A stretch of DNA of 64,000 nt from Sphagnum compactum (taxonomy: Eukaryota), in contig OZ234493.1 of assembly GCA_965153455.1 (NCBI GenBank), positions 23,674,213 through 23,738,212 on the forward strand. The letters are read 5' to 3'. Under the pieces are notes generated by a model, which was not told the DNA's origin, searched no databases, and saw nothing but the letters and a program-made list of their open reading frames with translations. Positions within the stretch are counted from its first letter, which is position 1. Every line of letters begins with the position of its first letter. The position numbers were made by a program, and so were the translations under genes. This document shows positions 1 to 64,000 of the stretch, piece by piece.

Positions 1-2968
1 GGCACATGGGATTATTAATGCATTCTTTCTCCTAAAGGGGAGCTTATCTGTTGGCAGGCTAATCTTAAGACCGACTTTTACAAGTAAACAAGGACGCCAA
101 GCTCTTCAAATTAGGATTCTCAACTTAAAACCCTTAAGAAACCCACGTTCTGGAAAATTGTAGGCCACACTAACTTAGAGAGGAAAACTGGAGAGAGAGA
201 GAGAGAGAGAGCAGACAATTGGACGGATGCAGCAATTGTATAGAAGACTCTATTGAACCGGGACCTTATTGCCTCCCTGACACGGGTGGACCAGAGTGAA
301 GCAGCACCTACTACACTAGTACCTTCACCTTCTTCAGAAGAAACCCCGAGAAGGGGAGGGAGGCAGCAGCCCCATCAAACATTAAAGAAATCCAAGAATT
401 ACAAGGGGGGCAAGAAGCACCACACGATGGTGACGCAATCAACCCCAAAGATGCCTAAGTGGCACCATTCCGCCTTAAAGGCTTGCTCAATCCTATCTTG
501 AATACTAGGGTCCCGGGAGGATCGAAGGAATTAATGGCCTTCCAAGTGGCCATTCCAACCTCAACGATAGCAACCCAGGCTTGTTGAAGGATTTTCCTAG
601 AGGAATACTGGTTATCAAAATGCTTCCGGCATCTCTCTGTCCAAAAAGCCAAAGTGATGCGTTTGAGTAAAATTGAAAAGCACATAATGAAAGTCGAAGA
701 CCACAACTGCGAAGGATGTCAAGCGGTTGTCTGATGTAGGAGAAGCCTCCTACATGATACCCTTGGACTCCAGGGGGGTCATCTTCTCTCTCGAAGACAG
801 CTTCACCAAGCATGACGAAAGGCCAGGAAAGAATGATGTCATTGGGCGCTCCCCATTTTTGCCATATGTGATAGAAGGCCTCCCAAGCCCGTTTGGCGCG
901 GGGACACTCGAGGAGACAGTGTTGAGGGGATTCAGGGGCCTCCTCAGTGCAAACCTTGCACGTGGGGAGGATCCCCATGCATTGTAGCCATGTGCCAACC
1001 GGGAGACCCCGGTTTAAAGTGAGCCATATGAGAGTGCCGACCTTCCGGGGTCGGGCGTTATGCCAGATTCTGGCAATAACTTGCGTAACGATGGAGTTTT
1101 GCAGGTTTAACCTTTGAATGAAGGAGCAGATGTTGGCGCTATGGGTGGGTTTCCTTGCATTTCGGTAGCCCCGCTTTACGGAATAGCCGAAAAAAGGAGA
1201 GTCGCCCATTTGTGAGGAGGCTTGCCAGTGCCACTCTCCCGGGTCCGAGGGAAGCCCATCAATGAAACCGGATTCGAAAATCCAAAGTATGGGAAGCTTG
1301 GTGAGTGATGGGAACTCTCTGGCAACTTTATATGGGGCTCCGTGTCTTTCTCGAAAGAGGACCCTGATTGGGTGATAACCTTCAGGGGAAAGGGTTATCA
1401 CTTGGGAGTTCGTAGCTCTAATGAGACCAGTGGGGGTAACCCTCTGGAATTCATTGGCTTGCACCGTGTTGGGGGTGACCCCGGTTACATGGTATATCCA
1501 TTCTAGAGTGGTGTTGTTTCCGGAGTTTCTTTTGCTGATCCAGTCCCCTACCTGAAAGCGGTTAGTGTAAGTTGCAGGATTCCATGGGATGCTCGCTATG
1601 ATGATTTCTCTGTTGTTTCTGTTGGTGGCGTGGTAGGTCAACCGAAGGGCTTGGAGGCTTTTCCATGCCCTGCCCTCCTGGTCCCAAAGATCTTTGATTC
1701 AAGTGCAGCCAGAATTGGCAATGGCTCGTCCTTCATTGCGACCACTCACTCCCAGAGGGTGACCAGTCATGTTGAGGATGAGAGGGTTGTTGAAAATAGG
1801 TTGTCTGAGAACCTCCGCATAGGATGCGGGTTCGGACTTTGCTAGACCAACTCTTACGTTGAGCCAAGAGCCAAGGATGCTCTTCCAAAATGAGCATTTC
1901 AATTTTTTGAGCTTGGGGGCGGCAAAAAGCCAATTTATATCCGGGATGCTTGGCCCTTTGCCGTGCACCGGGAGATGGACTTGATCTGCTCGATGCCTTA
2001 GGATCTCTTTCCAGGGTTCTCCTCCTAGGGCAAGACCTCTCACTAAAAGTTTGGCAAGAAGTGCTTCGGATTATGCCTTGGGGTCTATTATCCCTAGGCC
2101 ATCGCTAGACAAGGGAAGTGTAAGAGAATCCCATTTGACCTTGGCCCGTGTATTGGAAGCCTTTCCCCCCCAAATGAAGTTTCGTAGCACTCCTCTGATC
2201 TGGTTGCACATCCTCGGATTGGGGTTCCAACAGGCTGCCATATACCACATTGAGGAAAGCAATACTTGGTTGGCAACAAGAATTCTACCAGCGAGAGAGA
2301 GGTTGCACTTGCCCCAGGTGATCATCTTCCCTTTTAGGGTGAGCATGAGTTTTTCAAAATTGGCCTCGATAGGTAACCGAAAGCCTATTTGGATGCCTAA
2401 GTATCGAACCCCTTGTCCCTCAGGGATCCATCTCAGCCCAACTTCTTGTCCCCATTCCCATTCCTTTTTTTCCTTGTTGGCCCATATGGCCGCAGATTTT
2501 CCCCAATTGATTTTTGCCCCAAAGGCAAGACAGAAAAGTTCAAGTACTACCCGAGCTTTGTTTAAGTTACTTGGGGATCCCTTAAGGTAAAGTGCGGTGT
2601 CATCCGCGAAAGTTTGATCCCGGACGCATCCCCCTTTGGGGAGGTGCATTCCCTCTATTTCGTGCTTTGGGTCATCCAGCATATGGCCCAGAACATCCAT
2701 AGCAAGAATGAACAGGTATGGAGCTAGTGGACAGCCTTGTCGGACTGACCTGGCGAGTCTAAAGTCCTCTCCAGGTTCCCCGTTTACTTTAACTGATGAG
2801 GACGCGAGCCAATAGAGGGATGAGATCCATTGAATCCAGGTGGGGCAGAAACCTAGTTTGGACAAAGTTGGGAAGAGGAAGTCCCATTCAATCCTGTCAA
2901 ATGCTTTTTCAAAATCGAGGAGTAGGAGGACAAGGTCTTGACCGCTCTCTGGTGCCCAGACCAGAGCC
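1..2968 (-). mobile_element. 5'-truncated L1/Tx1-type non-LTR retrotransposon (RT + zf-RVT), disrupted ORF2
   Basis: RT motifs LLLDFEKAFDRIEW (~2885-2930), RSVRQGCPLAPYLF, FADD and YLG, then GLGIIDP. C-terminal WLTLNRGLP..CKVC..ESPQHCLLEC zinc knuckle in ORF 505-1641. Stops/frameshifts between ORF pieces. (GA)n at 191-211 lies in the presumed 3' UTR; the 3' end probably runs off the window. Confidence 0.93.
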
Positions 2969-3578
2969 TGTCTTCACCTTCTTCAGAGTAAGCCCAAAGG
3001 TGAAGACAGGCAACAGTTGCATCCTTCACCTTGAGGGTTGCCAAATTAAACTCAAGAAATATTATATTTGTTTCAAAGCAGTGTTGTGCTGGTTTTTGTA
3101 CATTTACCTGAAAAATATCCAAGTTCTGAGCAATGTTCACTAGGAAAACTTTAGTTTTAAGATGTGTGAATTGTAGGGCATGTTTGCAAAACATTAGACA
3201 TTTATTCAAGTATAAAGCAATTGATACATAATTATTTAAGACCTATCATGTCTTTTACCACATTGAGAAAATCAAGCCACAAATTGTGTGTACTCATACT
3301 ATTGAGGTTCCTGGATGTATTGCATACTCTTAAAAACAAGCATGCAAAACATTTGTGTATAAACCACATTGACCCAAAAACCCTAATTTAGTTTAAGCAT
3401 GGGACATTTATAATATTTAGAAGGGAAAAGATGAATTTGAGGGTTTTTAGCATGGTACCAGTGTGAGTTTTGGTTCACTCAAGGCATTCACCTTGGCATG
3501 TACAAGCTTTATAGAGTTAATAATTAACTTGAAAAATGTTAAATTTGAACAAGAGACATTAATTTAGTGTAAGTTAAG

Positions 3579-4501
3579 TATCACACACCTAATCCAATTG
3601 TGTCCCGTCCCTAGGTAGGAGATTTTAAAAAAAGGATAGTAACCAACCCAGATACAACTTTTATTAACTAATTTACCAATTCCCTAGAATTAGTTACAGA
3701 AGATGGCTACAAACCACTTAAGGCTTTTTGCTTCTAAATGGTTTGTTACTGTTTTAAGGCCATTTTAATGGCGTGTAACTACTTCACATAGAAAGCCAAC
3801 TTTCCAGTGAGCTTGAAATTCTCAAATTCCTCAACCTCTTTCATAACAAACCCCATGTTTTGCCTTACTTTCGGTCCCACCCTCTTGCTTTTGACCACCC
3901 ACACATTTTTGCACAATAACTTCAGGACAATCAAGTAAATCCGCCACAATCCAAACCATATGACCAACCACACTTGGAACTTCAAAATTACACACCTCTT
4001 ATAGCCTATATCATTGAACTTTGTACATCATGTTCAAGCACACAAATGTTCCACCCAATTGCCACAATCCAAACCACACGACCAACCACACTTGGAACTT
4101 CAAAATTAGACAACACTTACATCTTATATCATCAAACTTGTACATCATGCTCAAGTGCACAACTTTTCCACTCAACCACAAACCCCAAAGGTTCTAGGTC
4201 CATCAATGTCATTAACTTTTTCTATTCACCGCATATGTTATTCCACTTCCTTTTTTTTATCTTTCTTCCTCCAAACTAAAATCCCTATTACTTTTTTTCT
4301 AGCATTCTTCCTCTCTTCTATTTCCAACACTCTACCTTCTGAATTTTCTCAATATTTATATAACCATATTCACAATTCTTCTAGAAGCGTCATCTCCAAG
4401 GTCATCATGCATGATAATTTTTGTAATTTTCGCCCGTCACATTTTGCTCCTTATTCTTAATTAAGCCTTCCTTGCCATTTGGTTGCATGAAGAACGTAAC
4501 A
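3579..4501 (-). repeat. 3' LTR of the gypsy element
   Basis: Colinear with 26025-26839 (both begin tatcacacacctaatccaattgtgtc on +). Minus-strand start TGTTAC is preceded by the polypurine tract GGGGGAGAA (4502-4510). Internal ~120 bp duplication near 3940-4180. Confidence 0.9.
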
Positions 4502-4599
4502 TTCTCCCCCATTTAAAATAATGTATTGTTCTCAATACAAAATGTGGGGTAATTCTTTTGGAGTTCCTTTTTTTATTCCCAAGTGGCATCATCTATGGG

Positions 4600-4748
4600 C
4601 ATTACAACAAAATGCATCCTTGTACACCAAGTGATTTCACTAGTTTTTGAGTGAATTCATTGGTCCCAATGAACGGGACCTAGTGGGAATGCAATGAATT
4701 AATTAATCCACATGGACTAATAAACTGCACCCACATTTTATAGTAATG
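4600..4748. mobile_element. CACTA-ended MITE copy 1 (in gypsy chromodomain)
   Basis: CATTACAACAAAA...TTTTATAGTAATG termini, GGG/GGG 3-bp TSD, homologous to 24096 and 27613 copies. Confidence 0.85.
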
Positions 4749-5899
4749 GGGGTACCATTTTCATCTTATTAAATATTGTTTGGATGAGTATAATCCCTTC
4801 TTTTTCATACATGTCCCCCAAAATTCTTCAAGTTCAACTAAGGCTTTTCCTTCTGTGGTAGTTTTGGGAAAAGTTGGTTGGGCCTTGGTACAAATTTCTT
4901 AAAAGATCACATGAATAACATCATGAATCCTCCATCTTGGCAGGCAAATCCAATTCATAAGCCATAGTTCCAATTTTTTTAATAATTTGGAAAGGTTCAT
5001 AATACATTGGGGAAAGTTTGTAACTTTTCCCCAATTTCAATTGGCTTCTTTTCAGGGCCACTTTAAGGAAAACCATATCCCCATCATCAAATTCTCTAAA
5101 TTTTTTTTTTTTATTAGCATAGGTTTTAGACCTATCTTGGGTTTTTTTCGTGCATTTTGTAATCATATCTTGTTCAATCTACATCCTCACAAACATTTGA
5201 TCAACAATTTTTACACAAGTCATAGAAACATGCCAAAATGTTGGTGTTAAACAATCTTGTCCACAAGTGGCTTCAAATGTGTTCATCCCAATTGATGTAC
5301 ATGTGGGTTTTTATTATAAGAAAATTCCACCAAGTGCAAATATTCCTCCTAAGAACTTTGCCTTTGACCAACATACATTCACATCATATCTTCTAGAATA
5401 TAGCTAGTCCTTTCAATTGAACGACACTAGCCAACGAGCATCGAATAGCAAGCGATGAATGGGTGAGCAAGCTCAAGTGACCAACAAGGAATCTTTATAG
5501 CATATTTCATGCCACATCATCAAATATTTTACAAATATTCTCATGCCACGTTGGTTCACTTTTGTGACGTGGCAAAATATTCTTTGCTAACTTGCAAAAT
5601 AGTCTACCACATGGATTAGGGTCCAGTCTCAAAACACACAAATTAATTTCTTTTGGGGGTCTTTATGGGTGAAAATGGTGGTTCAGAATTGTACCCATAA
5701 ACCTAGGGATCTTTTAAAGATTACAAACCACATTAGAAACAATCACCAAAACAAAAATGATTAGCCTGTCCAAGGATGTTAAAAATACAACATATTCCAA
5801 AAATGATATTCATTGCACCATGAAATTAATTTTTCCTATATCATCATTGGATGTTCTCCACCAACACTAGCAAATAATAAGGTCTGTTAATAGTGAAAA

Positions 5900-8800
5900 T
5901 GAAAGAGGCACTCCTATAGTTTTATTATACTGTCATTAGCTCTCAAATGCTTTAGCACATGCCAACAACCATTGAACCTCGTCCCAACTCCACATGGGAT
6001 AATGAATGAAATTTTCAAATTGGCCACAATACAATTATGTTTTGTAATATATAATACAAGTGTTTAAATTGCACCCATGCTCCATGCCCACCTAAAGAAG
6101 CTACTAACGTGACAATGAAATATAAATGGGAACAACATGGATAATTTCCAATTGACTATCAAAATGCTTGTGGCTATAGAGTATGTTGTAGATTCATCCA
6201 TACCCAGGGGGCTAGACATCTATAGGGGGCATACTAGAAGAAGGAATGAAAAATTTACCAACATCCCAATTGTTGGTGTGTTGTTGTGTTCACGTTTAAA
6301 CATTAAAGGCCTTCTCACCTTCTTCCCACAATGAGATGTGGGCCAACTGCTTGCATTTGCAGGTCTGATTACATTCGGTTTATAAGTTGAAGAAACCTGG
6401 AAAGTGCTTGAAGTGGAAGGTTCGCCTCTAAACAAACTTTAAGGGTTGGTATGTCGTTCCAAGTCAAACAAAAACCCAATTTCGAATTCTTCAAAGGATG
6501 ATACCTCTTTTTGAGTTAGGTTGACACCATGTTGAACAAGCCATACAGGGATGAATAGATCATCGACACTATTGGGTTGACAAGCGAGAACAACCACACG
6601 AGGATGAGAAAAATTGATGCGATTAGGCCTATGTGACTTGTCATCCACACTTGGCAAAAAGTTGACACCGTGCTTGGCAGAACCAAACACCTCCTCACCC
6701 TCCAAATGAGGAGTTCGTGTGGTGAACAAAGATTCAAAAGTATTATTGGCAATGACTATCGCAAGCTTGGAAACATCCCCCGAAAAATGGGCCCTCCTCA
6801 AAAGGAGTTCATTTCTATCATGACCTTTCCTAAAAGGACCTCTTCGCAAGTAATGTTGATATAGAATGGACTATTTAAAATCCTGAACATAGTTGTCGCA
6901 GGTGGCTATGTACAAAGAGGTGCCACACTTTCTCGACTATTGTAGCCAAATGTTATGCATAGTATCAGCAAGATTGCAAATCGGCATATCTACCCACTCA
7001 ACATCGCTAAACTTTTGCAAATACCAAGAAGAGTGGATTAGACCAAAAGTAGGAACAAAGAATATAGAAAATAAATCCCTAAACACAATATGTGAAAGGA
7101 AAATCTTACATGGGCCATGAACCTGCCCCATTGTTTTAAACAAAAGTGCTAGAAAGCAAGCCAGTTACCAAGTTCATGAAGAGCAAATTCAACTACAGCT
7201 CCTGACGAGAACCACTAGCTAGCTACAGATAGTTACATACTTAGTGTCTGCCTCTTCTAAAGACTTGGAATTTTTGTAATCAAAGCAGAGGGCCTTATGC
7301 TGATCCTACAGTTGAAGTTTGATCAATTGTTTAATATGCCTATCAAGCAATTGAGTCCAATGGAACAAACATGTACGTTCTTTGTCCACCATACTTATAG
7401 TGGCATCAACACAACCATAAACAATTTTGACAGTAGTCCAATTTGCTTGCACGATGTCTGCCATGAATCCCTTGAAGTTAGGTTTAACATACCCGTGTTT
7501 GAGCATTGTTTGGTTGAGCTTTGTCCACATTATCTGTTGTGCTTTTGTGTCTTTGGATTGCATGTCATAGACTGCAATGGTCATGACTTTGCAATATCTT
7601 GGATCATAAACATGACAGGCCATTGTTGTCCAACCAGCGACTTGTTTTACATGGTCAAAAATGATCCATGAGTTCTCTAGATCACCCCTAGGCTGCATTT
7701 GTGCAACAAGCCCAACTCTGCTCCCAACCTCATTGACGAACATCTTGAGATATAACCATATATTTGGCTTGGGAAGTAGCATTCTTGGATGAAATTATAA
7801 TGACTCTTAGATTTCAACTCAAGGATATTGTTAGTGTAACCTCCACCCAGGCGATGCTTGAAAGAGGCAACAAGGTTGCACATTTGGCGAGCTCAACATA
7901 ATGAATTTGTCTTGAATTTCTTCGAGCAAATGGCCTTTGAAAACCTTGCAACTGTTGTCACTACTATCATTGAACAAATGTTTTGTAAGGAAGGATTTGT
8001 TGGCACTCAAAGAGATTGCAGATATTTTGGCATTGGGCATTCGGTTGACCTTCTCTTCTATCAACTTTTTAGTTTCATCTGCATCCTTTCTGCACCTCCC
8101 ATCTATAATAGGGTGAAGATGCACACCAAGGTGAATCGTAGCTTTCAAAACAGACTATTGTTTATGGACAATGTAATAAGTTCAACCTTTACATGGGTTG
8201 ACACAAGATGGTGAGGAATTGTAGAATTTGCAAATGACAAACAAACTCAAAGGTCCAAAAAGGACCTATCCTTTCAACGACACCTAGGTTGATTCTCCGA
8301 CCCAAGAAATCTCATTCCAAGCCCTAGAATAGACTAAATAGTCATAGTCCATCTTGACACAATGCAAGTGCCCCAAACAATGAACCTTCCTAAAACTCAA
8401 ACTAAAACTATTTTTGATGTTAGTTGTGATGACCTTCAACCAAGCGTGGCCATCATACTTTCTATCCATGCCTTGCATCTATGTCAAGGATGGATTATTG
8501 GGAGATAAGGTAGGTAATTCGAACAGAATGTCGTGGGAAAAAATGAAACAACTAAAATTGTAATCTTATCATAATCTAAATTACGCAACTCATTAGATGC
8601 ATGTCTAGTTACTGACATTGTGTGCAAACAATCAACAACAGATTATATGACGAGATCAATGTGGAAGGCTCCAATGTTGGTTAATAGAACACAGCCTCCA
8701 AAGGAGCAAACAAACTTGGGCGAAGCCACACTGTTGAATTCTCCACCAAGGATGGTGAGCCTTCTTTGGATGAAGAACCAAACAAGAGAATGAATACGGA

Positions 8801-9192
8801 TGAAGGAACAATGTTTGGGGTATGGAGATTGACATCAAGGTCAAAATGTCTTTCGTCTTGTTGTATCTCGAAATTGTTGTTTTTACCACAAATGTTGTTG
8901 TTTTTGGCGTCAAGATGGTTTCCTGGGAATGAGTTTAAACATTAACGCCCACAACCCTATAACGTCCAAAGCTCACCACCCATTCCTAACCTTCAATTGT
9001 AGCAATGGATATTTGATACACTAAACTTGAAACATTGTTATTTGCATCATAAACAACATCTTTGAAAATAAGCAGTGATCCAAGTTAGAAACCAAACATA
9101 ACACACAAGCATTTTTCAATCACAACAATAGTATCAGTTCCATCTACTAAAATGGTGAGTTCAAGCCTACCATCAACACGAAAAGTTGCCAT
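5900..9192 (-). pseudogene. MULE-family DDE transposase with N-terminal GCM-like zinc DNA-binding domain (disrupted)
   Basis: GCM-like MDRKYDGHAW..TTNI..RKVHCLGHLHC (8284-8478), then CKF...PSCVNPC and HLGVHLHP. MULE core IIFDHVK..WTTMACHVYD..KGFMAD..ANW..VYG..ERTCLFHW with CxxH (7306-7782). PICNLADTMHN corresponds to the NxxE catalytic segment. Many stops and frameshifts; ends approximate. Confidence 0.82.
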
Positions 9193-9629
9193 ACTAAAGA
9201 CGGACGTAAGAAACAATGGAAGATGAAATGAAATGAAATAACAAAGAAAATAAGGAAAATTATTCAAGTTGTTGTGAAGGAGTAAGTCAACATAACAGGA
9301 TGAAGTTGGAAAACAAATAGGAGTAAGCTAAACCAAAGATAAACATGAGGCGATAATAACCTCCAATAGAAGATTCCACCAAAATCTGTGGAAAAACATA
9401 GGTGGACACTTAATGAAGGCATGGGGGAGAAAAGTATGTAAATCAATTATGTGCACACCATATTGTGCGCTGTTGAAGGGTGTGGGCAGAGAAGCGCCAA
9501 TTTATGATATCATAGTTGTTTGCCAGTGGAAAATGATACATTGCCATTAAAGAACACGAATCGAGTTGATCAACCAAATGCAAGGCAAACCTTTAGACGC
9601 CCAATAAATGAAGGCAGGGGGCATTGGCA

Positions 9630-11500
9630 GTTTGACAATTGTTTCCCAATTGGAAGCAGAATACATCAAAATCAAACATGGCGCGATCAAAAGGTAGGTG
9701 GAAATGTGTAAAAGCACATACACAACATAAATGACATATTGTTAGAATAGTAATGGACAAGGGACAATGAAAAGAATTCCAAAAACCTAAAAGTGAATGT
9801 GGCAAAACATTTTTCTACACTTTTAAAGGACAGAGGTTGAGCGTGCAACAATGAAGTGACTTTGTGCAGGTTAAAATCCGTTAATCAAATCTAATGCAGA
9901 AAATTTATAAGATGATTAGAAATCAACACAATGGAGTTTGCATCTCCAATTTGATTTTTGGCCACATTCTCTAGTATGGAAAATACAAAAGGGGATTTTA
10001 TGGCCATAGAAGTATAGGATAGATTGCATGGCTATAATTCATGGAAGGAAGGGTATGTTGTAATGTCAGTGAAAAGTAGATTAGGATAACATATCGAAAC
10101 TAAAAAACAGATAGGAATAACTTAAACAAGAGAAAACATCTCAAATAGAAGAAGCAATTGAACACAAAGGAAACCTTTGGAAGCCCAATTAATGAGGGCG
10201 AGGGGAAGGTATAAGTGTGGATCAAATAATTGTGGGCTATTGAAGTCTATAGGAAAAGAAGCACCAATTATGTCGCAACCCTAGCTTTGGGCTCGCGACC
10301 AAGGCAAAGGGAATTGCAAGGGTGCGGGTCAAGAGGAAGCCCGGGAGTTAAGCCAAGAGAAAGCCCGGGAGTTGAGCTAAGAGGATGCCCGGGAGTTAAG
10401 GCAAGAGGAAGCCCGGGAGTCGCATCACATACTCCCGGGAGTGCTAGAAAGTGTGAGGGAGTATGAGGGAGTGAACTCTCACACTCCCAAGGCAACTCCC
10501 ACTTGGGGAGATGGAGTCCCGGTGGACTCCCAAAACTTCAGAGAGCGATTGCAGGGGTCAAACCTCAATGTCTTGTGATGTTCTTTATATCATTGAAAAG
10601 CTCTTGGAGCGTAAATGTCTAAAATGGGCTCACATGGCTCATTTGAATCTCTGAAACACAAGTTATGGCCAAAAGAAGGGTCGGGAGTCGAACTGCCAGT
10701 TTGACTCCCGACCACTAAAAGTCGGGAATCGACCCGATTTACTTAGCTGCAGGGGACGTGCCACATATCGTTGGAAAGCTCTCGACAAGAGCTACAACTT
10801 TGCTTCAGACCGCATTGCGATCCGAGGTCTGCTCGCAAAGTTATGGGGCTTCAAAGTTGCAGGAGTCCCATTTGGCGCGATTTCGGGACTCCCACGCGGG
10901 AGTCCCGGGAAAAATAGCCATTTGGATGTAGCCTCCGTGGAGAGCTGCAGAGTATACTATAAGGGGGAAGGTGGTGGCTTCCCCCAAGTCCGGGCCGTGG
11001 TGAGTCTTGTGTGTCCGTGTTGCCCGTGGCTCGTCCTAGCACCAAAGTGCTCCAACTATGCACTAACCACTTTGTGTGGGTTGTGTGCAGGCCCGTGTGA
11101 GTGAATAAGCTTGTCAATTCTTCCTAGTCTATCCCGGGACTTCTAGCACACCCCTCTCACCCCTCCTCTAGTGCTAGAAGTCGGGAGCGTGCTCCAAGTT
11201 CCAACTCCTTCCGCATTGCCACATACTTGGACCCTCAAGTGGGTCCACTAGGAACTTGGGAGTGCGTCAAATTAACTATTTGACAATTGTTTCCCAATGT
11301 TTAGCATAGTACATCGAATTGAAACATGGCGAAATCAAAGGGTAGGTAGAAATTTAGAAAACGATGTACACATTATAAATGATATATTTTTAGAACAATA
11401 ATAGACAAGGGACCATTAACAGAATTCCAAAAACCTAAAAGTGAATGTGATAGAACAAATCTCTTTAATTTTTAAGCATAGATCGTGCAAAAATGAAGCA
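9630..11500 (+). repeat. ~220 bp diverged direct repeat (9630-9830 and 11279-11500)
   Basis: Both copies share tttgacaattgtttcccaat...agaattccaaaaacctaaaagtgaatgtg. Confidence 0.8.
10271..11269. mobile_element. Solo LTR inserted in the MULE
   Basis: TGTCGCAACC...GGGAGTGCGTCA (TG..CA) with perfect 5-bp TSD AATTA (10266-10270, 11270-11274). GC-rich and little decayed, with internal 21-bp tandem units (aagaggaagcccgggagtt) at 10331-10440. Confidence 0.92.
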
Positions 11501-12729
11501 ATTCCTTGCGCGATAAATTTTGAAGATTCCCAACTAAAAAATCCAAACCATAAAGCATAAATTCTAGCAGACTATGACCTATTTAGCACTCACTAATTGG
11601 GTCATGAATAAAAGTTCAACAAACACTATTGAAAAGGTCTAGAGTGGGAGAAGGGATAGTTTTTCCTAAAAAGGAAATAGTAATTACATAGTTTAAGGGA
11701 AAGTTAATAGCGAAAAGAAGAAAGTAATTCCAAAGTTAAGTGCATATGTAATAATAATTAAAGCATCATAGAATTCTGTCCATTGGAGTTTGGGTTTTAC
11801 GAACTAGCTAAGTTGGAAAACATTGGTGGATGGTGGAGGCTGTTAAATGATGAAAAGGTTAATGAAGTTTTGACAACAAGTCATTTCAAAGAAAACACAT
11901 AATAATATATAGAAACTTCTAGAAAATAAGTTTCAAATTCCCAATAATTCTACAGATATATATCTTACATAATGAGAGGAAGAAATTCTTTGAAAGATGC
12001 AGAAGAATATTGACTCCAAAGAGGGAGGTCTAGGGAAAAGAAGACATCGTTGTGGACACAACTAGACACCAATCAAGTGTGGAACCACAATGGCACCAAG
12101 GAAGATGTGAGGACTTGCTCTTAGGATTCAAAAGCAGCAGGTGAGACACCTTCGCAATTTCATATTTGATTGCAGGAAGAATCAAATGTGTAATATTGTA
12201 TGTTATAATCCTTTCAAACCGTTTATCTTTTTGAAGGAAATTGAGAGTCCGAGGGAAGACAACAAATAGATTTCTCCCAAGAAATAGAAGAGGAGGTATG
12301 CATATTAAACTAGTTTGTGCCTACAAAGAATTTAGTATTTGGTAGAAAATATTCTAATTTTATAAATGGACTTAAGATTTTGACAAATCTTAATGTTTCA
12401 TTCCGTAGGGAATCAGAACAAAAAGCTCCAAAAGAAGTCAAGGACAGAGCACATAGCTCTCGACTGTTGATAGCTCGGTAAAAAGGGAGGGTTTTAAGGT
12501 TTCCATTTGAAGCATAATTGTAATGAAATATTGTATATAAGGAGAGACACATAGAGAATGACTTCTTTTTGCATTGTTTTGTGAAGGAGGAGGAGGAGAG
12601 GTAGGGAAGTTCAAGAGTGTTAAAGTCCATTGGAGAAGCGTCCAAGCTCAAGATATATCCTCCTTCAACTTGTTTTTCTTTATTTTATTTTGTTTTAAAT
12701 TCCTTCTTTTTTCTTTCTAAGATAATCTG

Positions 12730-13445
12730 ATCATGAACTTGGATTTGTGGGAGGAAAGGTATGCCGAACTTGAATTCAGTTGCACAAAAAATGCGAGGCC
12801 AAGCTCAAGCTCGGCCATTTTCTTTTGTTTGTTTTTTTGTGTTAATTTTTTTTTCGTTTTTTCTTTTGTAAGTCTATAGTAGCACAAGCAGACAAATTTG
12901 AGCTCGGCCATGCATTCTTGCGCAGTTGAACTCAAGTTTGGTCAGTTTTTATTTTTGGTTCCTATAAGCATTCCTATGGGAGTCTGAGCTACAACTCGGA
13001 TTTTTGTAGCAAAAAGGGCTAAACGTGAATTCAACTGTGCATTCTTACGTGGCCAAGCTCATGTTCGGTCTTGTTGGCCATGAACAACTTGGGTTCTTCA
13101 TAGCCATCGGCACCAACTCTTAATGCCGAGAGTTGGCGCCCATGTCTGGAAAAAACACAAGTTTTTTTAAAATAATTTTTTAAAAAAAACTATATTATAT
13201 ATTTCCTTGTTCTTCTTTTGTTTTTTCAAATCCGCTCCAAGATGAATGGCTGAAGTTGAGCCCATCTTCTCATGCTTGCGCATCTGAGCTTAAGCTTGGC
13301 CACTTCTTTATTTAAAAAAGAAATTTGGAACTTTTTTTAGCAGAATCCAAGCTTGTGTTCCCGTGAAGAATTTGGGTCCTTTGCGGCCGTTGATGCCAAC
13401 TTTTAATGCCGAGAGATAGCGCTGATGGCCATGAAGAACCTAATT
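12730..13445. repeat. Array of degenerate palindromes GGCCGAGC-N4-GCTCGGCC plus two long hairpins
   Basis: Examples: 12797-12816 GGCCAAGCTCAAGCTCGGCC, 13051-13070 GGCCAAGCTCATGTTCGGTC, 13282-13301. Hairpin ggcaccaactct-taatgccg-agagttggcgcc at ~13109-13140, second copy ~13372-13441. Confidence 0.7.
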
Positions 13446-13662
13446 TCTTCATTTTAAAAATGTTCTTGTTTTATGTTGTTCATTTCATATTCACTTTTGC
13501 AATGTTGTTTTATTCATTTTGCATGTGCTTATGCAAGGTTCTAAAGGAGCACAAATTACAATTATGGACATTGGACATGCATGCTTTGACCTTTAGGAAT
13601 GTCTTTTGTTAATTTCTTTTTTTCTTCTCAACACATTCATGTGAAAAATCCATGATTTGTAG

Positions 13663-16600
13663 GTTTTTGGAGGTGTGGAACGTTGGACAACTTATCTTTT
13701 GATAGGACAATTCAAGCTGTTTAGATAAACAAGATCAACACCACAACACTTTTAGAGAAGTATAAAATGCTTCCCAAGTGCAAGGCTAGGATGAACATCC
13801 TTCTCTGCAAGATGATATTGATGTATGTAATCCGCCCTACTTGAAAATTGATGTTCACAAAATGGAGCAGGCCTTCCACTTTGGATACCACAAGGTCTTT
13901 TATGTGTCCCCATTGAACTCGAAGGGAGAGCAAGAATTCATTGATGATCATGAGGTCGGTTGGAATTGCCATTGGCATTCAAAAAGCCAGAGGTTTGAAA
14001 CTTTTTCTTAGCGGATCTTGATTTAAATTCTCTCTCAAGATGTTTTTTTTTTGTGTGGGCTGGCAACCATAGGCTGTAAGCCTAGATGCCATATATTTGT
14101 CATGTCCATGGTGATGATGCTTCGTGGCATATCAATATGGACTCCATCTTGGTGGACACTTCTCATGGGCTAGTTGAACTTTTGACAACCATGACAGATG
14201 GAACATGTAATTCATTAATTATTATCATTGATATAAGGGCTTGCATTTTAATCTATTGGAATTTAATGTTCAATGTTCTCAACTTTAGTTGTTTGAAAAT
14301 TGCTTTCTATGGGAAGGCTTGTGGAGCCAAATCATGTTCGACCTAGCCTCATCCAAGAATTTTTTCGAATCCTATCCATTAGTATCATATTTTTGGAACA
14401 ATTCCAAGAAGTTTTACCTATAGATGTGTATAAAAGATGCCAAAGCAAATTTCGGAAGACTTGGCATTCTCTTACTTATGAGGCGTTCTTCGACTACATT
14501 TACAAGGTGAACCAAATTTTCTTCCTTCTTATTTTATTTGTGTATTTCGCTTCCTGGCTATTATTTGGTAACATTTTTCACATGCCTTGATTTCTTGATT
14601 TTTTTTGCAGCACGAGATCTCAATTGCTAAAGATGTCGTTGTGAAGATGTACTATGAAGAGTTCCCCCGGAGGCTAATCATCCCCCCATCAAGCTTAAAG
14701 AGCGGATGGAGAAGGCAATGGAATAGGTCAGGAAAGAACATTACTTTGCTTTTTGCAAGCACCTTCCTGTGTGCATCTTGCCCTTGGCACGGATTTCTTC
14801 AAGTAAATCCAAATTCATTAGGACATGAACTCTGAATAAGAGATGTTCACAGAGAAGCTAAAAATGTTAATTTACACATGTGTTCTCCTAAACAAAAACT
14901 TGTTTGGCTCAAGTAGTGAATGAGTTAAGCGTTTTTCAAGAAGCCAAGAAATTTCCTACGTTTGGTTTTTAACGTTCAATTTGATAAGTGGCTCCACAAG
15001 GCCACATTTTGGCATCAAGTGATCATCTTTATTCATTTTAGTCTTTGGATATTCCCCATTCTTCTTAATTGTTTTGACTTTGATATTTATTTCTTGTCTC
15101 ATGCAGTTAGAGGTGGAAGCTCTCAAGTTCTATGATTATATGGTCTTTGACCTAGAATTAACTGTCAAAGATGTCCCTAGAGTTGTCTTTTTTGCCTGCT
15201 ATATCTAGGGGGAGGCAATCCATTTGGGAGTCTGGTTTCTTCCAAGAATATAATACTCAGGATGGATTTCAGAGAAGCAAGAGCTGGGAGCTACAAATTG
15301 GGGCAAAGGAGGCTTTCAAGAGAGTTCTCTACAGGTAAACATCATACGCTTCCTCCTTGTGTGGTTTTGGGCTTCATTTTATATTCAAGAACATGGATAT
15401 CGGTCCAAATCTCAATGCCGAGAGTTCGGCATTAGTGGCTTGATTTCTACAATCATGTTATAATTTCTAGTCTTCATCCTCCTACTTTATGTTATCTTAT
15501 ACACTCTAGTTCTAGGGCAAGTACTTCTACCACGTTCTCCTCCAGGTTGGAACAATTGACCGACTACCGCACCTCCTTTTCAAGATTTGGTGTGATCCCA
15601 AGGCAAACAACTCTATGTTCTACAAAATCCTTCTTAAGGATTGGTTGTCTTCACACCTCTTGCACTATGGTTTGTACGTTGAAAGGATTGCACTCCATCA
15701 TCAAAAATCACCCTCTGCAAGAGAATTGATCTTGGGTTCCAATCTGGGTTTTAGGCATCCTTAACTACTTTAGTTGAGGCATCCAAAAAGAGAGGTAGGA
15801 GGAAGGGGAAGGAGTAGGTTAAAAAGATTGATGACACTTTTGGACACAACGGGGGAGTATGTCGAAATTCCTATGCATGGGAATATTCCATTTGTGCAAA
15901 TCACTCTTCCTCGGGGTTCCCTAAGGGTGGTGGTTCCTTCTCCACATTACACCCCCACTTGGCCTATTCTCAGTGTAGTTCCGTCTAGTAGGCTAGCTGG
16001 ATGGCATTGCATTTCCCTTCCATTCTCCTGGTTGACCATCACTTCATAGAGGTAAAAGACTAGGAAGTGGCTTGAAGAATTTGTCAAAATTTTAGAAGTC
16101 ATTTGCCAGGTTGCTCCCTTCTCAATGCATTTTTTATCCTTCCTTCCTTGTAATCGATTACTAGTTTTTTAATTTCATCCTTTCCCCATTTGTAGGCAAC
16201 TCCTGAGGGCAAGGTGAGCCTTGTCCTTGTCGATGTTCCAAGGGACCTTCTCATGCCATTTGTTTCAGCTTCCTCTATAAAGATTCATGTATGGAACAAG
16301 CTAGTTGAAGACTATGTGGTCTCCATTTTCGACTTTGCAAACAAGTTCTTAGCAAACGATGGGGCAATCTTGTTGTTCCACCCTGACGATCTCCATATTC
16401 TAAAGGAAATCAGATCATATATGGAAAGCTATAGTTTCCAAATTTGGATGAAGTGGGCGATTGTTAATTATCTACTATTTACTAGTTCAAAGGACCCCTC
16501 CATGAAGGTATTGATCCAATTTTTTCCCTTTCTTTAGTTTCCAATTTTTTGCATGTCCCCCTTCTCATTGTTCTCTCCTCTAGAATGTTACAAACCTTGT

Positions 16601-17150
16601 TGAGTCGAATTACTCTACTAGTGAAGGATCCTAGTGAATTGAATCCACAATTGAACTTTTTTGTGTTCTCCCATGCGTTTGAGGACCTATTACAGAAGGG
16701 GGTCAATGTTGGGAATGAGGACGTCCTTTACAACCATATTAATGCGTCTTCCATGAGTAAGTCCAAAAACGGAAAGCCATTTCAAGCAGCCAAGGAAATT
16801 CATCATGTTACTATTCAAGCCTTGATAGAAGTCTACTTTTAATCGAGATCCTTAGTTGTGGACTTGTCTGCCTCTACAAGTTTGCTCAAATTCCTTTCAT
16901 TTAGTTCTTTCCTTGCTAGCTTCATTCCCATTTTTGTTTCTAACTTTCATGATCTAAGCAGGCAATAACATTAGAGCTTGCTAAATCCTCTAGCGTCATA
17001 TTTTAGCTTTTGAGTCGGACATGGAAGTCTTCGAGGAGGTGCTCAGCCACTTGTTGAGGTTCCCAACCCTATGGGAAAATGCCGCACTATACAATTGGAT
17101 GATGAGGACTCCCCATCGCCAAAATGGTCTAGAGGAAACTTGGATTGTGA
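13663..17150 (+). pseudogene. Spliced ParB/Srx-like domain + beta-class N6-adenine/N4-cytosine DNA methyltransferase fusion (transposon cargo, disrupted)
   Basis: VW(A)GNHRL*A*MPYI at 14053-14097 resembles ParB DGNHR. MTase motif IV-like SLVLVDVPR (D at 16232), then KFLANDGAILLF and GKPFQAAKE..IQALIEVY. Motif I-like LVVDLSAST|(S/G)NNIRAC spans intron 16880-16961, followed by RHILAFESD (16994-17020). About 10 exons with GT-AG introns; several in-frame stops. Confidence 0.78.
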
Positions 17151-18392
17151 GTAAGTTTATCTTTTCATCTTTTTTCAGATTTGTTGTTGTGGATTCCTCT
17201 CTATTTTTCCTAATTGCCACCTCTTGTACTCTTGCAGAGGGCTTCCATTGCCTACTCTCGTGGGTCTTACTTTTTTCTCAACAAAGGATTTACAACTTAG
17301 TCCATCTAAGAACTTCCTATTGTCTTCATATGTCGAGGTTGAAGCCCAGGTCATGGCTTCCATGATCTCACCACTTAGCATTAAAAACATGTTAAGTATG
17401 ATCCTTTTGTTAGATCTCTAGTTGATGACAAGGCCATCAAGTGAAGTAGATCCTATTTGTTGAGCTCGGGGGTGGATCACTAAGTCCTTGAATCCTCTGT
17501 GTGATCCTATGGTTGGGTGGAGAGCTCAATTTCATTGTTTTTATTTCTCTTTTGGCAACTATTGTAATCAATATTCTATTTCAAATTGTTTTTCCATCCA
17601 AAGACCTATTGATCCCTTGTACCATATTTATTTGATTTATTTCATTTTGGAGTTTTTTATCCTTTCCTCCTCTGATTGTGCATGATCCATTATCTAACAT
17701 TCTTCATTCAAATTTCTCCATTCTTGGAACACAATTATTTATCTCTAGAATTGAGGTTCAATCCACATAATCCATAATCCATTGTGACATTTTTGATTCA
17801 TGCCAAAAGATGGTTTTTGTTATTTACTTCCTTCATTGATCTTTATTGATTACTCAATGGATTTTCAATGCTTGTAATTCTTCTGTTGTATTTTACATGT
17901 TGAATTTATTGCCAAGAATGATATAGTTTTATAGTCTAGACTTTTATTGATCCATTCTAATTTTGAGTGGCAGCATATTGAAGGTCATTCACATGTATGC
18001 AATGCATTATTGTTCCTTATACATGACTCTCAATTTTTTTAATCCTTTTTATTATAGAGGAAATGAAATGCAAAATTTGGGATATCACTTTTGTCAAATA
18101 TCTCAAAATGTGATGCCTATTTTTCAACCAATAATATCGTCTACTTGAATTAGCCTATGCATTTATTATTATTATTTTCTCCCCTGATGTTCTATTCAAA
18201 GATAGTAAACATCCTACTTTGTTACTTCAAAAATGCATATCAGTTCAAAAAACATTTTCTTTATACAAAATATATCTCTTCATGCATCATATCCTCGAAA
18301 AAACCTGTTTATAGAGACTTGTTAACTTCTCCTCCTAGGGTTTATAATTGTTGCCAATTTTAGAGGTGTCTATAGACTTTGCTTCAAATATA

Positions 18393-19034
18393 TTAAGCTG
18401 AGCCAAGTTCCATTGGTGAATCGTTCGATTCGTTGGAACCCATTACGGATTGTGGTGTAGGCGCTAGGGTCATGTCTTTTGAGTCTGTCTCTACATAGCC
18501 ATGGAATGGTGGGAGAGTATTCTTTGTCTCCTATTCTGAGTCCGTCACTACATCTTCTGTGTGTGGTGGGGAGTTCTATTCTTGTTCTGGGCTTCTAGGA
18601 ATGTAGCTGGCTGATATTAAGGAATCCAACTTTTTGCAAGTACTAGTGTTTCATATTCATCGTCTTCAGCATCAGAAGTGTTCCTCGGTCAATTTCGTAG
18701 CAAAAATGATTCACTTATTCTCCTCTCAACTTAAAATCCAAGTAGGTAGTCACACTACCTATGAAATCATTTTCTATAGTTTTGATTAGTTAGGGTGTTG
18801 GCCATGGATTGTTTCCAAGAAGTTGTTGCAAATGTTCGGAAACTCTGAGCAAAACATTTTTATCATTGTCCCATATATCTTGTACTCCTGCAAATGGTTA
18901 TATGATGCCCAGTACCCAACCTCTGCCTAGAACTCTTCATCCATACTCTTTAGTTCTCTTATATCTACTGAAGGGTAATCGTCCGAATCCTTTAGTGTTT
19001 GACAAGAGTGCTTAGGATATGGATATTGTGACAT
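18393..19034 (-). pseudogene. Orphan cargo ORF (~210 codons, disrupted) in the MULE
   Basis: MSQYPYPKHSCQTLKDSDDYPSVDIRELKSMDEEF*AEVGYWASYNHLQEYKIYGTMIKMFCSEFPNIC... with an acidic S/P/T-rich tail; no recognised family. Confidence 0.45.
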
Positions 19035-20046
19035 TGTGGAAATGAGCAATTCTACTCAAAACTCATTTCTTTGATTGCTACTTGGAAGTTCACTAAAAGA
19101 TTCTAAACTCTACTCGTGCAATGTTACAAAATTATAAACATCTCCCAAAGTCCAAAATTTTATACGGTTTCTTTGAGATTATTACATTCAATGGCCTTTT
19201 GAAAATATTCTACCTTTTTTTGGACCATGTGGATGGGATCGACTACATTAAAATGTTATAATTGGTAGAACAACTATGTTTCCTACTCGTATCATGCGTG
19301 GTGTGTGTAACATGTAATTGTGATCACTTCACTGGCCTTCTGGCCTTATGTGGCTTCATATTGTTTTTTGTTTACATTCCTGTTTCCATGCCATGTGTCC
19401 ATTTCATGCCTTCTGGCAACTATTATTCCTACATTCCATTGCATTCCTACATAGACCTTCATATCAAGTGTGAAACACTCAAAACATTTTCTGGCCTCAA
19501 TTGATATTTGGATGTACAAGAGGTCATTAAATATAGTCCATGAGCCTACGAGCATGCGAATGAACAAGCAAGCATGAACGCATGAGCAGGACTGAAATAA
19601 AATCTAAACTGAATGCACAACATAATAGACATTTGGGAACATGTCTACTTCCTGAAATATTTGTAGTTGTCTAATCAAATTCTGCATTTAAATCAAACAT
19701 AACAAACATTGGTTGTTATTGGACCATCTGGTTTTTGTTGGCAAGTTCAAACAATTACATGTGCCAAAATGGCTCCAAATTGCAGAATAGCTACATTTGT
19801 TTCAACAGCCACAACATCATGTATATGATTTTGATTATCATTTATTGCTTTGACCTGAAGTTTTTATTAATTGTTTATCTCAACAATCACTACGGATTTG
19901 TTCAAGATTGCTCAAATTTAGCCATAGTTTTATTTTAATTTTTCATAAATAAATATTTCTTTTTGTGATTTCACACTTTGAACAAATATTCATCTTCACA
20001 CATCTATTGGGCTACAATTCAATGTAAATAATAAGATTTTGGTTTT

Positions 20047-20684
20047 TCATTCAATTTTTGGTTTGTTGTTTTTTCTATTGTCGTACATGTCTTGTGGTTT
20101 CATGGCCAGTCCTATCATTCAACGATTAATCGATTGTTTTAAGACTTTGTTCTTCAATTCTTGTGGAACCCAAGCTTGCCTACCTAGAATTGCATAAAGT
20201 TGTTGTCAAGGATACATGAATTCTATGGATAGCAAATTCCCAATGTTACCAAGTCTTTTGTTCATAAATCATTCAATAAGCTTGTGAAAAAATGCTTTGG
20301 AATAAGCTTCTTTAAACTTGCACGTTCTTTGAAGAAGTCCATTGCATGTGTAAACATTACCAAATTGTAGTCCTCCATATCATTCTTGGAAACGTTTGTA
20401 GTTTGTTTCATTATAGAAATATTCTTTTTGTCCATCTTCACATTTGCCCATCACCATGTTGCCCATTCCTCTGTTTTGTTAATTACCTTCTTCCATTTTG
20501 TTCCCCATGTTTTGATTTCAAGCAAATGCCTAAGGGGGTCTAGCCTGGTATTATCTCTTGGATATTCCAATGATTTTTTTGTCATCTCACAAATTGTTTC
20601 TAGTATGCTTGTGATTAACGTGTATTCAATTGTAGATTCCAAGGTGTTTGGTTTGACAATTGGTCACAATTTTCTTTTTGCCAT
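20047..20684 (-). pseudogene. Orphan cargo ORF (~210 codons, disrupted) in the MULE
   Basis: MAKRKL*PIVKPNTLESTIEY..LDPLRHLLEIKTWGTKWKKVINKTEEWATW*WANVKMD..MDFFKERASLKKLIPK; long near-open frame; no recognised family. Confidence 0.5.
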
Positions 20685-21778
20685 TGTAGTAGAGAAGTTT
20701 TACGATTGCAAGCATGCGGTTGAGGACAAGAGGATGTAACTAGGAAATACTCGTGCAAATAATGCAAATTGAGGTATTCTACATGCAAATTAGTAGTAGA
20801 GAGAAAAATAATGCAATTTCATTGTTCAAGTTGCCAAGGGGTTGAAAGAGCGAATGAAAATAAAAAAGAGTTTAAAATGGTAAGGTGTCCTGGGGTACCT
20901 GATATTGTCCCAATTCCTAACGGTCGCATAACTTTTTGTGGTGGACAGGTAGTGTTTGAATTGGCACATACCTGTTGCTGGGTCAACGGGTTTATGTGCC
21001 ATTGAATTTGATGTAATTTCAAATTTTATATGGTTTGGATGCTGCAAAATTGGAACATGAAATACTAGTTCAAGTATAACTTGAGCATTTCATGTGATGA
21101 ATTGTTCATAATAAACCAACATAAATTTCTTGTATCCTATTTCTTTAATTCAGTTTTTTGCAAAACAAAACTTGTTGCAAATGTTCATGAAAAAGTTCAT
21201 CCATTATCATTTTTCATCCACATTTTCATCCATAAATATCATTCATCTGTGACATGTGGAAGAATATTTTTCCATGTCACAAAATATTTTGTCCTAAGTG
21301 TTATAAAATATTCTTTAAATATCATGTCCATGTGGGAAAAATATTCTAAAAAAGATTTGGTCTTGCTCCCTTGCTCATGCTCACCTACTCATGTTCATGC
21401 TCAAAGGCTCATGAAATAGCAACCCCCCTTTCAACCTAGGCATCAAACTCCAAATGATGAGTAGTAGTAAATATATTTTTTGCCTAAGGTTTTAAATAAC
21501 ACTATCCAAAAGGTACTAACAAACTTTGAGTCCCTCTCAAAGATAATTTATTTAGGCAATGCATGGATCCTATATATTTCTTTTATAAACAACAAGGTTG
21601 TTTTAAAGGCAAAAGTAGTTGTTTTTGTGGGGATAAAATTTGCTTGCTCTTACAAGCGGTCCACCACAACCATTATGGCATTATGGCCTTTTTTAGTTAT
21701 AGGTAAGTCAACAATAAAGTCAATATTAATGGATTGCAATTTTTTTATTGGTATTTGCAAAGGCTAAAATAGGCTAGC

Positions 21779-22364
21779 GGGTACATATGCAATATAATGA
21801 GCCACTGTAAGTGTAACCAATCCTGAATAACACACTTGTCAATTTTTAACTTCATTTAGGATTAAATATTTTTCATGTAATCTACATAGTGTGATGTAAT
21901 ATACACTCAAGAATGACATATAAAAATATGAGTCAATTATATCAACATTTGAGGGTGAAAAAGGATTAATTAAACACTTGTAATCAATCATGAGGTCTTT
22001 AGTAATTCAAATAAGAATTATCAAAATTAATCTAAATTTGTTTAGAAATTTTCATATTCATGTAGATTGAATAATTATTAAACTTTACATGGTTTTGGAT
22101 CATCACTGGAATTGATATATAAATAAGTTGTAGAATTCCAAATTCCAAATTTTCTTTCCAATAACTCTTGGATAAATATGAAGATAAATTTTAAATCAAG
22201 AAACTAAATTTTATTATAAAAATTTATTGTACAAATCACATATGTGATTAAACCATAAATTTTGTGCAATGGTTGCATGCCATCTCAATTTCCAATTTCA
22301 AGTACTTGCCCTTTTGAAAGGAACAAAGGAGTTGGGTTTGGCTCATTTTATTGTGGATGTACCC
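21779..22364. mobile_element. PIF/Harbinger (Tourist-like) MITE in gypsy integrase
   Basis: TIRs gggtacatatgcaatataatgagcca / tggctcattttattgtggatgtaccc; TAG duplicated at 21775-21777 and 22365-22367; AT-rich interior; integrase sequence continues on both sides. Confidence 0.8.
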
Positions 22365-24095
22365 TAGGGGTTTTTATTGCCCCACCTTTGATACTTGGCA
22401 TTTATAACATTTCTTTACATAATCACAAATATCCCTCTTCATGCCAGGCTAAAGAAAATTTTCCTAATTATAAGGTAGGTTTTCTAAAATCTTAAATCCC
22501 CTACAATTGTGAGATTATGGTAATCATGCATAATTTTTAATTGATAACCTATGCCCTAAAGAATACATATCAACCATTGTAATACAATAATCCACCTTTC
22601 AAAATATAGGTCAAATATTTGCCTAGTTTTTCTGACCTTTGGACCTCATGGCATAAAGCCTCAAAAAGGGCAACAAAGTCTGGATCTTCCCCATACTTGC
22701 CCTTTATCTCTTCAATTAGCCTTCCCTAATTAGGGACATATTGTTTATCCATCTTCTTCAGGACAAGGCATTAGCAAAAAAAAAATTTCCCCCTTTACAT
22801 AGCATATTTCAAAGGAAATATATCGCATACATTTTACCCACCTACACTACCTCTCACTCAAGGTGGGTTGTGAAGCCAAGAATTTTAAGCTTTCATGATT
22901 TGTTTCGATTTTGAAATTTGTATGTAGCAAATAATGTTACCATATTTTCAAGGCATGTACGATGTCTAATAATTCCTTTTCATAATAAGGTAGTTATGTT
23001 CTCCTAGACTTAATATCTTAGATTTATAAGCCACAACATAACCTTTTTACATCAAAACAATTCTTATGACCATATTATTAACATCTATATAAAGAACCAT
23101 ATCAACCACCCCATATTCCATTAGTTTTAATATAAGGGGTAAATAGTGAAAGCCCCCTTAAGGGCATTGAAACCATTGGCATTCACAAGCTCGCTCAATT
23201 TCATCATTTCCTTTTAATAATTCGATTAATGGGGATGACACTTTATAAAAAAATTCATAAATCTTCTATAAAATCCGTCAAGGCCCAAAAAACTTCATAT
23301 ATCTATCCAGTCATTAAGGGTAAGCCGATCCATAATTACTTGGACTTTCTTAGGATCAACTAAAATACCTTCCTTAGAAATAATATGGCCCATGTATTCT
23401 ACTTGGGGTACAAAAATTCACAATTGTTCATTTTAACATGCAATTTATTTTCCCTTAAGATTTGTAAAACTTTCCGCAAATGCCTTTCATGTTCCTCAAA
23501 TGTCTTCGAATATACCAAGATGTCATCCATGAAAATCAACACAAAGTTTTGTATGTGTCACCAAAAGAAAGTGTTCATTAAACACATAAATGTAGTTGGG
23601 GCATTAATTAACACAAAAGGCAGAACAAGGAACTCATAATGCCCATATTGGGTTTGGAAAGTCATTTTATTGGAATCCAAATCCTTGACTTAGATTTGGT
23701 GATAATTGTTCTTGAGGTTTATTTTCGAAAAGACTTCAACACCACCCAAGTTGTCAAACAAATCATCAATACGCAACAAAGGAAACTTATTTTTAATTTT
23801 GGACTTGTTCAACCATCTATAGTGTCCACACACAACTTTAATGTGTCATTTTTTTTTTCTGTTTTAATAATAATAGTGCCCCCCAAGGAGATTTATTGAC
23901 ATAAACTTTTTCCAAAAGATCCCAAGTTTGGGTTTCCAACTCCTAATTTTCTAGTAGGGAGTGTCGATAGAACAGTTGAGAGACAAGGATTGTCCCAAGT
24001 ACTAATTCAATAGTATGATCCACATCTCAGTCTTAAGGCAACCCTAGTAGTTCTTCACGAAACACATTTAAAAACTCATCAAGGATCTCACAATT

Positions 24096-24206
24096 CACTA
24101 CAAAAAAAGTTGTCCATGTACGCTAAGTGATTTCATTGGATTTTGAATGAATTCACTACTCTAGTGAATGAGGACTAGTGAATTGCACCCACATTTTGTA
24201 GTAGTG
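24096..24206. mobile_element. CACTA-ended MITE copy 2
   Basis: CACTACAAAAAAA...TTTTGTAGTAGTG with perfect ATT/ATT TSD. Confidence 0.9.
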
Positions 24207-26010
24207 ATTATTCTTACTCCCCACATCCATAATATTGTTTGGGTTATAATCATGGGGATCCTCATGGACACTTATTAAAAATAATTTGTGTCCTTTTTTC
24301 ATTTGGGTACTTAAAAGCAAAGGGACCTTGGGGAGTGCCCTCTTACCTATTAAATGGAATGGTTATCCATTAAGAAGAGACTTTATCACCGAATAGTCTT
24401 GACAAGCAACTCTAATGTCAAATCGCATCAATCATTCCATCTTGGAATATTGTTGTCATATTGCATTCCATCTTGGAATATTGTTATCATATTGCATTCC
24501 ATCTCAAACCTCAAAGTCTACTTTAGCTCGCACCCCTTGCATCCTCATTGGGACTTGCAACACCTTACAACTAGTGACCCCAATCCCATCATTAAGGAGT
24601 ATGGTGGTGCTAAGTCTAGCTCCCATTTGTTGAAGATTAGCCTTAATTTCTACCATCTCTTGTGATAGAAAGTTGTGGGAACTTCCTACATTGATTAGAA
24701 CTATAGATGGTTCATCATTGATATGCTTAACCAATCTAACCACATTGGGGTTGTATTGTACCTCCCCACTATCCACCATAGCAAAAAAATTCAATTGTCA
24801 CACATGCTCTCTAGTAATGCTAAGTAGCTCACATTTTTGGCCTACATCCTCCACTTCTTGTATTACCATACTTGCTGTTGATTAAAAAGATGTGAATTTC
24901 TTAAGGCAATCAAATGATTGATGCCCCTTTTGGTGACAATTAAAACATAAGCCATTAGCTTATGCTTATCTTGCTCCTTATTTGAAAGACGCCTCCATTG
25001 GGTTGATCTATTTATAAATTTGGATCGGGACCTTGAAAATCCTTTAGACCCACTTGGCCTCTTCTACTCCTTTTCCTTTTTGCCTTTTGCAAAGCCAAAT
25101 GGTTGGGGTGACTTCCTTGGCCAAAACCCAAGTCTTTTTCGAGGGCTATACCTTTTTTTTAGGCCTTACGTTGGCTTTCCAAGGTGATGGCCTTGCGGTA
25201 GGCTTCTATTTCCATTGTCAATTCATGACTTTGAACCACAAACTTGATGGATTTATCCAAGCCATTCATAAAAAATCAATTTGGTCTTATTCTTTTAGTG
25301 TAAGGATATATGACACATGTTCATCAAACTTCACCTTGTACTTTGCTACAATCATATGCCCTTGGGTTAGTTCCATAAACTTGAATTTCATTTTATGAAC
25401 ATAGTCTTGGGGTAAATATTGTTCCCTGAAAACACGTCGAAATTTCACCCACATAGTTACACCTTCGTGCCTTTCTTTCATTCAAATCCACCATTCCTTA
25501 CCCTTCTTTTGCATTTAAAGAGATGTGGCCAAAATCTTATCAGCATCCACATAATCTTTGTTAAAAAAATCCTTTAAGGTTTTGAAAAACAACAACACCT
25601 TGGATGCCAAACATTGAGGCAACCATGGAACTCAAGAAGATGTGTCATCTTTTAGAGCTCTTTGTTTATGTTACACCTCCTAGATTTTCGTTCTGTGCCA
25701 CCACCCCTACTATTGGATGATGAATCCCTCGGGGACTATGACCTAAACCTACAATGCCTTTTGTCACCATCAACAACACCTCAAATCACCTTCACTAAAA
25801 TTTCAACTTTCAAGGTTACATTGTCGATCAAATTCATTAATATTTTCCCCAAACCCATTGATATGGTACTAGAAGCTCGGTGACTAATTGTGTGACCTTC
25901 TTGTTGGTTAGTTGGCCCATCCATGGTTTCAAAATACCAAATCACACCACTAATGCATTGAAGCCTTGTTCACAAAACTCATACCCAACTTGGCCCTTTG
26001 GTTCGAAATT

Positions 26011-26022
26011 GTTTTAATACTA
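26011..26022 (-). promoter_or_regulatory. Decayed tRNA-iMet primer binding site
   Basis: Minus strand reads TAGTATTAAAAC two bases after the LTR end; differs from canonical TGGTATCAGAGC only by G>A/C>T changes. Confidence 0.75.
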
Positions 26023-26024
26023 AA

Positions 26025-26839
26025 TATCACACACCTAATCCAATTGTGTCTAATCCCTAGGTAGGAAATTTTTAAAATGATAGTCACCAACCTAAATATA
26101 ACTTTTGTTGGCTAATTCACCAATTCCTTGAAATTAATACATAGAAATTGGCTACAAGCCACTTCTAAATTTTTTGCTATTAAATAATGTGTTATTGTTT
26201 TAAGGCCAATTTAATGGCTTGTAACTATTTCTTCCCATAAAAAGACAAATTTCTAATGAGCTTGAAATTCTCTCCTCAACGTCTTTCACAACAAACCTCA
26301 TGCCTTGCTTTACTTTTGGTCCCAAACTCTTGCTTTTGACCACCCACACATTTCCTTGACAATAATTTCAAGAGAATCAAGCAATTCCGCCACAATCCAA
26401 GCCACATGAACAACCATGCTTGGAACTTCAAAATTACACACCACCTATAGTTTATATCATTGAAGTTTGTACATCATGTTCAAGCACATGAATGTTCCAC
26501 ACAGCCGTAAACACCAAAGATTCTAGGTCCATCAACACCTATTAACTTCCTTTATTCAATGCATATGTTATGCCACTTCTTTTTTTTCTATTTCTTCTTC
26601 CAAAATAAAATCCTTAAAGGCCTTTGTTTTTACAACAAAATTTTCCCCTCTTCTACTACTACCGCTCTCCCTTGTGCACTTTCTCACTATTTATATAACT
26701 ATATTTACAATTTCTCCTAGAAACACCACCTCCGTGTTCATTGCACACAATATTTTTGTAATGTTCATTTGTCACATAAATTTGCTCCTTACACTGAATC
26801 AAACTTTCCTTGCCATGTGGCCGCATGAAGAATGTAATA
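26025..26839 (-). repeat. 5' LTR of the gypsy element
   Basis: Homologous to 3579-4501; termini decayed from TG..CA to TA..TA; followed on the minus strand by a PBS. Confidence 0.9.
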
Positions 26840-27549
26840 GTAAGGCAACAAGGTGGGGAAATTTTCAAAATAAGGGGTCTAGGACAAGGTAATTGACAAG
26901 TCTAGCCATTCATTTTGGGAATGTCCCCATCTAGGATCTTTACCCATCATAAAAAACATTATCTAGATGAATGTTATCATGAACCTACACATACATAGAT
27001 CATGAGATGTGGGAAGGGGAGGGTCCTTACACTTAAATCTTACTCCTTAGGAATGAGAGGGATCTTACACCTATAAATAAGTATAAATAATATCCCTCCC
27101 CTTTTCTAGGAAAGATATTCATGTATATAAGGTTTTATACCTTATTTTAGGTCCATTAAAATGTTCATGGATGTAAAGAACACAATAATTTTGTCCAATT
27201 GCTTTACATCTATAATAGGGATATTAATAGTAGTAGTTAGAAGCAACCCAAAATGATGCATGGATCAACAAAAAACCATATGGAGGTTCTAAAAGTTTTT
27301 ATGCCATTTTACCACGATCATATTAAAATGTATTTGTTTGGTTGCTTCCAAGTTCCCAAGTGCTAAGACAAATATACTTGTAAATTTAAAAATATAGTCA
27401 AGCCCTTGCCCATTATGTTGGGTAAAGTTGTAGGTGAGCTTGCTATGGCATTCTACCTGTGATCCACCCAACATAATAGGTAAGGGTAAGGCCATTCCAT
27501 GATAGTAGGGTTTGGGTGGCATGTTCAAAGGCACATTTTGGTATTAATG

Positions 27550-29265
27550 GTCACTAGTACAACTTCTCAAGGTATCATTATGGCAACACTAAATAGGAAC
27601 AACAAATTATATCACTACAACAAAAGGTGTCCCTGTACGTCAAGTGATTTTAGTGGATTTTGAGTGAATTCACTAGTTGTAGTGAACGGGGACAAGTGAA
27701 GAAGTAGTGAATTCATTGGTCTAGTGAACGGGGACTAGTGAACTGCACCCACATTTTGTAGTAGTGAATGTAACATCGGTTTCAATGTAGTTGCAAGACA
27801 ATGGTTAACAAGAAAAAAAATTCAATTTTTTTTATTGTACCCGAACTATGATTAACATTTTAATTATCTTTCTTACACAATATTTGCAAGGAAAAAAAGT
27901 GATATAGTGATTAAAATATGCCCCCCTTCAACCAAAAGGGTGGAGGGTTTGATTTTTTTTCAAATTTTTTTTTTCTTCAATGGACGAAATGGATGAAAAA
28001 GAAATAACCTTTGGGCAATTTCTTCAAGCTAGATGCCCCATGGAGAAAAAGATTAGGAGGAAACAAATGGAGCCCTAACCATGTTCCCCCATGGAGCAAC
28101 TTTCTCAAGGAGAAGAGGAATAATTTCCCTCGGGGATCAAGTTTTTAAATGTTTGAAAAGAAAATATAGGAAGTAAACTTTGTCCAAATCAAATGTTCAT
28201 TATACCATTGGAAAGCTCTCAAAACATAGATATAAAAATTGATCTAAAATTTCAATTTGAGGTTATGAAGTATAAGTTGTGACAAAACAAAGAAATGGGA
28301 TCAAAATTTCAAGTCTTTAAAGGATAAGTTACCGTATGGAGCAATAGGATTTGGAAATTTGACCCTTGGTTTGTCTTTTTTTCATAAAATTTAGCTTGTA
28401 GCCTCAAATAAAAAATGCAAGATGATTTTTGATATTTTTATGTTTTGAAAGCTTTCCAATTGGTATAAAGAACATTTGATTTGGACAAAGTTTACCCTTT
28501 GCATTTTTTCTCAAACATTTGAAAAGTTGCTCCCTAGCGCAATTTAGTCCCCTTCTCTGCAAGAGAAAAATGGACTTGGAAATTTGACCTTAGTTTTTTC
28601 CTTTTCTCATAATTTTTAGTTCATAGCCTCAAATAAAAAATGCATGATTGTTTTTTATATCTAAAATTTTAGAGCTTTCTAATGGTTTGATCTGGACAAA
28701 GTTTATCCCTGGTACTTTCTTTTCAAACATTTGGGAAGTTGCTCCCCACGACAACTTAATCCCCTTTCCCCAAAAGAAGTTACTCCTTAGGGAAAGTTAC
28801 TCCTCATGGCAACCTAATCCCCTTCTCCTTAGGAATTTGTTCCATTCTCTTGGGGAAAGTTGATCCATGGGGGGAACATGGTTGGGGCTATCATTTTGTC
28901 TCCTTCTCATTGAGGAAAGTCCTTTTTTCCACAAGGCATCTAAATTGAAGAAGTTATCTAGAGGCTAAGTTTTTTTCATTCATTATGTCCATGGAAAAAA
29001 AAGAGAATTTGAAGAAAAGATGGAACCTTGGTTGAAGGGGGAGATTCTAACTAGTAGATCACTTATTTTTCCTTGGAAATATTGTGTAAGAAAAATACTT
29101 AAAATGCTAATAATAGTTCAGGTATAATATTAAAAATTGATAATATATATATTTGTTGGGCATTGCCTTATTAATGTGTCAAAACCAGTGCTGCAATTAA
29201 TTCGTTGCTCATGATTAGTGTTTGTCATTGATCACCAATCATTGGAAGATTATGTCACTTAGCAT
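27550..29265. mobile_element. Non-coding foldback (long inverted repeat) element
   Basis: Arms match in reverse complement: cttacacaatatttgcaaggaaaa (~27871) / ttttccttggaaatattgtgtaag (~29067); ccccttcaacc / ggttgaagggg; aaccatgttccccc / gggggaacatggtt. Centre ~28330; one ~220 bp unit tandemly duplicated (28345-28560, 28570-28770). Ends approximate. Confidence 0.75.
27613..27766. mobile_element. CACTA-ended MITE copy 3
   Basis: CACTACAACAAAA...TTTTGTAGTAGTG with TAT/AAT near-TSD; inserted in the left arm of the foldback element. Confidence 0.88.
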
Positions 29266-32200
29266 GGTTAAGAAAATGATATAATAATTTGCCAACCCAT
29301 ACCTTAATTTCTTGTTTAGCGCCATGGACAAATCATGACAATATTGTCACCCAAATGATTTTTCAGTTTGGAAAAAATGTATGCCATCAACATTCCAAAT
29401 GTTTTGGATGGTGCATTCGAGTTGTGTTGAGTTTTAAAATATGATGAGAGCCTTACATAATAAGACTTGAGAGCATGATAAGATTTCATAAACATAATTG
29501 GAGGTCATTTTTTATTTTGGTTTCACAGATCTAACAAATCCATCACAAATTGTGGGTATACAAAAATCACTAGTTTTTCAAAATCCTAAACATGTTATCC
29601 AACTCTCTGATTTTTGCAACAGTAAAAGGGATTGATTCATCCTTCAATCCCATTTATGAAACAACAAGAAGCTGAGCTTGTATGAAACCTTACTTAGCAA
29701 GAGTCGTTCATGGGGTGTTTCTAGGCTTTGGTCTTCTATTCTCTCTCATGAGCAATATGTTGTCTCCTTATAAATTGGGTTCTCTTATTCATTCTTAGCA
29801 TAAGAAATGTGGCAAACTTACACACATGGTTCTTGCACATAACTAAGAAAACAATTCAGACCACCAAATCCAGCAATCCCATTGGCCTGAAAAAAATCTT
29901 CATGCTTACACACAACCCTATTATACTAAACATTGAAAATAATGGTCCCTTTCTTCCATTTCCACCAGTCCTCTAAAATTCTCCCAAACCTACCAAAACC
30001 CTATTACGCGCATCTACCTGCTAGTTCACTCAAGATAACTAAGGAAAAGAAAAGTCAGATCACCAAATCCAGCAATTTCAGTGATCATAACATTTTTTCT
30101 CCACACCTACACTCAAGCCTACTTGACACCGTCTATATATTAGTACACTAATATTATAGCCCTGTCTGTATACAGACAAAGTTTTAAAACACTGGTCTAC
30201 ATTCCCCTTCCCTGGCTTGAGGGTCATGCCACCAATGGCCAAGAAGCTGGAGTTTAACTGCGAAGTGTCACAATAATGAGTAGCAGATCCGAGTTTCCCT
30301 GTGATCCAAAATGAAGGAAAGTGCACACTGCACATCACTGGCTTTGCGGATGAATTCATAAACATATTATATATGTAGACTGTACAATGAATGCCTTTGC
30401 AGATTCATTTCAGCAGTCGCAGGTCAAGTTAGAATCTAGATCTTACAACTTTTATAGCTCCTGGTGTCGATTCTTCCACACGGCACCTCTGGATGACTTA
30501 GCTCATTGATGGGTTCTCCGTGTTTAACTGTTTTTGAGTTATCCCAGCAAGTAGGTACTTCTGAGAGAGATTTATAACCCAAGAGAATGGTATGGCATCT
30601 ACCCAAATGGTTAACCCGCAGGATTTACTTCTAGAAAACATTTCTACAAATCTCTCCTGCACTAGATCAACACGCAGAATTTTCTACCCCAGTGGATCCT
30701 AATTTTATGGCTTACAAACACAGTACCAACGAACCAAAACTATGTACCTCCAACTAAAGAACATCAAGCTACCAGGCCAACTAGGCCAACAAATTTTGTT
30801 ACACATTATGAATACTCCCAAGACCAGTTGTGAGTACTAAGTCGACGGGCAAGACACTAAACATCCCCCTCATTGAACTTCACAGGGGTCAAAGCAGCCC
30901 CTGCAGGGTGCCTGGGTGGTTCTGTAGCAGAGTTGGACAAATGCTTTCCACCAGTACATGGAGGAGGCATCCAGTGCCCCCATAGTTTGCCAGTATGTGC
31001 AACTGGCTATCAACAACCAAAATTGAATTCTGGTCTTTATGGCTTCATTGAATTCCCATATTTAGTAAGGTTGAGTCAAGATATAGACTGGCCCTTAATA
31101 CGGAGGTAGCAGCCACCATTACTTTCTGCATAGAATATATATTCCCACATTTAACAAGTTGAAACAAGGTATGGCGTCTTACATCCGGAAGGAAACAGCC
31201 ACCAGTTTGATTTGCCCACGTGCATGGGTCTAATCTCTAATTTGGTCACGAGGGTATCACGGTTCACCATACAGTGTTCACATGATTCTGCAACACTGTC
31301 CATTGTTGATTCCTATTCTTGGTCAATGCCATCAACCTGCAAGTTGTTCACATCTAGTGGAGCCCATTGTCCTGTTGAGCAAATGTAGCTTGGATTGCTG
31401 TTATGCATATTCTAAGTCCACGATCACCATCACTTCGCTAGAATAGGGTTCCCTGTTTTAAGCATATAAAAGTTCTCCAAGTTTTCTAGAAAAAGAAATT
31501 TGCCACAATTCCTCACAGTTTTTAGTTTTGGCGCAGTTTTTGGCCAGTTTTGAGAGTTTTCTCTAAACTTATAGCTGATTAATGCTAAATCAATTGGGAC
31601 GATGGCTAATGATGAAAAAATCAGAAAATTGAGGAAAAAGAAGAAAAAACACAAATCAGAACATAAGTTTCCTTACTGCAGTAGGTCTTCACACTTGAAT
31701 GTGGTACCGGCACATGTTATGCTGGAGGCAAACTATGTAAACACCATGTAGATTTTACATAGAAATGGATGAATCCACAACGTTTACCTCACAACTATGT
31801 CAGGAGCCATGGCTCTATCCATTATGTGTCACAATTGATGTAAGTGGCCTTTTCTTTTCTAGCAATCTATCGCCAAATTTTTACTTTTGCTAATGTCACG
31901 TGATGGGCTAATAGGGCTTCTAGTATGTGTTTCACCATGGAAGTTGTTGGATGAACTTGCACGGTGCTACTTTACATCAATAGGATGCACTCGGATAGTC
32001 AAAAAGTTTGTGTTCATAGTTAGCGAGGTTTTTAGTTTGTCACATGTTCACTATCGAAGCTTTAACCCTAATTGCCCTTGGCATCTCTAAGTGCACTTGA
32101 GAGGATCCAATTAGTACAACTTTTTTGCCATACCAATGTCAAGCTCCTTTAATGCAGATTGCTAAGATCCATTTCACTTGTAGTTGGGTGCATGCATTGG

Positions 32201-34289
32201 ACCACTTCTGGTGTCACAATGGTAGTTTTTTCTGCAATGGGTGTGATTACAATTACTACATGCTATTCTATGTATTAACATTTGTCAATAGGGACTCATT
32301 TTTAGGTTATAGACTTGAAGATGTACATATGCAATTGATTGTTAATGCAAAATCACTAAAATTACAAAAGCTATGGACTTTTGAAGTTGAACTTACAAAT
32401 GTTACGTAGGTAAAATTTAAAACAATGGACATTGATTATAGTTAATAGTTTGATTTTAAACTTGTTAAGGACTTGGATTTATTTAAACAATATAATAAAA
32501 AATAATAATGATTTTTTTGGCATCATATCATATGAAAATATTGAGTTATGGACTTTTGTTTGAGGTGAAAATCAATTGTTTTTCTAAGCCCATGACATAT
32601 TGAAAATAAGGTGGTTCATGTTGAGATTTTGCATATATGCGTTGCTATATGACCTCTACATGTGTTCATATTCTAGTAGAGTAAAATTTAAAAACTAGTA
32701 ATTTTGGTATCCCTTACATTATGTTACACTATGGCCCAATGTAAAAAATCACCTAAATAAACTTTGAAGGGACTTTTTTTGGGCTACTTTTTGGTCCACC
32801 TTAAATCCCATTCACCTAGTTGGGATCTCTTAAATCTTGTAGATTAATGTAGTGGTGTACACAACTTTTTGCTATGCTTAAAAGTTAAAACAACCATTCC
32901 CAAGTCTTGTTCAAATGCATACCAATTTTTGGTGGTTGTTTGTTTTGTTGAATATTTGTGAAACTTGTTATTTATGTAATTGTGAACATTGTATTATAAT
33001 CTATGTGCTTGTGGATTTGTGCAAAATAATGGGGGTGATCATTTCAACTTTGAATAATGGTGAGATTGTGAATTTGGAAGGCTATAGATGGATCTGGGTT
33101 CGAATATGTAAAACCAAGGGTGTTTTCTTGATTGATTAAGTGGACCAAAATGCCGCACATGATTTATTCCTATGTAAGGCCATTTCCCTTGTACTTTAAA
33201 AAAACTTTGGGATGATTAAATAGTTGGGGAACAACAACGAATTGATTTAAATTTTTTTTCTATTTACATTTGGTCCTAACTATATATCACTATTGTGTGC
33301 ATGTGTGCACAAATCCAAGATAATTCACCTCTTCTTCCAATATGATATGAACTCTTGAAAAGAACCTTTTTTCAATTTCTTCAAAAGTCCATTAGTATAA
33401 TTATACAATTGCTATCATGAATTTTTTTCCTCCCTTTACTTCCTTGATATGATATCTAACTAGTTCTAAGTCCTTAACACACACACCATGAATCAATGGA
33501 CCTTTTCAAAGTCCATATAAAAAATGAAAATCAAAACTCGCAATTCATAATTGTGACTCGAAAAGCCCATGGCTTTTATGATTTTAAAAAAAAAATCAAA
33601 ATGATTTGGTACATCATGCAAATATTCAAGTTAAAATCATCAAACCAAGTCCTTTAACATAAATTTCAATATTTGTAAAACAACATGGGCATTGCAATCA
33701 CAACCACATTACAAAATTAACATATGTGACACCAAAATTGGTCCATTCAACCATGCATCCACCCTTGAGCTCAAGGTGAGTTCCTTGACACCTTGCAAGT
33801 TGCAATTCTTGTTCTAGAGCTCCTTTCTAGGTTTTTATACAAGTTTTAAAACTATTGGAGCTTCAAACCCTTCCACATTTATTGAACTATGGTTTTTTCA
33901 ACTTGATATTATCTTGGTTTCCAAATTTCACATTTCCAAATTATCACCATATGTTTTATTATTTCCAAATATTTCAATTCCTCCAAGAATCGTAGTCTCA
34001 CCATGTTGTTATGCCTTATATCAGATTCTAGTATGTTCCCAAGGTTGTATAGCTCTTTTAGTGGGTCAAAATTGCATTTGACTAAAGCTTTACCTCAATC
34101 CCCATAGTTTATCATCAATTCCGTGGAATCAATTAAGTCCATGGAGGTCTAGAACTTTAATTCCAACTTTGCGATTCATGGAGTCCTCCTTAAAATCCCT
34201 ACTACTATTGTAAAACTTGAAGAAATTTTGGAATGGTCAAACTCCCATTCAAACCCCCCAAGGAAAAAATAGAAGCTTGGGGTGGATGG

Positions 34290-37200
34290 CAATGGGAAGA
34301 AGGGGGAAAAATCATATGATAATAGTAGATAGCTCACTTGGCAAAATAGGCAACAAAGTTACCATGGCCAAAGGGTTTAGTGGCTAATGGTGGGGTTAAT
34401 CCATAATGTGAGGTGTAGGGTCTATTCCTTGATTGAAAACAATGACAAATTTGTTGGGTGCAAGTGGGATAAGTTAATAAAACAGGTTGGTCATAAGATT
34501 ACAATTCGTGATTTGCTATAACTTGGGGTGAAGAAAGAAAGGGCTAGTAAACTGCAAGAGATTGTGTGCATTTGAAAAACATGAGGTTGTGCGCCCAAAG
34601 GTGTCTAAATTTTGCTTTGTAACATGTCAACAAGCCCCCAAGGAGAGGGGAATCGGGAGATGGTTCAATTCAAATCTTTGTTTCACATTCTTACACATGA
34701 CTACTTTATGTTGGAATATGAAATGATGTATTTATTGTTTGTCAACTTGAAGTTCTTTAATAATCCAACCATGCAGTAGTTTAATTCTATTGGTTGCACC
34801 TTTATTAAGTTTATGTACCAATAAGTCTGAAAGGCCACTATCCATGCAATACAATTTTTCTAGTTCTTGGTTTGTTCTTATGATAAGGTTATAACCATTG
34901 GTAATGACTCTCTAATGTTTTTTCATGTACAAGTGGTTGATAATTGGACTAGTTACCAATTTTGGTATGTGTTGACCAAATTGTTGATGGATTAAGATCT
35001 AACAACCTCATTGAAGTGATTATGAACTTTATGATGAAAGGTGGGGGGTTGAGCAAAGAGGAGTTATCCAAGAAGCTCTTGTGTTTTGGGGCAAATGGAA
35101 TGAATGTGTTTTAAGGGGAAAATTGGAATGATGGAGCAGATAAAAGATTTTTGGGCACCATTTTTTATGGGTGTTCACTATGTTGTTCATCACATTAATT
35201 TGATACTCTAGTCCCTAGGGGTTTTGACCTTCATTGCTAAGCTTGAAGCTTTTATGTTGAACATTATGGCTATTTTAACCATTCATGAAAAGGCATTTAA
35301 AATTCCATAGACCTATTTAGACAATGGAAACAAAAGGGAATAGAATCCTTAAGAATGTGAAAATGAGATGGATGTCCATGTTCGAGCCTTTGAAAATCAT
35401 CATGGTAAATTACCACCCTTTGCTTGTGGTGATGCAAGTTGATTACATTACAACTACATTAGAAAAAGTAAACTATTTCATGCCTTTGATATGTAGTTAT
35501 GGATTGAACCATGATGGTCTTCCTTTCCTTTTACCTTTTGAAAAAACATCTTATTGATGGTATTCCTTTCTCATTACTTTCGTCTTCCAAATCCCCAAAA
35601 TGAACCTTGATGGTCTCCCTATCCTTTTTCCTCTATTTTGCAAATCCTAAATATGAACCTTAAACATTGTTACTCTATTTGAAATCTTAACATTGCCAAT
35701 ATTCAATGGCATTTGTTGTTTTTTTGTTGTATGTGGTCAACCGATCCGGGCTTCCTATACAACATACATTTGGTCCTTAGGCTTGCTTATGTTTTGCCAT
35801 TTATGGAAAACATATAATCCTTCATGAATTGTTTAGAAGGGGGGATATCTTCATATACGATTTCATAACTATGGTGAAAGTATGCCAAGGCTAACTATAC
35901 ATTACGTATTAAGAGCTAGTGTCATTTCAAATGGATGAATTCTAATGCTTCTGTAGATTATAAGGTGACCACCATCAAATTCATATGAAATGAGTGACTA
36001 AATACATACAAATTGCATTGAATGTCTTTTCTTTGTTATAAATGGTGAGAAAATATGGGCTCATTAGGGTGTCGTTTGCCCAAATATAGGTGTTAAGTTG
36101 CTAGCAACACAAATGACATTTGTAATTGTGGTACAACTTGTGAAACTTGAATGTAAAGGTAAACTTTTGACCCTTTTTGAATCTTGTTCTACTTGGTTTG
36201 CAATGGTAACTTCACATGGTGGTTATAATTTCTTTGTACTTTTGATAAGCAAAACGATTTTCCTTTCCATTTATTTTTGTAGATTTTAGTGGTGAACCAT
36301 GAGGGTTTTCTATATGTTTTCAGCTTTATTTTGCAACTCCTAGATTTAAACCAAGATGGGTCCTTTTACCTTTTACTTCTGTTTTGCAGATTTTGGTGAT
36401 GAACCAATAAGGTTTTCTTTTTTGCTTTACCTTTGTTTTGTAAGTCCAAAATTGAACCATGATGAAATCTTGCCATTTTATTTTTGTTCTGCAAATTTTG
36501 GTGATGAACCATGAAGGTTTCAAATTTTTTTACCTCTATTTTATAATTCCCAAATTTCAACCATGATGGTCTTCCTTCCATTTTACCTTTGTTTTTTAGA
36601 TTCTAATGGTGAACCATGAGGGTGTTCTTTTGCTTTACTTATGTCTTGCAATTCCTAGATTTGAACCATGATGATTTTCCTTTTATTTTAACTTTGATTT
36701 ATAGATTGTGGTGCTAGACCCACGGTCTTCTTTCCTTTTATAAATGCATTTGGAAGTTTTGATAAGATTTCAAAAAGATCTTTGAAATATGCTTGGAAGT
36801 TTTTAAACATTTCCAAAATGATCCATGAATAATATGTTTAAAAGTTTTTAGAAGATGTAGAACTAATAGAAGCTTATTGAATAAGTTTCTAAAACAATAA
36901 TTAATAGCAAAAGTAACTAATAGAAGTTTCTTCTAAAAGAATAGTTGACACAAGTTTCTACAAGGTTATTTAGTATTAAAAATTAATTGTTAGAACTTTC
37001 TAAAAGGTTGACGATTTTTAAGAAAAAAAATTAGATAATATACGAAGAAGTTTGGAAGGCACTACCCCTCAATCTTGTATTCTTAGTTCATTTCATGTTT
37101 AATTTGCATCACACCTTGTTGAAATAATAAATTCATTTAGTTTTTGTTCATTGATGAATTCTTCGTTTGTCAAGTTCATATAATCTTTTTCAAGTTGTGT

Positions 37201-37600
37201 ATTTGTTTTTGTTTTTAACACATCCATATGGACAAGCCAAAAAGGGGAAATCTACCCCTATGGTTCTACCATTCTTTCAAGCTAGATTTGGATGTTCAAT
37301 ATGGTTTGTTTTTAAATTAACCATGAAATCCAATGCAATTGAAGCCATGCTTGAAGTCATGGCCTTTGCATTTGACAAGGCTAACTAGTCATTAATCCTT
37401 TCACTTGTATGTGGCAAGTGATCCAGGCATCATAATTGTTGTCCTATGTTTTTCCTAAATATATAAAGGTAATATAAATTGCCATAATTCATGTGCCTAA
37501 TCCTATTAAGGATGAAAAATGTTTCAATTCTATTGTTTTCTTGGAAAAAAAGGGGCAATTTTTAAATAATCTTTGTAGCTGGTTATTTTTATATACAATT
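34290..37600 (+). pseudogene. Decayed hAT-family transposase (ZNF862-like type)
   Basis: CFGANGMNVF*G..WAPFFMGVHYVVHHINL (~35080-35200, matches GVHCxAHRxNL); ETKGNRILKNVKMRWMSM (35324+); C-terminal dimerisation relic IAIIHVPNPIKDEKCFNSI (~37480-37540). Confidence 0.8.
36190..36740 (+). repeat. Tandem ~60 bp repeats (gattttggtgatgaaccatga core) within the hAT relic
   Basis: Recurrent gaaccatga/gaaccaata cores at ~36294, 36401, 36454, 36506, 36559, 36611 and 36663. Confidence 0.75.
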
Positions 37601-38153
37601 TTTTTTTTTCACACATGACATCTTTCCATATAAGGTTGCCTATGAAATGTGGTTGTTCAACCATTAAATGCTTGAAGTTCATAGTTTGAATTTTATTGGT
37701 GATTTTGTGCCTCACTTCTCAATTGCTTATTGTTGATAACATTTCCTAAATTTAGGCTTATTGCTAGATTGTTTACTAACATTCACTATACATATCAAAA
37801 TAGTGATGGATTTGTAGTTTTAATAGCCAAAGATATAGATAGAGCAATGGGGTTCATTGCCACCATGGATTATGTGGCCTTTTATTTAATCACCTAAATG
37901 CACTTTTGTAAAAATGGTATTTGTTGGGAAAATTTCTTGGAAACATTTCTTAATTTTCGTAACATGTGTTTTCTGTTGTTTAAATGTTTTACCACCTAGG
38001 CAACAACCCAAATTTGAAAAAAAAGAGAAAAGGTTGGATGATGTAAGGTAGATTTTATTTTGTTGTGGTGTTTTTGAATTTACCATTTTTAGTAAAAAAA
38101 ATTCAATCAACAATCAGCTTGAAATTATTATAATTTTGGTGGGAAATATTAAC

Positions 38154-41100
38154 CAATAGTGGACGGATATTGGATTTTGTCAATATCCACCAATTTTGAT
38201 TATGCAGTTCATTAATATTCGTTACTTTTAGTTTTTTTTTAAAAATCATTTAATATATCTTATAATTATATCAAAAACTTAAAAAATCTAATGTTGGATT
38301 TCAATATTTGAGATATCATGTAACATAACATTTATAAGATATCCAAACCTTTTGAAGAATAAAATATGACAATTTTAACCCAACAAATCATTAGTATAAA
38401 ATCACAAGTCCAAAATTTCATTTTTTTCAAATTCCCCCTCGTATTCCTCTTATTCTTTTTATAGGGCAACATCAAACTCAATCAATTCTATCAAAGTAGA
38501 AGGTGAAGTACAACGCACCTTAGGATCATTGGACCGATTTTTATTAACAAATATCAACTTATCCAAATTTTCTAATTGCAAGCGACATCTATTCAAATTT
38601 GTAAATGCTTTAACTAATGAAAATATCCTCTCAGTTTCTATCTAGGATCCCATAATGCCAAGAATTTAACAAGCAAATAATGTAATAATTGGAAACAAAG
38701 ACTCATGTTTCCCCACCCAAAGGACATTCATTAGTAGAAAAATTCATATTTGCAATTAAAATCCAATTGTAAATGACTCTTGTAACTCTTATTAGTTTCA
38801 TAAGTTTAGTCACATTCAACATGTAATTGCAAATACGATTTAAGCATGACATTAACACAATGCACATAGATGAAGTATATTAAAATCAACCATATACTTT
38901 GACCATTTTTTTTTGCAACTAATTATCACAATGTGTATCTCGTTAACCAATCACACCATGTCACGTGTCACAATTTTTGCATTTCAAAAAAATGAGAATT
39001 AAAAATAAATGTTTTAGGTTTCATCATCCATTATGGATGTTTTGATATTGATGCACATGGCCAAATCAAAAGTTGCCACATGGCACAATTTGTGCATTTA
39101 AAAATAAACAAAAGTAAATTTTTTTCACAATGATTATTCATTTAAAATGGTCTTATATTGTGACATGTGACACAATCAAAAATTGCTACATGACATAAAT
39201 TGCGCATTTCCAAAATAAGTAAAACTAAAAGTTTTACTTTAGTTTCATTATGATTGTGCATTTTAAATGGTCCTATATTGTGACATGTGACATAATCGGA
39301 AGTTGTCACATGGCATATGAATTGAATTTTGGAATTCTTTTGAAAATACTTACCTACTTACCTAGGCTACATACCTAATTACCTATCTACTTACATTAAA
39401 TACATAAGTAGTAGGAAGGTAAAGGTGAAGCTGAAGTAAAAAAGTAATCATGTAATTTTTTAAATATTTTTGATGTTTTGCTTTTAGGGCTAAGCTTTTT
39501 TGAGCTCATCTTAAATTGACACATTATGTTATTGTGAGAACACAAGAAAAAACACCTTCATATAGTTTGTGAGATGAGATTCAAGGACAAAACATGAGTA
39601 AAATCTTTTAGTTGCACTTTAATTACAAATTGGGTTACAACTAAAATAAGATTCTCCCACATGATTAGTGTTTTTGTTAATTTTGTAAATTACACAACTA
39701 GATAGGTAATTATTTGATAATTATACATATGAATTAATGATTTGAAATGAAGATTTAAATTTTTTATTTCAATTAATGAGTCTAACAAAAAGAATTAACT
39801 ATCAAAGTAATTAATATGAATTATTATCTGAAACTTTAATTATTTGACCTAATATCTGAATTGAACTGATTAATTCAGATTAATAGCTAATTATTCAGTC
39901 TAATAAATTAATTCATAGTAATTAGGTAAATTAATTTATATTATTAAATATTAAATATTAAATAAGGTTTATTTAACTAACTAAGATTATTTCATGTTTA
40001 TTTATTAATCAATCAATTAGTTAATGGTAATAATTCACCAATAATTAATGTTTGTTTATATGATGATTATATTTGTAATACCCTATTCACCAACTCCTCG
40101 GTTGGCTCATTACTCCCAACATACATTTCAAAAATATCAAGATTGGAATCTTCATCAATATGTTGTTTGCCACAAATCCAAATTTTGCCATAATGTGTAA
40201 GATTTGGTGACATTTCGAAAGCATTGGAAAAAATAATTGTTTATAATATTCTTTCAATCAATAACATATGAAACCAATTAGAGACTTTTAAATTTGGGCA
40301 TAACATCAAGGATAACATATTATAAATTTTATTTTCTTCAAATTTCCTTAAAAATGAAAGAAAACCATCTAAACCCCCAACTTCTTTTTTGATGTTAAAA
40401 ACAAGGAATGACATTTCAAAAGCAACAACAAATCATCATCCATCAAATTATCCATACTAGGTGAAGTTCTAGATTCTTTTCTAAAATTTAAGGTCATGGT
40501 AATTACTACATGCAATGCATAAAAAAACAACCAATGATTACAAAATCGGTTCAACACATAAGCACTCACAATTGGAAAGAGAACATTAACAATGATTTGA
40601 AATATTTGTCAAATTAAAGGTGGAGTGGAGGACCACGACCAATAATCTTCATTATTATTTGTCGATTATAATCAAAGTCAATTGCTACCCTAAATTAGAA
40701 TATTACTTCTTGGAATAATATGATTTTGCTCACAAACTTGCATAAACACATAAAAAATCAACAACAAAATCTAGAAATTCCAAAATTGAAAAACCCTGTA
40801 GAAATATATAAAACCCAAAAAAATTGTAAAAACAACATTGACTTAATTTCACTAGAGTGTTCAATTTTCTTCTAGTCTTCTACTAGCTTCAACATAAGCC
40901 TTGTTCCATTCCTATTAACCTTTGCCAAATTGCTTTGCCCAAGTGATGCATTTTTATAAATCTTTATGGGTAGATTTTATAAATACATATTTGAGGCCTT
41001 TGCAAACTTTTTCATCAATGGTAACATATTGGCAAGCTTTGGAAAAAACACACTTGAAACAAGTCCTTTGAAAGTTCTTTTCAAATTTCAAGCTTCACAT

Positions 41101-43442
41101 TTCACAATAGATTTTAGTGCACTTGTCAATGTGTTCAAATTAGAACCCTTATATTTGACATACACTATTATCCTATTCCTCAAGCCATATATATCTAGAA
41201 GATCAATTATGTTTGTTACCAATTCTTGTCTTGTAGTGTGAACAACTTCAGATAGATCAAGAGTTACATGCTTTGGCCTCCAATCAAATCCAAAAAATAT
41301 ATAACCAAAGCAAACACATAATGTGCACCCTTGGACATCTAGAGATTAAAGTTGGCAATAATACAATAACAATTCTTTTATAACATGCTTGCATAACATA
41401 TTCATGTTTAGTTTTTTCCATTAAGTTAAGTAGAACATCATGTGAAAAAATATTTCTTGAAGGAACTTGAACATGAGGACACAAATGAAATACCATATGC
41501 ATTAACCATATACTCTCCACAAACTTTAAAAGCAAGTGGTTTTTCACCATCAAAAGTGCAAGGTCTTCCACAAACATTTTTTATTCTACAACATCCTTTT
41601 TGAAAAGTTTTTTTGAAGCAAAAAAATTAGAAATGGAAGAACTAAAGGCATTTGCTCTTTTTTTTGTAGGTTGCTTTTCCAAATTTCCTTTCACTAAACT
41701 ATTGACCTCTTCAATGTTCTTGAAAATTATTGAATGATCTACATAAACATGGTTTTTCAAACATGTTATTCCCCTTGTCTTATAATATAATATTAGACCT
41801 TTCATATAATAAAGATTTAAAAAAAGAATAAATTTGGAATAACACAATATACAATACATGATATGAGGGGCTTCAAGTGAGACTTTTGCATTGCCGTTAA
41901 CACAATAGAAAAACCAATATAAAACATTCCTATTATGTGGTTGCCATTTTCTTCTTTGAAGATGCAATTGTTCCAAAATTTGATTAGTTTTTTGTCTTTA
42001 GTTTGCAATCTTTTTTCATTTACTCCTAGAATTCTAGTAGACTCAATTTGTGAACTTGGGTTCTATTCCATTCCTTGCACTTTTTCTTCAATTTTAGTTT
42101 CACTTATAAATAATATTGTTTTTTCATTTTGCATTCCTTGATTTTCATTTTCACTCAATCCTTCCAGTTTTCATGCAAGTGCTTTGCAAAGCCAATGGTG
42201 GAAAAATTCAAGCAAACAAATGTCATACAAAATTACCAAAGATATTACTACTATTATGCACACTTAAAAACAAATGAAGCAAAAATTCATTAGCAAAATA
42301 ATCTATTGAAAACATATAAGCGATGTGGGTTTAAGGTTTAAGGTTTATTGTGATTTGCAATGTAATTTTAGTGCAATGTATAATGTAGTTTTTAAAAAAA
42401 AAATGTTATATAGTAAGCCCTACACAACAACCACAAAATTATATATATATATAATGAAAAAAAGGAAATCGAGAAAAAACACGTAATTTTTTATTAAAAA
42501 ATGAACATAGAAACAAGAAAAAAACCATAGGAAAGGGCAAAAAAAGGAAGGAAATTGAACAAAAAATAGAAAAAAAAAAAAACAGAAAACAAATCACAAA
42601 AACAAGGAAACAAAACACATAAAACAAAAGAAAAAAAAGAGAAAAAACACAGAAACAAAACTAAAATATAAATAATGACAAAAGAAACAACAAACAAAGG
42701 AAAGTGAAACAAAACACATACAAAAGCAAGAAAAAGAAGGAAAAAAAATGAAAAAAATGAAAAAATTACCCTGCTACTGCCAAGAAACTCGCCATTCAGC
42801 TCCTCCTCACCTGATCCATGTAACTGTTCATTATCACATACAATATGCAACCCAGTACATGCAAGAATAGAATAATGGAGTTGTTGTTCAGTTGTACCAT
42901 TAGAAAGGGCACATGTATGGCCAAAGAGTGAAGCAACAATGGAAAGAAGAATACAGACCAGCAGCCGTGGGAGAGAAGGAAGAGCATGGTGGGAAAGAAG
43001 AAGAAAAAAAGAAAAGCAAAAAATTGCAAAATAACATAGTGGGGCCCACATTGGAGCTCAGGCCCCTTTTGCAACCCTTTGGATTTAGGGTTGGAGGCGG
43101 TGGCCACCTCCAAAACACAGTTTGTCTTTTTTTTTCCTTCTCAAATTGAAGCCCTAGCCCTCCAAACCCGGTTTTCATTTTTTTTTCTCAAACTAATGTC
43201 TTAGCTCCTAGCCCTATCCTGAGTTGTCATATCCAAATCCGAGCAAGAATTTGATATCCTGCCTAAACTTAAAAATTTTAATTAAAAAAATTGATTCAAG
43301 ATATTTACTGAATGTGAATGGATATCATATTGCTGAGATCTGAGGATCCGGATATCATTTTGAATATCATTTTTTTGATGTCATAAGAGTTTTAAAGATG
43401 ATATCCGAGATGAAATCTGGGTCTGATACCCACCCAACCCTC
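38154..43442 (-). mobile_element. hAT DNA transposon with decayed BED-finger transposase
   Basis: 8-bp TSD ATATTAAC (38146-38153)/GTATTAAC (43443-43450). Degenerate TIRs caatagtggacggatattgg / (rc) gagggttgggtgggtatcag, with subterminal GATATC repeats. zf-BED-like WFFYC..CILC..TCLKNHVYVDH (41581-41976); dimerisation domain KHESLFP..GS*IETERIFS..LENLDKLIFVNKN (38530-38715). Confidence 0.88.
38718..39676. mobile_element. Probable TIR element nested in the hAT transposase
   Basis: Interrupts the transposase; weak ~55 bp terminal inverted similarity; internal ~120 bp repeats (atattgtgacatgtgacacaatc); followed by an AATT-rich tract to ~40080. Confidence 0.45.
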
Positions 43443-46400
43443 GTATTAACCATACCTGCTCAACTGCTGATTTTTATCTCTCACTTCAGCAAAGGTGTAC
43501 CAGTTAAGCTGTGGTTCTAGTACTTTTGGACAATTACTGTGTGCATGATAGCCCATTGCATTACCCAAGACTCTAACCCCCTCTGCCCCCGGCCCCTCCC
43601 CTCCCCTCCCCTCCCTCCCCTCCGGCACAAGCTGCATTACTAGTTGGAGCAAATTTCGGCTGTTCCTGCTTGCATGCCATCGAATCCCAGGTCAATGCAA
43701 TCCCATGCTGTGGGGGAACACTAACATGTCACAAGTATTGTATGAGTTCAAGTGTACTGAGGCACGTTTAGTGACCATGTATGAAAAATATCATGCGCAG
43801 GCCGACAAACTCTGACAGTTTGAGAACTGATATGCAAACTTGAAAGTTGAAGGGTACAGTAACACCATATTGACTTGGAAATGACATTGTCTCAATTCAA
43901 GGCCAAACCCAATGGCACTCATTCGTCTCTTGCATTATAGATCTCCCTACAGAAAAAAGCATTACAAAAGTCACATGAAGTAGGGCACAATTTACCCGTG
44001 ATCCTGCACATTTTGCAAGATAGAAAGCCCTTTCTAGTTGATGCAATTGTTCATTGGTCAACAGACCTCTCTGCTCAGCTGCATCGGAGCATGCCATCAG
44101 AATTGGGGAATGGAGGCCCAAAGATTGGCCGTGGTTTTGCAGTGTTGAAGTTCCAAGGAACAATATTGGTACATCTACTGAGTGTCCCCTGGTCAGGTTT
44201 AGTGTTCATTGAGGGGAACATTCGTATAAGTACAATATAGATAGTCAAACATTGGGAAACCTCATTGCACCCCTGTCTGGAAGTCATCCACTAACATTAT
44301 TTGCACTTTTGCATGGAACTAATACCAAGACTGCACAATTGGTCTGCTAGTTTGATGGTAGTTGTAGGCAGGCTCTGCCCAGAGCCAAGAGAATTCACTT
44401 CTGTTTAGGATTTAATACAATTTTGCCTCCTACAAACAAGGGGGTGAGCTCTGCCTGAAGAGACTTTGCATCCTTTTATGACTTGATACAATTTTGCCTT
44501 GAAAAAACAAGTGGGCCAATTCTTAGGTGATAGCCCAAAACCTAGCTTTTTTCTTTTGGCTACATCACGAAAGAAAGGCAGCCAAAAGAAACCCTTAAAA
44601 AAAACCCTACTTCAGCCTTGGGGGATGCTTATTTTGGGGATGCCCCTGCCCTGAGGCTTTAGCCTACACATAAAGAACCAGTAGAAAATTTTCCGGTGTA
44701 TTTGGGGGGGAACATTACCTCAGTAGAACTTCTGCCTATAGAGGATGGCACCTTATGCATAATGTACTGTGAGGAACCTTATTCTAAGGTGTCATCTTTC
44801 TTCCCAAATAAAATCGAGCCGTCCATTTAGAAGAACAAAATGATACCGATTCTTTAAGCCAGGTAAGGACTAAGGACCTCAGACCTCATGCTGGCCTGCA
44901 TTCCCAGAATGGCCTCATTCTTGGTCCTTCTTGGTCCTTACTGAAACAAAACAAGCACATAATTTACATGCATCAACAATTTGGTAACCAACAATTTGGG
45001 CCTGATCTTGTATTTTGTATTGGCGCCCAACGTGTCCCTTGCCAGCAGGGACAGGGTGAGCACTATCTCCCAGTAAAAAGGCTCAAAGAATATGTCACCT
45101 TTGCATAATTCATCCATGGAAGCATTCCCCTTGGCTGAATCAAAAGGGCTCATTTGGTCCTTTTATATGGGAAGCTACATCTGATATTTGCTGACAATTT
45201 TAGGAACTAGGTATGAATGTTCAAGTTCACTATTAGGAGGGGCCAATTGCAGGACTAATTACTGAAATTCCAGGTTTTATGTTCACCGACTATTATGGAC
45301 TAGGTGATTAGTGAGAGGCTGCCAGTTGCCAGAAATATCTGAGGCACTCCAATAACCGACCATAATGAGGACCTTGATGCCCTCTTTTCATCCACAAAAG
45401 AGAGTGGCTTTGATGTTTACATTCAAGAAGTGAAAGGTTATGGAATCATTGGGCCGATGATTCCATAACCTGGCCCAATGAGAGCCAATGATGGTACCTT
45501 TTGCTAACTAGTAGGCTGGAAATGGAACTCAAGTAAAATTTTATGGGTTCTATCTTACGATCTGATAGCCAATCAGAGCAAGATTCTCATTACAATGAAC
45601 AAGATTAAATTACATGCCAATTTACAGTAACTTATGATATCCATTATAGGCTTAATTAATAAAAATGAAGATTTTTCTCAAACACAATAACATTAGATTG
45701 TGAATGTCCTTTCTTATGCCTTTCTGTAAGACTTAAAGCACCCACATGAACAATTCAAAATGATTGTGCATTAGGTCAAAATCCCATAAGGTTGTATGAT
45801 TCACAGATCATACAACATTTGAGCAGGAATGTAATACATAATACTTTACACCTATCAGTTCTTGATTGTGAGATAGAATGGACCTTAGAAAATGGCACCA
45901 CAGCTTTTAATTTCAGAATTGCATAGTATTGAAAGAGGGTATCTCCATGTCAACTAAAGATGTCCGCCCAGGTTTGTGAACTAGTAAAAGAACCAAGACT
46001 GAACTGGGTGTTAAGGTCCAATCATTAACTTCACATCAAAATTCTGAAAGAAGAGAGAAACATTGTGCATTCAAAAGGAATGTTGAAAAACAGGGCAAAG
46101 ATGCCAAACAAGAAGAATCCTGATTTTAAGAAACATGGTATCTCTCTGTGTTATTGGGAGCTTACCTTGATGCTCTTGGCATGCCAAGAAAGTGCCACAA
46201 ACATCTACAATCATTCAATCCACAAAATTTACAGTAAATTCTCTTTCAAAGGGACTACAATCCTCATTGCCCAACCCAACCTAGCATTCCCAACATTCCC
46301 AACATCCCCTTACATACCCTTGCATTCCATTGTTCCATTTATTACCAACTGGTCCCACATTTCTTAACATCATGTTTGACCATGTTCTAATGTTGCTTTG

Positions 46401-46671
46401 CTATTGTGGAGTTTCCTTTGCAATCTCATATCTAGTGATACAAACAATAGGAGAAACTTGAGCCTTGTGAAGGTAAAAATGAAACCTACATACATATACA
46501 TATATTTACAATCTGAAACTTAAAATAAAGTTTGCAAATTGAGTAAAAACCAACCTGTTTGGTTGCACTCAGTTGTAGAAGAGTTTGAGTTGTGAAGTAG
46601 GTTGTACAGAGATACTACAGTATTGCGACATACCAACATTATAGCTTCCCTGGGGAATACCTGCTATACTT

Positions 46672-49600
46672 TCATGTCTCTTCTGCTGGTGCTTCTTCAC
46701 CAGCAGCAGCTGCAGCCTCAGCAGCAGCCTCAGCAGCAGCAGCATCAGCAGCATCTGCTGCTTCCTTTGCTGCTAGCTCAGCTGCAGCAATATCAGCAAG
46801 CCTCTTCTCCTCTGTTTCTTCTGCAGCCTTTGCCTTAGCAAGCCTTATTTCCTCATCCGCAACCATTTTTGTTAGTTTCTCGGTTGCCAGCTGTGTTTCA
46901 ACCTCGCATATAATCTTTGCAAGCTCGTTTTCTGCAAACTCCTGCAGATGTTTTGTATGAAAAATGGTCTTTAATGCCAAGCTCAAGGGAGTTCACATCA
47001 CAATATTGGCAGGTATTTCTGGTTAAATCTCTTTTGCATGTGTAGCTTCCAAAGCAGGGCCATTGGTGTTGTCACGTTCTGTGCCTACGCATGATAAACA
47101 AAGCTGCTCTTTCTAGGAGCAGTTGTGAAATTATGTGCACAAGAAAGTACTTTACCTTGGAAATCTCTGTAAATTTAGCTTTGATTTTGTGGTATGTGAC
47201 TCCTGCAGCTGTAACTTTCTTACAAGCTAACATCCATTGTTGTAACAGCTGCAGCAATGTCCACCCCAAAATTCAATCAAATCTACCATACAGCCTAACT
47301 GATTTCTGAATTAAAACAGTCATGAACAGACATCAGCAAATCATGACACTGAATGTCTGGTCATTCATGCCTTCCCTCCTGGAAGTATCATAACACTGAA
47401 ATGTCATCTTCTGGAGACTTACAAAACCAATTGGGGCTTGTTCTGCCAGCTTTGCTTCCTTGATTCCCTGAAACAAATCACCATCAAAAACATCATTATC
47501 TCAAATCCAGCAACTACACTAGTTCTACCTATTGGGGACTTACAATCAAGTTTTGAGCTATGTGCCGAAGGAAAACAAGGAGGAAGATACTTACAGCAAG
47601 GTATGAGTCAGCAGACTTCCACATGAGTGGGTCAGGTGCCTTGAGTGGATCATACTCTTTCAGCACCTGCACATTTAAATTGTGAATTTGCAAGTTCTGT
47701 TGCACATTGATCATTGAAATCAAGGTTAACTCATCAAGAGGTCCATCTAAATTCCGTGAATGTAAAGCAAGGAGCTTACTATGCTGATCAAGTCTTGATT
47801 GAAGAGTTTTCGAGCCGAAATCCAGTCGTCAATAGCTAACTTATTGTGACCAAGAAGGTAAAGCATTGCCTGAACAAAGCAATAGCTCTCACTTTGAATA
47901 TCCAATGTACTATCCAAGAAGTCTTATTAACATGTTGCAATGAGCAAAAAGACCAGTTCAAAAGCATCATATATATCCCATTCTGCAATCTGTACTCATT
48001 TGCGATGAAGTAAGATCACAAGAACAAAAATAGTGGATCTTGCAAAAGTTGGAGTGAAATTCTTGCCTTGAGAACACGATGTACATGTCTATTTGGGTAG
48101 GGCCAACGCTTAATACGTTTAAGTTCTGCATCCTGGCATAAGATCCCACAATTTGATCATTCAGGAGTCAGATGCTTGACAAACTTGACAACTTGAATTA
48201 ACAAACCAGTAGTGGTACCATTGATTTTCATGTCTGTAGACAGAGCTCTGACAAAGTAATATTTGTGGACTGCTACACAATGAGAATGAGAGGGACTAAA
48301 TCAAAGTTTGAACCAGATCTCTATACAGGCTTAGTACCTTGTTTTCCACAAGAAGGGAGTAAACATTGCCCAGCAATAGCTTCAAGTACTTCACAACCCC
48401 ATCTGCTATTTGCAATGCTTTCTCGTATTTTTCGGCCTCTTTGCCCACCTTCTCTAAGTCCAATGTGGTTTTCATTTTCACCTTGTCAAACCCTTTCAGC
48501 AACTTTTTCAAGTCTTTTATCTGCTTCTTCGTCTCCTTTGCTTTCTTTGCATTCTCAGCTTTCTTTTCCTTTAGTTTTCTTACATCCTCGGACTCCACTG
48601 CTTTCTCTGCTCCTTCCTCTGTTACCCCTGCTTCCCCAGACTCTACAGCTCCCTCTTCTTCCTCTGGAGGTTCAGGCTCCTCTTCCTCCTCTGGTTCTTC
48701 CTCCTCCAGTTCTTCCTCTTCTGGTTCCCCTGCTTCCTCCTCCTCCTCCTCCTCTTCTCCTTCTCCTTCTCCTTTTAGCTTTTCTATGCCTTCCAAAGGA
48801 TTTGGTTCAAGCTCTGCATCATCAATTCCAGGATCTACAGGCTTTTCTTCCACTTCCCCATCCTCATCTCCCTCTCCAGCCTCCCCTCCTGCCTCGTCTG
48901 CTGATGCCTCTTCCTCATCCCCTTCTTCCTCTGGGGGCTCTTCTTCAGGCACAGGTTCTGGATCCTCCTCTTCCTCTTCTGCCTCCTCCTCCTGTGTCCA
49001 TAGCAAGAGAGATTTCTATTGATTATTGTAGGCAATATATTTTCACCTCAAATGCAGTAAGACACCACTGCTTTCTGTGGGGACCCATTGGAGACAACAG
49101 CACTGGAGCAGACTGAAATCAAGGTCATCAAGTTTGGAGATTGTTTGTAATGACTAATTCTCACCAAGGCCTGTTATGTCCTATGATTATTAAACGTTAC
49201 TTGCTCAAGTCAATGTTATAGCCAATGCATAATTCTTCTATGCCCCTCATAAGTTGTTTAGCTTACCTCGACCTCCTCCCCAGCTTTTTTCTTAGCTTTC
49301 ATTTCTTCATCTTTTTTCTTCTTAGCTTCAGCCTTTGCAGTTTGTTGTTCTGTCCATGCTTTATGTGCCTCTTCAAACCGTTTCCTCCTACCCTCTTTCT
49401 CTTTTGCCTTCTTGGCTGCTATAGCATCAGCTTTTTCTTGATCCAGTTGTGCCTTTCTGGCTACCTTTATCTCCTTGAGCTTCTCCTTGTACTTTTCAAT
49501 TACAGTCCCCACATTTTGGTCTTTTGAAATTTCTTTGTTGTTCATGTCCAGAGCAGTACTCACTGCAGCTCCACAAGCAGCTATGAACTCTGTCTCTATT

Positions 49601-51609
49601 GGCTCAAATGCCTTACCAGTCCCAACGTGCTCTGTTTTTAGTGTATCAACACACAGAAGTGCAATTACCTGCTTTCTGCAACCATAGATCAGACCCATAC
49701 AATACTGGATCACTCTTGCAATATCTTTTGTGAAGACCAACAAATTGATCCTGATTTGTCAACTTGGAAAAAAAATACAAAAATCCAGTCAATCTGTAGG
49801 GTGGTACATACTGGCGCACTTGCGCAAACCATTCTGGTGGCCTATCTTTGAATTCTTCCTTCAGATACTTCTTTGCAGTGAACTCAACTGTGATTGGCAC
49901 TACAAAGTAGGCCCCAACTCTTGGGATTCCTCCAAAGAAATGAACACCTGTGTTATTTCCAATCAACAGGCCTGAAACATGAGAAGCTTTATCATTTGAG
50001 TCACTGATAACCTGCAAATTCACAAATTGACCATTTCTGTCATCTGCCTTCAAGTCTTGAACTGGGTCAATTTCAAGGTCAATTTGTCAAGCTCTTGTAG
50101 AAGATGTTCAGATGTGGTACCTTCTTTGTACAATACATTTGGGATGTGGAGCTCTGGAAGCCCTTCAAGAAGAACAGCGAATGTCACAGGTCCCTGTTTC
50201 CCCCACCAAACATGAAAGCCTTCCATATCCTTGAGTACTTGTCTCCTACTTTCTGGAAAATGGCATCCAGGAACTGAGATTGTTTTGCTTGTAGACAGAT
50301 AAAAGAGGACATTCTTCAACAAGGTCCTTGTTCATCAACATCTAGAGGTTTATTACTTGTGCTCTCAATGTTTGATCTCAATGGTCTGAGAGCATGATCC
50401 AATACCTGAGTGCTTTTGTGCAGAAAAACACAGGTGACACACTCCGTTTACCTTCTTGATGTCAAGCTGTCTATTGAGCATATGTGTGTTGGCTGGTCTT
50501 GTAGCTGCAACATAGAGTAGTTTCTTTCTCTTGTAATTCAAGGGTTTTGGTGCTTTTGGAGGTTTAGGAGGCTTGGGAGCTGCATCTTCTGTAGATTCCC
50601 CCTTGGGTTTCTTATCTTTTCCCTCTTTGCCTTCTTCTTCGCCTTCTTCCTCTTCCTCTTCAGGCTCAGGCTCCTGCTCTCCCTCTTCTTCTCCTTCAGC
50701 ATCCTCTTCTGGTTCATCCTTCTCCTCAACATCTTCATCATTATCCACACTGGAATCATCTGATCCCAATACTTTGTCTTCGCCTTCTTCTCCTTCCTCA
50801 TCTTCTTCCTGGGCTGGCTCTGTACGTCAATTTGTTTTTGCAAAATCAAGGCATTGAAGAGCATCGATGTCCTGCAACATTAACCTTATACGTCCTGCAA
50901 TAATAGTAGCATTCTGGAGCAAAGTTCCAAACAAAACGGTAGACCAGATCCTTGAGAAAATGGGAAAGCCAAAGTACATTTTTCTCGTTACCTTCTTCCT
51001 CTTCACCTTCCTCTCCCTCCTCCTCACCCTCTGCCTTCTTCTTTTCTGGCTTTGGTTCCCATATCTTGTTGATTACTACAGCCACATAAGCTGCCTCACT
51101 GCCTAAAACATAGTGCCACAGAAGAAGACTGTGTGATCAGCAAAACACTCTCCAACAAACATCGAGGATCATCCTTTCTCTCAAACCACTGAAAAGAGAA
51201 ATGGTCTTGATGCGAGAATCGAGTCTGACAACGCTTCGCAAGCCTACTTACCTGTGAAAGCGCAAACGGATTTCAAACAAGTGTCCCACAACAAGTATGG
51301 ATCGTCAGTGATAGTCTTCATGTGGTTCACGCACGCCTGCTGCTCGGTCCGCCACAATGCATCGGCATTGGCCTTCCGATTTAGTTCATACTCTCGTTCA
51401 TTCTCCTTGTTGAACTTGCGGGCCTTCTCGCGGGCATTTTCCTTTAGAATGCAGGCATTGTCGCAATGTTTGTGCAGCCACTCGCTCAAAAACTCCACAG
51501 GGTCCATGGGTCTTGCGAGCGTTACTGCAGCACAAGCTTGCACCAGTACTTTGCCCACAAGCTTGTCCACATATGCAGCATCGTCTGCTTCCCCAAATTT
51601 GTTTCCCAT
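46672..51609 (-). CDS. RSP2: Flagellar radial spoke protein 2 orthologue (Dpy-30 motif, GAF-like domain, Glu-rich linkers), 13 exons
   Basis: Exons 51609-51252, 51102-50992, 50819-50452, 50193-50121, 49947-49820, 49668-49267, 48991-48338, 48132-48067, 47869-47780, 47666-47595, 47467-47423, 47248-47156, 46941-46672 splice in frame. DAAYVDKLVGKVLVQACAAVTLARPMDPVEFLSEWL is a Dpy-30 motif. PLNYKRKKLLYVAA, TFAVLLEGLPELHIPNV, VHFFGGIPRVGAY and ALLCVDTL match, in order, segments I recall from Chlamydomonas RSP2. Confidence 0.88.
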
Positions 51610-52554
51610 GATTCTCTCCCACTTTGAAATCAGAAAAGTCAAGCTCTTTCCTCTCTTTTCCTCATGCTTGTCTTTGTAGCGGAATGATCGTCGTCATTTT
51701 GACAAAACGAGGAGGATTAAAGGAAACTACAAGTGTGAGTGTGTCGGGCGGGGGGGTGCTCCGCCACGACCCATGCAAGTCGTCGATGGGAAAGCACGAA
51801 CTTCACGGTTTCAAATCCAGCCAATTCGCCATAGAAACGACCATAAGTCATGACCATCTCGGCGAATTGATCCTAGTTGCAATCAGGCGTCACAAATCTA
51901 TCCGTCTTGAGCAGGCACATTGTTGTCAAAATTCCATCTTTGTGTGCTTGTGTGTAGAGTAGTCTGCAAATTGTGGAAGAGGGCGTGCGACCGAGGGAGC
52001 TTGCCAACGCTGCGAAAGCTCACGATGCTTTGGGGTTTGTTGTTGCTATTTGCTTACCTACAGCGCATTCTAGACACATTCGAGCAATTTTGGGGCATTG
52101 TTGATTGAGCAGAAAGGGAACATGGCTAAAGACGCACGGAGATGCGCGTCGTTGTGAATTCAGGTCGGTAGAGGAGCTCTAACCGCAAGTCTTGTGAACT
52201 TGCGACTTTGTGACCACAAATGAGTAGGTACTAGGAACCTGAACAATATGGAGAAGTTGTCCTGTTGAGAAAGAGGTTAATTAGGGTTAGGGGTTGGATG
52301 TGACACTTGGGAGTATAATGGGAGCTTTTGGACTGAAAAGGTGTTCTCTTTATGAAAGAAAGTGATTTTCATACATCTTCATAACATGAAGGAAAGTGAT
52401 TTTCAGGACACTGCGTGAAATAGGCCAGTATATGAGACATAACATCTTCTTCCTCATCCATTATGCCGTTCTAAAAATCATAACACAACAATATCTTATG
52501 TCGTTTTACATTATTTCTCATATGTTTATTCCCCTATATCATGAACATATTCTA

Positions 52555-53350
52555 ACTCAATGTGCTATCTGTGCATTTGGTAACCATGGCCTACCAAACA
52601 TTGCACAGTAGCTGGAGTCCATTACAATATTCTGTAATATAATAAAAGTTGCAAGGTAAGCAATACCATGAACAAATATTCGTAAATCTCGGATCAACCT
52701 TATTGGTTTTGTAGTGGTTTGGTTTGTCATCCATAGATTATATGGTGCAAGTTTTGGTTTAAGCAACCCTAACTTGTTGCACAGTTACTTCACGATTATG
52801 TTTATTCAAAAGCCCCCATTTAAGAGCACATTTTCAATAATATTTTTCTCCACTCGTATTTGGATACTTGTCATGTGATTGTCAATAGCCACTGCAGTTG
52901 TTCCAACTTTAGGCATGGTTTCAGGAGTAGAAATCATAGGTTTGTCCAAAATCAAATTTAAGCTCTTTTATGGTTTTTCTGGTTTCAAATTATGTTAGAA
53001 ATATTTCTTGAGTTCAGGTGTAATCTTCAACAATTGCCCCAATTTCAACATATAATTAATTTTTAGCATTTGTTTATTGATTCTAAAAAGTTTCTTCCAC
53101 AAGTACCAGCTTATGTGGAGATGATGTTACCTCCTATGGTTTCATTAGTTATATTGGTCTTGCAACATCAGGCAATCATGCCCAACTAAAATTCCATTCT
53201 ACAGTTGGCTTGGATAATGACTACATCTACATCCACCATGTTGGCTGAAGCTATGGGTACCTTCAATTACATTACTAGTTTTTTTTTACAATCTTGCCCC
53301 CTTTGTCCCTAAAGATACTCTACATCTCACTTAACCGAGGATAATCAATC
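52555..53350 (-). pseudogene. Ty3/gypsy gag-aspartic protease remnant
   Basis: ENVLLNGGF*INII..KLGLLKPKLAPYNLWMTNQTTTKP..VHGIAY..MFGRPWL resembles LLDGGSGVN...LLGRPWL retroviral-type protease. Confidence 0.8.
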
Positions 53351-53569
53351 ATTTTATGTCTCAAGATCACAAGAGATGTCATTCATTCAAGTTTTCACAT
53401 TCAATCTTAGCCCACCATGGGGCACATTGATCGAGCTACAAGCATTGACCAATCATTTTATTCATCAAGCTTGGCACACTTTGTTGCCATCAAGCCCATA
53501 AACATTCATGAATGTTGATAATGGGCCATTAGGATTGAGCCCATTAGACACCATGGTTATTCAGAGCGA

Positions 53570-54430
53570 TATTTGTTCAAGGATGCTTATTAAAATTGTT
53601 TACAAGCATCAATTCCAATCTAGCATGATGTTGTAGTTAGGGATCCAAGTATGGTGGTACCACTATGTGGAGTGGGACTCACAAGCAAAGCAAGTTTTTT
53701 CAAGTGTCATGTTATGATGTTGAAACAACATCCCATTTTGTTGCCAACATGAGTTGTTCAAGGTTGCCAACATTCTTTACCAAACAACATCACAATTGTT
53801 ATGGGCGCAAGATTTAGATAGGGATTAGGCTAGTAGTTTATTTGGTTATTTTGGAATGGTTGTGTTACGGTCTATCATATATTGACATAGGTCAAAAACT
53901 TTCACACCTTATATGATCAAGACTATTTTGGGGAATTGATTCATGTGTTGTAGCATTTGCGAACCATGTAGATGCGACCATGTGCATACATGCTGGAAAA
54001 TGTCCCACCATTGGGTATTTTCAGCTAATTGTTTTGGTCAAATGACACTAGTTTAGGCTTGCATTGGTGAACTAGTGTAAGTGGATGTTGTACTAGTTGG
54101 TTCATGATCACATGAGTTCCATTGGTTGCGGACTAACTTAACATCATTAGAGGTCATCCAGTGAACATATCAACTCATCCTTAAGTCACCCACATGTTTG
54201 GTGGATGACATATTGGATTCAGGATGCAATTCATATATGAATCATTATAATGACCAGCCACCTTTAATTGTGGTCAATAGGGTTGGCCTTTCATGAGTAA
54301 CCCTATCGACATTTTTGAATTTTTCAAGTTGTCATGCATTTATGGATTAATATGGTTTGGGGTTCCAATTCATTTAGTATGGAAAAACCCAATGCAAATG
54401 AATGAAAATGGGCCATGGTATTTCAATTGA
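53570..54430 (+). pseudogene. C5-cytosine DNA methyltransferase relic (retrotransposon-associated type)
   Basis: Motif I-like LLKLFTSINSNLA (~53587); GIQVWWYHYVEWD; motif IV-like LVILEWLCYGLS (~53842, from GWPCQG); SRLFWELIHVL; motif VI YMLENVPPLG (~53987); motif VIII-like VDVVLVGS*SHEFHWLRTNL; C-terminal EKPNANE*KWAMVF. Confidence 0.75.
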
Positions 54431-54894
54431 TATGTTGTTAGGAGTGTTAGTTTAGTTGCTTGATTAGGTTCTAATTAGTTAGGGGATAAATCAGGTTAGT
54501 TTAAGTGTTTGGGTTTTTATCTTGAACTAGTTCAAGTGTGAATATGGTTCAAAATATTCCATGGATGGAATATAATTCATTTGTGTGACCTCAAATCACT
54601 TTTGGTGATTTGAGATTCTCACACATTCTACTATTGTATGCAAGTTTCTATGGGTTTTGTGCATAATGTTAGTTTTTGCATTTTTGTGTGTGAAAGTGTT
54701 GAGCTTCAATTCCTATTTTCATTGCAAGTGAATGACAATTTTGATTTTGAACATGGTGTATCATTTAAGGTATGTTTATATTATGTTTTGTATTTTTGAT
54801 GACATTGACATATAGTTGTAGGCACCAACATAGTAGCACACAACAATGTGTGAAGAAAACGCAGACATTATTTTGTACCAACAAATGGTGGGGA

Positions 54895-55645
54895 AAGAAA
54901 TTTACCTCACCAACACATGGCTAGACAATTCCTATACTATGGGAATGGTTAGTAGATATATGGTTGCTTCATAGAACTCACATATGGAAGTTGTCAAAAG
55001 AATTTTCAAATACCTTCAAGGCACAATTGATTTTGACCTCATGTTTATTTAATAGGAGAAATCAAATTGGAAGGTTTTGCAAATGCAAGTTGGGCTAGGG
55101 ACTAGAATAATAGAGGATCAACAATTAGATATATGTTCCAACTGTATGAATTAACCATTACTTGGCCAACTAAGTAGCAACCAACATTAGCATTTTCATC
55201 AACATAAAGTGAATATCAAGCAATTATTGAAAGTACAAAAGAATCCTTGCGGCTACAAAGCTTGATTAGATAACTAAGATTTATCATAAGGGAGGCTACA
55301 CAAATTTGTTGTGATAGTTCTAGTAGCAACAAAATTATTAATAACCTTATTTTCCATGCATTCACAAAGCACATTGAAGTGCATTAGCATTTCATCAATG
55401 AAAAATTCCTAATTGGTGAAATAGAACTGAATCACATTCTTAATGATGATAAAATAACACACATGTTTACAAAGCCCTTATGATAATAATTGTTTTATTT
55501 GTTTCAAGAAGCTCTTGGTCTATTCAATATTCAACAAATCAAAAGTCAAGAAAAGATATCAAGGCCCAAACTACAAGTATATAAATCGTAGTGATTATTT
55601 ACTAGGCCTTCTTTTCTTCTAGTAAGCTACAAGGTAGGGAGTATA
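54895..55645 (+). pseudogene. Ty1/copia RT C-terminus and RNase H remnant
   Basis: YLTNT..VSRYM..HMEVVKRIFKYLQGT; GFANASWARD; FSST*SEY; IFHAFTKHIEVH*HFI; MFTKPL. Confidence 0.88.
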
Positions 55646-58600
55646 ATAGTTAAAGCTAATGGAAACATATGTAAAAAAACATTTTGTAAAACAAGTTCTT
55701 GCATAGTAATTTCATATGAGGAAAGTGAACATTCTTCATCATTTCATCATCATCTGTCATCAAGAAAGGAAACAATGGGAACTTGGGCTAGCTTGATGGA
55801 GTCTCACAATTTTGGTTTGACAATAAAAGGAGGGTTCTATCAAGACTCATCATAAAAAATTCAATGAAAGGAGTAATAGACTTGAGATAACTATTGGATC
55901 TGGAGGGGAAACATGTAGATTTAATGTTAGAACTAACTTTTAAAAAAAATCGTCCAAAAAGGGTAACCATAAAACCAAACAACTTGTGGAAGAAAACCAC
56001 AAGCATCCTTAGTGTTAAAAGGAGAGATTGCCATAGTCAAACCACCAACAACTTCACAATACAAACCATTTGACACTTGAGCTTTTAAAATTGAAAAACT
56101 CTTGCATGAAATGTATTGTCATTCAAAGGTTACCATATTTCAATATGCTCTATTGTAGACCATGGAGACCAGCATAAACAAGTCATAACTAAAACTAGAA
56201 GAAGGCCAAGCTCCATGAAAGTGAAAGGGGGTGTAAAAAAATCGTTGTATAACTTTTTGTGTCAAAGTAGAATTCTATGGTCCCATTTCCCCACTATTGG
56301 TATCTTTTAAAAGTTTTTTGATTGTAACATTTTCTCATTAACCATGGTAGTGAGGATGTTTACTAAGTTAATTATATGCACATAATGCATACATCTAATT
56401 TATATTCTTGCTTTGTAGCCTAATATTTAGGTTTTTGTCTTTTGGTATTAATTTTGCAAGGTATGTACATTATCAATTCACAAATTTGTAATCATATGCA
56501 AAACTCTTGTTACAATTTGAAAAAAAAGTTGATGAGTTTGATAATGGAACGCAAGGTGAAGTTGATTAACAAATATTTTGTTTTTTGGGGCACAGTCTCA
56601 ATAGCCTTTTTCTCCATTTCCAATAATTGAACCTTGATTTCGTGAGAACATTTAACATTTGAGGCCATGCAAAGTTGATAAAACATTCACATATGAATCA
56701 TGTGAAGCTCCAAGGTAATTTGTTAGCCACAATTTTTCTTGACATTGCACATGCGTAAAAGTTTTTTGGACATGGCAAGGGAGAAATTGTTTCAATCTAC
56801 ATACTGTAATAAATATCTCAAAGGCATTGTTTACATAAATTTGGCTCTTCTATTCATGCACCCTATGCCTCCCTCCCTTTTTCTCCTTTTTTTCCAAGTT
56901 TTTTTTCCCCTCTATCATGGGAAATGGATGAACATATTAAAAAATGAGATTCCTAAGTTGTTATTTCATTCATGGCATTTCTTTTTTGTGATAAAAAATT
57001 TGAATATATTTGAAAATATCTAGAAGGTTGTGTATATATTGTTTACACGTTTGGTTTCTTTATCAAAATTTATTGATGAACTCTAACAATGATTTGACAA
57101 ACATGAAATCAAGCTTTAATTACTTTTCAAGTATTTTTATATTTTAAAAAATTGTTGTTATTCTATTTGAAATAAGGTCTCATGTTTGAGCCATTCTTTG
57201 AAAACCCTTCATGCAACCAAGTATTTTGACATGTTGAAGTTGCACAACCTTCATGAAATTTGTCAAGGGTTTCAAAGGTGTTTCCATCCTTTACAATTTT
57301 GGAGGGTATATATCGAATTGCTTTAGTCTCAACCTAAATCCATGATGTTGAACACCAAAAATTTGAAATTTAGCCACACGAGAATGAAAAGACAAACATG
57401 AACCAATTTTAGGATGACAAAAAACACCATCACAAGTTGGAAATTATGGTGCTACATAAAACTTGAATGAGTAGAATTTTTCAACATAAGAAAATTGAAA
57501 AACAAAAGATTCAAGGAATTGCTAGAACCTAGCAATGCAACAATGACCACATTTGCACACGAACCATAAATCCAATTTCAGATGCAAGAAAACACACACC
57601 ACCAATTGATGCCTACAATTGCTTATAATGTGAAGGCAACATTTCTACAAGAAACCAAATTTTGGCTGGTAAAGAAATTTCATTATCAAACCTCCCCCTT
57701 GCAATTATCAAGGTAAATGATGGATTAAAAGTTGAAGGTGGATGCTAAAAATGTTACATGGAGGCTTGAAATAATGCATTGCTTGGGGGTCAACAGCTAC
57801 AAGCTCAACCAATTGAGTTTGCAATGATTTCAGAGGCCAAAATATGATATTTTGTCAAAAGAAAAACTTGGGTCAAATGGAGATTCCAGAGGTGAAAAAA
57901 TGTGATATTCTCACAAAAGACAAGCTCTAGATCTATTGAACTTCACATCAAGCCTACCTCTTTGAGAAGATGGAACCTTTTTGAGATGGGCCTGGTGCAT
58001 ATTATCCGTCTCCAAACATGCAAGATTACATGTCAACTTTTCATCCATTTGCATTTCCATGGCCTGGGGCTTGCATCCTCCGTTTAAATTATCCATTTCC
58101 AACCATTGAGGATTCCATATAACCTTTCATCTATTCACATTTTGTTGGCCCCTTAGACCAGTGTAGACTGAATTAGCATGATGTGATCCAATGGTCAAGG
58201 GCTTAATAAAGGGACTTGAGCAGTGGTTTTTTTGGAGCGATTCTTTTTTTTCTTTCAGCAAAACAATCCGGGAAATTGAGGAAAATGTGTTTTTCTAGGG
58301 TAATTTCGTCCAATTTTTCTATTTTGGGGGCAAAATTCACAAGTTTTTTGACATCACAAATATGAAAACAAAAAAAAACACTGGGCACAAGGCTACAAAT
58401 GATTTTGGTATGTGGTCTATAGTTTATCAGTTTATATCAATGACCTCAAATTCAGCCATTCCGAAAAGCTTGACCATCATTTCCTAATGCAGTTGGAAGG
58501 CACGTCACTAGAAAATTTGCAGTGTATGTGGAGACTGCCTTATATCCATCGATTTGCCTCCTAGAAATTGGGAGGGATATTATGCCTACTCCTCAAGGAT

Positions 58601-58750
58601 GGACAGGAAATTATGCCTACTTTATAGGTGTAAGGACCATTGCACTATTGAGGAGTAGACGTAAAAGCCCTCCCATTCATATGCCTCGCGATCTACGTTG
58701 GTTTGGTTTATGCCATTTTGCCTCATGCTTTTACAATAGGTTTGGCCCAT

Positions 58751-58834
58751 AGGTGGGGGACATTCTCAAAATGCAGGGCCAGACTCAGCTATCACCTTGT
58801 CCTAGGCCCCTTATTTTGAGAATACCCCCACCCT
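58751..58834. repeat. ~85 bp hairpin/MITE-like repeat; inverted second copy at 59680-59762
   Basis: ggtgggggacattctcaaaat...attttgagaatacccccacc; the interior is the reverse complement of 59680-59762. Confidence 0.75.
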
Positions 58835-59313
58835 AGGGCTTTACCCGCACCTTCTAGAGCAACATGTTTTTTCGTGGCAAAATTTCGCCAGTTGGCTACC
58901 AGGAAAAAGAAGAAGCCTACAGACCTCTACAAAGGATTTTCTGGGCGAAAATTCCCCCAGATTTGCCACATTTTGAGGTAAAAAGGGTTCAAATGGTCAT
59001 TTTTAGACTATAGGTTCTTGCAACTCATTAGTACATAGCAGGGATTCGATTAATTTCTACTTTTCTCTGACATCTAGCCAGATTTGGCCAAGTCCTCTTA
59101 TTGAGGATCGCTAGTCCACCTACCTCATGAAATTAAAAAAAACACCCTGTTCCAGAGGCCACCTTCCATGATGGAATAGGCAGTTTGCATGGCATTTAAC
59201 TTGTGAGATTTACTGGCTTACAACTTTTTCGTGTAAGATTGTTGTTGTCTAGGGCTGTGATAAAGATGGCCTTGGTTCTCACAACTGACCTTTTCGTGTA
59301 GGGTAAACCCTGA

Positions 59314-59678
59314 GAGCATCTCCAACGGTGCTCAGTATGTGACTCCTGACAGTAAAATCTATTGCAAAAAAGTCAAAATGTGCCAGTTTAGCTAGGAAAT
59401 TGGTTTTTTTGCACCAAATTCGTGCAGCTTGCCGTGGCTGGTAAAGGGCGCAACAGAGTTGTTCACCTCCAAAAAAGAGTGTAATAAATTGGACCTAGCT
59501 GCAGCAAAGTATTTCTGATTGGTCATAATGATTGGTCTAGGTGGTTTGCTATTAGTAGTCCCCACATATATGGAGTTCCAGTTATAGTTTTATTTATTGG
59601 TGGGGTTTTATTCCAGCTAAACTTAGACATTTAATTGTATTATCCAGAGTGACAAACTGAGCACCGGTGGAGATGCTC
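59314..59678. mobile_element. Tourist-like (PIF/Harbinger) MITE
   Basis: 32-bp TIR GAGCATCTCCAACGGTGCTCAGTATGTGACTC versus 29/32 reverse-complement match at the right end; flanks TGA/TAA. Confidence 0.88.
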
Positions 59679-62249
59679 TAAGGTAGGGGCATTCTCAAAA
59701 TAAGAGGCCTGGGATGAGGCAGTAGCTGAGTCCAGCCTCGCATTTTGGGTATGTACCCCACCAATGGGCTTTACAATAGGTGAGGCCCTGTGAAGCAGGC
59801 CTTGCCCTAGACATGAAGACCTTGAAAAGAACTCTTCGGTCATTTTGAGGGCTGTTTAAATCTTGAAATTGGTGTGTTAGTGCATCTCTCCTAAAATCCC
59901 TAGGGCGAGGGATCTTACATTATGAATTATTTGGCCCACTGTAAAACTTGTAAGACCACAATTTATTTGATCTTTTTCTTCTCATTACTGTTTTTTTAGG
60001 ACTCCAGTTTACTTTTGTGTATCTCTTTTTATCAATTTATTGTTGATTTCTTCAGCACAAAAAAATGTTTTGTGGCTTAGCAATGGTAAAACTCCATTTA
60101 CTGCACTTTTTCTAACTATTTTTGAAGCTTTGTGCCAGCATTTGTTTTTAGGCAAAGTTTTGCCACTTGATGACAAAAACGAAGGCAATGTGAATCCTGC
60201 AAAGAATTTTTTGAGGGAAAAAATGGCTCAAAGTCGCCATATTCGGAGGGGAAATTTTGTTTTTGCCAGATTTAGACCATAGCTTCTAGCATGTTGCGCC
60301 AAAACATAATGGGGTTCCAAAAAGATTAGACTTTCCTGTAAGATCTGTACTGTAGCCAAAATTGCATTAAGTCCTTATGCGGATGATCAGCAACCCACTT
60401 ACACCACAAAATTGCAAAACAAAAAACGTGCTTTGTGCACCTGATATGTGACTTCACCTGCAGAATACAGTAACCAGAAATCTCAAAATAAAAAGGCATG
60501 AAAAGATCTCAGGAATCTTCCAGTTTCTTTTCAAATTCACAATGAGAGGGCAAAATTCAGTACCATGACTCAATAGTAACAAATAAATCATGGGAAAGGC
60601 AGAAATGGGCACCCTGAATGCCGAACCAGTAACTTTCAGATGTTCGGAATCAATATATGATGCGTTGAGCAGATCTGGGCACTGTATGTAAACAAAATTT
60701 CTGTTCTTTATATGGAGGAGGTCCCTTCCGCTACACCATGTGCCTAACCACTTGGTCCCTTGTTCCTCCCCTTTATTCTAAAAAGGTTACTGCCATTTTG
60801 CCCTTGTTCTTTAGAGGACTTCTCCCACAGAATTGTGCCCAGTTTTGAGCCATGCCTTTGGGGGGCCCTTAACCTCACATGTATATAATCTTATGTATGC
60901 TCATTCAATTGAAACTATATATGTCTTTGAAATTTGCAAAAATTATGAGAAGTTTTATGCTTTTATCCCAAAAGTAAAAAAAAAGTAGCATACATCATAG
61001 TATACCATAATACCTTGAAAGCTGGCAAGCCTCAAAGTACAAAGTTTTGTGAAGGAAAATAAAGAATCTTTTGAGAATTTCAGGAATATCTTACTTCTCA
61101 ACATGAAAATTTCAAACTTAATTAATTATTGGAGAGGCCATGTGTTGAAACTGCCCTTGTACTATAATAGCTAAAATCTCTAGCTATCACTAACCCATAA
61201 TTTGTTCCCAGCAAAACTGTACCCTAATCCTCACACGAATGCAAAGTCTCTTTTTTCTAAGAAAAGCAACAAAGAGAACCCACCTCTGAACTTCAACAAA
61301 TGTTGTGGGTGAAGTCTGAGGGTGTGGGCTTTCCTTGAATAAAGGCACACACTTGCCTGAGTGAGTCTGATGCTAGTAAAGTCCACTGTCAAGGGCGTAG
61401 GATTTTTATTTAAAATTTTGTGCTTACGATATCCACGTGATATCATGGCGAAAATAACAGGATGGGTTGTATTTTAACCCCTTTTTTATTTCTTGTGCTC
61501 GGGTCATTATAGCTCGTCATTGACTTAACCCTTTAGTTCCCACTGTACTTATTTCTTTTTATTGATAGCATGTGTCCATAGTTTTTCGCATGTGTAGGTC
61601 ATTGCGATTTTTTAACGTGTTGAGATATTTAAAGAAGTTTTTCATCTATTCCACACATTGCAACCACCGCCCCTATGTGGTTAATTAATTTTTGATAGGC
61701 AACACCTTTCTAGTTTATGATTTTTTATTTTTTAGGAGTTATGGTCTTCGTTTGGTTTTTTGGATCAACTTTTCTCATTTGTTCAATGTTTATATGTACA
61801 TTCATCCTCATTGTATTTTTTTTTAGGCTTCTTAGAAATTTCATAATCATTTCGTTAAAGTCAAGTACACAATAGAGGGACCCATTGTCAAGGACACAAA
61901 TATTCACAAAAATAGAGGCTAAAAAAAATGTCTAAATTTAACTTTCAAACAAGGAATGAGACAAGATTATGCAATTAAAAAATAAAATTAAAAACTAAGA
62001 ATAGGAACATGAAATGTGCAAAAAAATATGAAAATAAATTTTTATTATGGTAACATATGCAAACATGAACATGGAAAAAGAACATGATAAAGCTATGGTG
62101 TAAGATTGTGCTTAAGAATAATGTTGAACAGACCAAAGGAAATGAGGAGTAGTATAAATCTATTTATATTTATACTCCTTTGGGGAAGCTTTCAAGGAGG
62201 CTTCTATGTGTGCATTGAATAAATAATTTTTTTGAAAACCTTCCTAACT

Positions 62250-62560
62250 GAGAGTCAATTATGAATTAATTAATATTTATAGTTAATTTGGACTTATATA
62301 GGAATCAATTGGGAGTTAATTAAAGTTAAATAAGACTTAATTAAAAATTAGTTAAAACTTAACTACGAGTTAACTATGAATTAATTGGGACTTATTTAAG
62401 ACTTAATTCGAAATTAATTAATAGTTAATTTGGAGTTAATTAAAATTTAACTAGAATTTAATTAAAACTTAACTAGAGTCAACTAAGAATCAACTGTAAG
62501 TGAATTATGAGTTAAGTGGAAGTGAACTAAAATTTAATTGGAAGTTAACTAAAAGTTAGA
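62250..62560. repeat. AT-rich low-complexity tandem repeat (~11 bp aattaa/ttaact units)
   Basis: Repeated gagttaattaa / aaacttaacta type units. Confidence 0.7.
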
Positions 62561-62619
62561 TAAATGGATGAACATTTAAATGAATGAACTCCATAGCATT
62601 TGCATTCGTGACACCTATT

Positions 62620-64000
62620 GGGAAGACTGTTGTTTACTCTAGCTCACCTTCGTGGTCTTCGCCATATAGTAGTAACCCACCCTATTTGTGTTTTCCCTTC
62701 GTTGGCAGATGATATGCATATAATAAATCTCGCATAAAATGCGGTTCTTATTTTTTTACGATTGGAATGGGAGTTTTTAACATTAAGGCAACCAACGAAG
62801 TGTGTAACTTGGTTTGGACACAAAGGTTGAACCATTCTATATCATTTCTTCCTGACTTTCTTTCTTTGATTCAATTTTTTGTATTTTGGGTGCACTAGTG
62901 GGATGTAGATCATTTGTTGAATCATTTGTGGCTAAAGTTCTTCATGAAAATCTTGGGATCACATCTAGTCTCCCTATGTTTGCGAATCTTCAAGCGACTT
63001 TTGCGATGCTCTTGTTGTGTCATGCCCAACGCCCTGGTTATTTGCTTTGTATAATGTTTCCATTTCTAGGTATTTTACAACATTATGCTGAATTCAATAA
63101 TCGTACCACATCTACATTGGAAAAATTACTTGGTGCAGAATCTTTTGGTGGTTTTATCGATCACCTAACTTGTCATCAAGGCATTCTTCTTGTTTCTTCG
63201 AATGGGTTCAGCCTCCCTTTTATAATTCAGATTGTTGCCCTTGCATTCTTGGGATGTTGGACATTAATTGTTTTTACAATTGTTATTCGTTCTAACAAGA
63301 CAATCATCCTATTCTTTTGGATGAAGTAGCACCTGTTGAGATTTACATTTTCTCGTTCAAGATGGCACTACCAGATACTCGAACCCTGTTACCCTAGGTT
63401 GTCCATTCTTAAGGCCCACCCTTTGAAAGTCTAGTGGTTCAATCTTACCCCTAGTTGCAGGTTTTTTGAATAGATCACCTACACAAATAAAAGTTTGTTT
63501 TGCTTTTAATAGATGTTTTTTTAAATATCACGTGAACACGTCTTTGCTCATGTGCAAGTCCAAAGGTAGGCATTTGGTTATTAGTTCATCCTACCATGCA
63601 TGCATTTCATTTATTCTCAACCCATTTCCTTGTAACATTACGTACTTGTCTTGACTTACCACATCCTATGGTTGCCCATCTTTCATGGTCTTAGTGTGAT
63701 CATACCATTAATGATCTAAGTACCCATTTATTTTAGTGCCTTTGTGAAAGTGAACATACAATAGCTCACGATACACTTCAAGATATTGTCGCAACTATTG
63801 CTTTGGAGAGTGGAACACATGTTTAGAAGGAGGTCTCCCACCTTTTCCCTTGCCACACTCAACGTCAAGTGGATATCATTATCACTAGAAATGACTTCTG
63901 GACCTTGATGGACATTGTCATTATTGATTCGACTCGTACAGATACGGTGCAACGAACATCGATGACGACAACACATGCAACAATGATGGTTACTCAAGAA
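62620..64000 (+). pseudogene. Decayed CRE/R2-like non-LTR retrotransposon (RT + restriction-like endonuclease)
   Basis: FPSLADDMHI RT motif (~62690-62720); LGALVG..SFVESFV; LLVSSNGFSLP (GGLGL-like); C-terminal AHDTLQDIVATIALESG..SHLFPCHTQRQVDIII..TLMDIVIID resembling the RH..PD..D REL domain. Confidence 0.72.

Follow-up and report, generated by a model that had tools for sequence, protein, structure and literature searches.

A decayed, probably Mutator-like transposon with a divergent accessory gene resembling beta-class methyltransferases

RESULTS

An insertion in a Ty3/gypsy integrase gene

The window, by which we mean the whole 64-kb stretch of DNA analysed, contains a single insertion of about 16 kb (5417-21426; 16,010 bp), delimited by a target-site duplication, by the continuity of an integrase across the gap and by the end-points of homology with other copies. 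The interrupted gene belongs to a Ty3/gypsy element on the minus strand and is broken at ..CLGxK/ERTSYILEDMM.., the DGQ-T-ER position. The C-terminal part of the integrase past the break, which begins ERTSYILEDMM.. and contains SH3_Tf2-1 (Pfam PF24626, E=1.1e-15), lies at 4900-5416 (minus), and the gag, protease, RT, RNase H, N-terminal zinc domain of the integrase and an LTR are found at 21435-26837 (minus). Pfam recognised RVT_1 (5.8e-20), RT_RNaseH (3e-09) and Retrotrans_gag (1.8e-08) on this right flank, with Integrase_H2C2 and RVP_2 slightly below the cut-offs. Two blastn matches pair the LTRs (3575-4499 and 26021-26837, both minus), one of 490 nt at 83.1% identity and one of 458 nt at 76.4%.

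The duplication CCTTTCAA, read directly at 5409-5416 and 21427-21434, is 8 bp long and known from this one copy. A sequence-only reading had proposed one insertion splitting a gypsy integrase, and the duplication on both sides together with the uninterrupted integrase reading across the gap bears this out. That reading had placed the end at 21425; the last base is ambiguous because of a run of C, and 21426 is used here. Homology of the copies L001/L002/L017, L004, L026 and L048/L058/L066 ends at 21424-21427, and the right terminus is backed independently by at least four distinct copies.

Local alignment of the ends revealed an inverted similarity between a left arm at 5455-5584 (plus) and a right arm at 21260-21392 (minus). 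The score of 50 compares with a mean of 11.9 and a maximum of 22 in shuffles (n=300) and with a maximum of 21 among 222 other pieces of the window. Terminal inverted repeats of about 170 bp had been claimed; the inverted relationship holds, over only about 130 bp at about 70% likeness, and the outermost 35 bp or so of the two ends do not align with each other. A repeat search of the window with a seed of 11 did not return the pair. The left end of copy L035 is a reverse match to the right end of the window element and also matches 5490-5554, and in one DNA contig position 5530 is linked to 21360 through 35 additional letters, which is compatible with a short derivative carrying both ends. The long terminal inverted repeats expected of a MULE are thus represented by this subterminal similarity, the outermost stretch excepted. 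MULE target-site duplications usually measure 9-11 bp, and the 8 bp seen in the one copy fall short of that range.

Two divergent genes and the region between them

A transposase pseudogene occupies 6021-8642 on the minus strand. It is colinear with P0026, a relative of 1278 aa (tblastn, aa 188-1248), and 104 of 139 candidate homologues matched at E<=0.001 (best 2.5e-56), the relatives being proteins of about 700-1280 aa. The remnant holds at least 16 stops, 16 of them within the main match; with the stops in the second gene, they confirm that this copy is dead. All the named ESM Atlas clusters listed are MULE, SWIM or ZSWIM RNaseH-like (scores 0.89-0.93), and by eye P0026 shows a C-terminal CxC...CxH stretch and a (C/S)NLAE..HN block. 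By language-model features only, the relatives look MULE/SWIM-like: the Pfam MULE and SWIM models matched none of nine full-length homologues at E<=0.1, and Pfam found nothing, MULE included, in six read-through frames of the window. The minus-strand transposase that had been proposed is present, then, as a remnant, its MULE label finding no echo in Pfam profiles; the GCM label likewise had no Pfam match in the six frames, ten ORFs and full-length homologues.

On the plus strand, conserved exons of an accessory gene extend over 13737-17157. The first one recognised (13737-14199) carries the motif FFVW(D/A)GNHRLQAW, conserved in 16 distinct copies, and is frameshifted with two stops in the window copy. 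Middle exons at 14315-14509, 14602-14902, 15591-15683 and 15909-16133 show frame-specific tblastx conservation with distant copies, and three further exons at 16208-17157, recognised by conservation, Atlas and alignment, form a methyltransferase-like domain. They carry DVPR at the motif IV position (16208-16510), ..VVDLSAST at that of motif I (16585-16884) and ..ILAFESDMEVF at that of motif II (16940-17157). Homologues are numerous (311 library proteins at E<=0.001), their exon-sized ORFs share one end point, and the coding frame is conserved even against copies at 49-54% identity. To judge from the conserved exons, the gene would have been spliced and its N-terminal and methylase-like parts fused in one transcript; we offer no intact gene model because all copies examined are broken.

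The intergenic region contains a repeat and palindrome array with GGCCAAGCTCAAGCTCGGCC-type units (12786-13452). Palindromes of the type TGAAGAAC-N4-GTTCTTCA lie at 13081-13100 and 13432-13451; these are the only two matches in 64 kb, both intergenic, against a shuffled mean of 0.2. In a set of 47 copies, 20 of 22 matches fall at the homologous place, preceding the methylase-like exon by 3-5 kb. The palindromes described earlier between the divergent genes are genuine, and specific to this location.

Two other segments deserve mention. The minus-strand segment 18795-19007 is coding-like in its conservation: frame -3 scores highest, with 992 summed bits from 15 of 17 distant loci, ahead of 583 for the next frame. 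It matches no Pfam family and is a possible third gene, as judged by its frame. At 10270-11269 a nested repeat of about 1 kb, missing from the sister copy L002 as a gap in colinearity, occurs in very high copy (per-strand depth 86-173, against about 0.14 for the flank). PolyA RNA reads are present over this repeat. In the one polyA run, 25 of 30 bins, all coding parts among them, had no reads.

Linkage of the two genes across the family

A set of 80 loci collapses to 47 distinct copies, 21 of which have at least 9.6 kb of upstream DNA and are testable for linkage. In 9 of these 21 (11 of the 47 overall) the gene is preceded by a transposase in head-to-head orientation, read from the other strand, and no copy shows any other arrangement. 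In the nine, the methylase-like exon has only 49-79% amino-acid identity to that of the window, and sister copies at about 82% DNA identity are colinear with the window over 6295-21427. In the other 12 testable copies no transposase was found within 10 kb; these could be deletion derivatives. Because the genes stand head-to-head in 9 of 21 copies and are never arranged otherwise, we regard the second gene as a constant partner, not as chance cargo. The claim that this is a family of DNA transposons in which two genes are linked is upheld, and the co-occurrence count argues against chance nesting.

What kind of protein did the accessory gene encode?

Several signals point in the same direction. 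All 30 nearest Atlas clusters carry PF01555 (N6_N4_Mtase), in a tool whose own note gives scores of at least 0.9 for 4-10 per 100 shuffled proteins. One of seven homologues matched the PHROG 'DNA methyltransferase' (E=0.0015), and a CcrM match, at the motif-IV position, reached E=0.24. The 50 structural matches listed are all SAM-methyltransferase folds, with Z of only 3.4-5.2, the best being at the level that the search tool itself calls common. In the A5 alignment the permuted beta-class order IV...X...I...II can be read by eye. The AlphaFold model has a mean pLDDT of 58 and is confident only at residues of about 260-350; Foldseek returned no match to it at E<=0.001. PF01555 was matched neither by ten window ORFs and ten longer homologues (Pfam) nor by 17 homologues scanned, part of them with non-Pfam libraries, and NCBIfam gave no match for the accessory-gene proteins. 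Weak but consistent, these sequence and model signals suggest that the C-terminal part is a divergent beta-class N6/N4 methyltransferase-like domain, and to this extent the proposed resemblance to amino-methyltransferases stands.

Among 85 sequences with the motif context, none has the canonical catalytic (D/N/S)PP(Y/F/W); their consensus is D[VI]P[ED], and the subfamily of the window additionally lacks the WRGPxEKD stretch. Because motif IV departs from the canonical form family-wide, the earlier suggestion that the element writes, or wrote, 4mC/6mA is unsupported.

For the N-terminal domain, the motif DGNHR is the one ground for calling it ParB/Srx-like. Pfam and PHROGs found no ParB match in eight N-terminal exon fragments, PDB profiles gave chance matches only (E>=1.2), and the AlphaFold model (pLDDT 49) is unusable; ParB stays a tentative label. 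The spliced plus-strand gene that had been read as ParB/amino-methyltransferase is retained as a set of conserved exons. Pfam matched MULE, ParBc and N6_N4_Mtase in none of the six frames, ten ORFs and full-length homologues, and across Pfam, NCBIfam and PHROGs none of the three proposed domains was recognised, save for the single PHROG match.

DISCUSSION

Based on these observations, we propose that the element is a dead, once autonomous MULE transposon that carried a transposase and a divergent accessory gene descended from beta-class methyltransferases, and we regard this as probably correct. Is the carrier a MULE at all, and is the second gene its own? Duplications of 8 bp are the usual product of hAT and also of Zisupton elements, and the Pfam MULE and SWIM models remained unmatched. 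The algal carriers of ParB-methylase genes are Sola1 and Plavaka elements (PMC12477816; bioRxiv 10.1101/2025.02.11.637652). Membership of a different DDE superfamily, such as a hAT-, Sola- or Plavaka/Zisupton-like one, is nonetheless quite improbable in our judgement, since the named Atlas neighbours listed are confined to MULE, SWIM and ZSWIM and P0026 bears the two blocks seen by eye. MULEs do capture host genes, and the dozen testable copies without a nearby transposase would suit a Pack-MULE-like capture or a chance neighbour; we consider this very unlikely for a gene that stands head-to-head in nine such diverged copies, within elements colinear up to a common right terminus, and in no other arrangement.

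The nature of the accessory protein is the more delicate question. It may be doubted that the likeness to methylases means anything: the protein could be lineage-specific, with a generic Rossmann-like half-domain and no descent from N6/N4 methyltransferases or ParB, and the blank Pfam, NCBIfam and Foldseek searches, the low Z values, the poor CcrM match and the behaviour of shuffled proteins in the Atlas would all be accommodated. Four independent weak signals agree on one family or fold, however, and the conserved blocks follow the beta-class order, so that we hold this explanation to be doubtful. The opposite possibility, that the protein is or was an active ParB-fused N6A/N4C methyltransferase marking the transposon or evading 5mC silencing, draws on the unanimous Atlas neighbours, the PHROG match and the motif order, as well as on algal ParB-plus-methyltransferase accessory genes that are predicted to produce 4mC/6mA (PMC12477816). 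It appears unlikely in view of the family-wide loss of a canonical motif IV, the unmatched PF01555 and the loss of the WRGPxEKD stretch in the window's subfamily; DN4MT1, a proven plant 4mC enzyme, retains TSPPY (bioRxiv 10.1101/2021.02.12.428880).

In the reading that we favour, that of a dead MULE with a methyltransferase-derived partner gene, an old cut-and-paste element of the MULE superfamily would have entered the Ty3/gypsy integrase gene with an 8-bp duplication. Its family would be a two-gene, perhaps three-gene element, with the transposase on one strand and the multi-exon accessory gene diverging from a shared, palindrome-bearing intergenic region. The accessory protein would comprise an N-terminal DGNHR-motif domain, a basic linker and a C-terminal descendant of beta-class (N6/N4) methyltransferases that retains the motif order, with D[VI]P[ED] standing in place of the DPPY-type tetrapeptide in every member seen. 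The transposase may have acted on the ends of about 170 bp. The accessory protein may have bound the palindromes of its own element and so have assisted or regulated transposition, or regulated silencing, as a DNA-binding pseudo-enzyme more probably than as a canonical 6mA/4mC writer. In the window copy both genes are broken.

Flowering-plant MULEs also carry accessory genes, mudrB in MuDR and the anti-silencing VANB/VANC in VANDAL elements. The element described here likewise looks Mutator-like, with a second family-specific gene beside the transposase, and by this analogy a regulatory or anti-silencing role is plausible. To our knowledge, the mudrB/VANB/VANC proteins are not methyltransferase-like, and we know of no sequence relation between them and the present gene. 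Accessory genes that combine ParB with a methyltransferase and run opposite to the transposase have been published for algal transposons (PMC12477816; bioRxiv 10.1101/2025.02.11.637652); in the literature searched we found no land-plant report. A gene opposite the transposase inside a DNA transposon, with adjoining inverted-repeat arrays, is what we observe too, a correspondence by description only. Sola1-1_Ec32 of Ectocarpus, a giant transposon with a ParB-like plus DNA-methyltransferase accessory gene (PMC12477816), resembles our element in its size (21.5 kb there, 16 kb here), in the opposed accessory gene and in the proposed N-terminal ParB-like and C-terminal N4C/N6A-type methyltransferase-like parts. 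It differs in domains that its authors could name, whereas no profile recognises ours; moreover, our carrier looks MULE-like instead of Sola1, the catalytic motif of our accessory family is non-canonical throughout, and the host has plant-type retrotransposons. Red algal Plavaka elements carry PAG2 (N6-adenine methylase plus SET) and PAG3 (ParB plus 2OG oxygenase), and such accessory genes have also been reported from Chondrus Mutator elements (bioRxiv 10.1101/2025.02.11.637652). They share with our element prokaryotic-type accessory genes inside DNA transposons and inverted-repeat arrays adjoining the ParB-type gene, as with the palindrome array here; in them, ParB and methylase reside in different proteins, each combined with other domains. 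The fusions of ParB with an N6_N4 methyltransferase known from phages and bacteria (PMC12704722, PMC4738411) share with our family the proposed domain order and the beta-class motif order seen in the alignment, and differ in possessing a canonical catalytic motif and in being detected by PF01555 and PF02195, neither of which our family matches.

What might such a family mean for its hosts? We speculate, knowing that the idea is a long way from established and may well fail, that an ancient, widely distributed MULE lineage lives in large-genome plants together with an obligatory partner, a degenerate descendant of a prokaryotic ParB-methyltransferase that was re-tooled as a sequence-specific pseudo-methylase 'reader/clamp' of the palindromes of its own element. 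If this were true, the reader/clamp would control transcription of the element or shield it from silencing, the accessory protein would correspond, in land plants, to those recently discovered in brown and red algal giant transposons, and the accessory lineage could feed domesticated plant genes.

Two divergent genes in a nested insertion

Around the insertion site the window is AT-rich (G+C 32–43%) and crowded with decayed repeats. The octamer CCTTTCAA is duplicated at 5409–5416 and 21427–21434, as read directly from the sequence of this one copy, and the two occurrences bracket 5417–21426, which is a single insertion. An 8-bp target duplication is short against the usual range of the MULE superfamily. 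The insertion had been proposed to split a gypsy integrase, and the domains are indeed divided between the two flanks. On the minus strand of the right flank, Pfam returned Retrotrans_gag (E=1.8e-08), RVP_2 (9.1e-04, slightly short of the cut-off), RVT_1 (5.8e-20), RT_RNaseH (3e-09) and Integrase_H2C2 (2.9e-04, short of the cut-off). The right-flank integrase core stops abruptly at ..SSFGVxCLGxK and the left flank, which bears SH3_Tf2-1 (1.1e-15), resumes with ERTSYILEDMM.., which puts the break in the Ty3/gypsy integrase at DGQ-x-ER. The LTRs of this host retrotransposon (3575–4499 and 26021–26837) share just 76–83% identity, which makes it old. Since this divergence is about that seen among sister copies of the inserted element, we regard both elements as very old. 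Among the metagenome loci there was no gypsy copy with an empty site. Three of these loci (L011, L012 and L014) have the right junction, gypsy interior or flank and LTR in common with window 16271–26832 at 88–92% identity and diverge from the window upstream of 16271; either a related genome has this same nested insertion, or the segment was duplicated.

The ends of the element bear a diffuse inverted similarity. A repeat search at seed 11 found no inverted repeat between them, self-comparison found none at the ends of ten other copies, and the global alignment of the two ends is poor. A local alignment between the outer 224 bases at each end, the right-hand stretch reverse-complemented, scored 50 over ~130 bases, against a mean of 11.9 (sd 2.1, maximum 22) in 300 shuffles, a maximum of 21 for 222 other pieces of the window and 26 for the same two ends in direct orientation. 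The similar stretches, 5455–5584 and 21260–21392, are equidistant from either end, and the outermost ~35 bases are dissimilar. In four distinct sister copies (L001/L002/L017, L004, L026 and L048/L058/L066) homology to the window ends at 21424–21427, which confirms the right terminus by sequence comparison. The left terminus is supported by the duplication together with the continuity of the integrase, by L035/L021, whose left end matches the right end of the inserted element reversed and also window 5490–5554, and by one DNA contig that links 5530 to 21360 with 35 other letters in between.

Homologues of the two genes

The minus-strand ORF at 7306–7794 matched 104 of 139 candidate proteins at E<=0.001 (best 2.5e-56, 50–65% identity). 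These homologues are mostly ~700 aa long, with one of 1278 aa. Their records list no Pfam domain, and Pfam searches with nine of them returned no family. The longest, P0026, is colinear with 8642–6021, and 16 stops in the main match indicate that the transposase gene is dead. By eye, P0026 shows a DDE-like core between a Cys/His-rich N-terminal block and a CxC...CxH stretch at the C terminus. All the named clusters listed by the ESM Atlas are MULE, SWIM or ZSWIM RNaseH-like (scores 0.89–0.93, 142–172 shared features). With Pfam giving no match, it is these neighbours that lead us to call the transposase MULE-like, a candidate membership that is a lead rather than proven.

The plus-strand ORF at 16196–16537, in the second gene, found 311 proteins at E<=0.001, 88 of them at 1e-10, in a representative library clustered at 50% identity. 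Most are exon-sized ORFs with a common end point, as would arise if a prokaryotic gene finder had been run on a gene with introns. We aligned seven longer, intron-poor homologues (P0280–P0283, P0274, P0190 and P0157), which share, in order, VDLVIAD[VI]P[DE]xLPVP, FxFAxxxLHDDGA, FKVxLLVR, and WRGPxEKDxxFxSSLIxS followed by xVVDxxAxTG; the exon that comes next, as seen in the window and its sister copies, contains ..RHILAFESDMEVF... As we read it, this order would correspond to motifs IV, V–VIII, X, I and II of beta-class amino-methyltransferases.

Is the association of the two genes more than chance nesting? The methylase-like exon was used to scan metagenome contigs; of 254 pattern matches, 158 were confirmed and 80 kept, representing 47 distinct copies at 97% clustering. 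Among the 21 copies with at least 9.6 kb of upstream DNA, nine carry a homologue of the transposase on the other strand, upstream of the exon (L002, L019, L021, L033, L034, L035, L057, L059 and L079), and 12 have no transposase within 10 kb; counting two copies with shorter flanks, pairing is seen in 11 of 47. No other arrangement of transposase and second gene occurs among the 47. The nine paired copies range from 49 to 79% identity to the window in the methylase-like exon; two of them, L021 and L035, may belong to a single lineage. At ~82% DNA identity, sister copies keep the order of window 6295–21427 throughout, except for a 1-kb nested repeat and a variable palindrome region. The recurrent head-to-head order, the lack of any other arrangement and the colinearity of sister copies refute chance nesting, and the proposal of a two-gene transposon family is upheld by co-occurrence in nine of the 21 testable copies. 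A rearranged form of the family is found in L034 (8857–9918) and L041 (1317–2386), where just 83 bp separate the methylase-like exon from a SWIM-containing C-terminal part of the transposase upstream. Stops are present in every family copy examined, and the window copy is dead, without function of its own.

A methylase-like protein with an altered catalytic motif

Tool support for the methylase likeness of the second gene is weak but consistent. In the ESM Atlas, each of the best 30 clusters carried PF01555 in 100% of its members (score 0.91–0.93). In PHROGs, one of the seven proteins matched the ‘DNA methyltransferase’ phrog_498 (E=0.0015), with two weaker methyltransferase PHROGs besides, and a PDB profile search placed CcrM, at E=0.24, on the motif-IV position. 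The AlphaFold model has a mean pLDDT of 58, with confident residues at ~260–350; Foldseek gave no match to it at E<=0.001, and in a second structural comparison all 50 matches listed were SAM-methyltransferase folds (Z 3.4–5.2). Pfam matched neither the six read-through frames and ten ORFs searched nor the homologues of the second gene, NCBIfam gave chance matches only for these homologues, and cluster look-ups returned no names. From the Atlas, PHROG, CcrM and fold signals, we accept a methylase ancestry at modest confidence.

The further suggestion that the element writes 4mC or 6mA is probably wrong. The window has DVPR where motif IV falls. A context regex, which admits a few false contexts, located this position in 85 of 156 sequences, and the canonical (D/N/S)PP(Y/F/W) occurs in none of the 85; D stands first in 53, V or I second in 62, P third in 60 and E or D fourth in 39. 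Because the replacement is conserved across the family, it is not decay of the window copy, and it counts against a canonical 6mA/4mC writer. We favour a product that would be a pseudo-enzyme or have an altered activity.

Upstream of the methylase-like part and on the same strand, 13737–14199 corresponds to a single exon of the ancestor, which L001, L021 and L038 still have in frame and which is conserved in 16 distinct copies, with the motifs ..KIDVxKMExAFxxGYREGDKVFYVSPLNWKG.. and ..FFVWDGNHRLQAW... Its DGxHR block recalls ParB/sulfiredoxin domains, and this motif is what the ParB label of the sequence-only reading rests on. The label is unproven: Pfam and PHROGs searches with eight N-terminal fragments gave no match, a PDB profile search with the domain gave chance matches only, and the AlphaFold model (pLDDT 49) is too poor to use. 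As the conserved exons are colinear on the same strand, we infer that the N-terminal and methylase-like domains form one protein; no transcript was seen in one polyA RNA-seq run, ~12% read.

Intergenic region, additional segments and abundance

Two types of motif recur in the intergenic region, GGCCAAGCTCAAGCTCGGCC-like units and TGAAGAAC-N4-GTTCTTCA palindromes. When each arm may carry up to one mismatch, the 64-kb window has two such palindromes, at 13081 and 13432, where 50 shuffles give 0.2 on average and 3 at the most. In the 582 kb of the 47 copies there are 22, and 20 of these sit in a homologous place, 3–5 kb upstream of the methylase-like exon; they look like an array of putative binding sites.

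By colinearity, a nested ~1-kb repeat of extremely high copy number at 10270–11269 is missing from L002. Its raw DNA depth is 86–173 per strand against ~0.14 per strand on the flank, it is the sole part of the element with appreciable polyA RNA reads, and it matches no Pfam or Rfam family. Many of these reads continue into unlike sequence at 10659–11006; the repeat also holds a 24-bp tandem unit at 10330–10420 and long ORF-like frames on both strands. An internal direct duplication of 204 bp (9631–9834 and 11279–11482, 79% identity) is also present in L002 and is thus the element's own, not an LTR pair of the nested repeat. Rfam over 5000–22000 returned no family.

On the minus strand, 18795–19007 resembles coding sequence: 15 of 17 distant loci show frame-specific conservation there, strongest in a single minus-strand frame. 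The segment matches no Pfam family and may belong to a third gene of the element, for instance as an exon. A further conserved stretch, 20238–20654, does not count as evidence for a gene, as all three frames are alike against locus L077, pointing to DNA-level similarity.

In the polyA RNA run (~12% read), 25 of 30 bins, all coding parts among them, have no reads. Raw DNA depth is ~0.3-fold on the flank against 1–25-fold over the element at >=85% likeness, a difference that suggests a large genome in which related copies number, roughly, in the tens.

Implications

What does this element add to known systems? In the 21.5-kb Sola1-1_Ec32 family of Ectocarpus, an accessory gene with ParB-like and DNA-methyltransferase parts runs antiparallel to the transposase (PMC12477816). 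Red-alga Plavaka elements have two accessory proteins, one combining an N6-adenine methylase with SET and the other ParB with a 2OG-oxygenase; inverted-repeat arrays adjoin the ParB gene, and homologues are reported from Chondrus Mutator elements (10.1101/2025.02.11.637652). This kind of accessory-gene transposon was already described in algae in 2025. Further work describes ParB-methyltransferase fusions as typical of phages (PMC12704722), says that N6A methyltransferases are few in land plants (PMC4738411) and shows that Marchantia DN4MT1 retains TSPPY (10.1101/2021.02.12.428880); in a preprint on adenine methyltransferases in retrotransposons, a term search gave neither MULE nor ParB (10.64898/2026.05.21.726589). 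We found no literature report of a land-plant DNA transposon with such a gene, leaving aside supplements, subscription journals and Repbase/Dfam.

The sequence-only reading was largely right in its observations, namely the insertion, the duplication, the split integrase and the paired genes. If our interpretation is true, prokaryote-type ParB/methylase accessory genes in transposons reach beyond algae, and a plant-type genome retains catalytically altered forms of them within a Mutator-like lineage. Public data contain hundreds of diverged relatives of the second-gene lineage (311 clusters at 50% identity), and this lineage marks a large ‘dark’ protein family outside Pfam coverage. Its conserved palindrome and family-wide motif replacement offer a test system for whether methylase-derived transposon proteins act as DNA binders or as writers.
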